Shown: positions 1-64,000 of the stretch, piece after piece
Numbering within the stretch: the first letter of the stretch is position 1
Layout of the letters: each line of letters begins with the position of its first letter
From: Raillietiella orientalis
Taxonomy: Eukaryota
Reading direction: 5' to 3'
NCBI GenBank assembly: GCA_036172245.1
Contig: JAYWIR010000009.1
Coordinates: forward strand, 1,736,001-1,800,000
Length of the DNA stretch: 64,000 bases
Program-made: the position numbers and the translations under genes
Notes under the pieces: generated by a model
Databases searched by the model: none
What the model was told of the DNA's origin: nothing
The model's input: the letters and a program-made list of their open reading frames with translations, nothing else

Positions 1-1849
1 GAACCGTAAAGTCCGGAACGGGAGGGATGGGGCGGAGGGCTTTGGCGCCGCTCCATCTGAACCAGGATAAATAAATAAAATAAAACCGGGAAAGCTCCGG
101 AGCAGAAGGGAGTGGGCAATAAAAAAATAAATAAATAAAGGGAGAGCGGGGACAAAGGTCACCATGTCAATGACTCGATCGGGGATGAGGTGCGCGGGTC
201 TCGCGGCGAGACATGTGGCTGCCAGAGGTCCGCACCGGGCCGGGGAGATCCACAGGTGTTTGGCTGGTTCACTCACAGCCGTTCGGAGGTTCCGTCGCAC
301 CTCGCATCCCAGATGGAGCCATCTCAGAACCCTTCCCGGTCCGAAAGATGGTGGCTGCAGGAGGCCACACTCTTCCTCCATTTTGGCGTAGCCGCAGGCG
401 GCGCAGAATCGCCAGCGAGGAGGCAACCGGAAAGGCCTGGAGGGGAGTGCATCTTTCTTCGGGGCCTTTTCAGGCAGCCGACGGGGAAATGGAGCGCCTC
501 GGTGACCCAGTCTTCCGGGTTCCGGCAGCACGTGCGGCAGGACTCCCACGGTCCCGCAATGGACGTTCCTCCATCTGAGGCGTCCCCCGTTTCGAGAGAG
601 ACTTCGGCGCACCGGCAAGATGGCGGTCCGCCGGCAGCGTAGAGGAGGCATGCAGACGTCCACTGAGAAGCTCTATGTCCCGAGGTTTCCCTGAGCAACA
701 CCTTCGCGGGAGCTGAGCTGGATGTTTGGGCTGGGCGTCGTTCGCCAGACGTACGTTTCCCATCGAGCAAGGGGCTTGGTTGCCCCCGCGGCCCGTGACG
801 TCGCCTGCCACACCTCAGGAGGATCTATTTCCAGAGGAAACCCGCGGCAAGGAAATCTCAGCGCGCAAATGCAGATGAGCATGCAGAGAAGATTCCGTCG
901 CGAATCTCTTTCTCTAGCAGCATCTGTGATCCTTGCAGAGATAACGACTCCTTCACCTCCTGCTGTGGTTCTAAGGCTCAGAAAGGACCCTGCTTTTCGA
1001 GAACTTCTGAAACATGGATCTTATCCGGGAAAGCTGAGGAAGGGGTGGGAAGGGTGAAGTTTTGCTTCTCCCTCCAAGTAGATGAGAGTCAAGAGAACGG
1101 GAGGAACGGCGGGATCCCCGGAGAAACAGATCCAAGACACAAGTGAGGACCAACGAAGAAAACAGGCGAATGCGCGCGGTCAGCCCAAGGCAAGGATTCG
1201 CCCTCCGCGTACTCAGGAGTGGGAGGCGCAGTGAGCTGCGAAATGTTGCACGGCGGGCGCAAGGCAGGGCAAACCATCCGACGAATTCTCCCAGGAGAAG
1301 CACGTCGCTGCTTTGCAGCTCTTCTCCTTTCTTGTCTCCGCACGCAGGACCTTCCCGTCAGCTCTCAGGAGGGGAGCGAAAGAAACGCGGCTCGTCATGG
1401 AGCCGCCGCTTCCCGCGTCTTTTGAATGACGTGCGCCAGTCCCGCTGACAGGAGATCATCGTGCCGTGATATCAGCAGAGATACTTTAGCGATATATCGG
1501 TTAATCGCGTCCATCACGAGTTCATCCTTGGTGCCGTTTGACCTTTCTGAACCCAGGAGAAAAGAAGTCTTCATTTCCGTGTTCGGATTTGATGGAAACC
1601 TTTTTGAGCTCTTTCCCGTTTCCCTGTTTTCCTTCCAGTTTTTTTTTTTTTTTCGGGTTGTTCTTTTTCTGATTCGTGGAGCACGCAAGGAACCGTTGGC
1701 GGCTCACGAAGTCCTTCAACACCGCCCACACCACCCCAGGTTGCGTCTTAGCTCTTCCAGTTATAGGGAGTACCACGGGAGGGGGCCACGCTACGAACCC
1801 AGGAAGAAGGTCCTGGAGGGAGCAGTCTGTTCCTCTCTTGTTGCTGGAT

Positions 1850-1955
1850 AGGAATCCCGAAAAGAACATCTTCCTTGTTCTTCTCCCGGTTTGTGGAGGC
1901 TGCTCCATCGTTTCTTCTCCGAAAGGAACCCGCGCAAAGGAACCGCTCCTTGTTT
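1850..1955 (-). repeat. Dispersed repeat, copy 1 (GGTTCCYTTCGG sub-repeats); inverted homolog of 47497-47655
   Basis: Reverse complement of 1913-1955 (aacaaggagcggttcctttgcgcgggttcctttcggagaaga) aligns by eye with 47497 onward (aacaggagcggttcccttgcgggatccctccggagaagg). Similarity continues through atggag...ccgg(g)aga...gttcYYttcgggRttcc. Confidence 0.6.
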
Positions 1956-2289
1956 TTCCCTTCCAAGTGAACCCCGAAGGGCACGATTTCCAATTTCTCT
2001 GGAGAGAGCTCCCCGAAAGGAGCAACGCTCTTCTTAACACTCTGGAGAGGCGACCTCCCGAGGGGGGTATCGAATAGCTCCGTGGGGCGCGATGGAGGAT
2101 CATACCCATCGTGGAAGAAGGGAGAGCTCCATTTTCCCAGCCGGAGGGGAGACCCGAAGGGAACCAACTTCTTGATTTCTGGAACAATACCGGAGGCAGT
2201 CAACTCCCAATCCCGGCCAGTCAACGGGGCCGTACGGTTTCTGGCTGTTTCCACCAGTGCCGCGCCCAAAGCCTGTGGGCCAGCCAGTG

Positions 2290-2427
2290 TCATCCTCCGG
2301 GGCGGATTCGAAACCCCGCAACGCAGTCCGCATTTCCCGGCGTCTATCCTCCGCTTGGGGATTCGAACCCGCAACTCTTGGCACCACGCGCAGAGCCCGC
2401 CGTAGCCATAAGGCCGCAACGCGGGCA
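2290..2427 (-). mobile_element. tRNA-derived SINE-like head (degenerate, tRNA-His-like) with a tandemly duplicated B-box segment
   Basis: Minus strand reads an A-box-like tgcggccttatgg, then ctctgcgcgtgg (resembles the tRNA-His anticodon arm), then B-box GGTTCGAATCC followed by ccaagcggaggat. A second copy, ggggtttcgaatccgccccggaggat, follows at about 2292-2321. The cloverleaf is broken, so this is not a functional tRNA. Confidence 0.5.
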
Positions 2428-5400
2428 CTCTCAAGCGAAACTGGGAGAAGCAAAATCTGAGTCCCTGCAATCCTGGTTAGCAGATGGTTTTTCCCCGAAT
2501 GCTATTCCTGAGGGACCAAGGAGGTCAGAGGTTCCGCAGGACGAACGCTGCACATGGGGAAGGACCTGACCCCAACCCACTGCCGTGATCGCGCGTTTCT
2601 TCCGTTCGGACGCCCCAACGCACTTTTCTGACGGAAGCGCGTTCAAGCGCGCTGAGCACCTGGAAGGAGCGGAAAGCTCCTGAGCCACTCGGTCGCTCCT
2701 GGGCATTCACTGCAACTTTCAGCGACAAACCTGCAGAGAGGGAAAAGGAAAGAAAGGAAAGCCTATGTGGGCACTGGTCCCTAGGGAAGAATTCTGGGTG
2801 AGCCGGTGAGAGGCCAGCTGAGTCGTTGCTGAGGTCCGCCTTAGGAAAGGAAGGAAAAGGCACCAATTCTAAAAATAAAAAAAAATGCACGAGTGGATAG
2901 GTGGAAAGGAGAAATGGTCGGACTCGCCTGCCTCTCGGACAGGATGCTCCCAAGTCCACGAGGTGGGACCATCGCTTAAGAAGAGGGAAGGCGGTGGGCA
3001 GCGGGCTGCAACTTGTCCACCTTTTTCGCCACAGCGGTGTCCTCCGCTATCGTGGTGCATGGCGCCACGCGACTTCCGGCTAGCTTGGAGATGCCTGAAA
3101 TCTCGGGTCGCAGGAAACGCCTCGGTGGCCAGGCTGTGAGCGTCTGCTTGCTGGCGCAGCATCATCGATGACCCCTCTGAGAAGACCTCTTCGCTGGGCT
3201 GAGCTCTTCGGAATCCCGTCCGACGAGCTGGAGGTTCTCCAAGCGACGACGGGCAGCCCACTTTTCCCCCTCAAGTCGGTGCTGCTGATGTTCCTTAAGG
3301 AGCTCCCGTGCAACGCACGCTTCCATCATCTTCACCCGGTTACCACGGATTGTTCGTTTTCCAAACAAAGAAAAGCTGACAGGATCCACGGGGATCAGGG
3401 AATCCAGTGATCCATGAGCGATTCAGAAAGAAGAGAAGAAAACCATCGACTCACGGCCGACGACACAGCAGGGCAGAGATTGAGTAAAAGAGACGGAAAA
3501 TAGGATAAATAACCGAGGGGAAGGTACAGGGGTCACCGATCACACCCGCTGCGTCTTCTGAGACCTGCATGCGATGCGAGCGGCTTCCTCCTTCACTCTG
3601 GAGCTTCCCGAAGGCCTCTTTTCCCCGTTCCTCGTTGCCGAGAGGCGAGGCTTGTGGCCTTCCTTTCTCGCTGGCGCGCCTCCTCAGCTTTCCGGAGCGC
3701 CGCGATTCTTCCTGGTGCATCATGGGACTGAGGGCGATCGGGGAAGCAGGTGCAAGCCCGTTCCGTGCAAAGCGGCCCCGTGGAGTCCCGGGGTGTCGAA
3801 GCGAAGCAGCCCCGCGAGGCCTGTCCGCACGCTCCAAAGTTCTTCGCATTCCAGCAGCGGACGTGTAAAGGTTCCCATCTCCTCCCCCCCCTACAGCGGG
3901 CGCAGCACGGAGATGCGCCGCCGTCGACCCTCGTTCGGCGATTGCTCCGCCCGCTGCACGGGGAAGTGCACAAGAGGAAAGGTCTCTCCTTGCCGTCACC
4001 TGAGGGGCAAGGAAGCACGGAGAGCTGGTCCAGTTAGACGGGGAGGGAGGGGCGATCCCTGAAGGAGGGATCTCCAAGTACACCCCCCGCCAGGCGGAGC
4101 GGGAGTCCTTGCCGCGGTCACCGAGCGTTGCCGCATCGGCCGACCGGCCCGCCAGTGTCATCTCTCTGGCTAACGAACGTGAGTCCACCCCACCCTGCCG
4201 GCTGGTAGCGTCGTCTTTCCCCCGTAGGGAGGACAACGCTGCTCAATGGTCCGGACCCACTCCTTCCTGCTGCTCCCCACTTGCTGAAACTGCTCCCGAA
4301 TTATGAACGCGTCTGTGCGCATATTGAGGATGTAAATGCTCCCTGCAGCTGACCGCGTGCAGGAGATCCACCAACACTCTTCCCACGGGGCAACGATCTG
4401 CCTCCGCGGGAACCCGAGAACCTTCGTGCGCATCGTCGCCGCCACTTGACGGGGGAACGTCCCTCCAAACGGTCCCAGGAGAGGGGAAGGGAAATGCTTC
4501 CCTCCCCCACAGGTGGCGTGTTTTTTATTTTTTTTTTGCCCTCCAGGAATCGTGAGGACGTCCTCGCCGTCCCAGTGGACAGCCCCGCTTGGAAGACCCT
4601 TTTGCGCGTGCACTGCCGTGCCAGCCTCCGGCCATCGCCGTCACAGCGCCCTGCTGTCTCCGAGGCTCCATCTCTGCGAGGTACGAGCTGGGGCACAAGG
4701 GCAGCGAAGCCGACCGCTTGGGGTGCGACCCGCTCTCTGCGGGTGGCGACGAGGTGGACCCGCCTGGGAAGCCATCAGGAAGAGAGCTCGCCTGGATCCT
4801 GCACGGGAAGCAGGGGACCCAGCGGGAGTGATCCTTTCTCTTGGCCTCCACCTCGACCGCAACCATAGGGAGCAATCGTTCCTGGCCATTTCGCTTCTTT
4901 TCTTGTCTTCATCTCCCATCCCCATTTACCCCGTCCGCACCCCTTGGGAGGCTGTTCGGATCTCCAGTCACTTTTGACGGAAACGCCTCCGCGTGACCGA
5001 GTGAAGACCCTCTTTGAGAGATGGGTCTCCTTGGCATTGGCATTCGCCATGCGCCGCGCCCTTCCGGGTGCGCCACGAGCCGCAAAGGCGGCAGAGGGTC
5101 GGGACCGCGCTGAGGCACTTCCGCGTGTCTCCTGGGTTATTCCCCGGCTGTGGCAGTGCCGCTCCGAGGCGCCGCCGCCTCCCAAGTTTACAAGCGCATG
5201 CGGGTGGGGAGACCGCGCTTCCTCCCTTGCTATGGTGCAGGAGAGCATCTTGAAAGAGGCCTCAACGCAGCAGCAGCAGCGCCGAGCGCTGCAGCCTTGG
5301 GGGCACTCCGAAAGGATCCGCCCAGCCGGAGTGGTCCGTTGGGACTAGCTTTTGGCGTCGCTGCGACGCCGAGTCGTCGCGCCGACCAACCGCCGCGCGG

Positions 5401-6286
5401 GTTGCTGGCGCATGCGACCTCAGCACTCACTCGCCCTGCTCCCGTTGGTCGCTGCTCCCCCGTAAGGTTGCCGACTCACGCGCGGATCTTGCGCGGCGTT
5501 CCCGAGGAGAGGTGGAGAGGTACGTTCCAGGTCTGGTTCCCGTGACCACCGCCCACGTCACAAGGGGTTGCCATCTCTCTTTTCCAGGCACTGTAATCCT
5601 CAGGACGGCCGAAAATCCAGGTGTTTTGCCCTAATTCAGAAGCGGGAAGGGCGGTGGCGTATCCCCGACACGACACGGTAGCAACGTCGCATATCCTTCT
5701 CAGCCATCGACTCGCCCCCGAGACGGCGTGCCAGGATGCGTCGGTGCGCTCTTCGACACGTGGCGCCCAGCGCCAGTCTTCTGAACTGGCGCTGGAACTC
5801 AATTCGCTCCGACATTTGAAGGCCGAGTCTTCCATCGCAGTGCGGAGCTCGGAAGTTCTCGGGAGTTGTGGGCGCTTCTGGCGAGCACATCTTTCGAGTG
5901 CCCTCCGGGGAATTTGAAGCATTCCATATTTTATGACCACACTTGACGCGTCTCGCGTGCGCAAGGTGAGTGGAAAACGAGTGCAGCGAGTACGCCAAAC
6001 TGCCTCCGTGTGTGTGCACCACTGCTTTCGTGCGCACCTGGCGCATCTGTTCGGATAAACGGAAGCCATATTGGACAGCTTGGTGGATTGGAAGTGTCAC
6101 GTGATTTGAAGTGTGGGGAAAAGGCAAAATCCGGGTTCCTTATTCCGCCAGAAGGCGATCGGAAAGAACAGCTCGAGGGGAAGTACCACCAGGCTGGAGT
6201 TGAACGTTTCCATGGATTCCGTTCCACAGTCGTGGCATGGAGGGCTTTCTGTATCCTCCCGGTCCCTACGGCGTTTTGATGTATCG

Positions 6287-6874
6287 CAAAAGTAAGGGCA
6301 GATCGGATAGAAAGAAAGAAAGAATAAGAGAAACAAAAATATGTATTGGTGGTTCGAAGCACGTACACCCCCATGTCATCTTTCTACGTAGTCACCATTT
6401 TTCCCCCCCAAGCACTTTTGACGCCGTGGAAAAAGCTTTTTTAGACCGTCTGCATGAAATTCCGCCGCCTGCGAGTTCAGCCACTCAGCAGCACTGCAGT
6501 TTTCAACTCCTCACTTTCTCCCTCGAATCGCTGAGCCACTTCTGGAGGTGCAGGAAGACGTGGTAGTCACCGGGGGCGAGGTCAGGACTGAGTGATCAAA
6601 AAGTTCCCATTTGAATTTCCGAACTGTTCCACAGTACCACAGTAGGCTGGCGAAGTGGTGGTCGTTCCGGTCTCCATAAAGTCCACCAAAAGCACACATC
6701 CTTTTGGCCCCACGCACTGCTGTCCGCACGCACATTCCAGACAATTCGGAAATTCAGATGGGAACTTTCTGACCACTCAGTCCTGACCTCGAACCTTCGA
6801 ACTTCGAACCACCAATACATATTTTTGTTTCTCTTATTATTTCTTTCTTTCTATCCGATCGGCCCTTACTTTTG
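6287..6874. repeat. Nested inverted-repeat (fold-back / MITE-like) element
   Basis: Outer arms 6287-6359 and 6802-6874 (73 bp, 2 mismatches). Inner arms 6577-6627 and 6741-6791 (51 bp, 4 mismatches). No target-site duplication evident. Confidence 0.9.
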
Positions 6875-8581
6875 AAATGCGCCTCGTACGTCGTATTTGA
6901 CGCACTGGCCTTCCGGGCATGTGTACTTTTTCTGGAGTGCTGCTTCACAGCTACAGCCAACGGATGCTGCCTGGGAGGCAGTCGCACGCGAAAGAGTCCT
7001 TTTTGACTGCCGGGCGAGTAGAGACCTCTGAGGAAGGAGACGCCCGTTTTTTGCGGTTTTTTCCCCCGGAAACTGTTGTTTCCGGAAAACCGGAAAACGG
7101 GTAGGGTGATCAGTGGGACAAAGTCGTCGCTGTGTTCCAGGTCTGACCCAGGAGTCCTGTCATTTTCTCCTCCGGGAAGGTTCCGAGGACATCGTCGCAG
7201 GAAGCGTCCGAGCAGGAAGAAAAAAGGACGATGCAGAATGGTCTTTCCTGGATCCACGGAATCGCAGACGAAATTCCGCGTCGTACAGATGGAGGAAGAG
7301 GGAACTTGGTGACTTAAAACAGGATCCGTTTATTTGGGAAGGCGAGAGAGGGCACGCCAAAAACGTTGCAGCCAGGAAGAGGGAATTCTTTCCGCGCGTG
7401 AGGACAGAGCGATGGGCTCAAAGCCCATTCGGGGTGGTTCCATCCCTGTTGAAGACCTGATCTGAAGTCATTTAGCAGAGATTCGAAGCAGTCCTTTACG
7501 CTCGAATTCATACGCAACCGGGAATATCACTGGGAAGCCTGAAAGCAGGTTCCTCTCGTTCGAAGCAGGAGAGAAGAGGAGATTGCAGGTGGCAGTTGAG
7601 TGTACCAGGACATCCAGAATTAACTTTCCGAAAAGCTTGGAGACAGGAAAGCGCGGTGCAAAAATAGAACCGTTTTCTTAGTGAGCAGCGCAGGGGAGGG
7701 GGCATGACTCTTTGGAAACCAAACAACCAGACTCGACTTTCTGACTCCCTATTAAAAAAAAAAAAAAAAAAAAAGCGGCCAGTAGTACGGGCGCGTTGGC
7801 ATCCGCAAGTGCAAAGTGCAGGGTGGAGAGCCCTCCTCTGCCCTCTGTTGCTTCCCGTTGCCCTTCTGCATAATCCAAGCAGATCTCTGATCTTACTTCC
7901 AGAGCTGTCTTACTCCTCGACAGCGTCAAGTGAGTTGGACTGGCCACTGTCCTGTGCAGTGCGCCACCCCTCTACGAAGAAGCAGGAAATGATGACCGTT
8001 CATCCCTTACCACAAGTAAAGAACCTCGAATTCCCCCAAACGAGAGTCCTGAGGCTGTTGTCAAGAAGTTCAGAATGAAACTCTGTCAAGATGCAGTCCC
8101 GTTCGTTGTGACATGCTGTGAGCATGCCAATCATCTTCGCAGGTGGCCACACTCGTGTGCGGCCTTCGCAAGCAGTTCCAGCTGCTCCAGCCTTCCTTAA
8201 ATCTCTTCCCCAACTTTCCCCTACCCAACGTCTTTCTGTGACCACTCTCCAGACTCCACAGCAACCGGTTTCCATCCGTTCTAGAAGGAAACACTGCTTG
8301 AAGGTCGCGATCACTGTTCCTCGCCATCCCACCCCGTATCCGTCTTCTTTCTCGCCTGGGAGCTCTGATAAAATCTCACCAAAACTTGGGAAAGCGAGAA
8401 ATATTCTTGTGTTGGAGATCCGCACTGAGTTCTCACAATCTTCCTCACCTGACCACATGGGCTATATCGTCCGTCAGCTCCCGCTGCATCACGCCTCCGT
8501 AACTTGTGGTTCCGAATCAATCCTTCTTACTATTTCTCCCGTTTACCATTCTAGTTAATAGCACGGAGAATTCGGAAGCTT

Positions 8582-8911
8582 CTTTGGATGGATACATGCG
8601 TTCCTTCTAGAACTCGGTGCCACTCCAAGAATGTTCGCATTCTCATTATTTTTCTTATAATGACTGACGAGCCTTTTTAGAGCACCTTTTCACCTTCCGG
8701 TGCTGTTCCTGAACAGTAAAAGAGTTGTGTTGATCCTGATGGACAATTTTTCCGATATGCTAAGATCAGAGTGAAATGGTTTTCCCTGTTCCTCGTGGCA
8801 TTTCCAGTAAGCAGCGGCCCTTTCATCGAGGGCAGTCTTCAGTTCAGCCATGTATGAAAGCTGTTCTGGATGAACGTATTCATATGGAAATGAAACTGTT
8901 GAGTCATCGAC
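8582..8911 (-). pseudogene. ERCC2: ERCC2/XPD helicase N-terminal pseudogene fragment
   Basis: Minus strand reads VDDSTVSFPYEYVHPEQLSYMAELKTALDE, frameshift, GRCLLEMPRGTGKTISL* (Walker A; XPD has LEMPSGTGKT), then LFYCSGTAPEGEKVL* (XPD LIYCSRTVPEIEKV), then ILGVAPSSRRNACIHPK (XPD LGLALSSRKNLCIHP). Several frameshifts and stops. Confidence 0.9.
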
Positions 8912-8944
8912 CCCTGGTCTCACGCTTATGACATGAAACAACCT

Positions 8945-9146
8945 TGGAAAATTCACAGCAGATTTTCATCTTAATCTTCTGGGGATCTTTCGTCTCGAGG
9001 AATCACAATAAATACCTATCGAAAACCGAGCTGCACTGGGTCGTAGAGGACTCGTGGAGCCTGGAGAGAAACATATCTCCCACTCCGCTACCAACTGCGT
9101 CCACCTCCACTGGCGCGCTGAAGTACTGCAGGAATTTACTTCCCAT
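8945..9146 (-). pseudogene. Possible BAF (barrier-to-autointegration factor)-like degenerate fragment
   Basis: MGSKFLQYFSAPVEVDAVGSGVGDMFLSRLHESSTTQCSSVFDRYLL*FLETKDPQK resembles BAF [33 protein letters not shown]...VLGQFLVLKKD. In-frame TGA at 9005-9003. The similarity is weak and judged by eye only. Confidence 0.3.
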
Positions 9147-12100
9147 GTCCTCCTACCTCGCTGCTCTTCCCCTCTACGATTTGGTTTCTTCTTCCATTTG
9201 TCATTCAATCTGAAAAAATCGCATCCTTATCCCCTGATGCCATCGAGATCACATTAAGAATGGTACATGACCTTGAATTTGTTAGTTGCAGTCACCAATT
9301 CCTAATCACGCGAAGCACCCTTTACCTTCCATTCATGGAAGTGCCATCCTCCATCTTGTACTTCAGTCCTTCGTGACAGTTCCAGCACTGAACTTCTTCA
9401 ACGAATCTGCCTCTGTTTCCTTTCTTGCTCAAAACAGGAATAATTGCTCACTTCCCGTACCTTCTTAACATCCTTCGAAGATCCGTGGAGTCCGGAAAAA
9501 CACTTCGTGTTTGTTTTGAGGCGGAGCCTCCTACTCGCACAGTCAGAGCACTAGGGATCTCTTCCGAGGAAGACGGAAAGTGAAACAAGCGTGTTCTCAA
9601 ACAGCAAAGACCAAGGATGCCTTTGTAGAAGATAATTTGGAATGCGAGAGGTGAGCATACTTGCTGCAGAACCAAGGAAAACCTGCCAAACAGTCTCACC
9701 TTTGGTCTCTTTCCCAAACAGTTCTCACAGTGAGAAGACGTAGTTCTTTGCATGACTATTCCAAGTCGAGAAGAACCGTTCCCTAAGAGCCTCGAAGTTC
9801 TTGTTGCCTCGGAAAACCAAGTCCCAGTCGGTTCCTGTGTGTTTTGCCGTTTCGTGATGCACGGGATGGTTTCCCCGTGCTCGTGGCACGGACGCACCTG
9901 CAAAGGTGCGAACACGGACGTATGATCTTCCCGCACAGGCAGTCGAATATCACACGCTCACTGTTCCCAGATTCGCTCGAACCTCAGGAGGGCCGCGATT
10001 TCCGGACTAGTCGGGAGAGAGTCGTTGCTGCGTGCGCGGTTGGCATCTTCGGCATGTTCCACGTTGGTGCTTCCGATAACTTGTACGGGAGGGTCCACAG
10101 CAGTTTGCCATTCGGAAGACGCCGACGGCACTTCAATCGGCAAGTTGCCTGCTTTTCGAATCCCAGGGGAGCTTCCAGAAAATGCAATGAAGACTCGAAG
10201 AAAAAAAAATTTGCCATCTAGAGAGCTCCCCTGGTTTAGAAGAGACGGTAGAAAACTCTTTAGGCTCAAGCAATTTCACCGTGAGGGAAGAGATCACGAA
10301 GATAAGTCTCAACGCTTTCTGGAGCGCACCTGAACCTTCGAGCCCCATGGAAGCTACCATTTCTTCCAGCTTGTCCCTTACTCCCGTCCCCCTACGCACA
10401 CCTGCTTGTACGCCCGCACGTCAACGGGTGGCCACACTCCGTACCTCCCTCCCTCCCTCGCCACACTCCGAGATCGGCTCGCTGCTCCAAAGGAGGTTTG
10501 CTTACTCCTTTGGAGTTTGGAAAAGAAAGAGAGGTCTCCCAAAAAAAGGGGTGTGTCCAAAGCGAGTCTTTGGATGCGTCCTTCCTTTGGAAAATCTCTT
10601 TTCGCAAGCAAGGATGAAATCGTCCGAGGAAGCAGCAGCAGCGCGGCAACAAAACGGCGACCCGGAAAGGCTCAGTGTCACTACAGGGATGCTGCCGTGG
10701 GAAATTTGCCTGCCGATCCGTGCGCCCCCCTTCCGAAGCAGGTCCTTCCAGATTCCTCCAGGGTCTGGCAGGAAATACCGAGCGCTCCAGGAAATCGAAA
10801 GCAGACGGGTGCAAGTTCGGCTCTCCTGAGAAGCGAGCGCTCGCTTGCTGAAAACAACCCTCGATGGAGGATGCCGTCAGATGAGGCAGTCTCCTCAGGC
10901 ACCGATGCTCACGGCCTTTGGAGCAAAGAGATGCACTCTGCTACGTAGAGACATCCACCACTCTCCTGGCGGATTTATCAATCTGACATGTTGGGAAATG
11001 CGTCGGGAGACTCGTTTTAGCAGCTCGTGTGCCGGTTGGCGAGTGGCTTTTCGTTCCTGCACACCCTGTGAACCATCGGATGCAGAAGGCAACGCATGCG
11101 CATCTCACACAAGGCTCATCGGGTTCCTTCTGCCAGTGATATCTTCGGATTTGCCGCAACCGAGTCACGCATCTCCCCAATTTCTGGGCGATTCTCCCAG
11201 AGAGGTGTTTTATCTGCAAGAACCTGTGACATCAGAGGCAGCGGTGCTACTTTGATCTTAGGGGAACACCAAGGGGGTTTGCAGGTCCTACCCTGTACCA
11301 CATATCGAGAGTGTGTCTTGAATCAGCAAACCGTGTCCTGCATTTCGCAGCACGGAGGCTGAGGATGCAATGGGCCAGCAGAGATCTATAGATGTGGAAG
11401 CTCAGGCACAGGGATGCACGAACTTCGTGAATGCAAGGATCTTATCCAAGACTGCAGTTCTGAGAGGCAGTTGGAAAACGCGAGATTGCTTCGTCTGTAC
11501 GGGGGGAACGGACTCCATGACAGCTCCCCTCCGGAAGTTTCCAGGCGTGGAATGCCACCTTCTTCTCTCCTAATGTTTTTCCTGCTCTCGACTGCCTCTC
11601 GATTCGTCTGAAGTCACGGGACTTTTTTCCAGCATCACTCCTCTCTCTAGAATTCTCTCATATCACAGAAATATCTGCAATCCATATGGATTGAGGATGA
11701 GGAATGCCTTTAGGCGCTACGCTACCCTTTATCTCAAAATGTTGTGACCGAGTGACTCTGGAACTACGAGACAAATCACCGAAAATCACGGAAATGAGAT
11801 GAGGTTCTTAGCAGCTTCCGATCTTCGTCCCAATTCTGGAAGTCAAGTGGCTGTGAAGCACCCTGCGTTTCTTCCTCCTACCGTGCAAAGTTTGCCTATT
11901 CCATATTCTGTTTCGCGTCCCATTCAAAATACCACGAGTATCCGTACAAACAATTTGTGTGTTCTTATTCGCATCATTGTTTGCTATCATCATCGAGGAG
12001 GTCATTTGGAAAAGATGCAATGAAACATGAAAGGCAATTTGAAGCATGTTTTCAGGGTGGAACAGATTGTGTGACAGACATGCTTTCGAAAAAAATTCCT

Positions 12101-15100
12101 CTTCGCGTCACGTTCTTGAGCCTGAAGTTGTCATCCTCTCCTGAGGTGTAACGGGATGCAAGCTAAGAGCGGCGCACCGTCAGAGATTCGATGGCGAAAA
12201 ATCTGTCGAGGCAGATACCAGCATCAACCACCTGAGATGCTAGCGAGATGCGAAGGGGATCAGATGGACGGGGCCGAAACCATGGGTGTTCTATCGTGAT
12301 CTCATTCCAGCGTTCCTCAACGCGGAAATACTTCTCCATGTGCTCGGCACCTCTTCCTGTTGAAAGAGCTCAAACTCATAATGACCTCAGAGGAAGCTGC
12401 CCCCGAAAAGTGGCTATGAATAGAAAAAAATTTTCCCTTTCGCAGTGCTCCAGATCTAAGCTCGCATTGAGAAACGACGACTTTTGCTCCTTTGCGGCTT
12501 TCCCTCCTTGTCAAGGAAGCTGTCCGAGAAATCAGCGCATCCACTTCTCCCAAAGACCAAATCTCGCGACGCATGGAAGGAATTCCTGCAGGTGGTTTTT
12601 GCGGACTTGAAACCGAGCAGCCGAAGATGAGTTTTTCAGGAAGCCGGAAGCAGCGATGACGTTCGAGATAGTCAGTTCGAGAGGTCAGGACCGAATGGAC
12701 TCCGAATTTACAAAGTTCCATGTTCGTAGGGGAAAAGGATGAAAGTTCAACAGACAGAAGATGTGGAACATGTAGCAGGGAGCCGAGTTCCCTCCTGAGC
12801 AGCTGTAGCGGAGTAAAAGGGCTACTAGGAGGATGAAAGTATTGGAGAGCATCGCTAATTGAAATCCGAACAGTCACGTGAAATTTGCGATTGACCGCCT
12901 AGGGGTTGGTTGGAATTTCTTCACCCTTCTGGAACACAAGACGTGGGGAAAGTCCAAAGTCGAAATTTTAGACAAAATCAACCTTCAGGACTTTCAAAGA
13001 TTAAGCTTTGCAGCCAGCTTTCCCAACCGCTTTGCGTAATCTCCTAAGAAACCCTAGAATGCATCCTTTCAGCAAAAAGTGCTGTCCCGTCGTTCTTTCA
13101 CGGTATAGGAGTTCAGTGTTGGGTCCCTTGCTCTGCCCGAAACTTTTCCAGGAGACGAAGAGGATTACCATCCTCAACAGATGCCTACCATTCAACCAGG
13201 TTACCAAGGCTCGCATCTGCGAGCAGTTTGCAATCTGCGGTGAGAAAGAAAGGTCGACGACAGCACCGTGCTTCAGAAGTGACTCGTTTCAGCTTCCAGC
13301 TTCCGCGCAAGGTGCTCTCTCATTGGATTCTGCTCCCCCCCCCCCACACACACACGGAGAGTTTCTAGGCGTTTTCCACGTTGAGATGTCTGTTTCGTAA
13401 CTTTCTCCTCGACCGCGGACTTGCTTCATGCAATCAAGGAAACTTTGCATTTGCAGCTTCAGTAATACGCTGTGTGTTACTTTAGGATAGGTTTCGAGTG
13501 TTACAAGCAGCAGGCCGAGATTGCAGAAAGAGTGCATTCCCGTGGGAAAGCATCAATGGCTTCTCGAGTCTTCCGTTAACGACCTTTGTGGTTGCCTATT
13601 TTTCGGGATTTTTTTTCACGGGACTGTTCCCCGAAATCTGTTGCCTGGTGACGAATTTAGGCATGTGAGTCTTTCCGGAAAAGTTCCCTGTTTGATTTAA
13701 TTGTCTGTAAACGTTGGCGTTTATTTTTTTCTAGAAGCCACGCCTGTCGTCCACGGCTACGGACTCCAGAGAGCAATTCAGATACCGAAGACGAAGCTCA
13801 AGGGATCTCACTGCCGTCGTTCCCTCCGAACAGCAAAACTGGTCAGTTTGAGTTTTGCTGCTATCTGCAAGGGTCAGTACATCTTCGGCACCGGCCGCAA
13901 ACTATGAAAAGTCAAAGTGACAGACCGGCAGTTGAATCATCTCGATCTAGAGGACCAAGTCTCTTTCCAACGGCGACCTACATCCGTGGAGTACTCAAAT
14001 GTTGCTGAAGATGAAAGAACAGGGAAACGTCTTGTATAACTACTTCTGGAAAAAATGATATGATGACACCTGAAATGAGATTCTTTCGACCATCATGGAC
14101 CGAGGATAGCGAATTATTTCTCACCTCGTCAAAACCTTCAGGCACGAGAACAGTTGGATCCAATTCCGCATTTCGAGAGACGGTGTGATGAAATAGCACT
14201 AAAGCGAATCTTGACCAGTTTGGGCATTCAGATTACCCAACCCATGACTAGACAGCATCGAAACAGAACATGTAATTTCAGCTCTTTTGTTCTTTGTGGA
14301 TTTATGGCTATAGTCAACTTAGATGCCTAACCTTCCTACTCTGGTGAAAAATGCAACCTTGAAGATGGAATCTGCAAAATTTCTTTCGTTATAATCTGTT
14401 TACTACGCTCTATCCCAGCTCCTGACGAGATTATCCTCAGTAGCGGGTGTCAGCAACTTGGCCTCTGGATGCTAAGACGTCATATTAGGTGATGAAATCT
14501 GACCCCCTTCGTCCAGGGTATGGACTCCCTGCGAATCGGGGAAGTTAAACTGACGATTCCAGGGAGGTTATTGAGGAACTTCCGAGAACGCGATCTTTCC
14601 AAACCTACGTTCTTGCCAGAGCAACCAGCGATTATGAATGGTTTGGACCTTTTACGCGAAGAGTAGGTACGCAGAGCCTCTCGTGACGTCATCCGAGAGC
14701 TGATTATTGATCCTCTCGCGGATGATGAAGTGGATGATGTAAATATGTGAAGCGCGGAGAAAGACAAGCTCGAGAGGTAAGTCGAATTGCTGTTCGTTCA
14801 CCGGACAGTCATCTAGAGGAGAGAGACCTTCCTCACTGGCCGAGCTGAATCGAGAAGAAACGACAGTAAGCTGTAAATTACAGATCCGAATAATGGGGAG
14901 GTGGTAGAAAAATGTGCACGCACATACACGAATGCATACCCATACATTACATACCGAAAGGAGCGAAATTTCCACAAGTGTGTGTCTTGATATAGCTACG
15001 GTGAGCTCTTTGCTTCTTTAGAATGAGGCTGTCTCCAAAATTTCAAAAGGTCCGTTGCTTTCCCATCCACTAGATGAAAGACGGATGAGAGGAATTTCCA

Positions 15101-18100
15101 ATTCTTCGCGATTTTCTCATATGCCTAAGGTAGGCGACGAAAAGAAAGAATTCCCGCAAAGAAAGGTTAAATAGGAATGCCATTAGCTCAGAATTGGAGA
15201 AAGAACTCCCACAGAGTCAGTCCTGCTGTGGTCTGTCTGAAGAAAGCAAAGAGAAAGTGAGAGGCACGTTTTGCTCACCACGACAACTGTTCTGAGCTGC
15301 GGGAAAACTTGCGTTTAACCGGTTCGAGTTTCGAGGAACCTACTTCACCCTGGAGGCGAATCCCAGTGTTGGTGATCTGGTGTGAGGTACGCACCCACGG
15401 TTCCAAGTATCCCCCGAGGTCGGCAAAGGGCGCTCAGATTCGGCAGCCTCCGACAACCAGCTTTGCTGACGAACCGTGCTTCCAGAGTCATCGCCCCGAG
15501 CTGGCTTGGTCTGCCTCGTGAAAAATGCGTCAGTTGACTTGCTCGACCCGATTGCTCTGGTCGTGTCTCGGAAATTATCCCTTGGGATCAGACGCTTGAA
15601 AGGACAGTCCCAATAGGGAAAGGAACGTTCGTACTCGGCGGCGCTCACCGTGCCGTTGAAGCCACCAGGGTCAAGTGAGGCTGCACGAATTTGCAATCCG
15701 TTCCACACGGGCAGCCTGGCTCATCCACGATCGAGCGGTGTAAGGAACCGGCAAATCAGGATCTGCGTTCCCGCGGTACAGCGGTCTCCGCGGGTCTGTT
15801 GCAGGCAGGAGTCTGTTACGCTGCCAACGGAACGCGGAGACTTGACGTGCCACTACCGTCCGTCTGCGTGGGCATCGTCTGCGAGGCTTTCTGACTCTTG
15901 GAAATCCGCATCCGTGGGGAGGGCAGTCCTCCGCGCCATGACTCCTCCGCGTTTGCCGTTCCGCTGCCACTCCCGAAGGGGTCCAAATTTTGACCAGGAA
16001 ACCGAGGGTTCCTGAGATAGGACGCGTCATCGGCATGAGGGCTGCACTGATCGAAAGTTCCACTTCCGGGAACTGGACACGAAAGGAGCAGGAAGGAAGA
16101 CTTCTTCCTGCCGACCCCACTGGCACTGAGGTGACGACCGCAGAGAAGTCTCTCTTGGACGTTCGGCACTCGGAAGCCGGAAGAAAAAGCTTTGATCTCT
16201 ACTCGATGTATAGGTGCGTGAAAGAGGACGTGTACAAGTACACCTGACATCCGAGTTCCTGCTAGGGAAAGAGCACGTGACCCTGCTCGACCCGGCTAGG
16301 AGGTGCTCTGGTTGCTCTCAGAACCTCATTAATCAAGGCGCGACGAACCCTGCAGTCCCCTCCGCGCAAAGAGCACGGGAGGCGAACGGGCACATTTCCC
16401 GCAGGGAGGCTTCATGATCTCGGGCGGAACTGGATTTTCCTTGGCACGAGCTTCGCTGGTAGCCATCGGACTCCCAGGTGTTCGGGCGAGCGGATGGGCG
16501 TCACCCCCCACCCCGTGGCACGTAAAGTGGTTTGAGCGGGCCTCGCTCGACTTCAGAAACGAAAGACGTAAATCTTCGTGATTGATATCCGCCTCTTCCC
16601 CTGACCGGCAGGCAGATCTCTCGAACGGCGGTTTCGACTTCGCTCCCCCTTTCTTTTATGCCAAGCTCTGCTTTGTGATTCGCATCCCGGCTGCAAAGCG
16701 GCGGCGGAGCATCACGAGGACAGGAATGAATGGAGGAGGACAGGGAGAGGAGAGGTGCGTCGGGGGGATCGATTCCGGGCGTGCCACGGAGATGCATAGG
16801 TCCTCAAAGAAGAAGCGCGAGGAGAAAGAAGGAGGGGTCTCGAAGTGAACCTCGAATCGTGGGCAGGCCAGGATGGAATCGCCCATGGATCCAGGCAACC
16901 CATTGCTCATAGGCGGAAGCTAAAGCGGGCGGACGCACCGAGAGCAGGCATCCTGATTCGGCTGCTCCCCGAACAGTTCCGTTTCTGGCGTTTCCGATTC
17001 CCACGGTGACGTCACGCAGTAAGACGCGAGGTCCAGGCGATGGTCCAAACTTTCCCTGAAACGGGAGCCGAACGCGGTGCAGGCTCCCCGCGTGGATCAT
17101 CTGCTCCCGCAACGTCACGAGCGCGTCCCCTCTGTTGGCGCTACCTGATCGCAAAGGATCGCAGTCGCCCCGTTCGTGGGCTGCCAGGCCCGATCGAAAG
17201 GCACACAACAGGTCGCCCGAGCGCGCGACGGCGACTCTCCATCGGACAGTCACCGAACATGCTGCCGGCTGGTCGAGGAGCGAACCGAACCCAAGCGGCT
17301 GCCGGGAAAGGCGACAGGAGTCTGCCGGAGAACGGGAAATCATGCCGCGGCCCGCGTATCCTGAGACCCAGCACCATAGAATCTTCACCCCTTCTTCTCT
17401 TCCCCCTTCAACAAACTGACTGCGGAGCGCCTCGTTCGGCCGGGCAAGCAGATCCGCCTGGAGACCAGCTTGAGACGGCAAATGCAGCAGCCCTCCTCGA
17501 AGACCTCGAGACGCAATCTCCAAGGAGTCAGGTTGCCACACCGACGCGCTGCTCGCACCCGTGCCGGAGAATGGCGGCCTCGCGTGTGCAGGCGTGCGCG
17601 CGCGCGCGTCGCTGCCTCGAGGCGATCTCCTAGTGAAACAAAAAAAAAGTGGACAGCTGCCAGCATCACGGCGCGCGCCAAACTCGCGGTCACCTTCTCT
17701 GGAAAGCCGACCGAGATGGTCACAGCAGCTCGTTCCCGCTCTCGTCGGGACTCGGGAATCCGGCTCGGGAAAATCTTGGAGCCAACTTTTTCGCGATGTT
17801 GCCAGACTACTAAGATCCTCTCAAAGACACACTCGTGGTCACGAAGGCGCAAGACGAGCGAGAGATGCCCTCAGGTCCTTGTAAGCTGGCAGAGTGCTGA
17901 ACCTTGCGCTACCGTTTCTTTCTGCACTCGGGACGTGGAGACGCCAGGAAGAGGAGGAGGTGGGGGGGGATGGGAAGTTGTCGGAAAAAAAAAGAAATGC
18001 TATGAGCGCGCTAACGAGCATCAGGAACAAGGGAAGGAAAAGAGACGGCCGGCGGCAGCAGTCTGGGATCCTGGAGCTATGTAAACAGCTTGGAAACAGC

Positions 18101-21100
18101 ACGACTCCATCCGCTAAGTGATCCTCCGCTTGGAGGAGAAGGAAGAGGGGTCCGGTTGGCTCGAACCGGTAACCCCGCCTTCTCGGGACGCAGGCAGACC
18201 TGTCCAGTTTGAGGGAGGAGCTCGGGGAAGAAGAATTTACCACGAAGAAAGAGAGATGCAAAGACTGGATGTCAAGAGCATCCCCCAACACCAGGGGAGA
18301 TTCCGTCGTCTTCAGCATGCAGTTGCTGCGCCCGACATGCGCAGTATAGGGAGCATTTGCACACGCCCTTGCGATCGGGGATCCCTGTGGGGAAAAACGA
18401 AAAAAAAAAACAAACAAACAAATCTTCATCACGTGACGTCATCCACACGCTAGGCGCGAGGCACCTCCCCGAAAGCTGTGCGGGACTGCGGAAAGGGACG
18501 AGTCATCTCCGCACTACTGGACCGCTTCACTCCTCGCCCTCGCCCCGCGCTCTGGTCACCACTCCGCCACCCTGACCCTACGCGCCCAGAGATCTGCGCG
18601 CTTCTTCGCCGGGGTCGGACGCGCGCCTGCCCTCAGCGACCGAGGTCTCTGCGCGCATCCGCATTACTTTGCGGCGCTGCGCCTCAACACGGTAAAAGGT
18701 CGGAGCAGTCGCTCGCACCTGCCTTCGTAGCCGCAGAGCTGCTGGAGGCAGCGACGTGGTGGAGCCAACTGGAGGATCGAGTGCCGGGAGATACTGCGAA
18801 CGCTGCATGCAGGCGGCAGCACCATCTGCCTCGGAACTGGTGCGTCCACCTCCATCCTCCCCTTCTTTCGCGCACCCATCGACTCATCATAGCAAATAAA
18901 TACTGATTATTTGTATGAGGCGCAAGAGGGTGCCGCCCTGGAAATAAATATCATTTTATTTATTCATACCCTCACCACCATGGAGCATGACCGGTCTGCC
19001 TGGTAACAACGTCCCGTGCTTGTAGCATCCAGCGGAGACACGCTCTCCCCCACCTTGTAAGTTTGTCCTCCGGGGATCTGGGATCGACTGGGAGGTGCCC
19101 AGGGGCTGCTCTCATCGAATCCTCCTCCTCATCAGGCCACCCGGATATCGCTTGACTACCACCGAGATCTTCGATGGCGGCGTCTCCATGCGAGCTCGCG
19201 CCCAAACCCTGCTACGCTCACCGTCGCGCGACCCTCCCCCTACCAGCAGGAAGCTGAGGAACCTGCCGTCCTCCGGCGGGGCGGGGTGCCGGAAGGCAGG
19301 AACGGTTCCGTCCCGGCGGTTGGGCGTGGCGGGTTCGATGCTCGAGCGCCACCCATTTTCAGGGCCAGTTGCTTCGGCAGGTGGGTTGCTGCCGACACTC
19401 CTAAGCGGATTCCGACTTCCATAGCCACCTTCCTGCAGCCCACTGCAACCAACACCTTGCGTGGGCCACGGTGGGCATTGCATCGAGTGCTGCGGCCCAG
19501 TGTTTGGTTTATCCCACGATGCCAATTCCCGCTAGTTAAAATGGACCCACTGGACTCTTCACCCACTTCAAGGTTGGGAATGGGCCGAGGTCATTTCAGC
19601 CCCAACCATGCGCTCTAGCGGTGGAGATCCCTCGTCCTTTCCGCTTCCACGAGCGCCAGCTATCCCATGGGAAACCTCGGAAGGAACCGAGTGGTCCATT
19701 TCCCTGGCTTCGTCCCGATCAGGCACAGTCTACCACGCTTAGGATTCTAGCGTAGATGAAGGTGGAATTCATCGGTCAGATTGCGACGGTCCGCATCGAC
19801 TGTGCGAGGGGCGGTCACTGCGAATTGCCCCGTCCTCGCCTCCGGGAGAAGGCGACAGCTGCCCATCTGAAGCGACCCTTTCCCGACAGGCGCGGGAATC
19901 TGGGAGGAACGCTGAAGAGTGGGCGAGGGAGGGATACAGGCAGACAGCAAATGTGGTTGTGCACCTCGGACGATGGGCGGCGCGGAGGCAGCAGGCAGCG
20001 GCTGCTCTCGCGCGAATGCCACCACTTCTGCGGCACGGAGGGGCGCTTCCCGAGAAGAAAAATGGCATGAAGGAAGCCCCTCCTCCTCTTCCTCCTCGTG
20101 GACGGATCCTCGTGGGCGCAGGGGGGGGGAAGGAGAGGGGGAAAGGCAGCTGGAGCACCGCGGGATGCCAGAGGGTGCGCGCGCGCGTTCCCCTCTGCTG
20201 GGGACGGGACCAGTCCCCCCCCTTTAGCTGCGGGGGGCGAATGGTGGGTCAACCCGTCGGTGAAGGAGGGACTTTCGAAAAAGGGAGGAGTTTTCTCCGG
20301 GATGCATCATGGGAACGAATGCAGAGGCTGGCCACCGAAGAGGGAAGGGGGGGGAACTCCTGTCTTCCCTTTCAGAGGATGCACGCGCGTTTTAATGCCG
20401 TCCCTGCGTGAATTCTCCGGAAACCGACGTCGGAGAAGCGCCGGCAACGCCCCCGGGTCTCTTCGGCGCGAACGGACTCTCTGGGGGCCGACCGCCTTCC
20501 TGCCCGACTTCCCGCGCCGGCTTTTTATAGCGGGAGCTTCTCCGCTGTAAAACCTTCGCCACTGGCTACCGCCGGCTGCCGATCAGCTCTGCAAGCAGCC
20601 AGCAGGCCGAAGCGGAAGAGCGAGGCCTCTTCCTGCTCTCAGCATCTTCCCGAGGAGCCCTTGGCCGTAGAAGGGGAAGGACGCGGTGGACGCGCTCGCG
20701 TCCGCCGCCGGCGGCGAGGGTGCGAGGGGCTTCCCCCGCAGTCCGCCCGAGGAACGGGATTCTCGCCCGCGTTTCCGAGGCGCCCGGATTGGTCGCCAGC
20801 CCTGGCATCCGGTTTTCCGGGCGAGCGCCTGCTGTCGCTATTTCCGCGGCAGCGGAGGGGAGACGGGCAGCATCCGTCCGAAGCGTTCCGCGTATCCGCT
20901 ACTGGCAGTGGGTGGGATCGAATTCTGGAACGGCCGCCTTCCCGGGATCTGAGCCGAGGACGAGCCCCGGTCGCTTCCAGAGTTCCCGAGATCGGCGGTT
21001 GCCAGTGCCGCCATCGCATCTCTCGGCTCCTCTCATTTCTCCCCGTTTCCCTTGCTCTCCGATTTACAGGAAATAGGCGCGGACGAAGCCAGGAGGATGG

Positions 21101-24100
21101 GTCCCCTGGCTGGAGGCGAACAGCCCTTGACGTGATCTCAAAAACACGGGCAGGCGTCTCTTCCCGTCCTTCGAAGCTCCGGGAGGGGGGGGGAAGGAGG
21201 AGGAGTAGCAAGGCTCTCCTCCCGAGAGGGGGGATGTCCAGGATGAGCGAGGTCGCTGCAGGTGCGGTGGACGCGGAGAAAGATGCGGACCACCCGCGAG
21301 CGAGAGTGACAGATGCCAACATCCCGCCATCTCAAGATCGGTTTCCTCCGGCGGTGACTCCGAAAAGGAAAGTGAGGAAGGAGGGAAGGAAGGAGGGATG
21401 TGTTTCCAGGGGAAAAAAACGGAATGCTTCAGGTTCTTTTCGGAGTCCATGAGGTCCTGGAAAAAAAAGGGGGAGAAGAAGAAGGGGTGAGAGGCGGGAG
21501 GGATAGGATGAAAATGCTCGAGACGCAAGGACCCATCTGGTTCGCCTCTCACCAAGAAGGGGGAGTAGAGTGAGGCATGTGTCCCTTTCTTTCGCACTGT
21601 GCCAACGAGCGCGCTGACCTCGTCGAGGCGACCGAGAAGGTGAGAAACCATACACTCTCCCCCTCCCCCCTTCCTCCCTGAAACGAAGCACTCGGCACGG
21701 AAGAGAAAGAAGGAGGTCACTCCCTCCTCCTGCGTGCGAGTCAGGAGAGCCTTCCCTCCGACAGTGAGGGAGGCAGATCCCCGGCAGTCGCGACCCACTG
21801 CTGCCGTATCAGGCACTCGGGTCCGAGGGGGCGACGACTTCTCCTTCCCTGGGAGCCGACCCCGTCATCACGCCTGCCGCGGGCTCACCTCTCTTCCCTG
21901 GACCGCGACTTCCTGGAACACGTCTGCTGATCGATGGCTTTGCTGCAACCCCTCCAGGCACTCGGAAGCCGCCTTTCTGGAGCTGCTCTGGCGCCACTTT
22001 GCTCTCTGAGATTTTCCTCTTCCTTTCCTCCTCCCCCTTTACTCATCCCTCCTTACTCATCCTCCCTTCCTCGTTCCTCCTGCTGTTCCTCTCCGGATTG
22101 CAGTGGCCCACTTTTCTTTCAATCAGGCTACGCGTTACCAGAGGCCAGAGGTTTCTTTGTGTTCCCCATTCCTGCGTCCTCCCCACGGCCAGGCAATGTC
22201 CCCTCGTCGTACAAGGCCCCCACATGGTCTCTTCCTTGCTCTTCCAGTTGATGTGGCTGGACCCGACCGTCATCGAGACGCGATGGCTCGTGCCCGAAGT
22301 CGCGTGGGGGTGGACGGCGCGAACTGCCTGAGGCTTCACCGAGAGCAGCCGCGCGATCCTATTTATCCCTCTTCCTTCCTTTCTTCCTTCCTGCCCCTTC
22401 CTCTCTTGCATGTGAAGACCGTTACGGCTTCCCAGGGCGGCGCTGCTCGAGGTCAGTGGTCGCCGCCTTTCCGGGCAGCGTCTCCAAGGAAACGAGGTTT
22501 CCTCGCTCGTCCTGCGGATCTGCGTCTGGAAAGTCCCCGATTTCTCCTGATGCAGCATGCGAAGGTCGACCCAGCTCTCGGGAGTCCCTCTTCCCGGAAC
22601 TGCTGCTCCGCAGAGCGGTAACGGCAAAGGGCCGACCCGGTGGTGGAGCGCAAACCATCGCAGAAAAGATGGCACAAACGGGGAGCGCCAGCACCATGTG
22701 CTCCGTCGAAGGAGAGGTGGAAGCAGGAGCGCAGGGAAGGGAGACGTGACAACACCGTCGGACAGCGAAACAGCAGGGGGGAAAAGGGAGATTTTCTGGA
22801 TCACAGACGGCGGGGGAGTCCCGAAAAACCCTCCGTGGCACCCGATGGGCGGGAGGGAGCGAGCAGGGACTCTCTGTCGGGCTGCGCTTCTCCGAAGGAG
22901 GAACTTGGAGGCGCACCTCATCTCCCCCACTCCCGAAGAACGCCTCAGAGCATTTGGAGCCCCGAAGGAGAGAGGAGGAGAGGCAGGCACCAGCTGACCT
23001 CACGTTCTTCCGAGAGCGGCCCTCAGGAGATCCCCGGCCGATGGGAGTAGGCGACACTTCTGAGCGGCACGCTGTGAGTCCCCAAATTCCCTACGCGAGA
23101 CCAGTGACACACGAGTACTCGAAACAAAAAAAGGAAAGGAGGTACGGGGGGGGGCATTCCCTTGGTCATGCGTGCCTGAAGGGAGAAGCAATTGCTTCCT
23201 GCCCGACCTTCCCGCGACGGAGCGCACGGACGGAGCGCCATCCCGACAACGCTCCCGCCTCGAGTGCGATCCGCCTGCGAGGGGAACGGGTGTGTGAGGC
23301 AAGCAGAAGTCCTCCCGTGACCCGGCGCTGACCGCTCGCTGATCCAGTGGATGGCCGTCTCATTTCAGAACTCGTGCTTCCTGGCCAGGAAGCCGAGGGT
23401 CCCGAACCGCCTCCGACAGCTGGAAGGCGTGGGAAGGGAGACTCGAGCGACGTCCCCTCGCGCCTCCGTCCTCCCCGGAATGCTCTCCTTCTGGGAAGAC
23501 GGGAGAGCGGAGGGGCGGTGGGCCGCTTCGCTCTCCCGTCTGGTGGGGTGCCCCTGGCTATCGGAAGGAAACAGGCCCTCGGTGGGCACCACGGGAACGC
23601 CAGTTCGGCGGAAAAGCGTCCCCCTCAGGGAAGAGTGGGACCCCTGAGGGTCGGCTGGCCACAGAGGGAGCACCAGGAGGAGGTTCGCCGCCTCTGGTCC
23701 GTCGGGACACGCCACCGGACCGAATATGGGAGCCCGACCATCTCCAGCCGGGAATCGGCGACTACGGGAAGTCTTCCCGGGGGCTTCAGACGAAAGGTCA
23801 GAGAAGGATGATGGCCACCTCGAGCCTCGATGCTCAGAGGCACTTGCTCAGGACTGTGGCGGCTCAACACCGAGAGATCCCTGCAGGAAGGAGGGAGGGG
23901 AAGGAGAGGTTCCTTTCCGTCGCTCCTTCGGGATCCGCGGAAGTCCTGCCGCTTCCGCATCACAGCCGGCTGGAGATAGGGAGAGGTAAACTGGGCAACG
24001 GCCTCCGTCAGGGGACCCCTTCTACTCCCCCTCCTTTACCTCTTCTCTCCTTCCTCCTCCTTCCGACCCCGCCCTCACCCCGCGCCTCGGAACGAGTGGC

Positions 24101-26214
24101 GGTGCCTTCGCAGGGATGGAAGCGGCCCGGCAGCCGCGCTCCACGTTGATTCTCGACGATCGGCAGGAATTTGGGAATGGGGGGGGCGACTCGGGCGAGG
24201 GCGATCTGACCGCTGTGGGGAAAGGAAGTGGCAGGCGGGTGGGCGATCTTCGCTTTTAAAGCGCGTGCGCGGGTTCCGGGCTGACGACTCGCCGCTGCAT
24301 CGTCCCTCAGCAGCCTCTTCGGGAGTCGCTCCCGCGCCACGAGCGTCGGAGGAAGGAGGAAAGAGAAGGGAGGGTCGAGGCGCTGCCCCGGAGGCATGCG
24401 TTTCCGCGGCGCCGGAGAGACCTGCCGACGGCAAGCAGCGCAGGGGAGTGCAGGCGCCCTTCCGGGGGAGGTGCGATGCAGACAGCCCCCATCCAGGTCC
24501 GGGGGCCTCACAGAGTGGCTCCGCGGTAATTGCCGATCGATATCCAGAAAATGGGGAGAATGATTCCTTCTTTATCCCCCCCTTTCTCTGGAGGAACCTC
24601 CGGATAGAGGGGGGAACCGCATAGAACCAGGGGAAGAGGCGGGACGTATCCTGGAGCGCCCGAGAGGCTTCGCCCCCTGAGCTCCGGAAGGAATGGGAGA
24701 GCAACAGAGTGAAAAGGGGGCTCCCCGAGCTTCGCCCTGCTGCCACGAGTCGCCGTCGCCTCCGTGGCGCAGCGCCAGTTGCAGGTGACTACGTCCATCC
24801 CGAGACGACGCTGTAGCTTCCGAGGGAGCGCAAGGCGCGACCGCAGAGGGAAGTGCCACCCACGCTGAGCGGCCTTCCCTCCCACGGCCGACTCTTCCCG
24901 TGCAACCAGCATGCTCCCAACCGCGCCGCTACCTCATCATGGAGCGGAAGGAGCACTATGGAGGGAGAGGAGCCACGCCACGGCGGAAGGAGGGGAGTCG
25001 ACAAGGCACTCCTTCTCTCCTGTGGCTCCTTCTCCAGGGAAGCAGGGGAGAAAGGGGGAAGGAAGGCGCGCGCCCATTCGTGCTCGCCGCGCGTCCTCGA
25101 GGTGGGTACCCCAATGGACCGGTGGCCGCCCTCCTTCCTCCCTCGCTTTCCCTGAAGGCACGCGCCAGAGGAGGCGTTTGCGGGGCCGGGCGAGCCGGGG
25201 ACGGAGGGGAGGTCTGGAGGGAAGAGAGTTCACAGGACCGACGATTTTTCCTGCTGCCGCCGGTGACAGCTCTGGAGATCGGCGGGAGCTGTGGGCGGCT
25301 AGGAGAAGACCAACGAGGGGCACCACCTTTCCCTCCCTCTCAGAAAGGGGGTCAAGTGACTTCCCTGGCGAACGGTTCCTGTCTGCCTCGGAACACTCCT
25401 TGGCTTCCCCGCTCCCTCCGGGGGTGCTTCTTTGAGGGTCTCCCCCGCGTGCCACTCAGTGAGAAGGGCAACACTGACCTCTGTACCTGGGGCCACACCC
25501 TGGAAGGAGTGCCAGACCCTTTTCCCCCCGCAACCGAAGGGGCAGGAGCGCGCGCTCACGATTTCCAATGCAGTCTGGAACTGCCGAGGAAGCCACGGGG
25601 GACATCGCCGCCGGATTCGAACCCCTGAGGCAATGGGATCCGTCCCTGCTCGCCGCAGCCACTTTCCTGCATGTTGTCGGACGCGTTCGGGCACCATCAA
25701 GAGTGCAGCAGACATCGGCGCCAGCATGCAGCACACGCGTGAGCTCACGCCGGTGAGCGGGAGGCTTCTCACGACTGCGGCAGAAGACCGCAAGTCGGGA
25801 GTGCAGGTTCTGCAACTGCTGCTGCTGCCCCGGCATCGCCATAGAAACAGCGTCGCTCGCAGCAGCATCCTTTCTTCCGGAGCCTCGGGAGGCACCGGAC
25901 TTGGAGGCAACAGAAAGATCCCGCAGGAGATTCGGCCTCCAGCTCTAGTCCCTGCTCCTGGGAAAGGATGCGAGGACAAAGGGACGGGAGGAGGATGCTT
26001 GGCATTCCCCGAGGCTCGAACCGAGAGCGGGACGGGTGGGGGGATCGCAGCCTAGCCGGCATCCCTACTCTGTCTAGGAGAGAGAACACCACCTTGGGGT
26101 GGCTCTGGGTGCGCTCGAGGCTTTCGCTTTCAGTCCGACCATTCCGGGGTGGTGATTCGAAGTCGGTGAGCACGTATCCATTTGGGAGTGGTTTCAAAGC
26201 CACGAAAGGGTTGT

Positions 26215-26960
26215 AATGGTCATGAAAAACAAATATACGTGTTTGTTATACATATTTATGTATTAATCATTATATAGACTTGTTTGAACATACATATGGC
26301 TTCATATTTATTCACGTATTAACTTATATGATTCAAGAAATATAGGTTAATTATATATATGTGTGTATTAATCTTATTATTAATTAATATTAATTATATA
26401 TCAGAAATATAAATATATTTTGTATGTATTAACAATGATTAAATAGTATAATAATATGTATTTGTATATCTAGTAAATATATGCGAAATGGATATATAAA
26501 TATCGATCGGAAACATGTATATTTACTTATCGAACGATCAGAATCCCGAAAATAGAATTCATCATTTACTGAGAAAGTTGCTTTCATTTGAGTGTCATTT
26601 TTAATGACACTCAAAAGGAAAATGACATACAGAAGCTCCTTCTTTTGTTTTGTTTTTTTGCTTTTTTTTTTTTTTAATTCGTTTGCCTTTTCGTTGTTTT
26701 CCGCCATTTTTAGTGGCGTCCATAAATTTTTCATTTTTTTAACTCCCATGTTTACAGATTCATTTGGTATGCACTTATTGTGCGTGAATGTACATATGAA
26801 CATATATACACTGTAATCTTTAATATGGGTTGAAATCAGTTTTTAAATTAATGCACATATCAACATGCATAGTAAGCACATGTATTCATTTGTTATAATC
26901 TGTATGATCTACATAAATCAATGCAATAAACGCATTCATTTATTTATTTATTTATGATGA
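26215..26960. other. Sharply bounded AT-rich low-complexity island in GC-rich DNA
   Basis: Abrupt switch to TA-rich runs, T tracts and (TTTA)n; no credible ORF. Confidence 0.7.
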
Positions 26961-28839
26961 TCTTTCAAGATTTCGAAATTCGGGATTTTGACCCATCCGC
27001 CTACTCTGCAGGCACGATTCGGGGAACAGGGATAGGCAGGCCGGTAGGGAAGCGCGCTCGGAATGGAGTTTGAGGGGCCAGTGAGATACAAAAATAGGTG
27101 CATAAATACATAGGGGCATGGGAAGAGATCGGGAGCATGCGTTTACCGTCTCCGGGAGATGGAAGTCTCTGCGTTCCCGCGCCGCGCCCTTCTTCCTGCG
27201 CCTTCCCGTCCTCCCTCAGTCCTCCTCAGAACGCCCACCGAGACGGAAGCCCCAGGATTTCATCCTATTCCGGCCGAGATCGAGCGGTGATCCCGGAGCT
27301 TCCCTTGGCGGGAACGGCACCGCCGCCACCCTTCATCCAAGACGGATTGCCCACGCCTCGCGAAGGCCCCGAGGGTCGCACTTGTCCGATCTTCGCCCCC
27401 CATCCCACCCAACTCCATCCCCACCCGGATCTTCGGAGGTCCGCGCGCCCGGACGCCGCGGCCTTCCGCCGCCGCCGACCGGAAGGGCTTCCGAGATCTC
27501 TTGGTATCGCTCTCTCGGCACCGGACAGGGAGCCCTGGCTACGGAAAGGGGAAGAACCAAAAAGCGGGCGTCCCGTCGTTTCCCCTGCCCTCCGAAGAGC
27601 GCGAGACCTCCTCCGCCACCGTTGCCGCTTCTTCCCGAGGGAACCGCTGCCGTGCGGGGCGCATCCTCTCCCCCCTAAGGCCGGTTCTCTTCGGCGCAGA
27701 CAACCACTTCCGTTCCCGCGCTCCCGAAGAGCAAGCAGTCTCGGGAGGGGGGGGGTTGGGCGGACACGCGCGATCTCCGGGAGAATCCTACAAGAAAACA
27801 CGCGGTTCCGGTTGCAGTCCTCCGGCTTGAGTCCGGAGATGCATGACCTCCTGCCTCGCCGATAGGAGAGGAGATCCGAACCCGTCTCGTCGCAATGCAT
27901 CTGAGTGTGAAAGTGGCTGCAGAGTACCCCAGCGAGGAGCGGCGGCCTCAAGATGAACTGAAAGTAGGGACAGGGGAACGTGGAGGTGGAGATGGATGGA
28001 CGTAGGAGGGCGTTCCCGAAGGTAGTTCTGCGAGGCGCGGCGGCAGAAAGGATGCGGACGTCCCCTTCTGTCGTGGGCGCGGTCCAGTCTGGAGAGCCCA
28101 GAGGACAGGGAGAAGGGTGCATGTGAGCTGCAGGACGTCGTCCGCTTGTCCATGTTCAGGGGTGGCAGCGGGTCGAGGAGATTACCCCAGGATGCAGCGG
28201 AGATGAGCCAGATGCACAAGCCATTAGGAATGCACACCCTATCGTTCCCATTTCTCCTTCTCCCACATTCACATTCACCCCTTTATAACAAATTGAAGGG
28301 TGAGCTATAATCACCTTGCAGTCTTCTTGCCAAAGGCATGTTGAACTCCTCATTGCACTAGCCACCGTCTCTGTTCCTGATCCCACGCCTACATTTCCCA
28401 AACGACCGTGCCGACTCTTGACCTCTCACCTTCAGCATGATCTCCCCCCAGGAGCTACTGAGCAACAGACTCCACGTGAGCCCGAGGGTGCTGCAGGTGT
28501 ACTCCAGTGCTGGCCGTTTCCACAGGAGATACCCCGATTAAGATCACGCCCTCTGCCCGTAACTTCCGGGTCCCCTTCGGTGAAGTGACCTGCTTGGTTT
28601 ATCACTCGGTCACTCCGGGACGTTTATTATAAAAATAATAAACATACATAGGTAGGGCCATCGACCCTACATTGTCCGAAAATGCTCGGAACCTGCAGAG
28701 TAACCTGCGCGCGGGTCGGCGAGGTTCGCCTCGGCAGCAGAGGAGAAGGGGGCAAACAGAAAAAAAATAAAATGAAAGTCAGTAAAAAGGAAACCCATGG
28801 GGGCGCGGGAAAGGATTACCGTCCACTGGAGGGCGTCCT

Positions 28840-31800
28840 CTGCATCCTTTCCAGGATGCAGGCAAGTTCTATCCGAGGATACCCCAAGTGGGACTATCTA
28901 GCTGCCGTCCGCAGGAAGTGCAGAGCGAAGCAAATGGCGTCCCCCTATCTTGCCGTTCTCCTCTCGCGTAGCTCCAGGCGGCCGCAATCCCACGTAGGCA
29001 GCAAAGAGCTGCTGGCGATGCGACAGGCGAAAAGGCATCGCGCACGAAGAGGTGCTTCATCGCGTCCCTAGGGCTGTCCGTCGGTGCACGAAGGTCGTTG
29101 CGTAACGCAACTACAGGGGCCGGAGGGTAGTCTACGAGCAGGCGCGAGAGGGATTCCCGTTCCCCGCACCTCCAGCAGTTGGGGTCCACAGCCCGCAAGG
29201 TCCAGAGCGTTGCACGGGAGACCTCAGTTCAACAGCAGAAGTGCCGATTCCTGCCACTTCAGGAGGAGGGCCCGGCTTCAGCGCTGGGTGCCACTCGAGG
29301 TCTTCCTTTAGGATTCCCAGCAGCAGCTCACCGCAGTCCCTTCGGTCGGGCACTTGGAGTCGCAGCGTCCGTGAGCTGGCTCGTGGTCCAACCGCCTAAT
29401 TCCTTCGCTCTTCCACCGATCCCACATCGGACCTCGCATTGGGCTGGCTGATTCCTGTTCAGGTGCTTCCTGAGGGAGGGCAACGCCGCCCCGTCTGAAT
29501 AGGTTCTTTGCGCTCGAGCACACGCGGTGGGCTGCCAGACGACGTCCTGCTGCGAGCGGTTGTTGTAGAAGGAGGGCAGCAGTCGCTGCCGCATCTCCGG
29601 GATCGCTTCTTTATTCTTGGCCCGGTGCGAACAGTTTCCTGCAACCAGGCACTACCATTTGCGGGCCGGCAAGAGATCCAGTTGTTCGTCCTGGTCAGCT
29701 TGGTCACTCTCCAGAGCTCCAGTCCGCAGCTGGACACGCTGCATCTGCGCCACCGCTCCAGGAACGAAAACAGTCCCGTGTAGCCGGTGGCTCACTTGAC
29801 CAGGTATCGTGACCTGCTCTGTGTGACCCCTGAAGAACTCGGGCAGCAAGGCTTCCGGAGTGCTAGACTCTGACCAACGAGTCCTCTTGACATAGCGGGG
29901 AGGAAGCGACATAGTCCGAGGGCGAGACTGCCTCGACCACGCTCTCTGATTCGCCATGCGTTCCGGACCGAGTGCACTTCTGCAGCTTCTTCCTCTGCGC
30001 AGGCGCACTCAGAGGGAAACATCCGCTATCGCGGTGGTCCACATTTCCTGCGGAAGAATCCGATCCTAAGCAGGGAGAAGGAGGAGGGCTGGCGATCGCA
30101 GCCGACTCGAAAAAAGCCTTGAACCGTCGATCAGGAACTCTCCCTGGAATCGCTTGGCCTTCCACCATCCTTGTCCTCCTATTTGCATGCAACCTGGCGC
30201 TGAACTATAATAAATATTTTTTTCAGCCGCCTCCATGTGTATGGCGTGCCTGTCAGAACGGGGGTAAGGCAGGGGCGAGCCCTTTGCTCTTTAGTTTATA
30301 CTTTGAGCTGGTGCTTAAGGCGTACAAACTCTCCTTTAGATCCTTGCCCTCCAATTGAGCGTGCGCACCAGCAGTTGCGGCGTATGCCGACGACTTGCTC
30401 GTCCTCTTACCCCAATCCACCACGGTGGAGAGGTTCGAATCGTTTTTCGGCCTCATCCAGATGAGAGCAAGGTCGGAAAGTCGTCCATATTGCCTACAAA
30501 TTCTTCGTGGGACGGGCGCTCAGGTTGGGATCATCTGGGGATTCCGTTGCGCAAGCATCTGAAATACCTGGGGGTCCCTTTGGGGGACTTCTCGAAAGAG
30601 GAAGTCTGGTCCGAGCGCCTCGATAAGGTAGGGATGGCGCTGGTCTGTTTTGGGGTGGCAGATTCCTGCTCCCCGAACGGACCTTAATCTGGAATAATAC
30701 GTCGTCCCCCTCCTCCGTCCCTTATTTTTTGTTTCCGTTCAACGCCTCCCAGTAGCCAGGCGAAGGGAATCTTCCTTACTAATGAAGCTCCTGTGGGGTA
30801 TTGTTGGTCGCTCGAGGGTCAGACTTAAAGACATTTATGCCCCGAGACGAGACGCCGGGATTGGCATCTACTGCAGACCAAACTTCTATTTCTCTGGGTG
30901 ATCATATCCATTGCTGGTCCTGGTCGCTTGACCAGTCGCTCCAGACCGTAGATGGGCACTTTGTAACGATCGCCGGTATCAGCCAGCTAGATCGATACTC
31001 TTGAGCACCATGGGCAGCCAGGGATTGGTAGTCCCATGGACCAGCATCTTGCCAAGAGGCCAAACCTTCCCTCTCTCGCAAGTAATGTGGTTGCTAGGAA
31101 ACTATAACTGGATCTCCTGTTGGTCAAGAAACCTCAAGGCCTGGGGTCAGGGATCTTGCATCGCAACATGGTTTCGGCTGATGAGACCACATCTCGACGG
31201 CCACGACCAGCGTCCCAGGTCATTGCATCAGCAGCTAGGAGAAATTATAGATTCCCCGAGAGGGGTGGCGGAATTCACTCCTGCCGACCTTCTGGAATCA
31301 GCTGCGTTCTAGAGATGGCGCCGAGCAAGAGGCAGAGTGGGATATCAGCTGTGATGTTAACGACCAGAGTGTTCCCCTTCTATCGCGAAAGACCAGTGAA
31401 CTGGCAGTACTCGCGACCCCCATACTTAAGTTTAAAGGCCTCCCCCGCTGGGCCAACTTCCTGGGAATTTCGAACAGGGGTTCTGTGTGCCCAAGAGATG
31501 TGTCGACAGCACACTGCCGCTGCCTCTTTGCAACATTGCCCTACACTTCCTACACGGGAACCTTCACAGCAACGACAGGAGGTTCCATGCATCGGGAAAA
31601 CGTGAGTTCCCGAACTGCAGGCCGATATGGCTCTAAAGAGACGCTTCCACATCTGCTGATTGGATGCCCGGCGGTTCGGCGGGAATGGGAACGCCTGGCA
31701 TATGCCATCACGCCCTCTCCGGCGGAACCCCAAGGAGGTCCTCCTTCGCTTCTTTCAGCACACAGGTCTCCCAGATTCTGCAATAATTGCAGAATCTGGG

Positions 31801-32214
31801 AGACCTGCACCTGCATTCATGGAGTCCGAGTCAGATACATCCTTGAACGGCAACACAAAAAGACCACGGCGTGGGGCCTCGCTTACCCCATTCTCGACAG
31901 TTTCTCGACAATCTCTGCGATGGTACTCGCTCCCTACGGCCACTAGGCTGGAGCCAGCGAGCATTCTTCATCGTCTAAGGAATAGAAGGATCGGTCTAAT
32001 CAGTACCCCCCTTCGCCCCCTGTCCCAGATGGAACTATTGGCCCTCCCCCGACCCTCTCCTGCCCCCGCCCATCACAGCCCCGTTTCTCCCCCTATGCAC
32101 CCCCCTTTCTCGATCCTTCGTCTTCAAGGTGAGGCAGCATCCCTGCCAGCTTCCAGTCCCTCCCATCACTTGTAATGTAAGTCTCGATTGTAAGTTTATT
32201 TACATATAAATAAA
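28840..32214 (+). mobile_element. Decayed non-LTR retrotransposon, L1/Tx1-type ORF2 (RT plus C-terminal Cys/His motif)
   Basis: RT motifs occur in order across frameshifts: DSKKALNR (about 30104; consensus DfeKAFDr), GVRQG (30261-30275) then SPLLFSLY, YADD (30383-30394), KYLGV (30562-30576), KLLWG...IYAPRRDAGIG (about 30785-30870; L1/Tx1 W...P...GGLG), ETLPHLLIGC (31638-31667). AATAAA at 32209-32214. The 5' boundary is approximate; 28220-28588 may be an ORF1 relic. Confidence 0.85.
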
Positions 32215-34751
32215 CGGCCCGGCACAACCGGGTTCGAAGGCCCACATTCCCGGGTCTTATCTCTAATGTGGCTGAAGGAAGCGCGCGGAGGCTTCCTCGC
32301 CCTCGCTTTCCCTTCCTGCGGGAAAAACTTGTGGCTGTCATCGAATCCTGCTTCCCCTCCATTCGCCCTACGATTGCGGCGATGGATGATCACATGGCAT
32401 TGAGAAACGAGCCCGCCTCCGATGGATCGATTGACCTCTCTAGAGTCCGACCTAATTCGAAGGCCTCTGGAAGATACCACGAGCGCATGAAGGATTCCTC
32501 TAAGGTTTCCTCTAATCCCTCCAGCATTGTTCACTTCCCGTCCTTTCCTTGCTTCCTGGTCCAGGTCGACTCCATGAAAGCACGCCCCTCGTGCTCCACC
32601 AGGAGTGTTTCAATGTCAGGATGGGAAATTCTGTGAGATTGGGTTACAGAGGTGACGATCTTCAGTACAAACTCGGAATCCAGCATCAGGCTGGATTCCG
32701 AGCAACGAAGCGCCGCGTATCCTAGGGAACGCGAACCGTGGATCTTGGCAGCGAGCAACGCCGCATGCAAACGACTGCCACCGCTTTTCGTGCAGCCTCG
32801 CATCTGGAAAGATCTCTTCGGAGCTCGGTGGAAATTCTTGGAAGCACCTGTTGAGAGCACGGCGATTTGCAGCGCACTTCTGAGCCCTTCCGCACCCGAT
32901 TTCCTAGACTACCAAACACCCTGTATGAGGGGGGGCATAAAAAAAAAAAAAAAAACTCGCTAAGGGACTCTGCCCATCGGAGCGAGCACGGGGCCTTAAA
33001 CATTCAGCCAGTTGGAGTGAAACCGGCACAGAGTAATGGCAACCGAAAACATGAGCTGACTGAGACGGATCATTACGGCTGCTGTGGACAAAGGTGGTGC
33101 AACATAAAAAAGGCGCGGCATTTTCGGATGAAGTAAAATCGTGGAAAACGGAGAGAGAAAAGGAGAGTTACAAAGCTCAGGAACTACCACGGGAAGTCCA
33201 CGCACACGACAAATGAGAGGGAGTCAACTTTTCAGGGACCCAAGCGAGGTAATTGGGTGTCTTTGGAAGCGCACTTCAGACGGAAATAGTTTACATGAGC
33301 GAGGTGTTTTCTGGTTCAAAATTGGTTCCGTAGAGGGCATGGAGCCGCTGAAATGAGAAATGGAAAGAGCAAAATCGATAGAAACGACAAAGTCGGCGTC
33401 GGTGTACGTTGGAACCGGAGGAAGAAAGAGCACCGATAAAGGTAAGCTGACACGTCATCCTTACTTGAAGAATGATTTGCTGAGCGAATGGAGCAAGAAT
33501 CCACGTGAGGCAAAGCACTCCTGAAGAGCCAAGGGAGGCAAACGTGCCAAGCACTCCCTTCATATTCTTAAAACATTAGCATTAAGCGAGCATACGTAGA
33601 ATATCTAAGAAACTCCATGACGAGCCGGTGAAGAATTCGAATGATCTGCAGCTTACGAATATAGAAGTCCCAGAAGCTTTTTGCCCACATCAAAAGCATG
33701 CCGAAGATTCCTCTTCAAGGCCACAAAAGTACTCGTAAAGTGTAAGAAAGCTTAGAAAGCTTACAATGTAAAACGTTCGGGCAGCGAGGCAACTCGCCCA
33801 GCTCATTTCTCATCGACGTGTATTGCCAAATTCCGGGGCTTTTCGCAGAAAAGGAACGAATAAAAAACAACGGGAAATCTTCAACGGAGAAAATAGCTTC
33901 AAAAGAAAACGCAGAAATAATCAGCGCCGTACACACACACACACACACGTGGCCAAGCGATCAAGTACAAAGGTAATCTGGAATAAAAGGAATCACGAAT
34001 TTCAATATGCTGGATAAATGCTATGCTTCAAAGAGAGAGACAGTCATCAGCCAGGAAACAACGCTGAAAGAAATGTTGGAGAAGAGAATATGCGGTCATC
34101 ATTAGCAGAAGACAGACGTCTATCGATAGTTCGTGACTGATGATGGGGCCACAGAACTCGGATGACGTGCATTCCAAAAAAAAAAGAAAGAAAAGAAACG
34201 GATTGATGCGGACAAAACTTCCCCCAAAGCATTATTCATCTGAAGGTGAATAATATGTTAGCCAGGGTGAAAGGTACACCATGGAAAAAAATTTACTACA
34301 TCAGATACGCACTACGTCTGTCGTACAGACTTCATCTGGACTATCTGAAGACAGACCTAAAACATGGCGTCCAGACATAAAGCACGCTAGAAAGAAGGGA
34401 AGTGGAAGATCAGGAATTCCACTGTGACAGATGGCGAGGAATGGGGATAAATTCGAACTCCTCTTCGATTTTCATTCGTCGAGTGAAAGCAAACAAAAAT
34501 CGCGACAAGATACTGAGGAGAAAGAAGTAGACTTGGACCGTGGTTAACCGTAGAATGACCACACCCGCAAAGATAGAAAGGATTGGAAACGTCGTCATGA
34601 CGAGGCATTCGCGATTCAATGTCAAAGCTACACATGCGACCCCACTTGAAAAAAAAAAAAAGAAAGAAAAACGATATTCATGACCCGAGCGATTCAGTGC
34701 ACACATCACCGCTGGCGAAAGCTCTCCAACGGAAATACGAAACATTCCCTT

Positions 34752-34752
<1 letters not shown>

Positions 34753-34782
<30 letters not shown>
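34753..34782. repeat. (CA)15 microsatellite
   Basis: Read directly; a shorter (AC)n tract lies at 33931-33948. Confidence 0.95.
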
Positions 34783-34784
<2 letters not shown>

Positions 34785-35726
34785 GAATTGCGATTGGTCT
34801 CGCGCTTCCATCCACATGCGGCGCGCTGGACCACTTCCGGTGAGTAGGCCGTGGTCCGAGGGAAGAACCTCCCGACTTCCGGGAAAGAACCGACAGACGT
34901 GGAAAGGGTCAAAAACGTAAGCAGCCGCAGGCCCTGTCGGAAAAGCACTCTCGAGTGACCACTCCGATCTCGCCAGGAGACCCCGCGACCCTCCAGCACT
35001 GCGGGTGGCAGCGCCGGCGACTCGGCCAAAAAAACACTTCGTGTCGATCGCAACCACCAAAAACGTGTTTGGGGCATTGGGGGATAGCACTCTGCCAGCA
35101 CCTCATTTCCTCCCGAACTATGTAAAACGGAAAACAAAAGTTGCGTAACAGCTCCGACTGTGACGGCCTTATTACTCAACATTTCAGGTGGCACCATTTA
35201 AGCTCCAGTTGGTAAGAACCTACGGGCTGCCCTATTGTGTTCGGAGAGACACGCGGGCTTCCTTGCTTCCACCCTCCGGCGATTTTACGTGGGTGTTTCG
35301 TAATCCATGATGAATGGAGCATTCTTTGTGTTCGTACGAGTTCACCGAGTCGTACGGTTAGAACACGGCTGTAAACAAACACGCCGTGCACGTTACGCAT
35401 AACGCAGCACACGTATAGCAGAAGTAGAATGTGATTTATGCTTGTGGCACATTTATTATGGTTTTCCGACTGCTTTTTTTTTTTTCTTTTTTTTTCAAAA
35501 AAAAAAGAAAAAAAGTTGCATGAGATACATTCGTGTTCAATAACAACTGGTGTACCGACTAAAAAGTTTTTCAATTCCAGATGCACGATTGTTAAAATTT
35601 TGCCATAAAATAACATAACGGATCCCGAAATCAAATTAACTGGGCAGTTAAGGTGGTACTTTTTCAAATCTGACTTCAGCTTTTTATGTGGATACCAATT
35701 AGAAGCCCAAAAGCCTTACCCCAGCA

Positions 35727-35963
35727 ATGTCGGGCGGAAACGTACCTTACAACCCATATGATGTCCACAGAACCCCTCCTGAAATTACCAATTTCCTAGA
35801 TTTAAGAAATTACGTCAGAGAAGAAAACCTTGTTTTTCCTTTAATGATGACAGCGGCTGGATTTGCCCTAGCATTTATTCTGTTTTGTGTCTTCAAGACC
35901 TTTTGGCGCTACTTAGAGTATCAAGATTCACTCAAATCTGAACAAAAAAGGAATTTTGTATAA
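35727..35963 (+). CDS. Small single-pass membrane protein, 78 aa, family not recognised
   Basis: Open ATG-to-TAA frame in AT-rich DNA. Hydrophobic stretch LVFPLMMTAAGFALAFILFCVF followed by basic residues. AATAAA at 36007-36012. Upstream acceptors at 35679 and 35724, and a candidate 24-nt UTR exon at 35188-35211 (tttcag|...|gtaaga). Confidence 0.55.
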   Translation: MSGGNVPYNPYDVHRTPPEITNFLDLRNYVREENLVFPLMMTAAGFALAFILFCVFKTFWRYLEYQDSLKSEQKRNFV

Positions 35964-36006
35964 TTTGGCGGGATATAACAATAGTTCGCAGGCATGATGA
36001 TGGGGC

Positions 36007-36012
36007 AATAAA
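36007..36012 (+). terminator. Poly(A) signal of the 78-aa ORF
   Basis: AATAAA 43 nt after the stop codon. Confidence 0.45.
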
Positions 36013-36035
36013 GTTATTGAGGAGTTCGGATATAA

Positions 36036-36611
36036 TCAGTCTGGTCTTAACCTCTTGTTTGATGGAGGTTCTAGATTTGCATCTTCAAAAAAGTTTGAGT
36101 TGGAAAAGTCGATGCTATCCTGAGTGTCACTAGTCACACTGAAGGCTGCAAAAATGGAAAAAAATGAATGCGTAATGCCCCACTACCAGTGCCCACCTGT
36201 GTTGGAATCCTCATTGGCCATAGACAAATTGAGGGAGCTGCTTTCTGAACCCATCTTATCAATTTTCTTACGAAAGGCTGTATTTTCTTTATTTGCATCT
36301 CGATCTTTGGTATAATCTTCCCTTTTGGCCGTGTTTTTTTTCTTCTGTAACACCTCATCAAAAAAACAGCAGTAACTTTTGGGCAACATGATACCTGTTC
36401 TACTGTGCTGGCAGGAACCCATTTGAAAATCCTCATGGTTGTGTCTCCTATAGTAACCCATTTTTTCTCCCTATGGAAAGAAAGAAAACAGCACTAGAAA
36501 TAAAAGAACAGACACTTACCAGTGCCTTACTTTATCCACAACCAGCATAATACGCTTGATGTCATCTTTAGCACGACTACGAGTCTCTGCACGCACTGAA
36601 CGTGAAATCAT
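36036..36611 (-). CDS. BCL7: BCL7-family SWI/SNF subunit, 141 aa; exons 36611-36520, 36470-36395, 36344-36197, 36145-36036
   Basis: Spliced N-terminus [50 protein letters not shown] is the BCL_N signature. Three GT-AG introns of 49, 50 and 51 nt keep the frame. Ends ...[10 protein letters not shown]. Not shown intact in the ORF track. Confidence 0.96.
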
Positions 36612-36684
36612 GACTAACAAGTAGCTAAAAATGAGGTATACTTGAAGATGACTGATAACTTCGCCAGTTTCCCCAACCCGCTTT

Positions 36685-39221
36685 CTATTTCAATAGCCCA
36701 ATCCCACTGATTAACAGCTGACCACACAACTTTAAGGCAAGCTGCTGAGCCTTTGCCCAGTAGTGCCTCCTCATTAAGCCACTCAATTTGCTAAGTTCTC
36801 TCTCAGAAGTTTGTAGAATCCTGACTGGAAGTGACTATGGATCAGCTATATAAAAATGCTTGTCATTACTACAACTACCTGCACAAGTGCCAACTCCATG
36901 GAATACAGTGGAACACAGATGAAAAATAAAAGCAAATACAACAGCAGCACAATGGGAGGCAATGCACCCAAAAAGTAAATGTGTGTTAAACGTTGGCGGG
37001 ATCTCATCTGCTTATAGTTTTTGTGACTCCAGAGAAGCTGCTCCTGTATGATGACCTGGTTGCAACTCATCAGAGAAACAATACGCCTTAGCAAGCGCAC
37101 TGTTTCAGCTTCAACAGTTTGCCAATAAGCATTTCTGGGTTCAAAATTAGCTACCTTCTCCAGCAACACATTCTGCAAAGACAGGGGATGCAAAAGGAAT
37201 TGCAACTGCAAGTCAGGATCAACACTATGTTGTAAGTCCTGTAATACATTTTCTATATCCATTTCTTTGATTTCTATCTCCCAGGGTAGTGTCAATATAA
37301 GATTAAGTAACTCCTGCCTTAAAATTGTTACATTGTCAAATTGTGGCCAATAGCTTGCCTGCAATGCAGCAACTTGCCTTTGAAAGGGAACTTCCAAAGC
37401 ACCAAGAGCATAATTGTCTATTGCTAAAGTCAGAATGCACACCCAAATTAGGGAATGGGCGAGAGCTGCAGAAAGACTGCTTAGCTCAACTTCTCCATGA
37501 CTAATATGATCACGAAGTCGTGGGCCTGAAGGTTGAACAAACAAATCAAACAGCATATGGAGTAATCCTGGATTTATAATATCAAGTAAGTTATTGCACG
37601 CTCCTGTAGATAAACACTTTGACAAAATGGTATCCATAGTGGTGAACAAACAATGTGTGTGTGTAAATACGGAAAGTGGCAAGTTATTGCACTGGGAATA
37701 TACAATTCTCAAAGTGCACTCTAAAAGTGGCAAGGCAAAAATCACAAAGTCAGGCAATTCTTCACATTCATATAATTGTAAAACATAAGTCCAGGAATCT
37801 TGGAGGTTTCTTGGCACATATTGTGAGGTTTTTATCAACTTCTCAAACTGATGCTGAAAAAACGATGGTAAAGGAACCACACTATGTGAGCAATTTTCAT
37901 TCAAAATCAGTGGTGCTCTGGGAGACATACAAGGAAAGTCAACAAACTTCTGGAATAGTAGCTGACCCATTTGCATTAAAGAATAAATCAGAAGAGAAAT
38001 AAAGGGTTCTCTAAACTGAGCAGGCAGCAAAAATCCATGCCAAAGTAGATTCCTTAGATTGAGAGACCTTGGAGATCCACATAATAATTTTAAAAGGCAA
38101 ATCTAAAAGTACAATATGATCTTTACTTGGGCAGAATCCATACTATGCAATTTGTTTAAAGGTAAAAATATTTCCAATAAAATTCTCCAAAATTCAAGAA
38201 TAATTTTATTCTTATGTAATACTTTGACATACTGTATTTATCATTTTTGCAACATAATTTCAATTATCGATGATATATTGAAAAATAGGGTGATACGCCA
38301 AGAAAAATGATCAAAACAATACAAAAACCACGAATTGGTAATTACTGATTTCTAATTAAAATTATACAAAAGCATTTTTTGTTTTCTGGATAGAATTAAG
38401 TTTTACAAGGTTGCAAATTCCAAAAACTCACTTAATAATACAGACAGAATTACCATCTCGACTGAAAACAGTTCATTCAATTCAGGTAGCACGAGCAAAG
38501 CAGTTAAATGTTGTGGAACACTGGTTCTTTTCATCAGCAGGACCTAAATAATGTATTGTTAAACACATATTCTCATTACAAAAACAACCTAGTTATTACA
38601 CACGTTAAGAAAGCTATGCTGAAAGCTACAGTTATCTTTAAAACTTCCCAAAATCATGTCTAAATGAACATCTACACAGCAGGTGCTAATTAAGTGAAAC
38701 TTTTGTGTGGATGTGAATTACATTTCTTTCTCTTTTTCTCATTCAGTGAACAAAAACACTTTCATGCTTACATTCCCTAAACTATTTTCTAGAGTTGAAG
38801 TTAGCAATAAGCCTATATGAATGTTGAAGACACTTTGTTTCGTCTCTCCTCCTTTAATCATTGTTAACCACTGAGAAATTTTATTCCTAATGAAATCAAA
38901 ATTGGAAATCCAAGAAAGTAACGTAAATAGGTTGCTTGCTTCTGCTTTTTTGATGAAGGATACAAAATTAAAATGGAAGGACCAAATGTTAGGCGCAAGC
39001 TGTCGGGTAATTCGAAGAAAAAAATGCTTTTCATCCTCTGGACTAAATTGCTCGGAATTCCACAATTTGCATAATGGCTTAGTAATCAAATCACCGAAAA
39101 CAACACTAAGGTCTTCCATCGAAGAAACTGCATCACCATTATTGCACATTTCTTCTCTACTCAAGGTTTCCCATAACAATTCAAACACGTATTCGGATAA
39201 GAAGCCTTTCTGACTGTCCAT
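36685..39221 (-). CDS. ERMARD: ER membrane-associated RNA degradation protein (C6orf70/DUF4209), about 637 aa; exons 39221-38772, 38543-38454, 38102-36879, 36834-36685
   Basis: Motifs [57 protein letters not shown] and MRSRQR match ERMARD. All three introns are phase-0 GT-AG. The last exon is inferred through a 44-nt intron. A possible extra 5' micro-exon ATGTGG (39354-39349) would splice to 39239 and add MWENADLT. Confidence 0.92.
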
Positions 39222-40439
39222 TGTCAAATCAGCATTCTCCTACAGATTCACTAATTCACTTTCCCATGAGAATATTCTGATTGACGTAATTCCTCTTTGT
39301 GGGAACTTATTATCTCATACACAAAAGTGCAAGCACAAACTGGCGTACCCACATTTGTTTTGAAAACACCGTTTTCTTGCTGCAATTTTTATGACAAAAT
39401 GAGTGCCAAACTAAGAATTGAATTGCAAGTTGGAGAAAGCATTAAAATGTAATAAATGTAAAATGTAAAATCAATCTGAAAATTCGAAATATTAATTATC
39501 TTTTATGAAATAGGAACTTCATCGGAAATAGTTACAAAAGTATCGAAAATACTAAAACTAGAAATACGGTGAAATAACAGACTACAATTTTAAATGTACA
39601 TAAAGTTGAAAAGGATAGCATTAGAGAAAAATGGATGATGGAAGTGACAAGTATTGACTAACAGCCTAATAAAAGCACTCCAATCTTTCAGATCTGTATT
39701 AACTGTCTTCTGTAAGCAATGTAACTATAATTCCCGAGAGTAAAATTAATTTTTACTTTGGCTTGCACACTTGCAACTGGTTACCGGAAATTCCTATTTA
39801 TGAAATACAATTTATTTCATGAGTATCACGAAAAGTTCCACGAGAACAGAAAAGGAACGAAACTCTAAAAATGATCACTTGTTTTATTACATTAGATACT
39901 CAAAGAATATTTTAAAACTAAGTAGAAACAATTTGCAAAAAAGGAATAAAAATCGAATTTAAATTCAGAAAAATTTGGGTAGTATGATCGCCATCTCGCC
40001 ATCTCTTTCTAAAAATAGTTTTGCAAATGATACATGCTACTATTACATCAAATAATGAGACTTTGCAGTCATGGTCAACTGTTAATCTATGCGCTCAAGA
40101 GATACTTACAAGGAGAAGAGATACTTTTAATACAGGAAAACTGTATTTGTATTGTATTGTACTGTATTGTATAATCTGATTCTAATAAAGCCTCTAATGA
40201 AATGTCTAATACTGACTTATAATGATAGTGAACTTCAACCTAATAAACATTGAAGATTCAAACTGAGAATGTTTAATAAACTTATTGAATCCAGAATATC
40301 GATTTAAATAATTAACCTTCAAAAATTCACTTCACCTCTGACGATGCGATGGAAAGATAGCGTTAAACGATTCAACTGTACTTTTTTATTGCAGCAATTG
40401 CTTTTAATTTACCTTCATAGGGATCAATGTATCGTCAAG

Positions 40440-41100
40440 TGACTCATTAAACTAATAGAACAGACATCAAGAAATCTAGTGAGCCCTCCTGTATTCTACG
40501 TGATCATTCGAAGTGTTTGGAGTGCTCTTTCCATGTTCACAACTACATAGGTCGGATTTGAGTGAATGAATGTAATATATCATAAGCAATCATTGGTTAT
40601 AAAATGATTTAGTCCAATCCAGCGGTGATTATATTCATGATTTCTGAAGATAGGTCTTTAGACTTATTTTAATGTTGGATAAATACTGATAAACTGACTA
40701 TATATGGTGAGTCACTTAAGTCCTCAAGTCTGGCTTTGTGGCGAAATGGAGTAGGGTTGGGGCATTTATTAGCAGTTAATACAAGAGGTGCTTTAAAACT
40801 AGAAGTAGAAACAATTATTAAATCATGCGCACCATCATCATGTGTAGGATTAATGATTTTTTTATGATTCATTCTTTAGACTGGTTACGATATACAATAT
40901 TGCTTACACCTAGTTATATGTATGAAAATGTTTGTAGAGCATAATTTGATTTCGGATGGTCTGGCATTTTGGAATCAAAGTTTTGCAACATGTGTTGTGT
41001 ATCAATCATGAGAAAATTTTAATGTTATGTAATATATCATTCTGAATGAAAGGAAATTTTGGTGCAATTTAGACAAAAGTTCTGGTTCTCGAAAATCATA
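40440..41100 (-). mobile_element. Possible highly decayed Penelope-like RT relic
   Basis: Minus-strand peptides PELLSKLHQNFLSFRMI (Penelope P.lYglPKiHK..iplRPI), YTTHVAKL and, further downstream, GGLTRFLDV (Penelope g.l.FLDv) occur in the expected order among many stops. No YVDD seen. Confidence 0.25.
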
Positions 41101-43049
41101 AATTTAGAGATTATCATTATTTGGAAAATTGATTCTATGTACTTATTCAGAGATCAAATCTCTCAAAAATACTGTAAAGGAGAATTCGTGTTTTATGTGC
41201 TCTTCAATCAATGAAGTTTCAGAAGCCTAATGTTGCTTTTCCTAATTGGAATCTTAATGACAGAAATAAGTTTTAAAATATCAGTTCTTAATAAATGGCT
41301 TGATTTTTTACCAGTAAAGCAATGAAAATGGCTTGCTACCAATAGCATCATTGAATCTACGCAATTTATCACTGAAAGAGAAATGCATCTGTTTTGGGGG
41401 GAAATCTCTCCCCAGGAAATACTATGAAATTAACAACACTCACTTTTTTCTTAAGACACGAAGAAAAGCAAAGGGCACTCTGACAGTCAGTTAGTAAGTA
41501 TTATTTGTGATTCTTGTGTAAGTCATTCAGCACTTTCTTTCCCCAAGAATGGCTGTCAACTCACTATAACTTCAATTCATTTTGTTTTTAATTTCAAAAG
41601 ACAAAAGTGTTTTTGTAATGTGTTTCAGGTAGCTACTCTATTCCGAGCATAAAGCAACGGGAGTACAATTTTTATAAATTCACAGTACAACCTGATATGA
41701 TGAGATGCCCTAAATGAAACTAGGAAATGATGTTCCAGAAAGATTATCATGTGTCAAGTTAAATTAAATTCAAGTTTGCACTGTCGTTCGACCACAAACG
41801 GGTCAGAAATCGTTCCACTGAACTAATGAATGCGGTGAACTGCGGTTCGGATTAGCAGCATTCCTGCCAACCCTTACCCCCTGCAAGACTAAACAAAGCT
41901 AGTTCGCTATACTGAAGGCATTAAGCTCTAGATCAAAAGGTCTTCGCGAGCTCTTGGAGGTCCCTTTTGAAAGAAATATTGCCTTCGATTCATCTAAGGG
42001 GCCCGAACAGTTGCGTCGAGATGCGCGGAAGTATGGGTGGACATGAAATGGGGTGAGCAACGGCATTAGAGGAATAATCACTGGGGCCATAGGGATGGTG
42101 CGCCTGGAAGCGTCTGCACATTGCCAAACGCCAACAGATACAGCTAAATTGCCCTGCCATGTAAGGCACCTCGCCTCTTTAGCTTGAATGGTTCAGTAGA
42201 TCTTGAGCAAGGTCATTATTAGTTCATGTTCACTTAATATGCGAACGAGTGACCTGCTACACCGGAGAGCTGTGCCCCTCTGACACACACTGACTGGTCG
42301 TTCAGTTCGTCCTTTGAGCTTCTTGCTTGGAGATTTTACAGTTTGTTTATGTTTTGAGGGTTTTTTTGTCGGCGCTTAGATTCCTTTTTTAATGTTTCCT
42401 TTTAATAATCGAGTGCTGAACCGTGTCAAGCTGAATCAAACTGATAGCATGGTATAGAAACTCGAGTATTCATTCTTCTACATATTTTTCATCACATTTC
42501 ACTTCTGTTAGCAGCATTCGACTGCAATGTGCAAATTGGTTAGCGAATTTCTCCTTGAATTTTATTAGTAAAATTGTTTGTTCAACAAAAAAAAAAGGAG
42601 GTCCCTTTTGTTCGTAACAAAATGATCATTTTTAGCTATTGTGGGAAAGGAAAGGAGTGATATACCGTAGCATTTTTCGGTCGGTGACGACACAAAAAAG
42701 ACCGTGTCGGTACTGCAAGAACAATTAGTGGAACTGAAGGCAGCGTTGGGAATTTGTCTCCAGACTTGAAAACTGGGCACCCAACAGTTCCCGTGACCAG
42801 AATGTCACTCGGAAAAACGGCTGTCAACCATTCCAAGAACACAGGTTTCTTCTTCTGCCCCATGTAGCTCAGAACTTTTCCCTGTCACCTCAACAGCGTG
42901 CAAAGAATTCGCAGAAATACTGGGTGAAAATTTTCTATTTGAGCGCTCTACCCCCAGTACATCAATTCCCTATAGAAAGATTCAACAGGCAATCATCTAT
43001 AATATCTTTTATAGACATTGTATAGTCTGTCTCATTAGAAAAAGCAGAC

Positions 43050-43475
43050 TCATTGATGAACAACATATCAAAAGGATTTGTAAGGAATGCCATCCATGTT
43101 CCTTGGTGGAAAATGTTGAATTTAAAAACTTTGTCCATTTGCTTAATCCTGGATATCAGTTGCCATCTCGAAAAACTATATCAAACATCTTATGAAGCAC
43201 TTTTCCCTAGTTTGTATAAAGAAACGAAAATTGAAGTGCAACAAAACTTGAATTCTACTTCTGCAGTTTGCTTGACCACAGATGGGTGGACCTCTCTAAA
43301 CAAAAGTTTTCTGGCGCTCACTGTTTCTTATATGTTGTCCAATCCCTAGTTATGTTTTCTATCTTCTGAGCTGTTCAGAGTTTGCTGAAAAACAGGAAAT
43401 AATTCTGATTGACTGTCGAACATCACCACAGAATGGGATATCGCAAATAAAATTACTGCAATCGTAACTGACCCA
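43050..43475 (+). mobile_element. hAT-superfamily (ZBED1/ZBED4-like) transposase fragment, disabled
   Basis: PCSLVENVEFKNFVHLLNPGYQLPSRKTIS from 43094, frameshift, VCLTTDGWTS (first catalytic Asp at 43281-43283), SFLALTV, then EWDIANKITAIVTD (second Asp at 43470-43472). Stops and truncation; no TIRs seen. Confidence 0.88.
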
Positions 43476-44358
43476 CAATAGTCATGAAATCTTTGAAATA
43501 AATAAGGTGCACATATTAAGGGCATTCATTGAAATGAGTATTCCAGTGTTGAGCATCGGTGTAATATGAAGTTCCGTGTAGAAAAATCGAAGGTGATCAG
43601 TATATAAGGATCTGTAATTTTGTTTTCTTACCACTAAATAGATCTAAGCTTCGTCTTGAGCATACATAATTTTAATCACAAGTCGTTTATGGAACTGTTT
43701 TGAGATTGAGATTACAAACTTCTTACGATTGTGAGATGAACTGGTTTTAGAAACTCTAGTTAAAATACTTGCGATTTCCTGAAATGCTTGTTAGATACAT
43801 TAGGGCATCATTTCGTTTTGAATATTTTATGAGAATCAATGAGCAGAGCTCATTATAGTTGTTCATCATGAAAATCTGTTCCCTTAGTTCAATTTTCAAG
43901 CTACTTAAATTTTTAGAGTTCTGAACGTCGTTCTAATTGATTGTGAGGGGAAGCATAAAAAAACATTCCATGAAGGGAAATTCTGTTCTGAAAATGGTTT
44001 TTGATTCAGAACACAACCTTATAACCCATGTTTACTGGTTAACACTATTGCATTTAAGGATATGTGTTTCGTTTTAGTCCTTGTAGGATGGGAATGTTTA
44101 AATAAAAACGAGGATTGATTGAAAGCGTTTCAAAGTCACTTTCCGCAGAAAGAGTTTTTTAAATCTATAAACACACATCCGAATCACGTAAGTCTTTGTT
44201 ATACATGGAAGTAGTTCAAGTTTTTCCTTAAAATTTCTCAAGAGAGATTGATGTGGCACCATTCTGGTACAGAAATGAGGATCAGTCCAAAGAGTGAAGC
44301 GCAATGTGTTGCGGAAACAGTCTGGACCGTAGGATTCGCGTGATGATGTTGGATAGTA

Positions 44359-46061
44359 ATGCATTCATTGCCCAAGATTAGGATCAACTTATGTAAAGCA
44401 ATTCGAGTTGCCCACGTTCTGAGAGATCGAACTTTATTTAAGTTTACGGACAAGGCAGAAATGCTACAGAATTGTAATTTCTTGGGGAACAGTAACCCGA
44501 CTTCTTTGTCTCCCAAAAGTGATAACTACGATAGTGATGCCAGTGAAAAAGTGGGAAACGTCCCCCAGCACAAAATTCAAACATCACATATTGAGCATGA
44601 TGTGATGCCAGTGGAAGAGAAGCTTCAGAAATTGAAGCGGAGAAAAATTGCAATTCTACTTTCATTTTGTGGTACAAATTATTATGGTATGCAAAGGTAT
44701 TGAAAACGTTAATACCAGTGAGAGATGTATTTCTTTAATGAAACTGTAATTCTAACGAAAACTGGCTTGTTTTAAAATATGTTGGTATTTGGATGGGAAC
44801 ATTCAAACAGTTGCATTGAAACAAAGTTTTAATACGTTCGAGACGTGACTTGATTACTTGTTAAGTTAGATGTGTGAAATCGAATTTTTAGGAACCCAGG
44901 ATTTGTTACAATCGAAGAAGAATTGTTGACTGCATTATATCACATAGGATGTATACCACTTGGAGGATATGAGAGATCTCAAACTTCCAGTTTTCAGAGA
45001 GCTGCCAGAACTGATAAAGGTGTATCAGCTACAGGAATGGTAGTTAATGTAAGATCCGGTAGGCTTGCCTTTCCGAACATCATGAATGCTTTTGAAAATT
45101 GTATTTGTAGTCTTAATGGATGATTTCAAAGATAAAATGAATGCTGTATTGCCTCCTGATATACGTGTGATCAGTTGGAAAAGAGTTACACAGGGTTTCA
45201 ATGCAAAAGTGGCTTGTGATGCTCGTACTTACATCTATTACCTCCCTTCCTTTGCTTTTGTACCTTTGGAAGAATGGACCCAAGAAAACTATCGAATTTC
45301 TCCAGAACTCCTTCAGAAAATCAATGATGTACTATCCCAGTTTCTGGGAACACACAATTTCCACAATTTCACATGTGGCAAGTGAGATTCCTTTTTTTTG
45401 ATATCATGTTAGTTGTGCAGAAAACCAGAGGATGCTAGTGCCAGAAGATATATCATGGAATTTTCATGTGTGCAATTATTGGAAAAAGAAGGCTTGGAAT
45501 TTCTGGTGTTGATGGTGAAGGGCCAAAGTTTTATGATGCATCAAATACGCAAAATGATTGGTGCCACAATTGCCATAATAAGAGGTCTGGCAACTCCAGA
45601 TTTAATTGAAAAAGCTTGGCTGTCAGACAGAGTTGACATCCCAATTGCTCCAGGACTAGGATTACTTTTGGAGAGGGTGAGTATTCTTTAATGAGAAAAT
45701 AATCAAAACTGCCTTAAGATTCACTATCGATGGTATAATGAGAAATATGGAAATGATGGTCTCCATGAACCATTAATCTGGGATGATGTAGAAGAAGAAA
45801 TAGAACAGTTCAAGCAAGACCACATTTGGCCTACCATTATCAAAGGGGAGAAGCAAGACAAGTCGTAAGATGGAGCATTCAGTTGTTTCGTTATGTTGTA
45901 TTTCTAGCATGTTTAACTGGCTGACTACACTTCACAACCACACATTTGATGTACGCCCTTCTAGTGTGCCAAGTCATCAGTCTGGAGTCAGAAGCAGAAT
46001 AGGCGCAGCTGCTCTGTTGTTAGAATGCATGCAGAATGAGCATGAAAATCAAAATGAATGA
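44359..46061 (+). CDS. PUS1: tRNA pseudouridine synthase 1 (TruA family), 443 aa; exons 44359-44696, 44892-45058, 45111-45381, 45421-45676, 45719-45864, 45908-46061
   Basis: Motifs KRRKIAILLSFCGTNYYGMQRNP, catalytic FQRAARTDKGVSA, CDARTYIYYLPSFAF, GTHNFHNFT, KGQSFMMHQIRKMIG and PIAPGLGLLLER. GT-AG introns of 195, 52, 39, 42 and 43 nt give a continuous 1332-nt frame. Confidence 0.97.
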
Positions 46062-46142
46062 GTACTTTTCCTGTAAACTTCAAAGTAAGGAAGATTGACA
46101 AAGAATGGAATATCATATGTAAAAATTTATGCAAATGAATTC

Positions 46143-46148
46143 AATAAA
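46143..46148 (+). terminator. Poly(A) signal of PUS1
   Basis: AATAAA 81 nt after the stop, followed by T/GT-rich sequence. Confidence 0.65.
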
Positions 46149-47496
46149 GCCTCCTGCTAATCTTTTTAGTCAAATTGCATATGTGTACCACGATGTCTTT
46201 TTCTCAATATTTTTGGAATTGTATGCTAGATTTTTGTGCTTGTTTTTTGTTTTCCATAAGCAAAAACAAACACAAAGTGGACCCATGGTGCAAAGGATAT
46301 CAAAGTGAATGTTTCACAAAACTGTAGATGTAGAGAAGTATGCATCTGTATGTGCATTTGGATGTCTGATTATCTGTAGCTGCAGTTCTGTGGAACAACC
46401 ACAGAAGTATGCTTCTTTGAAGACCTGTGCTGTAAGAGTTATTGAATTACCACATTTAAAGCCATTACCTGTACAACTCGTTTTCTTGTATTGCAATGCC
46501 ATTTATTTTTTTATAACTATTTTATTTTTTAGTCCTACTCGAAATTTACTGTTGCAGTAAATTGTATTTCTGAACTATTGCAAAAGTCTGCTTACATTGA
46601 CCAAGCATTTATCAGCAAAGTTTGTAAACTTCCTTTGGTAGTCAGCCTGGAAGAAAATGTTTTGCTTCATTATCTCTTGCCTTGGTTGTGTTTATGTTAA
46701 AACAATCAAACGCATTTTCGGATACCATTGTCATATCCTTTTTTGTATAAATTCGGTTTGCTTCTATTAGCTGACATGGCAGATATATTGATTTCATTCG
46801 ACTTCCTTTGTATCCACTGTATCCGGCATGGTCATCTATTTGACTGACACAGTGAGGTACCAAAGCGCCAAAGCAATATTTGGGTTGTTACTATCAAGTG
46901 GGAATTTTAGAAACATGCACTGGTTTCCCCAGATGTGCAACACTTTTCTAATGTGCCATACTTTCAGATACGTGTGCATATATTTATGTCTTTTTCTGTA
47001 TCAGTATTACTTCACTTTTATAATGCCTTGTCACAAACACTGCAGGTGCATTTGTGGGATGGTTGGGGTCTTAGACATGTTAAGAAAATTTTGAGCTCAG
47101 TTATAACTATTCGGCATTTTTCCCGTAAAATGCTACTTGTGCAGACGCCCTGAATTCGCAGCAAAAACCGACCAAAGTTGCAGCACAGTATTTTGAAATG
47201 CGGAGGTTATTTTAGCGTGGTTGAATACAGGAACGGCTGCCCATAAAGATTGTAGCAAAATACGGAACACCCGAGTATTCAGTCACGTTCTTTTGGATGA
47301 GCGTATTTCTAACTGTAACAAAAAGGAAAGGTCAAGCATCTTTGTGGCATCTTTATTCTCGACTCCTCCATATCCAGGCTTTTTGAAAGAATGAATTCAA
47401 ACCAGAGTGCCAACTTCAACCACTCAAGTTTCTGACAACGAGACCGAGCACCTTACCGAATGGTCTTCTCTAATGTATTTTACATGTTCTTTAGTG

Positions 47497-47655
47497 AACA
47501 GGAGCGGTTCCCTTGCGGGATCCCTCCGGAGAAGGAATTCCTACTGGCGGATCCTTTCCGGGTTCCCTTCGGAGAATTCAAATGGAGAGGACCCCCCCTA
47601 TTAGGGGGTTTCCCTCCGGAGAGAATGAAGAAGGAGGTTCCCTTCGGGGTTCCCC
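47497..47655 (+). repeat. Dispersed repeat, copy 2, with internal GGTTCCCTT(G)CGG x3 and TCCCTCCGGAGA x2
   Basis: Sub-repeats start at 47506, 47561, 47636 and at 47521, 47611. Homologous to the reverse complement of 1850-1955. Confidence 0.65.
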
Positions 47656-48797
47656 GTCGTTTTTTTTAAAAAAAACAAAAAAAACAAAGAGGCGCTTTCC
47701 AGGGGAATGCATCGACAGCCGAACCTTCGTCGCGTTGAAACAGATAAGACTTTCTGGAGATGGGCATATGCGGAGCGAACCGAAAACCTTTTGTTAGCTC
47801 CCACGCGCACGCGCACATGGAGTGTCCCACGAGCACAGTTGCCAACTTTTTTCGCGGCTTCAGATTTTCCACGACTGCATCGCTGACGGTTACCGCATTT
47901 CAAGAGTTGTTGCCATTCGGAAAATCTGCTTTTCTCTTCGCTCCTCCATTTCCCGGATTCCCTCTCGTTTTCATTCCTTCTTCTTTTTGGAATGGACCGC
48001 TCTTCTCTCTCGACTTTTCCTCCTTTCTCGGGTGGCTTCTCAGCTCTCCCGAGCACGTTTGTCACTCCGCCCACAGGTTCTGCGGGTTTTCCTTGTGGAA
48101 TTCACTTCATTTTGCAGCAGTTTGCGAGCTCGAGGAAGGAGTCATTAGCAAGTAACACAAACGATGGTCATGCAGGGCAGTCATTGCTCCATGCATAATA
48201 CGGAACAAAGCTTTCGCTCTTTCTTTGTTTCCGTCTTCTTTTTTTTTTTTGACTTTTCCTTTTTTGCATGCACTCTTTCATTTTGCTCTCCTTGTCTCGA
48301 AATCGGAGAGTTTGGAGCTCTGCGGGTAGCCAGCCGATCATCCTTGCTGGACCACGTCGGACCCACCCTCCGACGAATCCAGCTTCCACGGTGTGTTTAA
48401 ACACGAGTCAAGTATACATTTCACATACGTATACATAAAAATACATTCCCCACTTCCCGCTTCTAGAGGAAGACGTCGATGGTTGGTGCCAACCCTGGAC
48501 GTTTTGGTCACCTGCTTTGGCATCAACAGGAAGGGGATCTTGTCTCAAGAATCCTTCAGTTTGTGTTGTTGTTGTTGTTTTGTTTTTCCAGGGAAATTCG
48601 TCCCTTCCGAACCAATTCCTTGAGAACCGCCTGTCCAGCGCCACATTCCTACTGTTTATGAATATCCTCACGCACCAGCTGTGTATGCGTGCCAACGTCA
48701 ACACTTGCGGGTCACCCTCGCTTGCGGCTGTCCTCAGCCGATTTCCACGTACCGCTTGCACTCTTCAACTGCGAAGACAACTTGAGCGTTCGAGCAC

Positions 48798-48850
48798 GCG
48801 CCCCACCGTTGGCGAAAGGAGCCTTTGAAAGCGCACCACCGTTGGCGAAA
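48798..48850. repeat. 20-bp direct repeat gcgcMccaccgttggcgaaa, period 33
   Basis: 48798-48817 and 48831-48850, one mismatch. Confidence 0.8.
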
Positions 48851-51800
48851 CCGAAGAAGGCCGAGGCGTTTATACGCTCGCTGATGCTGCGGAACGCCCG
48901 CACCCAGTGCGCACGCCCGTTCTATTAATAGAGTGGCACGCACGTTTGGTGCACTCTCAGGAAGGTCTTCCTGATTGCAACCACTGAAAGAGGAATGTCT
49001 GGATCGAGCGATGTGGCTGATGAGCGTCTGCAGAGACGTGCGACGTGAGGCTCGTGCGGAGCGATTCGCCCGATGAGAGATCTGTTGGCGTGCCACATGA
49101 CCTGAGGAGCTCTCGCGGAGAACCGGAATTCTTGGCACGCGCGCGTGCGCTCTCGCGGCAATCGCATGCGAAGCGCACCTTCCCGACCGACCCTGAGAGG
49201 TCAGTCTGGACGAGCGCACCCCTGACCCATTCGACCGTTCCCTTGCGGGAAATTCCCTTTCTTTTCCTCGGGGAGCGCTGGCTGCTTTGCTCTCCCGGAA
49301 CCCCGCAGGGCATGTGGCGCTTTCGCTTGACCCCGGGTCGACCCAGCGCAAGCGTCGATATGGCAGTTCCTCGGATAGCCTCCCTCCAAGACCTGCTGAC
49401 TTCGGTTTGATCCCCTGTGCCCTCTAGACGCTTGTAGCGACGTGGAGATCCCATCCTGACCGGATGCTGCTGCTCGGCGCTACTTTGCGAAGAGGAGAGC
49501 AGGAAAAAAGCGTCCCAAAGAGGAGGCCCCTCTCCACGATCCCCCCTCGGGACTCCAGCGTCCTCGCGTTCCTCCGGCGTCCCGCAGCCCCAGGCAGAGC
49601 CGGGAAGCCGAGCGGTGCTTCTGGAACGCACGAGCGTCTGCCTATGCGGGGCGCCTCGCGCGTGGGAAGAGCGCACAACAACGGGGTCGACTTCCAGCCG
49701 TGACCTCGCGCCTTGACGGGCAAGATGCTCCCACGCCTGGGCGGAGCTGGGGTGACCAGCGCGACAGGGAGGGAGGGAGACGCGTGCCAAGCGGACGCGG
49801 CCCAGGGAGGAAGGCGCGGGCCGGAGGCCTTCCTTCTCGGAAGCGGCATCCCGGGGGCACGACACCCTGGCCGGCCGCGTGCACGTGTGAAGAGAGACGG
49901 CGCCCTCTCGGGGTCCGACCAGTCCCCTGTCGGCGGAAGGGGGGGAGCGAGATTGCACAGCCCAAGGGCATGCAAGATACGGAGGCCGCTCTCCCTCCCG
50001 CGCACTGGCGGCGGCACCGGCAGGAAGCCGCAAAAAAAGGGAGGGAGGAGGGGTTGCCAGGGTTACTCGCTATTTGCGTACCTGCTGGCTCGCTTCCCGC
50101 GCTCCCGGGCCGCGCGGGAGCTCCCATTTGCTCCCGCGCCTCCCTGCCGGCAGCGCGCGCCTTCCCCGCTCCTCCCGCGGCCTCCCTCGGAGGCCCCTCC
50201 TGCTCTCCCGGAAGGCCCCCCAAAGGAAGCCAAGATTTTCCCGATACTCGGAAGCTGGTGCGTCCGACCGGGGTCTCTCCGAAAGCTCCTCCTGTCGCTC
50301 CTGCAGAAGGTTCCCGGGTGGGGAGGCGACCCACGCGCCGGCGCAGGCCCTGCCGTTCTGAGCTGCCACAAGACAAGGAGGTACTCCGTCGAGGAGAGGT
50401 GAGAGGGCGGGAGGGACCCCTTCCCCGGCCGCCGAGGTCGCCGTGCGAGGGAGAGGAGGGTTGAGAGGGGGGGGGGAAGACTCCTCTCGCCGCTGAAGAC
50501 TGAGGCCGTCTGGCCGTGGACGTGCCGAGCAGCCTCCTCGCCGGGGAGTCGCCCCCGTGGCTGCCTGGTGGCCCGGGGGCGTCGCAGAAGGAGAAACTTC
50601 TGCAAAGGGAGCGGAGAGGGTGGTAGTCCTGCGCCTACAGGAGGAGGAAGCCAGCCTCCAGGCGGTTCCTGGAGCGGTGGCGGACCGGCACGCCTTGTTC
50701 CCGACCGGCCCCTTCCGAACGGATTCCGGTCCTCCTCGATGCAACAGCTCCTCTGGCAGGAGGAGGATCCTGGATGCTGCGATGGACCTTTCCCCTTCCT
50801 ACCCCTTCCCATCCCCCTTTCCCCTTCCCATCCTCATGGATCTGGGAGGGCGGGCCGGTCCACACATCCTCCTCCTCCTGCCTGCCCCGCGTTCCTGGAG
50901 GAAACCCGCCGTGCTTCCGTCTGTTGGGCGTCTCCGGGAAGAAGCCCAAGTGATCTCCCGAGCGGCGGCCGACTTGCCTCGGGGTACCCGGAGGAGATCC
51001 CGCGGCTGGACCGACCCGCCACGATGCTGTGGCCACTGTGCCGCGGAGATCAGTGGACTCTCTCCTCCCGGGTCTCTTTCGTTTCCCGAAGCGCGCCGCT
51101 CCTTTAGGCCAGAGAGTGTGACCTCTGTGGGACCGTCATCCCATGCAAGAGGTCTTCGGTCTCCGGAGCTCCTCTGGCACACCCTACAGGGCCGGTGACC
51201 GCACAGAAGGATCCCCCACGCGACGCAACTGGCCTTTACAGAGGTCATAGCGAGACCGGAAGAACTTTCGCCAATAACGTCATTCGTCCTCGCTACACGC
51301 CGTTGCCACGTGGATCCTCCTTCGCCCCCCGTGAGGCTGTCTCCCGGCGTTCTTCTTCTCCCGCGGCCCTTGGTTCAGAAGCGCAGCTTCTTTGCCAGTC
51401 CCTCGCCGGGTCCTCTGCCTCCCCTTCCCCTCCTCATCCCCATCGGCACGGGAGATCGAAACGGCTCGCGTTGCATCCCGAAGCCTCACTTTGCAGCTCT
51501 TCCACCCAGGGAGAGACTCTCCCAAAAGACGTCGGTCGCCAGGGAAACCAGGCTTCTCAGCGACTCCTTCTGACCACGCGGGCGGCTACGAGGAAGGGAG
51601 AAAGAGTGGAGCGTGGAAGGAGGTTAGGGAAGCACAGGAGCGACTCGTCCTCACGAGTCAGAGAGCCGAAGGGTCCGCTGTTGTGGCTGTCGGAGACTTC
51701 ACCCCACGTCTGCGCTGCTCGGGAGGCCGGCGGGAAAGGGCGGACGGCGTGCAACGAGCGGGGCCTGCCCGCCCGCATAGTCCTGCGCACACGGCAGGCG

Positions 51801-53242
51801 ACCGCCCTCACACCGCGACTAGAGCGCTCTTTCAGGTCCCTATTTGAAGGACGACCCCGCCTATCCGGATGCAACAGCTCCAGAGGGAAGGAACGTCCCC
51901 AGAGCAGCGCCACCCGGGCCAGGGGGACGGCACGCCACTCCTCCCCTCGCGTTCCTCTCTCCTGGTCCCTGGGACTTCCTGATCGGAGCTGCAGCAGCGA
52001 CACAGCTCATCTTCCTGCAGTCCCCAGGATGCTGGCCTTCGGAAGGCTTCCTCCTCCTCCAATGTGACTCTCGATTCGGCACCGCGCACCTCGCGGATCA
52101 GCGAGAGCTCGGGACTTGAAAACCTGCGCGAACCGCGCCGGGGAACACCGCGGTGCCTCCCCTCCTCCTCTTTCCGGAAGAATGGACGCGCGCTCGAGAG
52201 ATCGCCGACTCGCGGGTCGCGTCGTCCGATGCGCTTCCGAACCCTCACACTCCGCCGCAACGGGAGATCCCTCATCGGGAGGGCGTGGCCCCCTGGGCCG
52301 TCCCGCTGCGCCTCGGGGAATCCTCCGGAGCCAGGGGTAACGAGGAAGAGGAGGAACGGAGGCGCCTTACGGCATCTCCTGCCCCATCGGGAGGAGAAGG
52401 GCGGGTTCAATGAGGCAGCTTCGGGGCTGGCGGCCAGAGCGAGCCCCGTGAGCCGTCCTCGAGGGGTCGACTCTCCTTCGGGGCCTCGTTCCTGTGGTCC
52501 CCTAAGCGAAGACGCCATGAAGCGCACCGCAGGCGCTCGGAGAAGTGCCGACCTCCTCCCCTAGGACCCGTTTTGCCCTTGTCGCTCCTCGAGACGGGAT
52601 GAGAGCCCGTGCGACCGCCTCTCGTCGTCCCCCAAGTGTCTAGGGGCCCCTTGGGGCCTCCTGAAGCCGGGAAGCTGAGGTCCTCCTTGCCCGCCACTCA
52701 GAGAGGGCTGTTTCTCGCCCCAGATCGCCCGCGACAGTTTCGTACAGTCCGGGTGGCGCCTTCCTCGCCCCTGATCACCTGCTGCTTCCCGGCTACCCAC
52801 AAGGAATTGGGGGTTCCGCCTCTCCCTCCCCCTGAAGGGAAGGGAGAGGAGGCCCCCTTTCATCCCTTCCGCCGCGTGCGATCCCCTCCGGCGTGCTAAA
52901 AGCGTTTCCCGGAGACTGTCACCTCCCCACAGGTGGCCAGGGAGCCATCCTCGCGCCCGCGGCCGCTAGAAGGTCCGGTCAGACTGCCCGCAGGACTCCT
53001 TTCCTCCCAGCTACCCCCTCTCCGAGGGAGGCGCACCCGTCTTTCTCTTCTCCCCCTCGGGCGGATATTCTGGTCACGCAAAGAGGGACGCGGCGCGCAC
53101 GCAGTACTTCCGGATGCTCGGCTCGGCCTCCGACCAAGGCAACCTCCGGAGGGTTCCTTCGCTCCTGAGGCGCCTCCGCCCAGCGTGCCCCCTCGGGACG
53201 CTCCTCACGCCCTCCCTTCTTTCCAGCAAAACGAAGCCGAAA

Positions 53243-56200
53243 ATGAACGCCCCCGTCTACAGTGACCGACCCCCGAACGAGCACCCCCTCCTCCTCCCCG
53301 CGACGTCGACCGGGCGAGACCTCTCCCCTCCGCCCGCCTCAGGCCCGAGGAAGCGGGAGCCGCCGCAGGCGAAGCAGCAGCAGCAGCAGCAGCAAGTGAA
53401 GAGGAGGAAGGCATCCGACCAGAGAGCAGCGAGGGCTCACGAGGCAGCCGAAGCGGAGGCAAGGTAACCTCGGGAACCGGGGTAGGGTGGAGAGCAGGGA
53501 TGCTTCCGGGAAGGACCCCTCGAGCCGTCCACAGCCTCCGCTTTGAGATCCTGGTCGGGCAGCAGCGGACGGCATTCTCGGCGTAGTGCCCTCGCGCAGC
53601 GTTTTCCAGCCTCGCAGTTTCGAAAACCGACGGCAAGGGCCGACGCCGGCGCGTGGTGCCGAGTCCCTCCAAAAGATGGCGCTGACGATGGCTCCCAGCT
53701 CCGGGTGCGCGCAGCCTCCGGGACGCTCTCGCGGCTGGGAACTGGGAAAGGAGGGAGGTTCGTTCCCTTGAAGGTTGAGCTATTTGCGCGCCTTAGACTA
53801 TGGGTGCGCCCCCACGTGGTAGCGTTGATGCGACGCTCCGACGTCCCCGTGGGGTGAAGCAGCGGCTCTTCGGTCTCGGCCAACCAAAAAAGAAACCGAA
53901 CAAGGAAAATAACGAAAAAAGCAAAAGAGTGCTGCTCATCCGCTGTTGGGCAACAGTGGATGGGCATAGGCCCTCTCTATAAAGGTGCTTCTGGAAGATC
54001 TTGCGCCAGTTGTTCGTAGGGAAGACCGGTGGGAGAGAGCCCTTGCAGCCCCGGATCGGAAGCAGGAGGGGAAGTGTGGCGCCCCCATTTCGCCAACCTG
54101 GAGCGAATTTTCAGAGTTTTCCTGTCCACCTTCCCGTCCGAGGAGCCGCCACCAAACCCTTAGGGGACAGGCGATCGTTTCGAGGCCAGCTGGCGGGATG
54201 CACAAGGGTGGGCTGGAATGTCTCGCCACTCACCTGGCAACACAGGGAGAAGAGGAAGGGAGGAAGAGGGTAATGCGGCGGTTCTGGTGGGTCACCCGGG
54301 TACTCTGAGTTTCCAGGACCTGCCTCTGATTTTAGGACGCACCGGGAGGCGATGGGGTCACCAAGGACCCTGAGGGAGGCGTGTCGTGTGGGATAGGACG
54401 GGTGAGGGCTGCAATCCACGCTTTTTGTGCGCGGTCCTGTGGGCAAGGTTGGACTCGCACACCCCCACGACCCACGTGGGGCTCCGCTGCGCGAGCGCGT
54501 CAGGCGAAGAGCAGTCTGGGGTGTCCGCACGCAGGAAACGAAGGGGGGGGAGGGGCAGCTTGACCCCGGGATGCCCAGAAGGTGTGCTTCTTCCCCACTC
54601 CAAAGGTCAAGGGTTTTCGCAGTCGGGATGGGCGGGACAAAGCATGGAGACTCTTGGGTAGTTCCCTTCCCTCCGTCTCTCCCGATAGCCCCGTTGAGGG
54701 GAGACCCGCTACGGCAGCAGCACAAATGAGACGCTCCGGGAGACTTCTACAGCCAGGGCGCCGTCGAGGTCTCCCTGGGTCTCCTGTCAAGAATCGACCA
54801 GGGGCGCCCTCACGCCGTCTGCCCTCGGGCGCGGAACGCTCAGCGAGCTGGAACTTCCGGTGGGAAGGCTCATCGGCAACGCTGCGTCATGGCGCGAACG
54901 TATGGACGCGCACGCGCGCTTACGTCACGCCTCTGGACACAAAGTCGCGCGCGCGCGATGAAGGGCGAGAGCAGAGCGAATTCTCGGCCACGAAACGCCG
55001 CGTTCATCCCCTGAGGAGCCCTCGACGTTCCCAGGCGTTTGCGTGCAGGGCACCGCCCGCGCAAAACGCCTGCGGGCGACGAGGAACGCGCTTCCTCGTC
55101 AGCGTTGGTGAGTCGTACTTCTGAAAATTCTTGCAAGTCAGACCTCGGTCTCCTCCTTCCGTTCCACACGACGCGGAGGGCGCCTTGGCAGCGGCTTATT
55201 CGCACGGGAAGACGGGAGAGGAAGTCGCGTCCTCGAATTCCTCCCCCGCCTTTCCGCGTGCCGTTTTCGTGGGTTGTATCCCTTCCACTCTCCTGGAACT
55301 CCTTGTCCTCTCTGTCTTCGATTCCTCCTCGTTCTCTCTGCCTGAAGCGCTGACCCGGTCAGTGTCGGAGATTACAAGAGTTCGGAAAGAGCCGGCTCTT
55401 CTGCTGTTTGGCTAAGATCAAAGTGCTGGTGTTCGATCGTGCTGCTGCCATTCCTTCACCTGTTTGCTTGCGCCGCTGCGGTTGCTGGAGCCTCCGCGCC
55501 AAACTGCGCCGATTTCCCTGTCCTTGCCCCACCTCTATTGCTGGCGCTTCTGTTTCTGATGTGCTCCCACTTGCGCATGGGCTTCCTCGGACTCGTGAGC
55601 TTTCAAGTCTTCTACTATTGGAAAAAAAGAGCGAGAAGAAAAACGAACGCAGAGGAAAGCGAAAGGGACGACCCCGCAGGAGTGCGCCAGAGATTTCGTT
55701 GCCCTTTCAGGAGGAAGGTGGGTAAACCGCCCAGAGTAGAAACCGGGAGTTTCAGACCATCGTCGCTCGCGGAAGGGCCATGAAGGGGATGGGGGGGAGA
55801 CGAAGCTCTGGTGGAAGCTCTTCCTCTCGGTACGAATCCCTCTTCGGATACGAAAGGGAGAGTCCACAGAGACGAGTCGACTAGATCTGTCCGGGAGCAT
55901 CGAGAATACGGGAAAAGGCTCCTCTGCTGAACGAAGGGGGATGTGCGCGCACCAGAGCAGCCCCAAGGAAACATCCCCCCGTTTCTTTTTCCGGGGGCGT
56001 CTTGGGTAGGGAGAGAACCCGCGACCGACGGGTGTTCACGGGACTGCGAGCCGACACTTTTTTGCGGGTCCTCAACCTGACCGTCCGGAATGCATCGTGA
56101 GCGGGAGGTGAACTTTCAAACGGGAGTCCTGGAGCTGTCAAAATCGCGAGTTCAACAGAGAGGGAGAGATTTGCAGACGTCGGCCTTGTGGATGCGCAGG

Positions 56201-58778
56201 AACATCAGTCTTCCTGTTTCGCGGCTTCTCCACCTGCACGCTCCTTCTCCAATAACACGACAGAAGAAGAACCTTCTTATCCACACGCTCTTCCTCCTCC
56301 TCCATAAGCCAGCAGAGACAGACTGGGAAGTCCTTGCTCGTCCTGTTGCCCTTTTGCGACGGAATACAATATTACGGCGGAAGCGGTAGGCTTTGAAGGA
56401 CTTTCGCTAGATGCCACCCGTGGTCAGCTCGGGAATCTGCAAAACCCGACTGAAGTAGGTCAGCTTCCGAGGATGCTCTCCGTTTCCTCCGATCGGTTCT
56501 GGAATGCCCACGGTCCAGTGATCCTGGGCCCAGTCCACGAGTCGCCGGTCGCCCTGGGCGACAGCAGCGACTTCCCTGGTTCACTGCTTGGACTAGAAGT
56601 GCCTTGGAGACGATGCGCTAACAGAGGTTTCGCTGCTCACGAGAGCGGTCCGAAGTGTTCCGCCTCCTGCCTCCCCACATAACGAAGAAGTGCTTCTCAG
56701 CTGCAAGCTTTCACGATCGAAGCATTCAGGGAATGCTGGGCAGAGAATGGACTTTCCGGGAAGATTTCAGAAGTCCTACACTCGCGTCTCTGTGTAGGAC
56801 TTCGCTTCCTGTCCACTCCCTCATGCAGCTTTTCGAGGGCGAGGAATGCGACATGCTTCAAGGGGGAGGGCCGCGTTTTGGTGGAAGAGGCGAATCAGGC
56901 GTCACCATCAGAGGTTAGTACCTCGGGTCCCTCCGGTCAGAGGCAGCTTTGCCGACAGCAAATGAAACGACAGCGCGTGACGCGTGGGTCCATGAGGGCT
57001 TTCACCAGCTCCTCGAGCACCCGCAAGAAAGATGAGGAGGGAGTGGGGGCGGGGGGACCGGGAAGCTTTTCCTTCCCAGGCCCGCGTGTCCACCGGACCT
57101 CACTGCGTGAAAAAACCTTCCTGGAGCGGGTAGCTGTCCTCCGGCGAGCCCCAGTCTCCACGAAAAGGGAGTGAGGGACGGGGGCGAGCAGCCCCCGTTG
57201 CTGCGCCCAGCTGCCGGCAAACTCGCGCACTCTCGGCGTCATCGTCGTTGCCCGAGTCGCCGCCTCCCCCCTGGACTTCCCACCCGCCGCCCCGCTCTTT
57301 ACCCGAGGGTGCCGTTCCTCCCGTCGTTCTTTTGCAGGCTACGCCAGGAGCGCCAGAAGCAGCCGCCGTGCGCTCCCTTCGAGATCCAACTGGAGGGAGC
57401 AGTGCAGCGCCTGAGGCAGCGCCATGAAGAGAAGGTGCGCTTCCTGCGAGGCCAGCTGCATGCCAAGGACAGCGAGATCTCCCGGATGCACGCCAGGCTG
57501 GCTGCGGGAGCTGGGAAGGAGTCCCCCGGGAGTTCGCCCGGGACGAGCGCCGAAGTGGAGGCGGAGAGACTGCGGAAGGAGGCCGCCCTGCTGAAGATGC
57601 AGAAGCAGAGACTCGAGGACGCAGTCAAGGTGAGCGCAGCCGAACCGGGACGGAAGTGAGGGCCGAGGTCAGTCCTTGAGGGACTCCGAGAAGCAGAAGA
57701 ACGCCGACCTCAAGACGCTGCACGAAGAGAACCGCATGCTGCTGCTGAGGATCCGGAAGGAGGCGAAGCTGGACGCGGATAGGATGGTCAGTGAGCAAAG
57801 AGGGACACCCGCCCTCCCCTTATGACCCGGGAGAGACCCCCACTCCTCATAGGGAAGGTCTTTTTTCCCCCTCCGGCTGTGGGGATGCCGCCGCGAGAGG
57901 CGAGGCTGGCGGACGCGCTCCTCCGGAGTCGCACCTCCACCCCCTACCTCCGTGGCGACATCCTGCCCTGAGAACGTACAGTGGCCCCCCAGCTCTTCCA
58001 TAGGGGCTGACCGACAGCTCTCCCCTCAGAGCGACTCTCACACCCCACCCCTCCCTTCTCATGCCTCTCCATTGCAACGGGGACTGTCGCCTGGTTGCAG
58101 GGCTCTGAACGGGATGTCAGGGGGACCACTCAGGTTGCGAGAGGGCGCCCGCTGAACCCTGCTTCCTCGAGGCCACCATCCTCTCGCGCGCAATCCTGCG
58201 AAAGCGGTCCCTCAGGGGAGAAAAGGTGCATCCCCGCCATCCTTGGAAGAGCGTCCCTCGGCCGACGCATCGCTCTGGGATCCCAAAAGGCCCTCCTTTC
58301 TCCAGGACGTGGCGAAACGCTGGCCACCCCACTGGAAATGCTCCGGGAGCAGGGAGCACGCCGCTGGAGCGAGGGATACGCGCGGAGGCGGAGCGGCGGT
58401 TGCCAGCGAATCCCACCCGACACACTTGCGGGGACTCCCCGCCTCCCCTCGCTTTGCTCCCTTCAAAAGGGTGGGGGGACTGGGGGGGGGGGGAGGTGGG
58501 GGAGTTGTCTGGCAGAGAACAGTAAGAGGGTCTCCCTTGAAAGAAGGGGGGGGGTCCCGCTACCTGATCACCGACGAAAGAAAGGACGAGAGCCACCTCG
58601 CCGCGACATTTGGGAATGAGGGCGGGGGAGAGGAACGGTCGGGAAGACGCGGAGACCCCTTCCCCATCTCGATTTCCTCTTCCAGATGGAAGAGCTGAGG
58701 TCCAGGGACAGGATCATCCGCCAGCTGACCGAGCAGCTGCAGGAGAGCAGGAACAGCAGAAACTCTCAGGTGGACCCG
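53243..58778 (+). CDS. JAKMIP (Janus kinase and microtubule-interacting protein)-like coiled-coil gene, partial; exons 53243-53463 (tentative), 57338-57629, 57673-57786, 58686-58778; 3' exons not resolved
   Basis: Spliced peptide ERLRKEAALLKMQKQRLEDAVK|SLRDSEKQKNADLKTLHEENRMLLLRIRKEAKLDADRM|MEELRSRDRIIRQLTEQL parallels JAKMIP1 RLQQEILELKAARKQAEEAL...ADKTKAADLR...[32 protein letters not shown]. GT-AG junctions are in frame. The poly-Q exon ending at 53463 is phase-2 compatible with 57338. Confidence 0.75.
54850..55113 (+). promoter_or_regulatory. Candidate internal promoter or alternative first exon
   Basis: Very CpG-dense patch with ETS-like ACTTCCGG (54853-54860), CRE-like TACGTCA (54921-54927), CGCG runs and a consensus donor GTGAGT at 55108-55113. 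Motif evidence only. Confidence 0.3.
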
Positions 58779-61700
58779 GTAAGTGGGCCCTGGCACGCGG
58801 CGCAGGAGAAAGAGGAGGGTGGGGGATGCTCTGCGGCAACGCGTCTCAGTGCAGGCCGCCAGAACGCGTCAGCCCACGGAGACGTGACCAACCGTTCAGC
58901 CTCGCCGGACCCTCTCCCTCCACAGCGAACGGGACCTCGGACGAGGCGAAAAGCCTCACTGCGGACCTCCCCCCCGCCCTCGGAGCCAATGCGGCGGCTT
59001 CCGAGTGCCTCCGAGCCCTCGGGGATTCCCCCTCCCCTTCCCTCTTCAGTGAGTTTTGCCGCGGTCCGCAAAGACTAGGGCGAAAGAGGCGAGGCGCTCT
59101 CTGCCTTCGCCTCTGCCTTGGCAACGTCACCGCCTCGTGGCGCTCCGATTCAATGTCGGCTGCCAGGTGGCGAGCACCCACTGGCTGCAGTCGCGCCATC
59201 CCTTCTTCCAGACGTTGCTGCGACGGTGGGGTAGATGGCGCAACCAAGGACGAGCTGCTACGCCGACAGGGGTGGGGGGCAGTTTCCGGGTTTCGGCAGT
59301 CCTCGTGGTAACCCCGAGCCGCTCGAGGAGGCCGCACCACCGTCACAGCGCGTGCAACGTTCCCCGTCTCTGCTCGCTCCTTCCCTTTCCTGCCGCCCTC
59401 CTCCCGAACATGAAAAGATCGACGCAAGGAGCTTGGAGGACGAGGAAGAAGCAAAGCCGCGAGCGCTCCCTGGAGCAGCCGCTGCTTCCCTTCCTTCTGC
59501 GGCCGGCAATGCCAGCAGGGATAAGGAAGGAGGGGGGGGGAGCATGCGAGCTCTGCTGCAGCCTCTACAGCTACAGCCCATGGGGCGGTCGTTCTTCCAC
59601 TCCCTCCGCGCGGCCCGAGGCCTCCGATGACGCGACACAAAGTCGCCCGGAACTGGAAGAGATCATCCTCGTGCCCCCAGGTCCTCCCGGAAACGCGCGA
59701 GCGGTGCCGCAGGATCCTCAGCAGGAGGACGCAGGGACCTCCTGAAGGGCGGGAAGGACTCGGGCGGTGCGGTTTCCATCCATTCTGAGCAGCGCGGGCG
59801 TGTCCCTCCAGGACGGTTCTGCGCTGCCGATCCCATCGCCACAGTCTGGTTCCTGGAAGTGGCTCATCCGGGTCGAAAGGTGGAGCGCCCTGCGCCTAGG
59901 AGTCGCGCGGACCTCCCTCTTGAGATGCCGCGGCCTTTGGCGCGCACCCCGTGCGAGGAGAGTAGCTAGGGGAAGTTGGGCGTGGTGGGGAAGGGGTTCG
60001 GCGTGCGCGCGTTCTCCGTCGTGGGGGGGGGGGGGAGGAAGCGGGCCGATACGCCCCCCAAGCGTGTGTTGCGTAGCAGAGCCGCACCGCCATGCCGGCG
60101 GGCGCCCTCCAGCCATCTCGGGGAGACTCCTCTGCGTCCTTGTGGAGTAGAGACGCGTCTGTCTCCTCGCACCGCCTACTAAGCAGCGAGACGCGAGCGG
60201 GATGGGCCGTCGGCGAATTCGAGGGCGTTGCAGGGAGAGACCCTCCAGGGTAGCATCCTGCAGCCAACGTATTCCACAGGAACGGCACCGCGCCGGTCGA
60301 TCGCGGCGACCCCCCGCCAAGATTCCGAGCAGGGGACTGCGGACGCTCCTCTGAGCGCCGGGGCGGAAAACAACCCGCCGTTTCTGCGCGAGCGGCGACT
60401 GAGGACCATGAGGCACCTTTCGCGGAAGACGACGATACGGCGGGGGCGGGAGATCGTGAGGCCTCCACTCGCCGGGGAGGGAAGCTCAGCTCCGGGAGGG
60501 TGCCGTCTCAGAAGACGCTGCTCCCCAACCGTAGCGGGGATTCCCCCGGAAGCCGAGCACGTCGCGGGGAACCCGCGGAGTTCGAGGAAGAGGCGCAGTT
60601 GCTCGCGCGAGGGACTCCCGGCTGGTCCTCGGAGAGAACTCGGAGACCCGGGAGCACTCTAGAGACGGCGATGGCGACACGCAAAAAGTGGGGAGAGGCG
60701 CCTATCTCTCGGGAAATGGTCGGCTGATGACTACAGGTCCATCCCAAGGGTCAGCAGATGGCGGTTAGGGACGTCCTCCCGCAGATCCGTGTCGCGCTGC
60801 GTAGCCGAGTTCTGGTGCTGTTGCGTCCCACTGCCTGCTGAAGTCCTTCCTCGGAGGCTCCCGGAGATTTTTGCCTGACCTGATAGGAACGTGGCCGAAG
60901 AACGACTCCCTAAAGAGGTTCCCGCGCACCTGTTTGGGCAGATGGCTCGGCAACCAAGGTAGCCAGCCTCTCTGCGGGAGCGCGTGCGCAGATCGGAAGG
61001 CACCGAGGCACGACGAAACCCAGTTGCCACGGAAACGGGAGGGGGAGATCTTCCTGCGCAAGCTGTGTCCTCTGCCGGCGCGAGGACCACCCTGGGAGGT
61101 CCCCGAGGGCAAGACGACCCCGATTGCAGCAGCCATTTCCATCAGGACAGGGCCTCCTGGGACGCGACGGGGCTCGGAGAGACGATGATCCACGCGAGCT
61201 CCTGGCAGCTTCTCCCGGGCAGACAATTTCCCTTGCCACACCCTCCCACTTTCGCAACATCTCCGCAGGTGTGCAGCAGTGGCAAGGGTTTTTCGTGAGG
61301 GGCGCCTCGGCCGTTTGCGTACGAACGAGCAAGGCAATACCCAGAGTATACCGAACTGCACGTGTGAGGTGTAACGCAGACGCGAATTTTCGACATGCAA
61401 AGGTGGACACGTTTCGTGCACGCTGGCGAACGAGCATGGAAACGTGCGCGCACATTAAAGGCCACAGAAACGCTCCGGTACATACGTCTGCGCGTGTGCG
61501 CGCGCCCATGTAAAAAAACGTGCGTGCACGTGCACGTACACTTTTCGCACATCTTGCGTATAAGTGCCAGCCCGTCCGCCGGAGCCGCGCATGCTTCCTC
61601 TTCCGGAAGCTTCGCCGCTGCGGAAGCACAGAACCCCCTGTAGGCATGCGTGCTGGCGTGAGCGGCGCAGCAACGAAACGTGCGCGGAGCCATGGCGAGG

Positions 61701-64000
61701 AACACCGGGCCGCTTCGTCGCGCCAGGGTGGACTTCCCTTTGTCCTCTGACCACCGTTACCGCCCCGCTCTTGTCCCAGTTGTCCCAGCGTCCACTCATC
61801 CCGCTTCTGCAGTCGCTAAGAGCATCCACGGGACGCTTACCCTTGGCGTCTTTCCCAGGGGCTATCGTGCACTGGGGTCAGTGGTGATGGTAACAGCGAA
61901 TTTCCAGTCGTTTCCAGGACGAGCGCGATTCCCGCTGCTGGCATCCACCCGTCCCCGGAGAAGCCAAAAGCCACCGAAGCGGGCTGAGGCGTCTCCCGGG
62001 ACGGATGCGCGGAGGACAGACGCAGGTGCCGGGAGCTTCTGAAAGCGAAATCTCGGAAACGAAAGGGGGAAAGAAGAGGAAAGGATGCAAGTGGGCGTGG
62101 TTCTGAGTGGTCAGCATTCGAGCAAATGGAGTCGTCGCAGACTCCGAGGGAACGCAGATGCTGCCTTGTTCCTTTCATTCTGCGCCGGAAGGAAGACCGC
62201 TTCGTTGTCCCCGAGTGGGGAGCGAGTATATTCGGATTTCGGGATTCCAGCAGCCTCGCCGGAGACCCTCGAAAACTTGCTATTGGGTACAGGAAGCACG
62301 GAGGAGCTCCTCGTGACCTCCAGACGACGACGCCTAGCCGGAGAGAAAGAGGGACATGCGGTCCGCTTCTCACCTTTCCTCTTCCGCCCCTAACGTAGCG
62401 GACTCTGTAGAGACGTGTCAGACACCCCACGAGGCGACGCGACTACGACTTCTCTGCTGCTCTCTTCTAAAAGAGTCTTCCTCTAGATGAGTCTGCATCC
62501 TCTGTCCGCTATCCATGGGGTAGGCCAGGCGTCGCATCTGCGAAGCGACAGAGCGAACTACGCGAGCACGCCGCGTTCCTCTTGTCTTCGGGGTTCCTCG
62601 CTTGATCCAATCCTTCGCATCCTAGTTCTGGACCGGGAAAACTAGAGTCGAGAGCTTTAAATCGCTGCACTTCTCAGAGTATCCTCGAAGAGGCGGAGCA
62701 AAACCAGAGAGGGGGCATTTTTTGTGCACCAAGCCGGAGCGAGGAGTCAATGCGCTCAGCGGTCTTTTCTTTTTTTCGGTGCACCCTCGCGACAAGAGCC
62801 CCAGCCAATCTCGCAATTGCTACAGGACAGCGGGATCGAAGGCGAGAATGTGACCTCTCTAGAGAGATGAAAGAATGCGCGCGGGTTTCCATAGTGAAAA
62901 GAGGTCACAGACTGTCTGGTGGTAGCCCAATGCTGGCAGGAGAGCCGGAAGCCAAAATCCAACCCGCCTGCTTTTCCTCCTTGCCCTCACCGATTTCCAC
63001 AGGAAATGTTTTTCTTTTTTTTTTCTTTTTCATCGGAGGAAAATGCGGGAGGGGGGGAGGGAAGGTGATAAAGCAAAAGGAAGCCAGAAAAACGCCTTTT
63101 TTCGAGGGTGTCCGCATCAGAAATCCCGCGACCCCCCTCGTTGGGAATCTGCGACCGCCGACCCGCCTGCACAGCCGACAGCTGACTTTTCAAAGAGTGG
63201 CGAACGCGACGACAGCTCTGCGGGAAGACTTTGGGGACACATCCTCTCCAGACCGGCATCGGCACGAGCCTGCATGAAGAGAGGCACTGGCCACCAGGAG
63301 CTCTGTTCCATCCGCAGTGGAACCCGGCTCGCGTCTTCCTCAACACTCGGGAACTTCGTTCTCACTTATCCGTCCTCCGCTAATGGAGAAATATCTGATA
63401 ACAACCCTCGGGAGAAAGGTGAAACGCTGTCCGAACCGCGAGAGAGCAAAAATGCCGGCATGGCAAACCTCCGGGATAGATTAAAAGGCAGGTTAGGAAA
63501 TTGCATGCCTTTAAACGTTTTATGGAGCGTGAAGACTGATGGGATCGATTCCCCAGAGTCCATTTCTCTGCAAGAGTCTGGAGGGGCAGGGGACCGTGCC
63601 GTGCATGCGTTCGATGCGACAGCAGCAGCGTGCGCAATTGGGGAGCAGCAGCACGGGACGATCCAGGATCCGCATCTATTCCGTACCTGCTCTCCCGGGC
63701 ACCAGGGAGCCGCTCGTTGTCTTCCGGAACACGCATTTCATGAGTGATGGGCGAACGGCATTCCACTGATGTCCTTACTTTGCTTTCCTTCGCCTTCCGA
63801 ATTCCCTTGTAAAACGATCCGCCCGTTTGGGGAATTTGCGTGCCTCGAGGGCTGCCCAGCGGATCACGTGAACATTAGAATGAAATCAAGGAAAAAGGAA
63901 AGAATGACTTGGATGACACGACGTCATCAGCGTTCCTCAAGGATCCGGAGCAGAAACGCGGCAGTTCTACCACGCCACCCCCTGCGAATGTCAACAGCTT

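What the first reader, a model, noticed from the sequence alone, without database searches (positions are those of the whole stretch)
36612..36684. ERMARD and BCL7 separated by only 73 nt: candidate operon, dicistronic or shared-promoter unit
Seen: the ERMARD stop (36685) and BCL7 ATG (36611) are on the same strand. The gap has no AATAAA and little room for a promoter, but has two acceptor-like sites, TTTTTAG| 13 nt and TTGTTAG| 2 nt before the ATG. Inference, three models: (1) a polycistronic pre-mRNA resolved by spliced-leader trans-splicing; (2) a shared 5' exon upstream of ERMARD (donor at 39348) spliced over the whole ERMARD CDS, so that ERMARD lies in BCL7 intron 1 and uses the BCL7 3' end; (3) a true dicistronic mRNA. 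I know of no described link between these two genes. Even if my last ERMARD exon is wrong, the gap is under 250 nt.
Basis: partly seen in the sequence, partly recalled or inferred. Interest (0 to 1): 0.72.

Follow-up and report, generated by a model that had tools for sequence, protein, structure and literature searches.

The report
Two unrelated genes 73 bases apart
An ERMARD gene and a BCL7 gene lie head to tail on the same strand, about 73 bases apart, in an unidentified animal-like genome with very short introns; this spacing suggests they are transcribed together, but without RNA data the sequence cannot show how.

Summary
On the minus strand there is a complete four-exon ERMARD gene (DUF4209, 637 aa; ATG 39221, stop TAG 36687-36685). 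It is followed by a complete four-exon BCL7 gene (BCL_N, 141 aa; ATG 36611, stop 36038-36036). The 73-nt gap depends on a 44-nt last ERMARD intron. That intron has moderate support: it adds 6.2 bits against a profile of 88 homologues, 0 of 300 shuffles reach that score, and its donor is strong. Without it the gap is 234 nt.

The gap has no AATAAA or ATTAAA, no ATG and no unusual RNA fold. It does contain TTTTTAG 13 nt before the ATG and TTGTTAG 2 nt before it.

The mechanism cannot be settled. No RNA run was listed, no genome is held, and no close relative exists in the protein libraries.

My estimates:
- Polycistronic transcript resolved by spliced-leader trans-splicing (tunicate-like operon): about 0.40.
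- Independent BCL7 start inside the gap or the ERMARD 3' end: about 0.35. An initiator-like TCAGTC lies 44 nt before the ATG.
- Shared 5' exon: about 0.10.
- True dicistronic mRNA: about 0.08.

The pairing is not conserved: 0 of 47 ERMARD-like metagenome loci carry BCL7. Interest is modest.

The parts
38772..39221 (-). ERMARD exon 1, coding part from ATG 39221
   Evidence: ORF matches positions 5-137 of the profile of 88 homologues, E 1.6e-9; donor AAT|GTAAGC
38454..38543 (-). ERMARD exon 2
   Evidence: ORF matches profile positions 136-168, E 4.8e-4; flanking introns of 228 and 351 nt
36879..38102 (-). ERMARD exon 3, 408 codons, carries the second half of DUF4209
   Evidence: PF13910 E 5.1e-13; 268 bits against the homologue profile; 530 relatives at E<=1e-3
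36835..36878 (-). Proposed 44-nt last ERMARD intron (GTAGTT...CCATAG)
   Evidence: Donor scores 8.4 bits when left out of the matrix, top 0.6% of 1593 GT sites. Acceptor is weak at 1.28 bits. Its length lies within the 39-52 nt range of 6 of the 9 other local introns.
36685..36834 (-). ERMARD exon 4 (49 codons) plus stop TAG 36687-36685
   Evidence: Adds 6.2 bits and extends the profile match from position 573 to 622; 0 of 300 shuffles and 1 of 131 other ORF tails reach that score
36612..36684 (-). 73-nt gap between the ERMARD stop and the BCL7 ATG
   Evidence: 41% GC, no ATG, no AATAAA or ATTAAA; RNA fold z-score +0.69, 150 of 200 shuffles fold at least as well
36684..36689 (-). AATAGA, the only poly(A)-hexamer variant near the ERMARD stop; overlaps the stop codon
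   Evidence: that it is a minor poly(A) signal variant is recalled, not tested
36650..36655 (-). Initiator-like TCAGTC, 44 nt before the BCL7 ATG
   Evidence: 9 copies in 30 kb of strand length; expected 0.022 per 73 nt; a second looser match, TCATTT, at 36634. The consensus is recalled from arthropods and was picked after looking.
36625..36631 (-). Acceptor-like TTTTTAG, leaving 13 nt before the ATG
   Evidence: 3.55 bits, top 17% of 1728 AG sites, within the range of true local acceptors
36614..36620 (-). Acceptor-like TTGTTAG, leaving 2 nt before the ATG
   Evidence: -0.83 bits, top 57%: no better than chance
36520..36611 (-). BCL7 exon 1 from ATG 36611
   Evidence: PF04714 BCL_N profile positions 1-29, E 8.9e-14
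36395..36470 (-). BCL7 exon 2
   Evidence: BCL_N profile positions 30-48, E 3.5e-10; 49-nt intron before it
36197..36344 (-). BCL7 exon 3; contains AATAAA at 36293-36288
   Evidence: Spliced reading frame is open; hexamer found
36036..36145 (-). BCL7 exon 4 with stop TGA 36038-36036
   Evidence: Spliced product of 141 aa
35874..35879 (-). AATAAA, candidate BCL7 poly(A) signal, about 157 nt after the stop
39240..39249 (-). Strong acceptor-like site GAATCTGTAG, leaving 18 nt before the ERMARD ATG
   Evidence: 9.2 bits, top 0.2% of 1728 AG sites. Candidate donors upstream at 39352 (6.55 bits) and 39348 (2.7 bits).
36846..36852 (-). TATATAG inside the 44-nt intron: a weak TATA-like element, and the stop codon if the intron is retained
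   Evidence: The only TATA[AT]A match in 36950-36612; the motif occurs 0.57 times per kb per strand in the island

Best explanation
ERMARD and BCL7 are two intact, unrelated genes packed head to tail. I think the most likely mechanism, though not a proven one, is co-transcription from the ERMARD promoter as one pre-mRNA. That pre-mRNA would be resolved by spliced-leader trans-splicing at the TTTTTAG acceptor 13 nt before the BCL7 ATG, with the ERMARD 3' end formed in the 60 nt between its stop and that acceptor. This resembles the operons of tunicates, which have little or no intercistronic spacer.

Shown: both gene models, the 73-nt spacing (with moderate support for the last ERMARD exon), the absence of a canonical poly(A) signal, and the acceptor-like site.

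Inferred only: co-transcription, the existence of a spliced leader in this organism, and which acceptor is used.
For: 1. The genes lie on the same strand 73 nt apart, while the neighbouring spacers are large. About 5 kb separates the ERMARD ATG from the divergent PUS1 gene. The GC-rich flanks gave 0 Pfam hits in 139 long ORFs. General genome compaction therefore does not explain the tight pair.

2. There is no AATAAA or ATTAAA between the ERMARD stop and the BCL7 ATG. In Ciona, 16 of 18 operons lack AATAAA upstream of the first cistron's poly(A) site, and Oikopleura operons lack it too (PMC1488885, passages read).

3. An acceptor-like TTTTTAG lies 13 nt before the ATG and scores within the range of true local acceptors.

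4. 7 of the 10 local introns are 39-52 nt long. From my own knowledge, such modal intron lengths in animals are typical of nematodes, larvaceans, rotifers and parasitic flatworms, all of which use spliced leaders.

5. Operon spacings reported elsewhere are of this order: median 1 bp in Ciona, 31-57 bp in Oikopleura, about 100 bp in C. elegans (PMC7986045, passages read).
Against: No transcript evidence of any kind is available.

The organism is unidentified. The best ERMARD identity is 24-43%, and the tree places the window on a long, unresolved branch. Whether this organism has a spliced leader is therefore unknown.

No SL RNA family matched in the window, although such genes need not lie here.

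The -13 acceptor is not statistically unusual: 17% of AG sites score as well.

PUS1 has no good acceptor just before its ATG; the best site within 40 nt scores 2.25 bits.

An initiator-like TCAGTC inside the gap offers an ordinary alternative start.

The pairing is absent from 47 of 47 ERMARD-like metagenome loci. That argues against an old functional link, but not against a lineage-specific operon.
Confidence: 0.4

Rival explanations
1. Two independent, overlapping transcription units. BCL7 has its own TATA-less core promoter inside the gap or the last ERMARD exon, for example a start at the TCAGTC at 36655 giving a 5' UTR of about 42 nt. ERMARD transcripts end either just before that start or inside BCL7.
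For: TCAGTC lies 44 nt before the BCL7 ATG on the sense strand; the expected number per 73 nt is 0.022, from 9 copies in 30 kb of strand length. The same hexamer lies 77 nt before the PUS1 ATG. A looser match, TCATTT, lies at 39402, just upstream of the candidate ERMARD 5' donors. The next AATAAA after the ERMARD stop is at 36293, inside BCL7 exon 3, as expected if the ERMARD 3' UTR overlaps BCL7. A plus-strand ORF at 35727-35963 would overlap the BCL7 3' end, which suggests a locally crowded gene island.
Against: The initiator consensus is recalled from arthropods and was chosen after looking, and it is not known to apply to this organism. If PUS1 started at its TCAGTC, upstream ATGs would precede its start codon. 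Promoter elements would have to lie inside ERMARD coding sequence. ERMARD would need either a 3' UTR under about 30 nt with no canonical signal, or read-through across the BCL7 promoter. The plus-strand ORF has no detectable homologue.
Confidence: 0.35
2. Shared promoter with alternative splicing. A non-coding 5' exon upstream of ERMARD is spliced either to the acceptor at 39240 to make ERMARD mRNA, or across the whole ERMARD coding region to the acceptor at 36625 to make BCL7 mRNA. This is the arrangement of the cholinergic locus.
For: The site 18 nt before the ERMARD ATG is the best acceptor-like site in the island (9.2 bits, top 0.2% of 1728). That argues for a spliced 5' UTR, or a trans-splice site, for ERMARD. 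Candidate donors lie at 39352 (6.55 bits) and 39348 (2.7 bits). The -13 site before BCL7 is usable as an acceptor.
Against: ERMARD mRNA would still need a 3' end within the 60 nt before the BCL7 acceptor, or would have to run on through BCL7. A 2.7-kb intron would be about eight times the longest of the 10 local introns, which span 39-351 nt.
Confidence: 0.1
3. A true dicistronic mature mRNA. BCL7 is translated after termination at the ERMARD stop, by reinitiation or internal entry.
For: There is no ATG in the 73-nt gap, so the BCL7 ATG is the first one after the ERMARD stop. There is no poly(A) signal between the two reading frames. The BCL7 ATG has a purine at -3.
Against: Absence of an ATG in 73 nt is expected by chance about 1 time in 4; this is my own estimate from the base composition. 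Reinitiation after a 637-codon ORF is inefficient (established knowledge). The gap has no unusual RNA structure (z-score +0.69).
Confidence: 0.08
4. A gene-model or assembly artefact. The last ERMARD exon is not real (gap 234 nt), or one of the two genes is not expressed.
For: On its own the 49-codon exon scores at noise level (-0.2 bits). Its acceptor is weak. One of 131 unrelated ORF tails scored higher.
Against: All 4 exons of each gene are intact, and the profile or domain matches are in register. 0 of 300 shuffles reach the spliced score. Even the fallback gap of 234 nt is short.
Confidence: 0.07

Closest known systems
SL-resolved operons of tunicates (Ciona intestinalis, Oikopleura dioica)
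   Same: Same-strand cistrons with almost no spacer, an acceptor directly before the downstream 5' UTR, an upstream cistron without AATAAA, mostly two unrelated genes, and short introns (PMC1488885, passages read; PMC7986045, passages read).
   Different: No spliced leader, SL RNA gene or polycistronic transcript has been shown for this organism. The surrounding window is gene-poor with long GC-rich stretches. From my own recall, that is unlike the compact Oikopleura dioica genome.
SL2-type operons of Caenorhabditis elegans and other nematodes
   Same: Co-oriented genes, short introns, and a downstream gene with an acceptor near its ATG.
   Different: Intercistronic regions there are about 100 nt, measured from a poly(A) site that normally follows AAUAAA (PMC1488885 and PMC7986045 passages). 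Here the whole distance from stop to ATG is 73 nt and there is no AATAAA. Local acceptors are mostly TAG (6 of 10), not the nematode UUUUCAG (recalled).
Dicistronic genes of Drosophila, such as stoned and Adh/Adhr (recalled, not looked up)
   Same: Two unrelated ORFs on one strand separated by tens of bases, with no ATG in between.
   Different: Those are defined by a mature mRNA that carries both ORFs, which could not be tested here.
Cholinergic gene locus (VAChT inside the first intron of ChAT, with a shared 5' exon; recalled)
   Different: No shared exon or junction has been shown. The proposed donor is weak. The two products here have no known functional link (search listing only).

Membership tests
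ERMARD (DUF4209 family) | DUF4209 domain (PF13910) | tested here: met
   E 5.1e-13, 49.3 bits against a cut-off of 22.3. Profile positions 46-85 lie on exon 3; the first half of the domain falls on exon 2 by the homologue profile.
ERMARD (DUF4209 family) | Full-length collinearity with annotated ERMARD proteins, including the C-terminal hydrophobic segment and the conserved tail block | tested here: met
   The three ORF matches together cover positions 5-622 of a 638-position profile built from 88 homologues. The spliced product is 637 aa, against about 560-730 aa for those homologues. The tail is only moderately supported.
BCL7 family | N-terminal BCL_N domain (PF04714) at the very start of the protein | tested here: met
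   Profile positions 1-29 on exon 1 (E 8.9e-14) and 30-48 on exon 2 (E 3.5e-10); the domain begins at residue 3.
SL-resolved operon | Co-oriented neighbours with a very short spacer | tested here: met
   73 nt from stop to ATG; 234 nt in the fallback model.
SL-resolved operon | Splice acceptor directly upstream of the downstream cistron | tested here: inconclusive
   TTTTTAG at -13 scores like real local acceptors, but so do 17% of AG sites.
SL-resolved operon | The organism has SL RNA genes and its mRNAs carry a non-genomic leader | not testable with these tools
   No genome is held and no RNA run was listed. Rfam found no SL RNA in the window, which says little.
SL-resolved operon | A polycistronic precursor spanning both genes | not testable with these tools
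   No reads were available.
Dicistronic mRNA | A mature polyadenylated mRNA containing both ORFs | not testable with these tools
   No reads. The sequence is compatible: no ATG and no AATAAA in the gap.
Shared-5'-exon nested locus (cholinergic type) | A common first exon spliced alternatively to both genes | tested here: inconclusive
   Strong acceptor before the ERMARD ATG (9.2 bits). Upstream donors at 39352 (6.55 bits) and 39348 (2.7 bits). No junction evidence.

The most novel reading that the evidence does not exclude
The pair is a genuine spliced-leader-resolved operon, or another single-promoter unit, in an animal lineage with no sequenced close relatives and no described operons. That would add an independent origin, or a wider spread, of polycistronic transcription in animals. 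It would also couple an ER-associated RNA-degradation factor with a SWI/SNF chromatin-remodeller subunit.
Probability: 0.12. Interest if true: 0.55.

Novelty: new member of a known kind. Interest (0 to 1): 0.3.

Why it matters
If the two genes are co-transcribed, the locus marks this unidentified, fast-evolving animal-like lineage as one that uses operons. That bears on how often polycistronic transcription and spliced-leader trans-splicing arose in animals, and it would matter for annotating the rest of the genome, where fused or mis-started gene models are a risk. If BCL7 instead starts inside the gap, the locus is an ordinary case of crowded tandem genes. Either way there is no sign of a conserved functional link between ERMARD and BCL7.

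Tried and rejected
- Whole genome: none is held. Genome-wide spacing statistics and an SL RNA search were therefore impossible.
- SL RNA in the window: Rfam at gathering threshold found only an LSU rRNA fragment. A permissive scan of 33000-48500 gave 9 weak matches, all far below their thresholds and none an SL RNA.
- Organism identity was not resolved:
  - ERMARD relatives are at most 24-43% identical.
  - The named relatives span echinoderm, brachiopod, mollusc, hemichordate, insect, crustacean, sponge and cnidarian.
  - In a 121-row FastTree the window sits on a 1.82 branch joined to another long branch, which the tool flagged as unreliable.
  - A PUS1 exon found 195 relatives at E<=1e-3; the 120 best listed are 49-56% identical, mostly teleosts plus amphioxus and one insect, which is uninformative.
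- Synteny: 47 ERMARD-like metagenome loci, and 0 of 47 have a BCL7 N-terminus at E<=1. An earlier run used a mis-phased exon 2; its best exon 1 hit was E 1.2. By my estimate 37 of the 47 have at least 500 nt, and 24 at least 1500 nt, downstream of the ERMARD match.
- Fused ERMARD-BCL7 proteins: 0 of the 151 proteins held contain a BCL7 N-terminal motif. A 'longer' homologue search gave 1 hit, with DUF4209 only.
- Other last exons: introns of 33 and 54 nt give short unrelated tails and no gain in score (268.6 and 269.5 bits). No other ORF in 34000-41000 matched the profile tail better than noise.
- RNA structure in the gap: none beyond chance.
- The promoter and terminator scan uses bacterial consensus sequences and is irrelevant to a eukaryote.
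- Literature: ERMARD + BCL7 gave 1 paper, a gene-network method, seen only in the search listing. bcl-7 + operon + trans-splicing gave 0 papers.
- The plus-strand ORF at 35727-35963: no homologue in the 42-137 aa range searched, only sub-threshold Pfam matches, and atlas scores under 0.9.

Full report
**What is there**

The window is eukaryotic. It has an AT-rich island of 30-45% GC from about 33 to 48 kb, set between GC-rich flanks of 50-70%. No whole genome is held for it.

On the minus strand of the island lie two complete genes.

The upstream gene carries DUF4209 (PF13910, E 5.1e-13). A search of 1.84 billion representative proteins found 530 relatives at E<=1e-3, of which 238 were at <=1e-10 and 7 at <=1e-30. 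The best 150 were 24-43% identical. 14 of the 20 clusters I looked up carry source names, 13 of them 'endoplasmic reticulum membrane-associated RNA degradation protein' and one a JGI 'hypothetical protein'. The species include Acanthaster, Lingula, Haliotis, Ptychodera, Anabrus, Penaeus, Geodia, Nematostella and Amphibalanus.

The downstream gene carries the BCL7 N-terminal domain (PF04714), split by an intron. Profile positions 1-29 lie on exon 1 (E 8.9e-14) and positions 30-48 on exon 2 (E 3.5e-10).

**Gene models**

| Gene | Start | Exons | Introns (nt) | Stop | Length |
|---|---|---|---|---|---|
| ERMARD | ATG 39221 | 39221-38772, 38543-38454, 38102-36879, 36834-36688 | 228, 351, 44 | TAG 36687-36685 | 637 aa |
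| BCL7 | ATG 36611 | 36611-36520, 36470-36395, 36344-36197, 36145-36039 | 49, 50, 51 | TGA 36038-36036 | 141 aa |

A profile built from 88 of the 151 proteins held, those of 560-730 aa, matches three ERMARD pieces in order:
- ERMARD exon 1 at profile positions 5-137 (E 1.6e-9).
- Exon 2 at positions 136-168 (E 4.8e-4).
- Exon 3 plus exon 4 at positions 166-622 of 638.

**The last ERMARD exon decides the size of the gap**

If the transcript is not spliced, the frame stops at TAG 36848-36846 and the gap to the BCL7 ATG is 234 nt.

With a 44-nt intron (36878-36835) the protein gains a 49-residue tail. That tail aligns in register with the conserved C-terminal block of the homologues.

- The score rises from 268.3 to 274.5 bits.
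- None of 300 composition-preserving shuffles of the tail reaches 274.5 (mean 269.5, sd 1.3, maximum 274.2).
- Among the last 49 residues of 131 other ORFs from 33-48 kb, one exceeds it at 275.7.
- The donor CAG|GTAGTT is strong: 8.4 bits when left out of the matrix, top 0.6% of 1593 GT sites.
- The acceptor is weak at 1.28 bits.
- The length fits the locus. Six of the nine other introns are 39-52 nt, including 39, 42 and 52 nt in the neighbouring PUS1 gene.
- Alternative introns of 33 or 54 nt give no gain.

I take the 73-nt gap as probably right, at roughly three chances in four.

**The gap itself**

The gap 36684-36612 is 73 nt and 41% GC. It has no ATG and no AATAAA or ATTAAA. AATAGA overlaps the stop codon. 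The next AATAAA on this strand is at 36293, inside BCL7 exon 3, and the one after that is at 35879, about 157 nt past the BCL7 stop.

TTTTTAG ends 13 nt before the ATG and TTGTTAG ends 2 nt before it. I scored both against a small matrix built from the 10 local introns:
- The -13 site scores 3.55 bits. True acceptors score 0.3-7.3 bits when left out of the matrix, so the site is usable.
- However, 288 of 1728 AG sites in the island score as well or better, about 10 per kb per strand, so it is not a rare event.
- The -2 site scores -0.83 bits and is no better than chance.
- The literal heptamer TTTTTAG is rarer, 9 in 30 kb of strand length.

The gap region folds no better than shuffled sequence (z-score +0.69).

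The gap also holds TCAGTC at 36655-36650, 44 nt before the ATG. I recall this as the arthropod initiator consensus. It occurs 9 times in 30 kb of strand length, so 0.022 is expected per 73 nt. Another copy lies 77 nt before the PUS1 ATG. This motif was chosen after looking at the sequence, and its relevance to this organism is unknown.

**Context**

- ERMARD has the best acceptor-like site of the whole island, leaving 18 nt before its ATG (9.2 bits, top 0.2%). ERMARD therefore probably has a spliced, or trans-spliced, 5' UTR.
- Upstream of ERMARD there are about 5 kb of AT-rich non-coding DNA, then a divergent PUS1 gene. PF01416 matches one of its exons at E 2e-8, and the model gives 393 aa.
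- PUS1 shows no good acceptor close to its ATG.
- Downstream of BCL7, a plus-strand ORF (35727-35963) would overlap the BCL7 3' end. It has no detectable relatives.
- In the GC-rich flanks, 139 of the 169 ORFs of at least 130 aa were scanned and none hit Pfam.

**Is the pairing conserved?**

A scan of metagenome contigs with an ERMARD alignment returned 47 loci, 25-72% identical over their best segments. None has a BCL7 N-terminus at E<=1. By my estimate 37 of them have at least 500 nt, and 24 at least 1500 nt, downstream of the ERMARD match.

None of the 151 proteins held contains a BCL7 motif. The literature search for both names found one unrelated paper, which I saw only in the listing.

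The adjacency is therefore lineage-specific. That is usual for animal operons and equally usual for chance neighbours.

**Mechanism**

No RNA run was listed, so the mechanism is inferred, not observed.

For a spliced-leader-resolved polycistron:
- The spacing is very tight in an otherwise roomy window.
- The poly(A) signal is missing. In Ciona, 16 of 18 operons lack AATAAA upstream of the first cistron's poly(A) site, and Oikopleura operons lack it as well (PMC1488885, passages).
- Operon spacings elsewhere are of this order: median 1 bp in Ciona, 31-57 bp in Oikopleura, about 100 bp in C. elegans (PMC7986045, passages).
- There is a usable acceptor at -13.
- Introns of 39-52 nt are, from my own knowledge, typical of spliced-leader-using animal groups.

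Against it:
- The organism is unknown.
- No SL RNA was seen in the window.
- The acceptor is not statistically unusual.
- An initiator-like motif in the gap offers an ordinary alternative.

| Model | My estimate |
|---|---|
| SL-resolved operon | 0.40 |
| Independent overlapping transcription units | 0.35 |
| Shared 5' exon | 0.10 |
| True dicistronic mRNA | 0.08 |
| Gene-model or assembly artefact | 0.07 |

**Verdict**

The locus is most likely a new instance of a known kind of arrangement. Its interest is modest unless the lineage turns out to be one where operons are unknown.

Noticed in passing
window 19172-19686 (-): An isolated fragment of eukaryotic LSU rRNA (RF02543, 130 bits, model positions 955-1444 of 3401, with inserts) lies in GC-rich sequence, with no other rRNA parts nearby. 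It may be an rDNA-derived pseudogene or a repeat relic.
   Followed up: partly
window 1-33000 and 48000-64000 versus 33000-48000: There is a sharp compositional contrast. The flanks are 50-70% GC, unique (no direct repeat families of 60 nt or more), and gave no Pfam hit in 139 long ORFs. All recognisable genes sit in a 30-45% GC island. No explanation so far.
   Followed up: partly
window 44359-45868 (+): A complete PUS1-type pseudouridine synthase gene lies divergent from ERMARD. It has 5 exons, encodes 393 aa, and has introns of 195, 52, 39 and 42 nt. PF01416 matches one exon, and relatives of one exon are 49-56% identical.
   Followed up: yes
window 35727-35963 (+): A 78-codon ORF with one hydrophobic segment lies convergent on BCL7. 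Its AATAAA at 36007 and the BCL7 AATAAA at 35879 would make the two 3' ends overlap. No homologue was found in the 42-137 aa range searched, so it may not be a gene.
   Followed up: yes
window 42797-43346 (+): Two adjacent ORFs of 132 and 107 aa lie between ERMARD and PUS1. To my eye they resemble a hAT-type transposase remnant (recalled motif), but Pfam gave nothing significant.
   Followed up: partly
window 6287-6359 and 6802-6874: An inverted repeat with 73-nt arms, 97% complementary, 442 nt apart; possibly a small foldback or MITE-like element.
   Followed up: no
window 34753-34782: A (CA)15 microsatellite at the edge of the AT-rich island.
   Followed up: no
loci L001-L018, among others: Many metagenome contigs encode ERMARD-like proteins as one long uninterrupted stretch covering query residues 3 to about 400, as the window does. 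This suggests intron-poor ERMARD genes in several unsampled eukaryotes.
   Followed up: no
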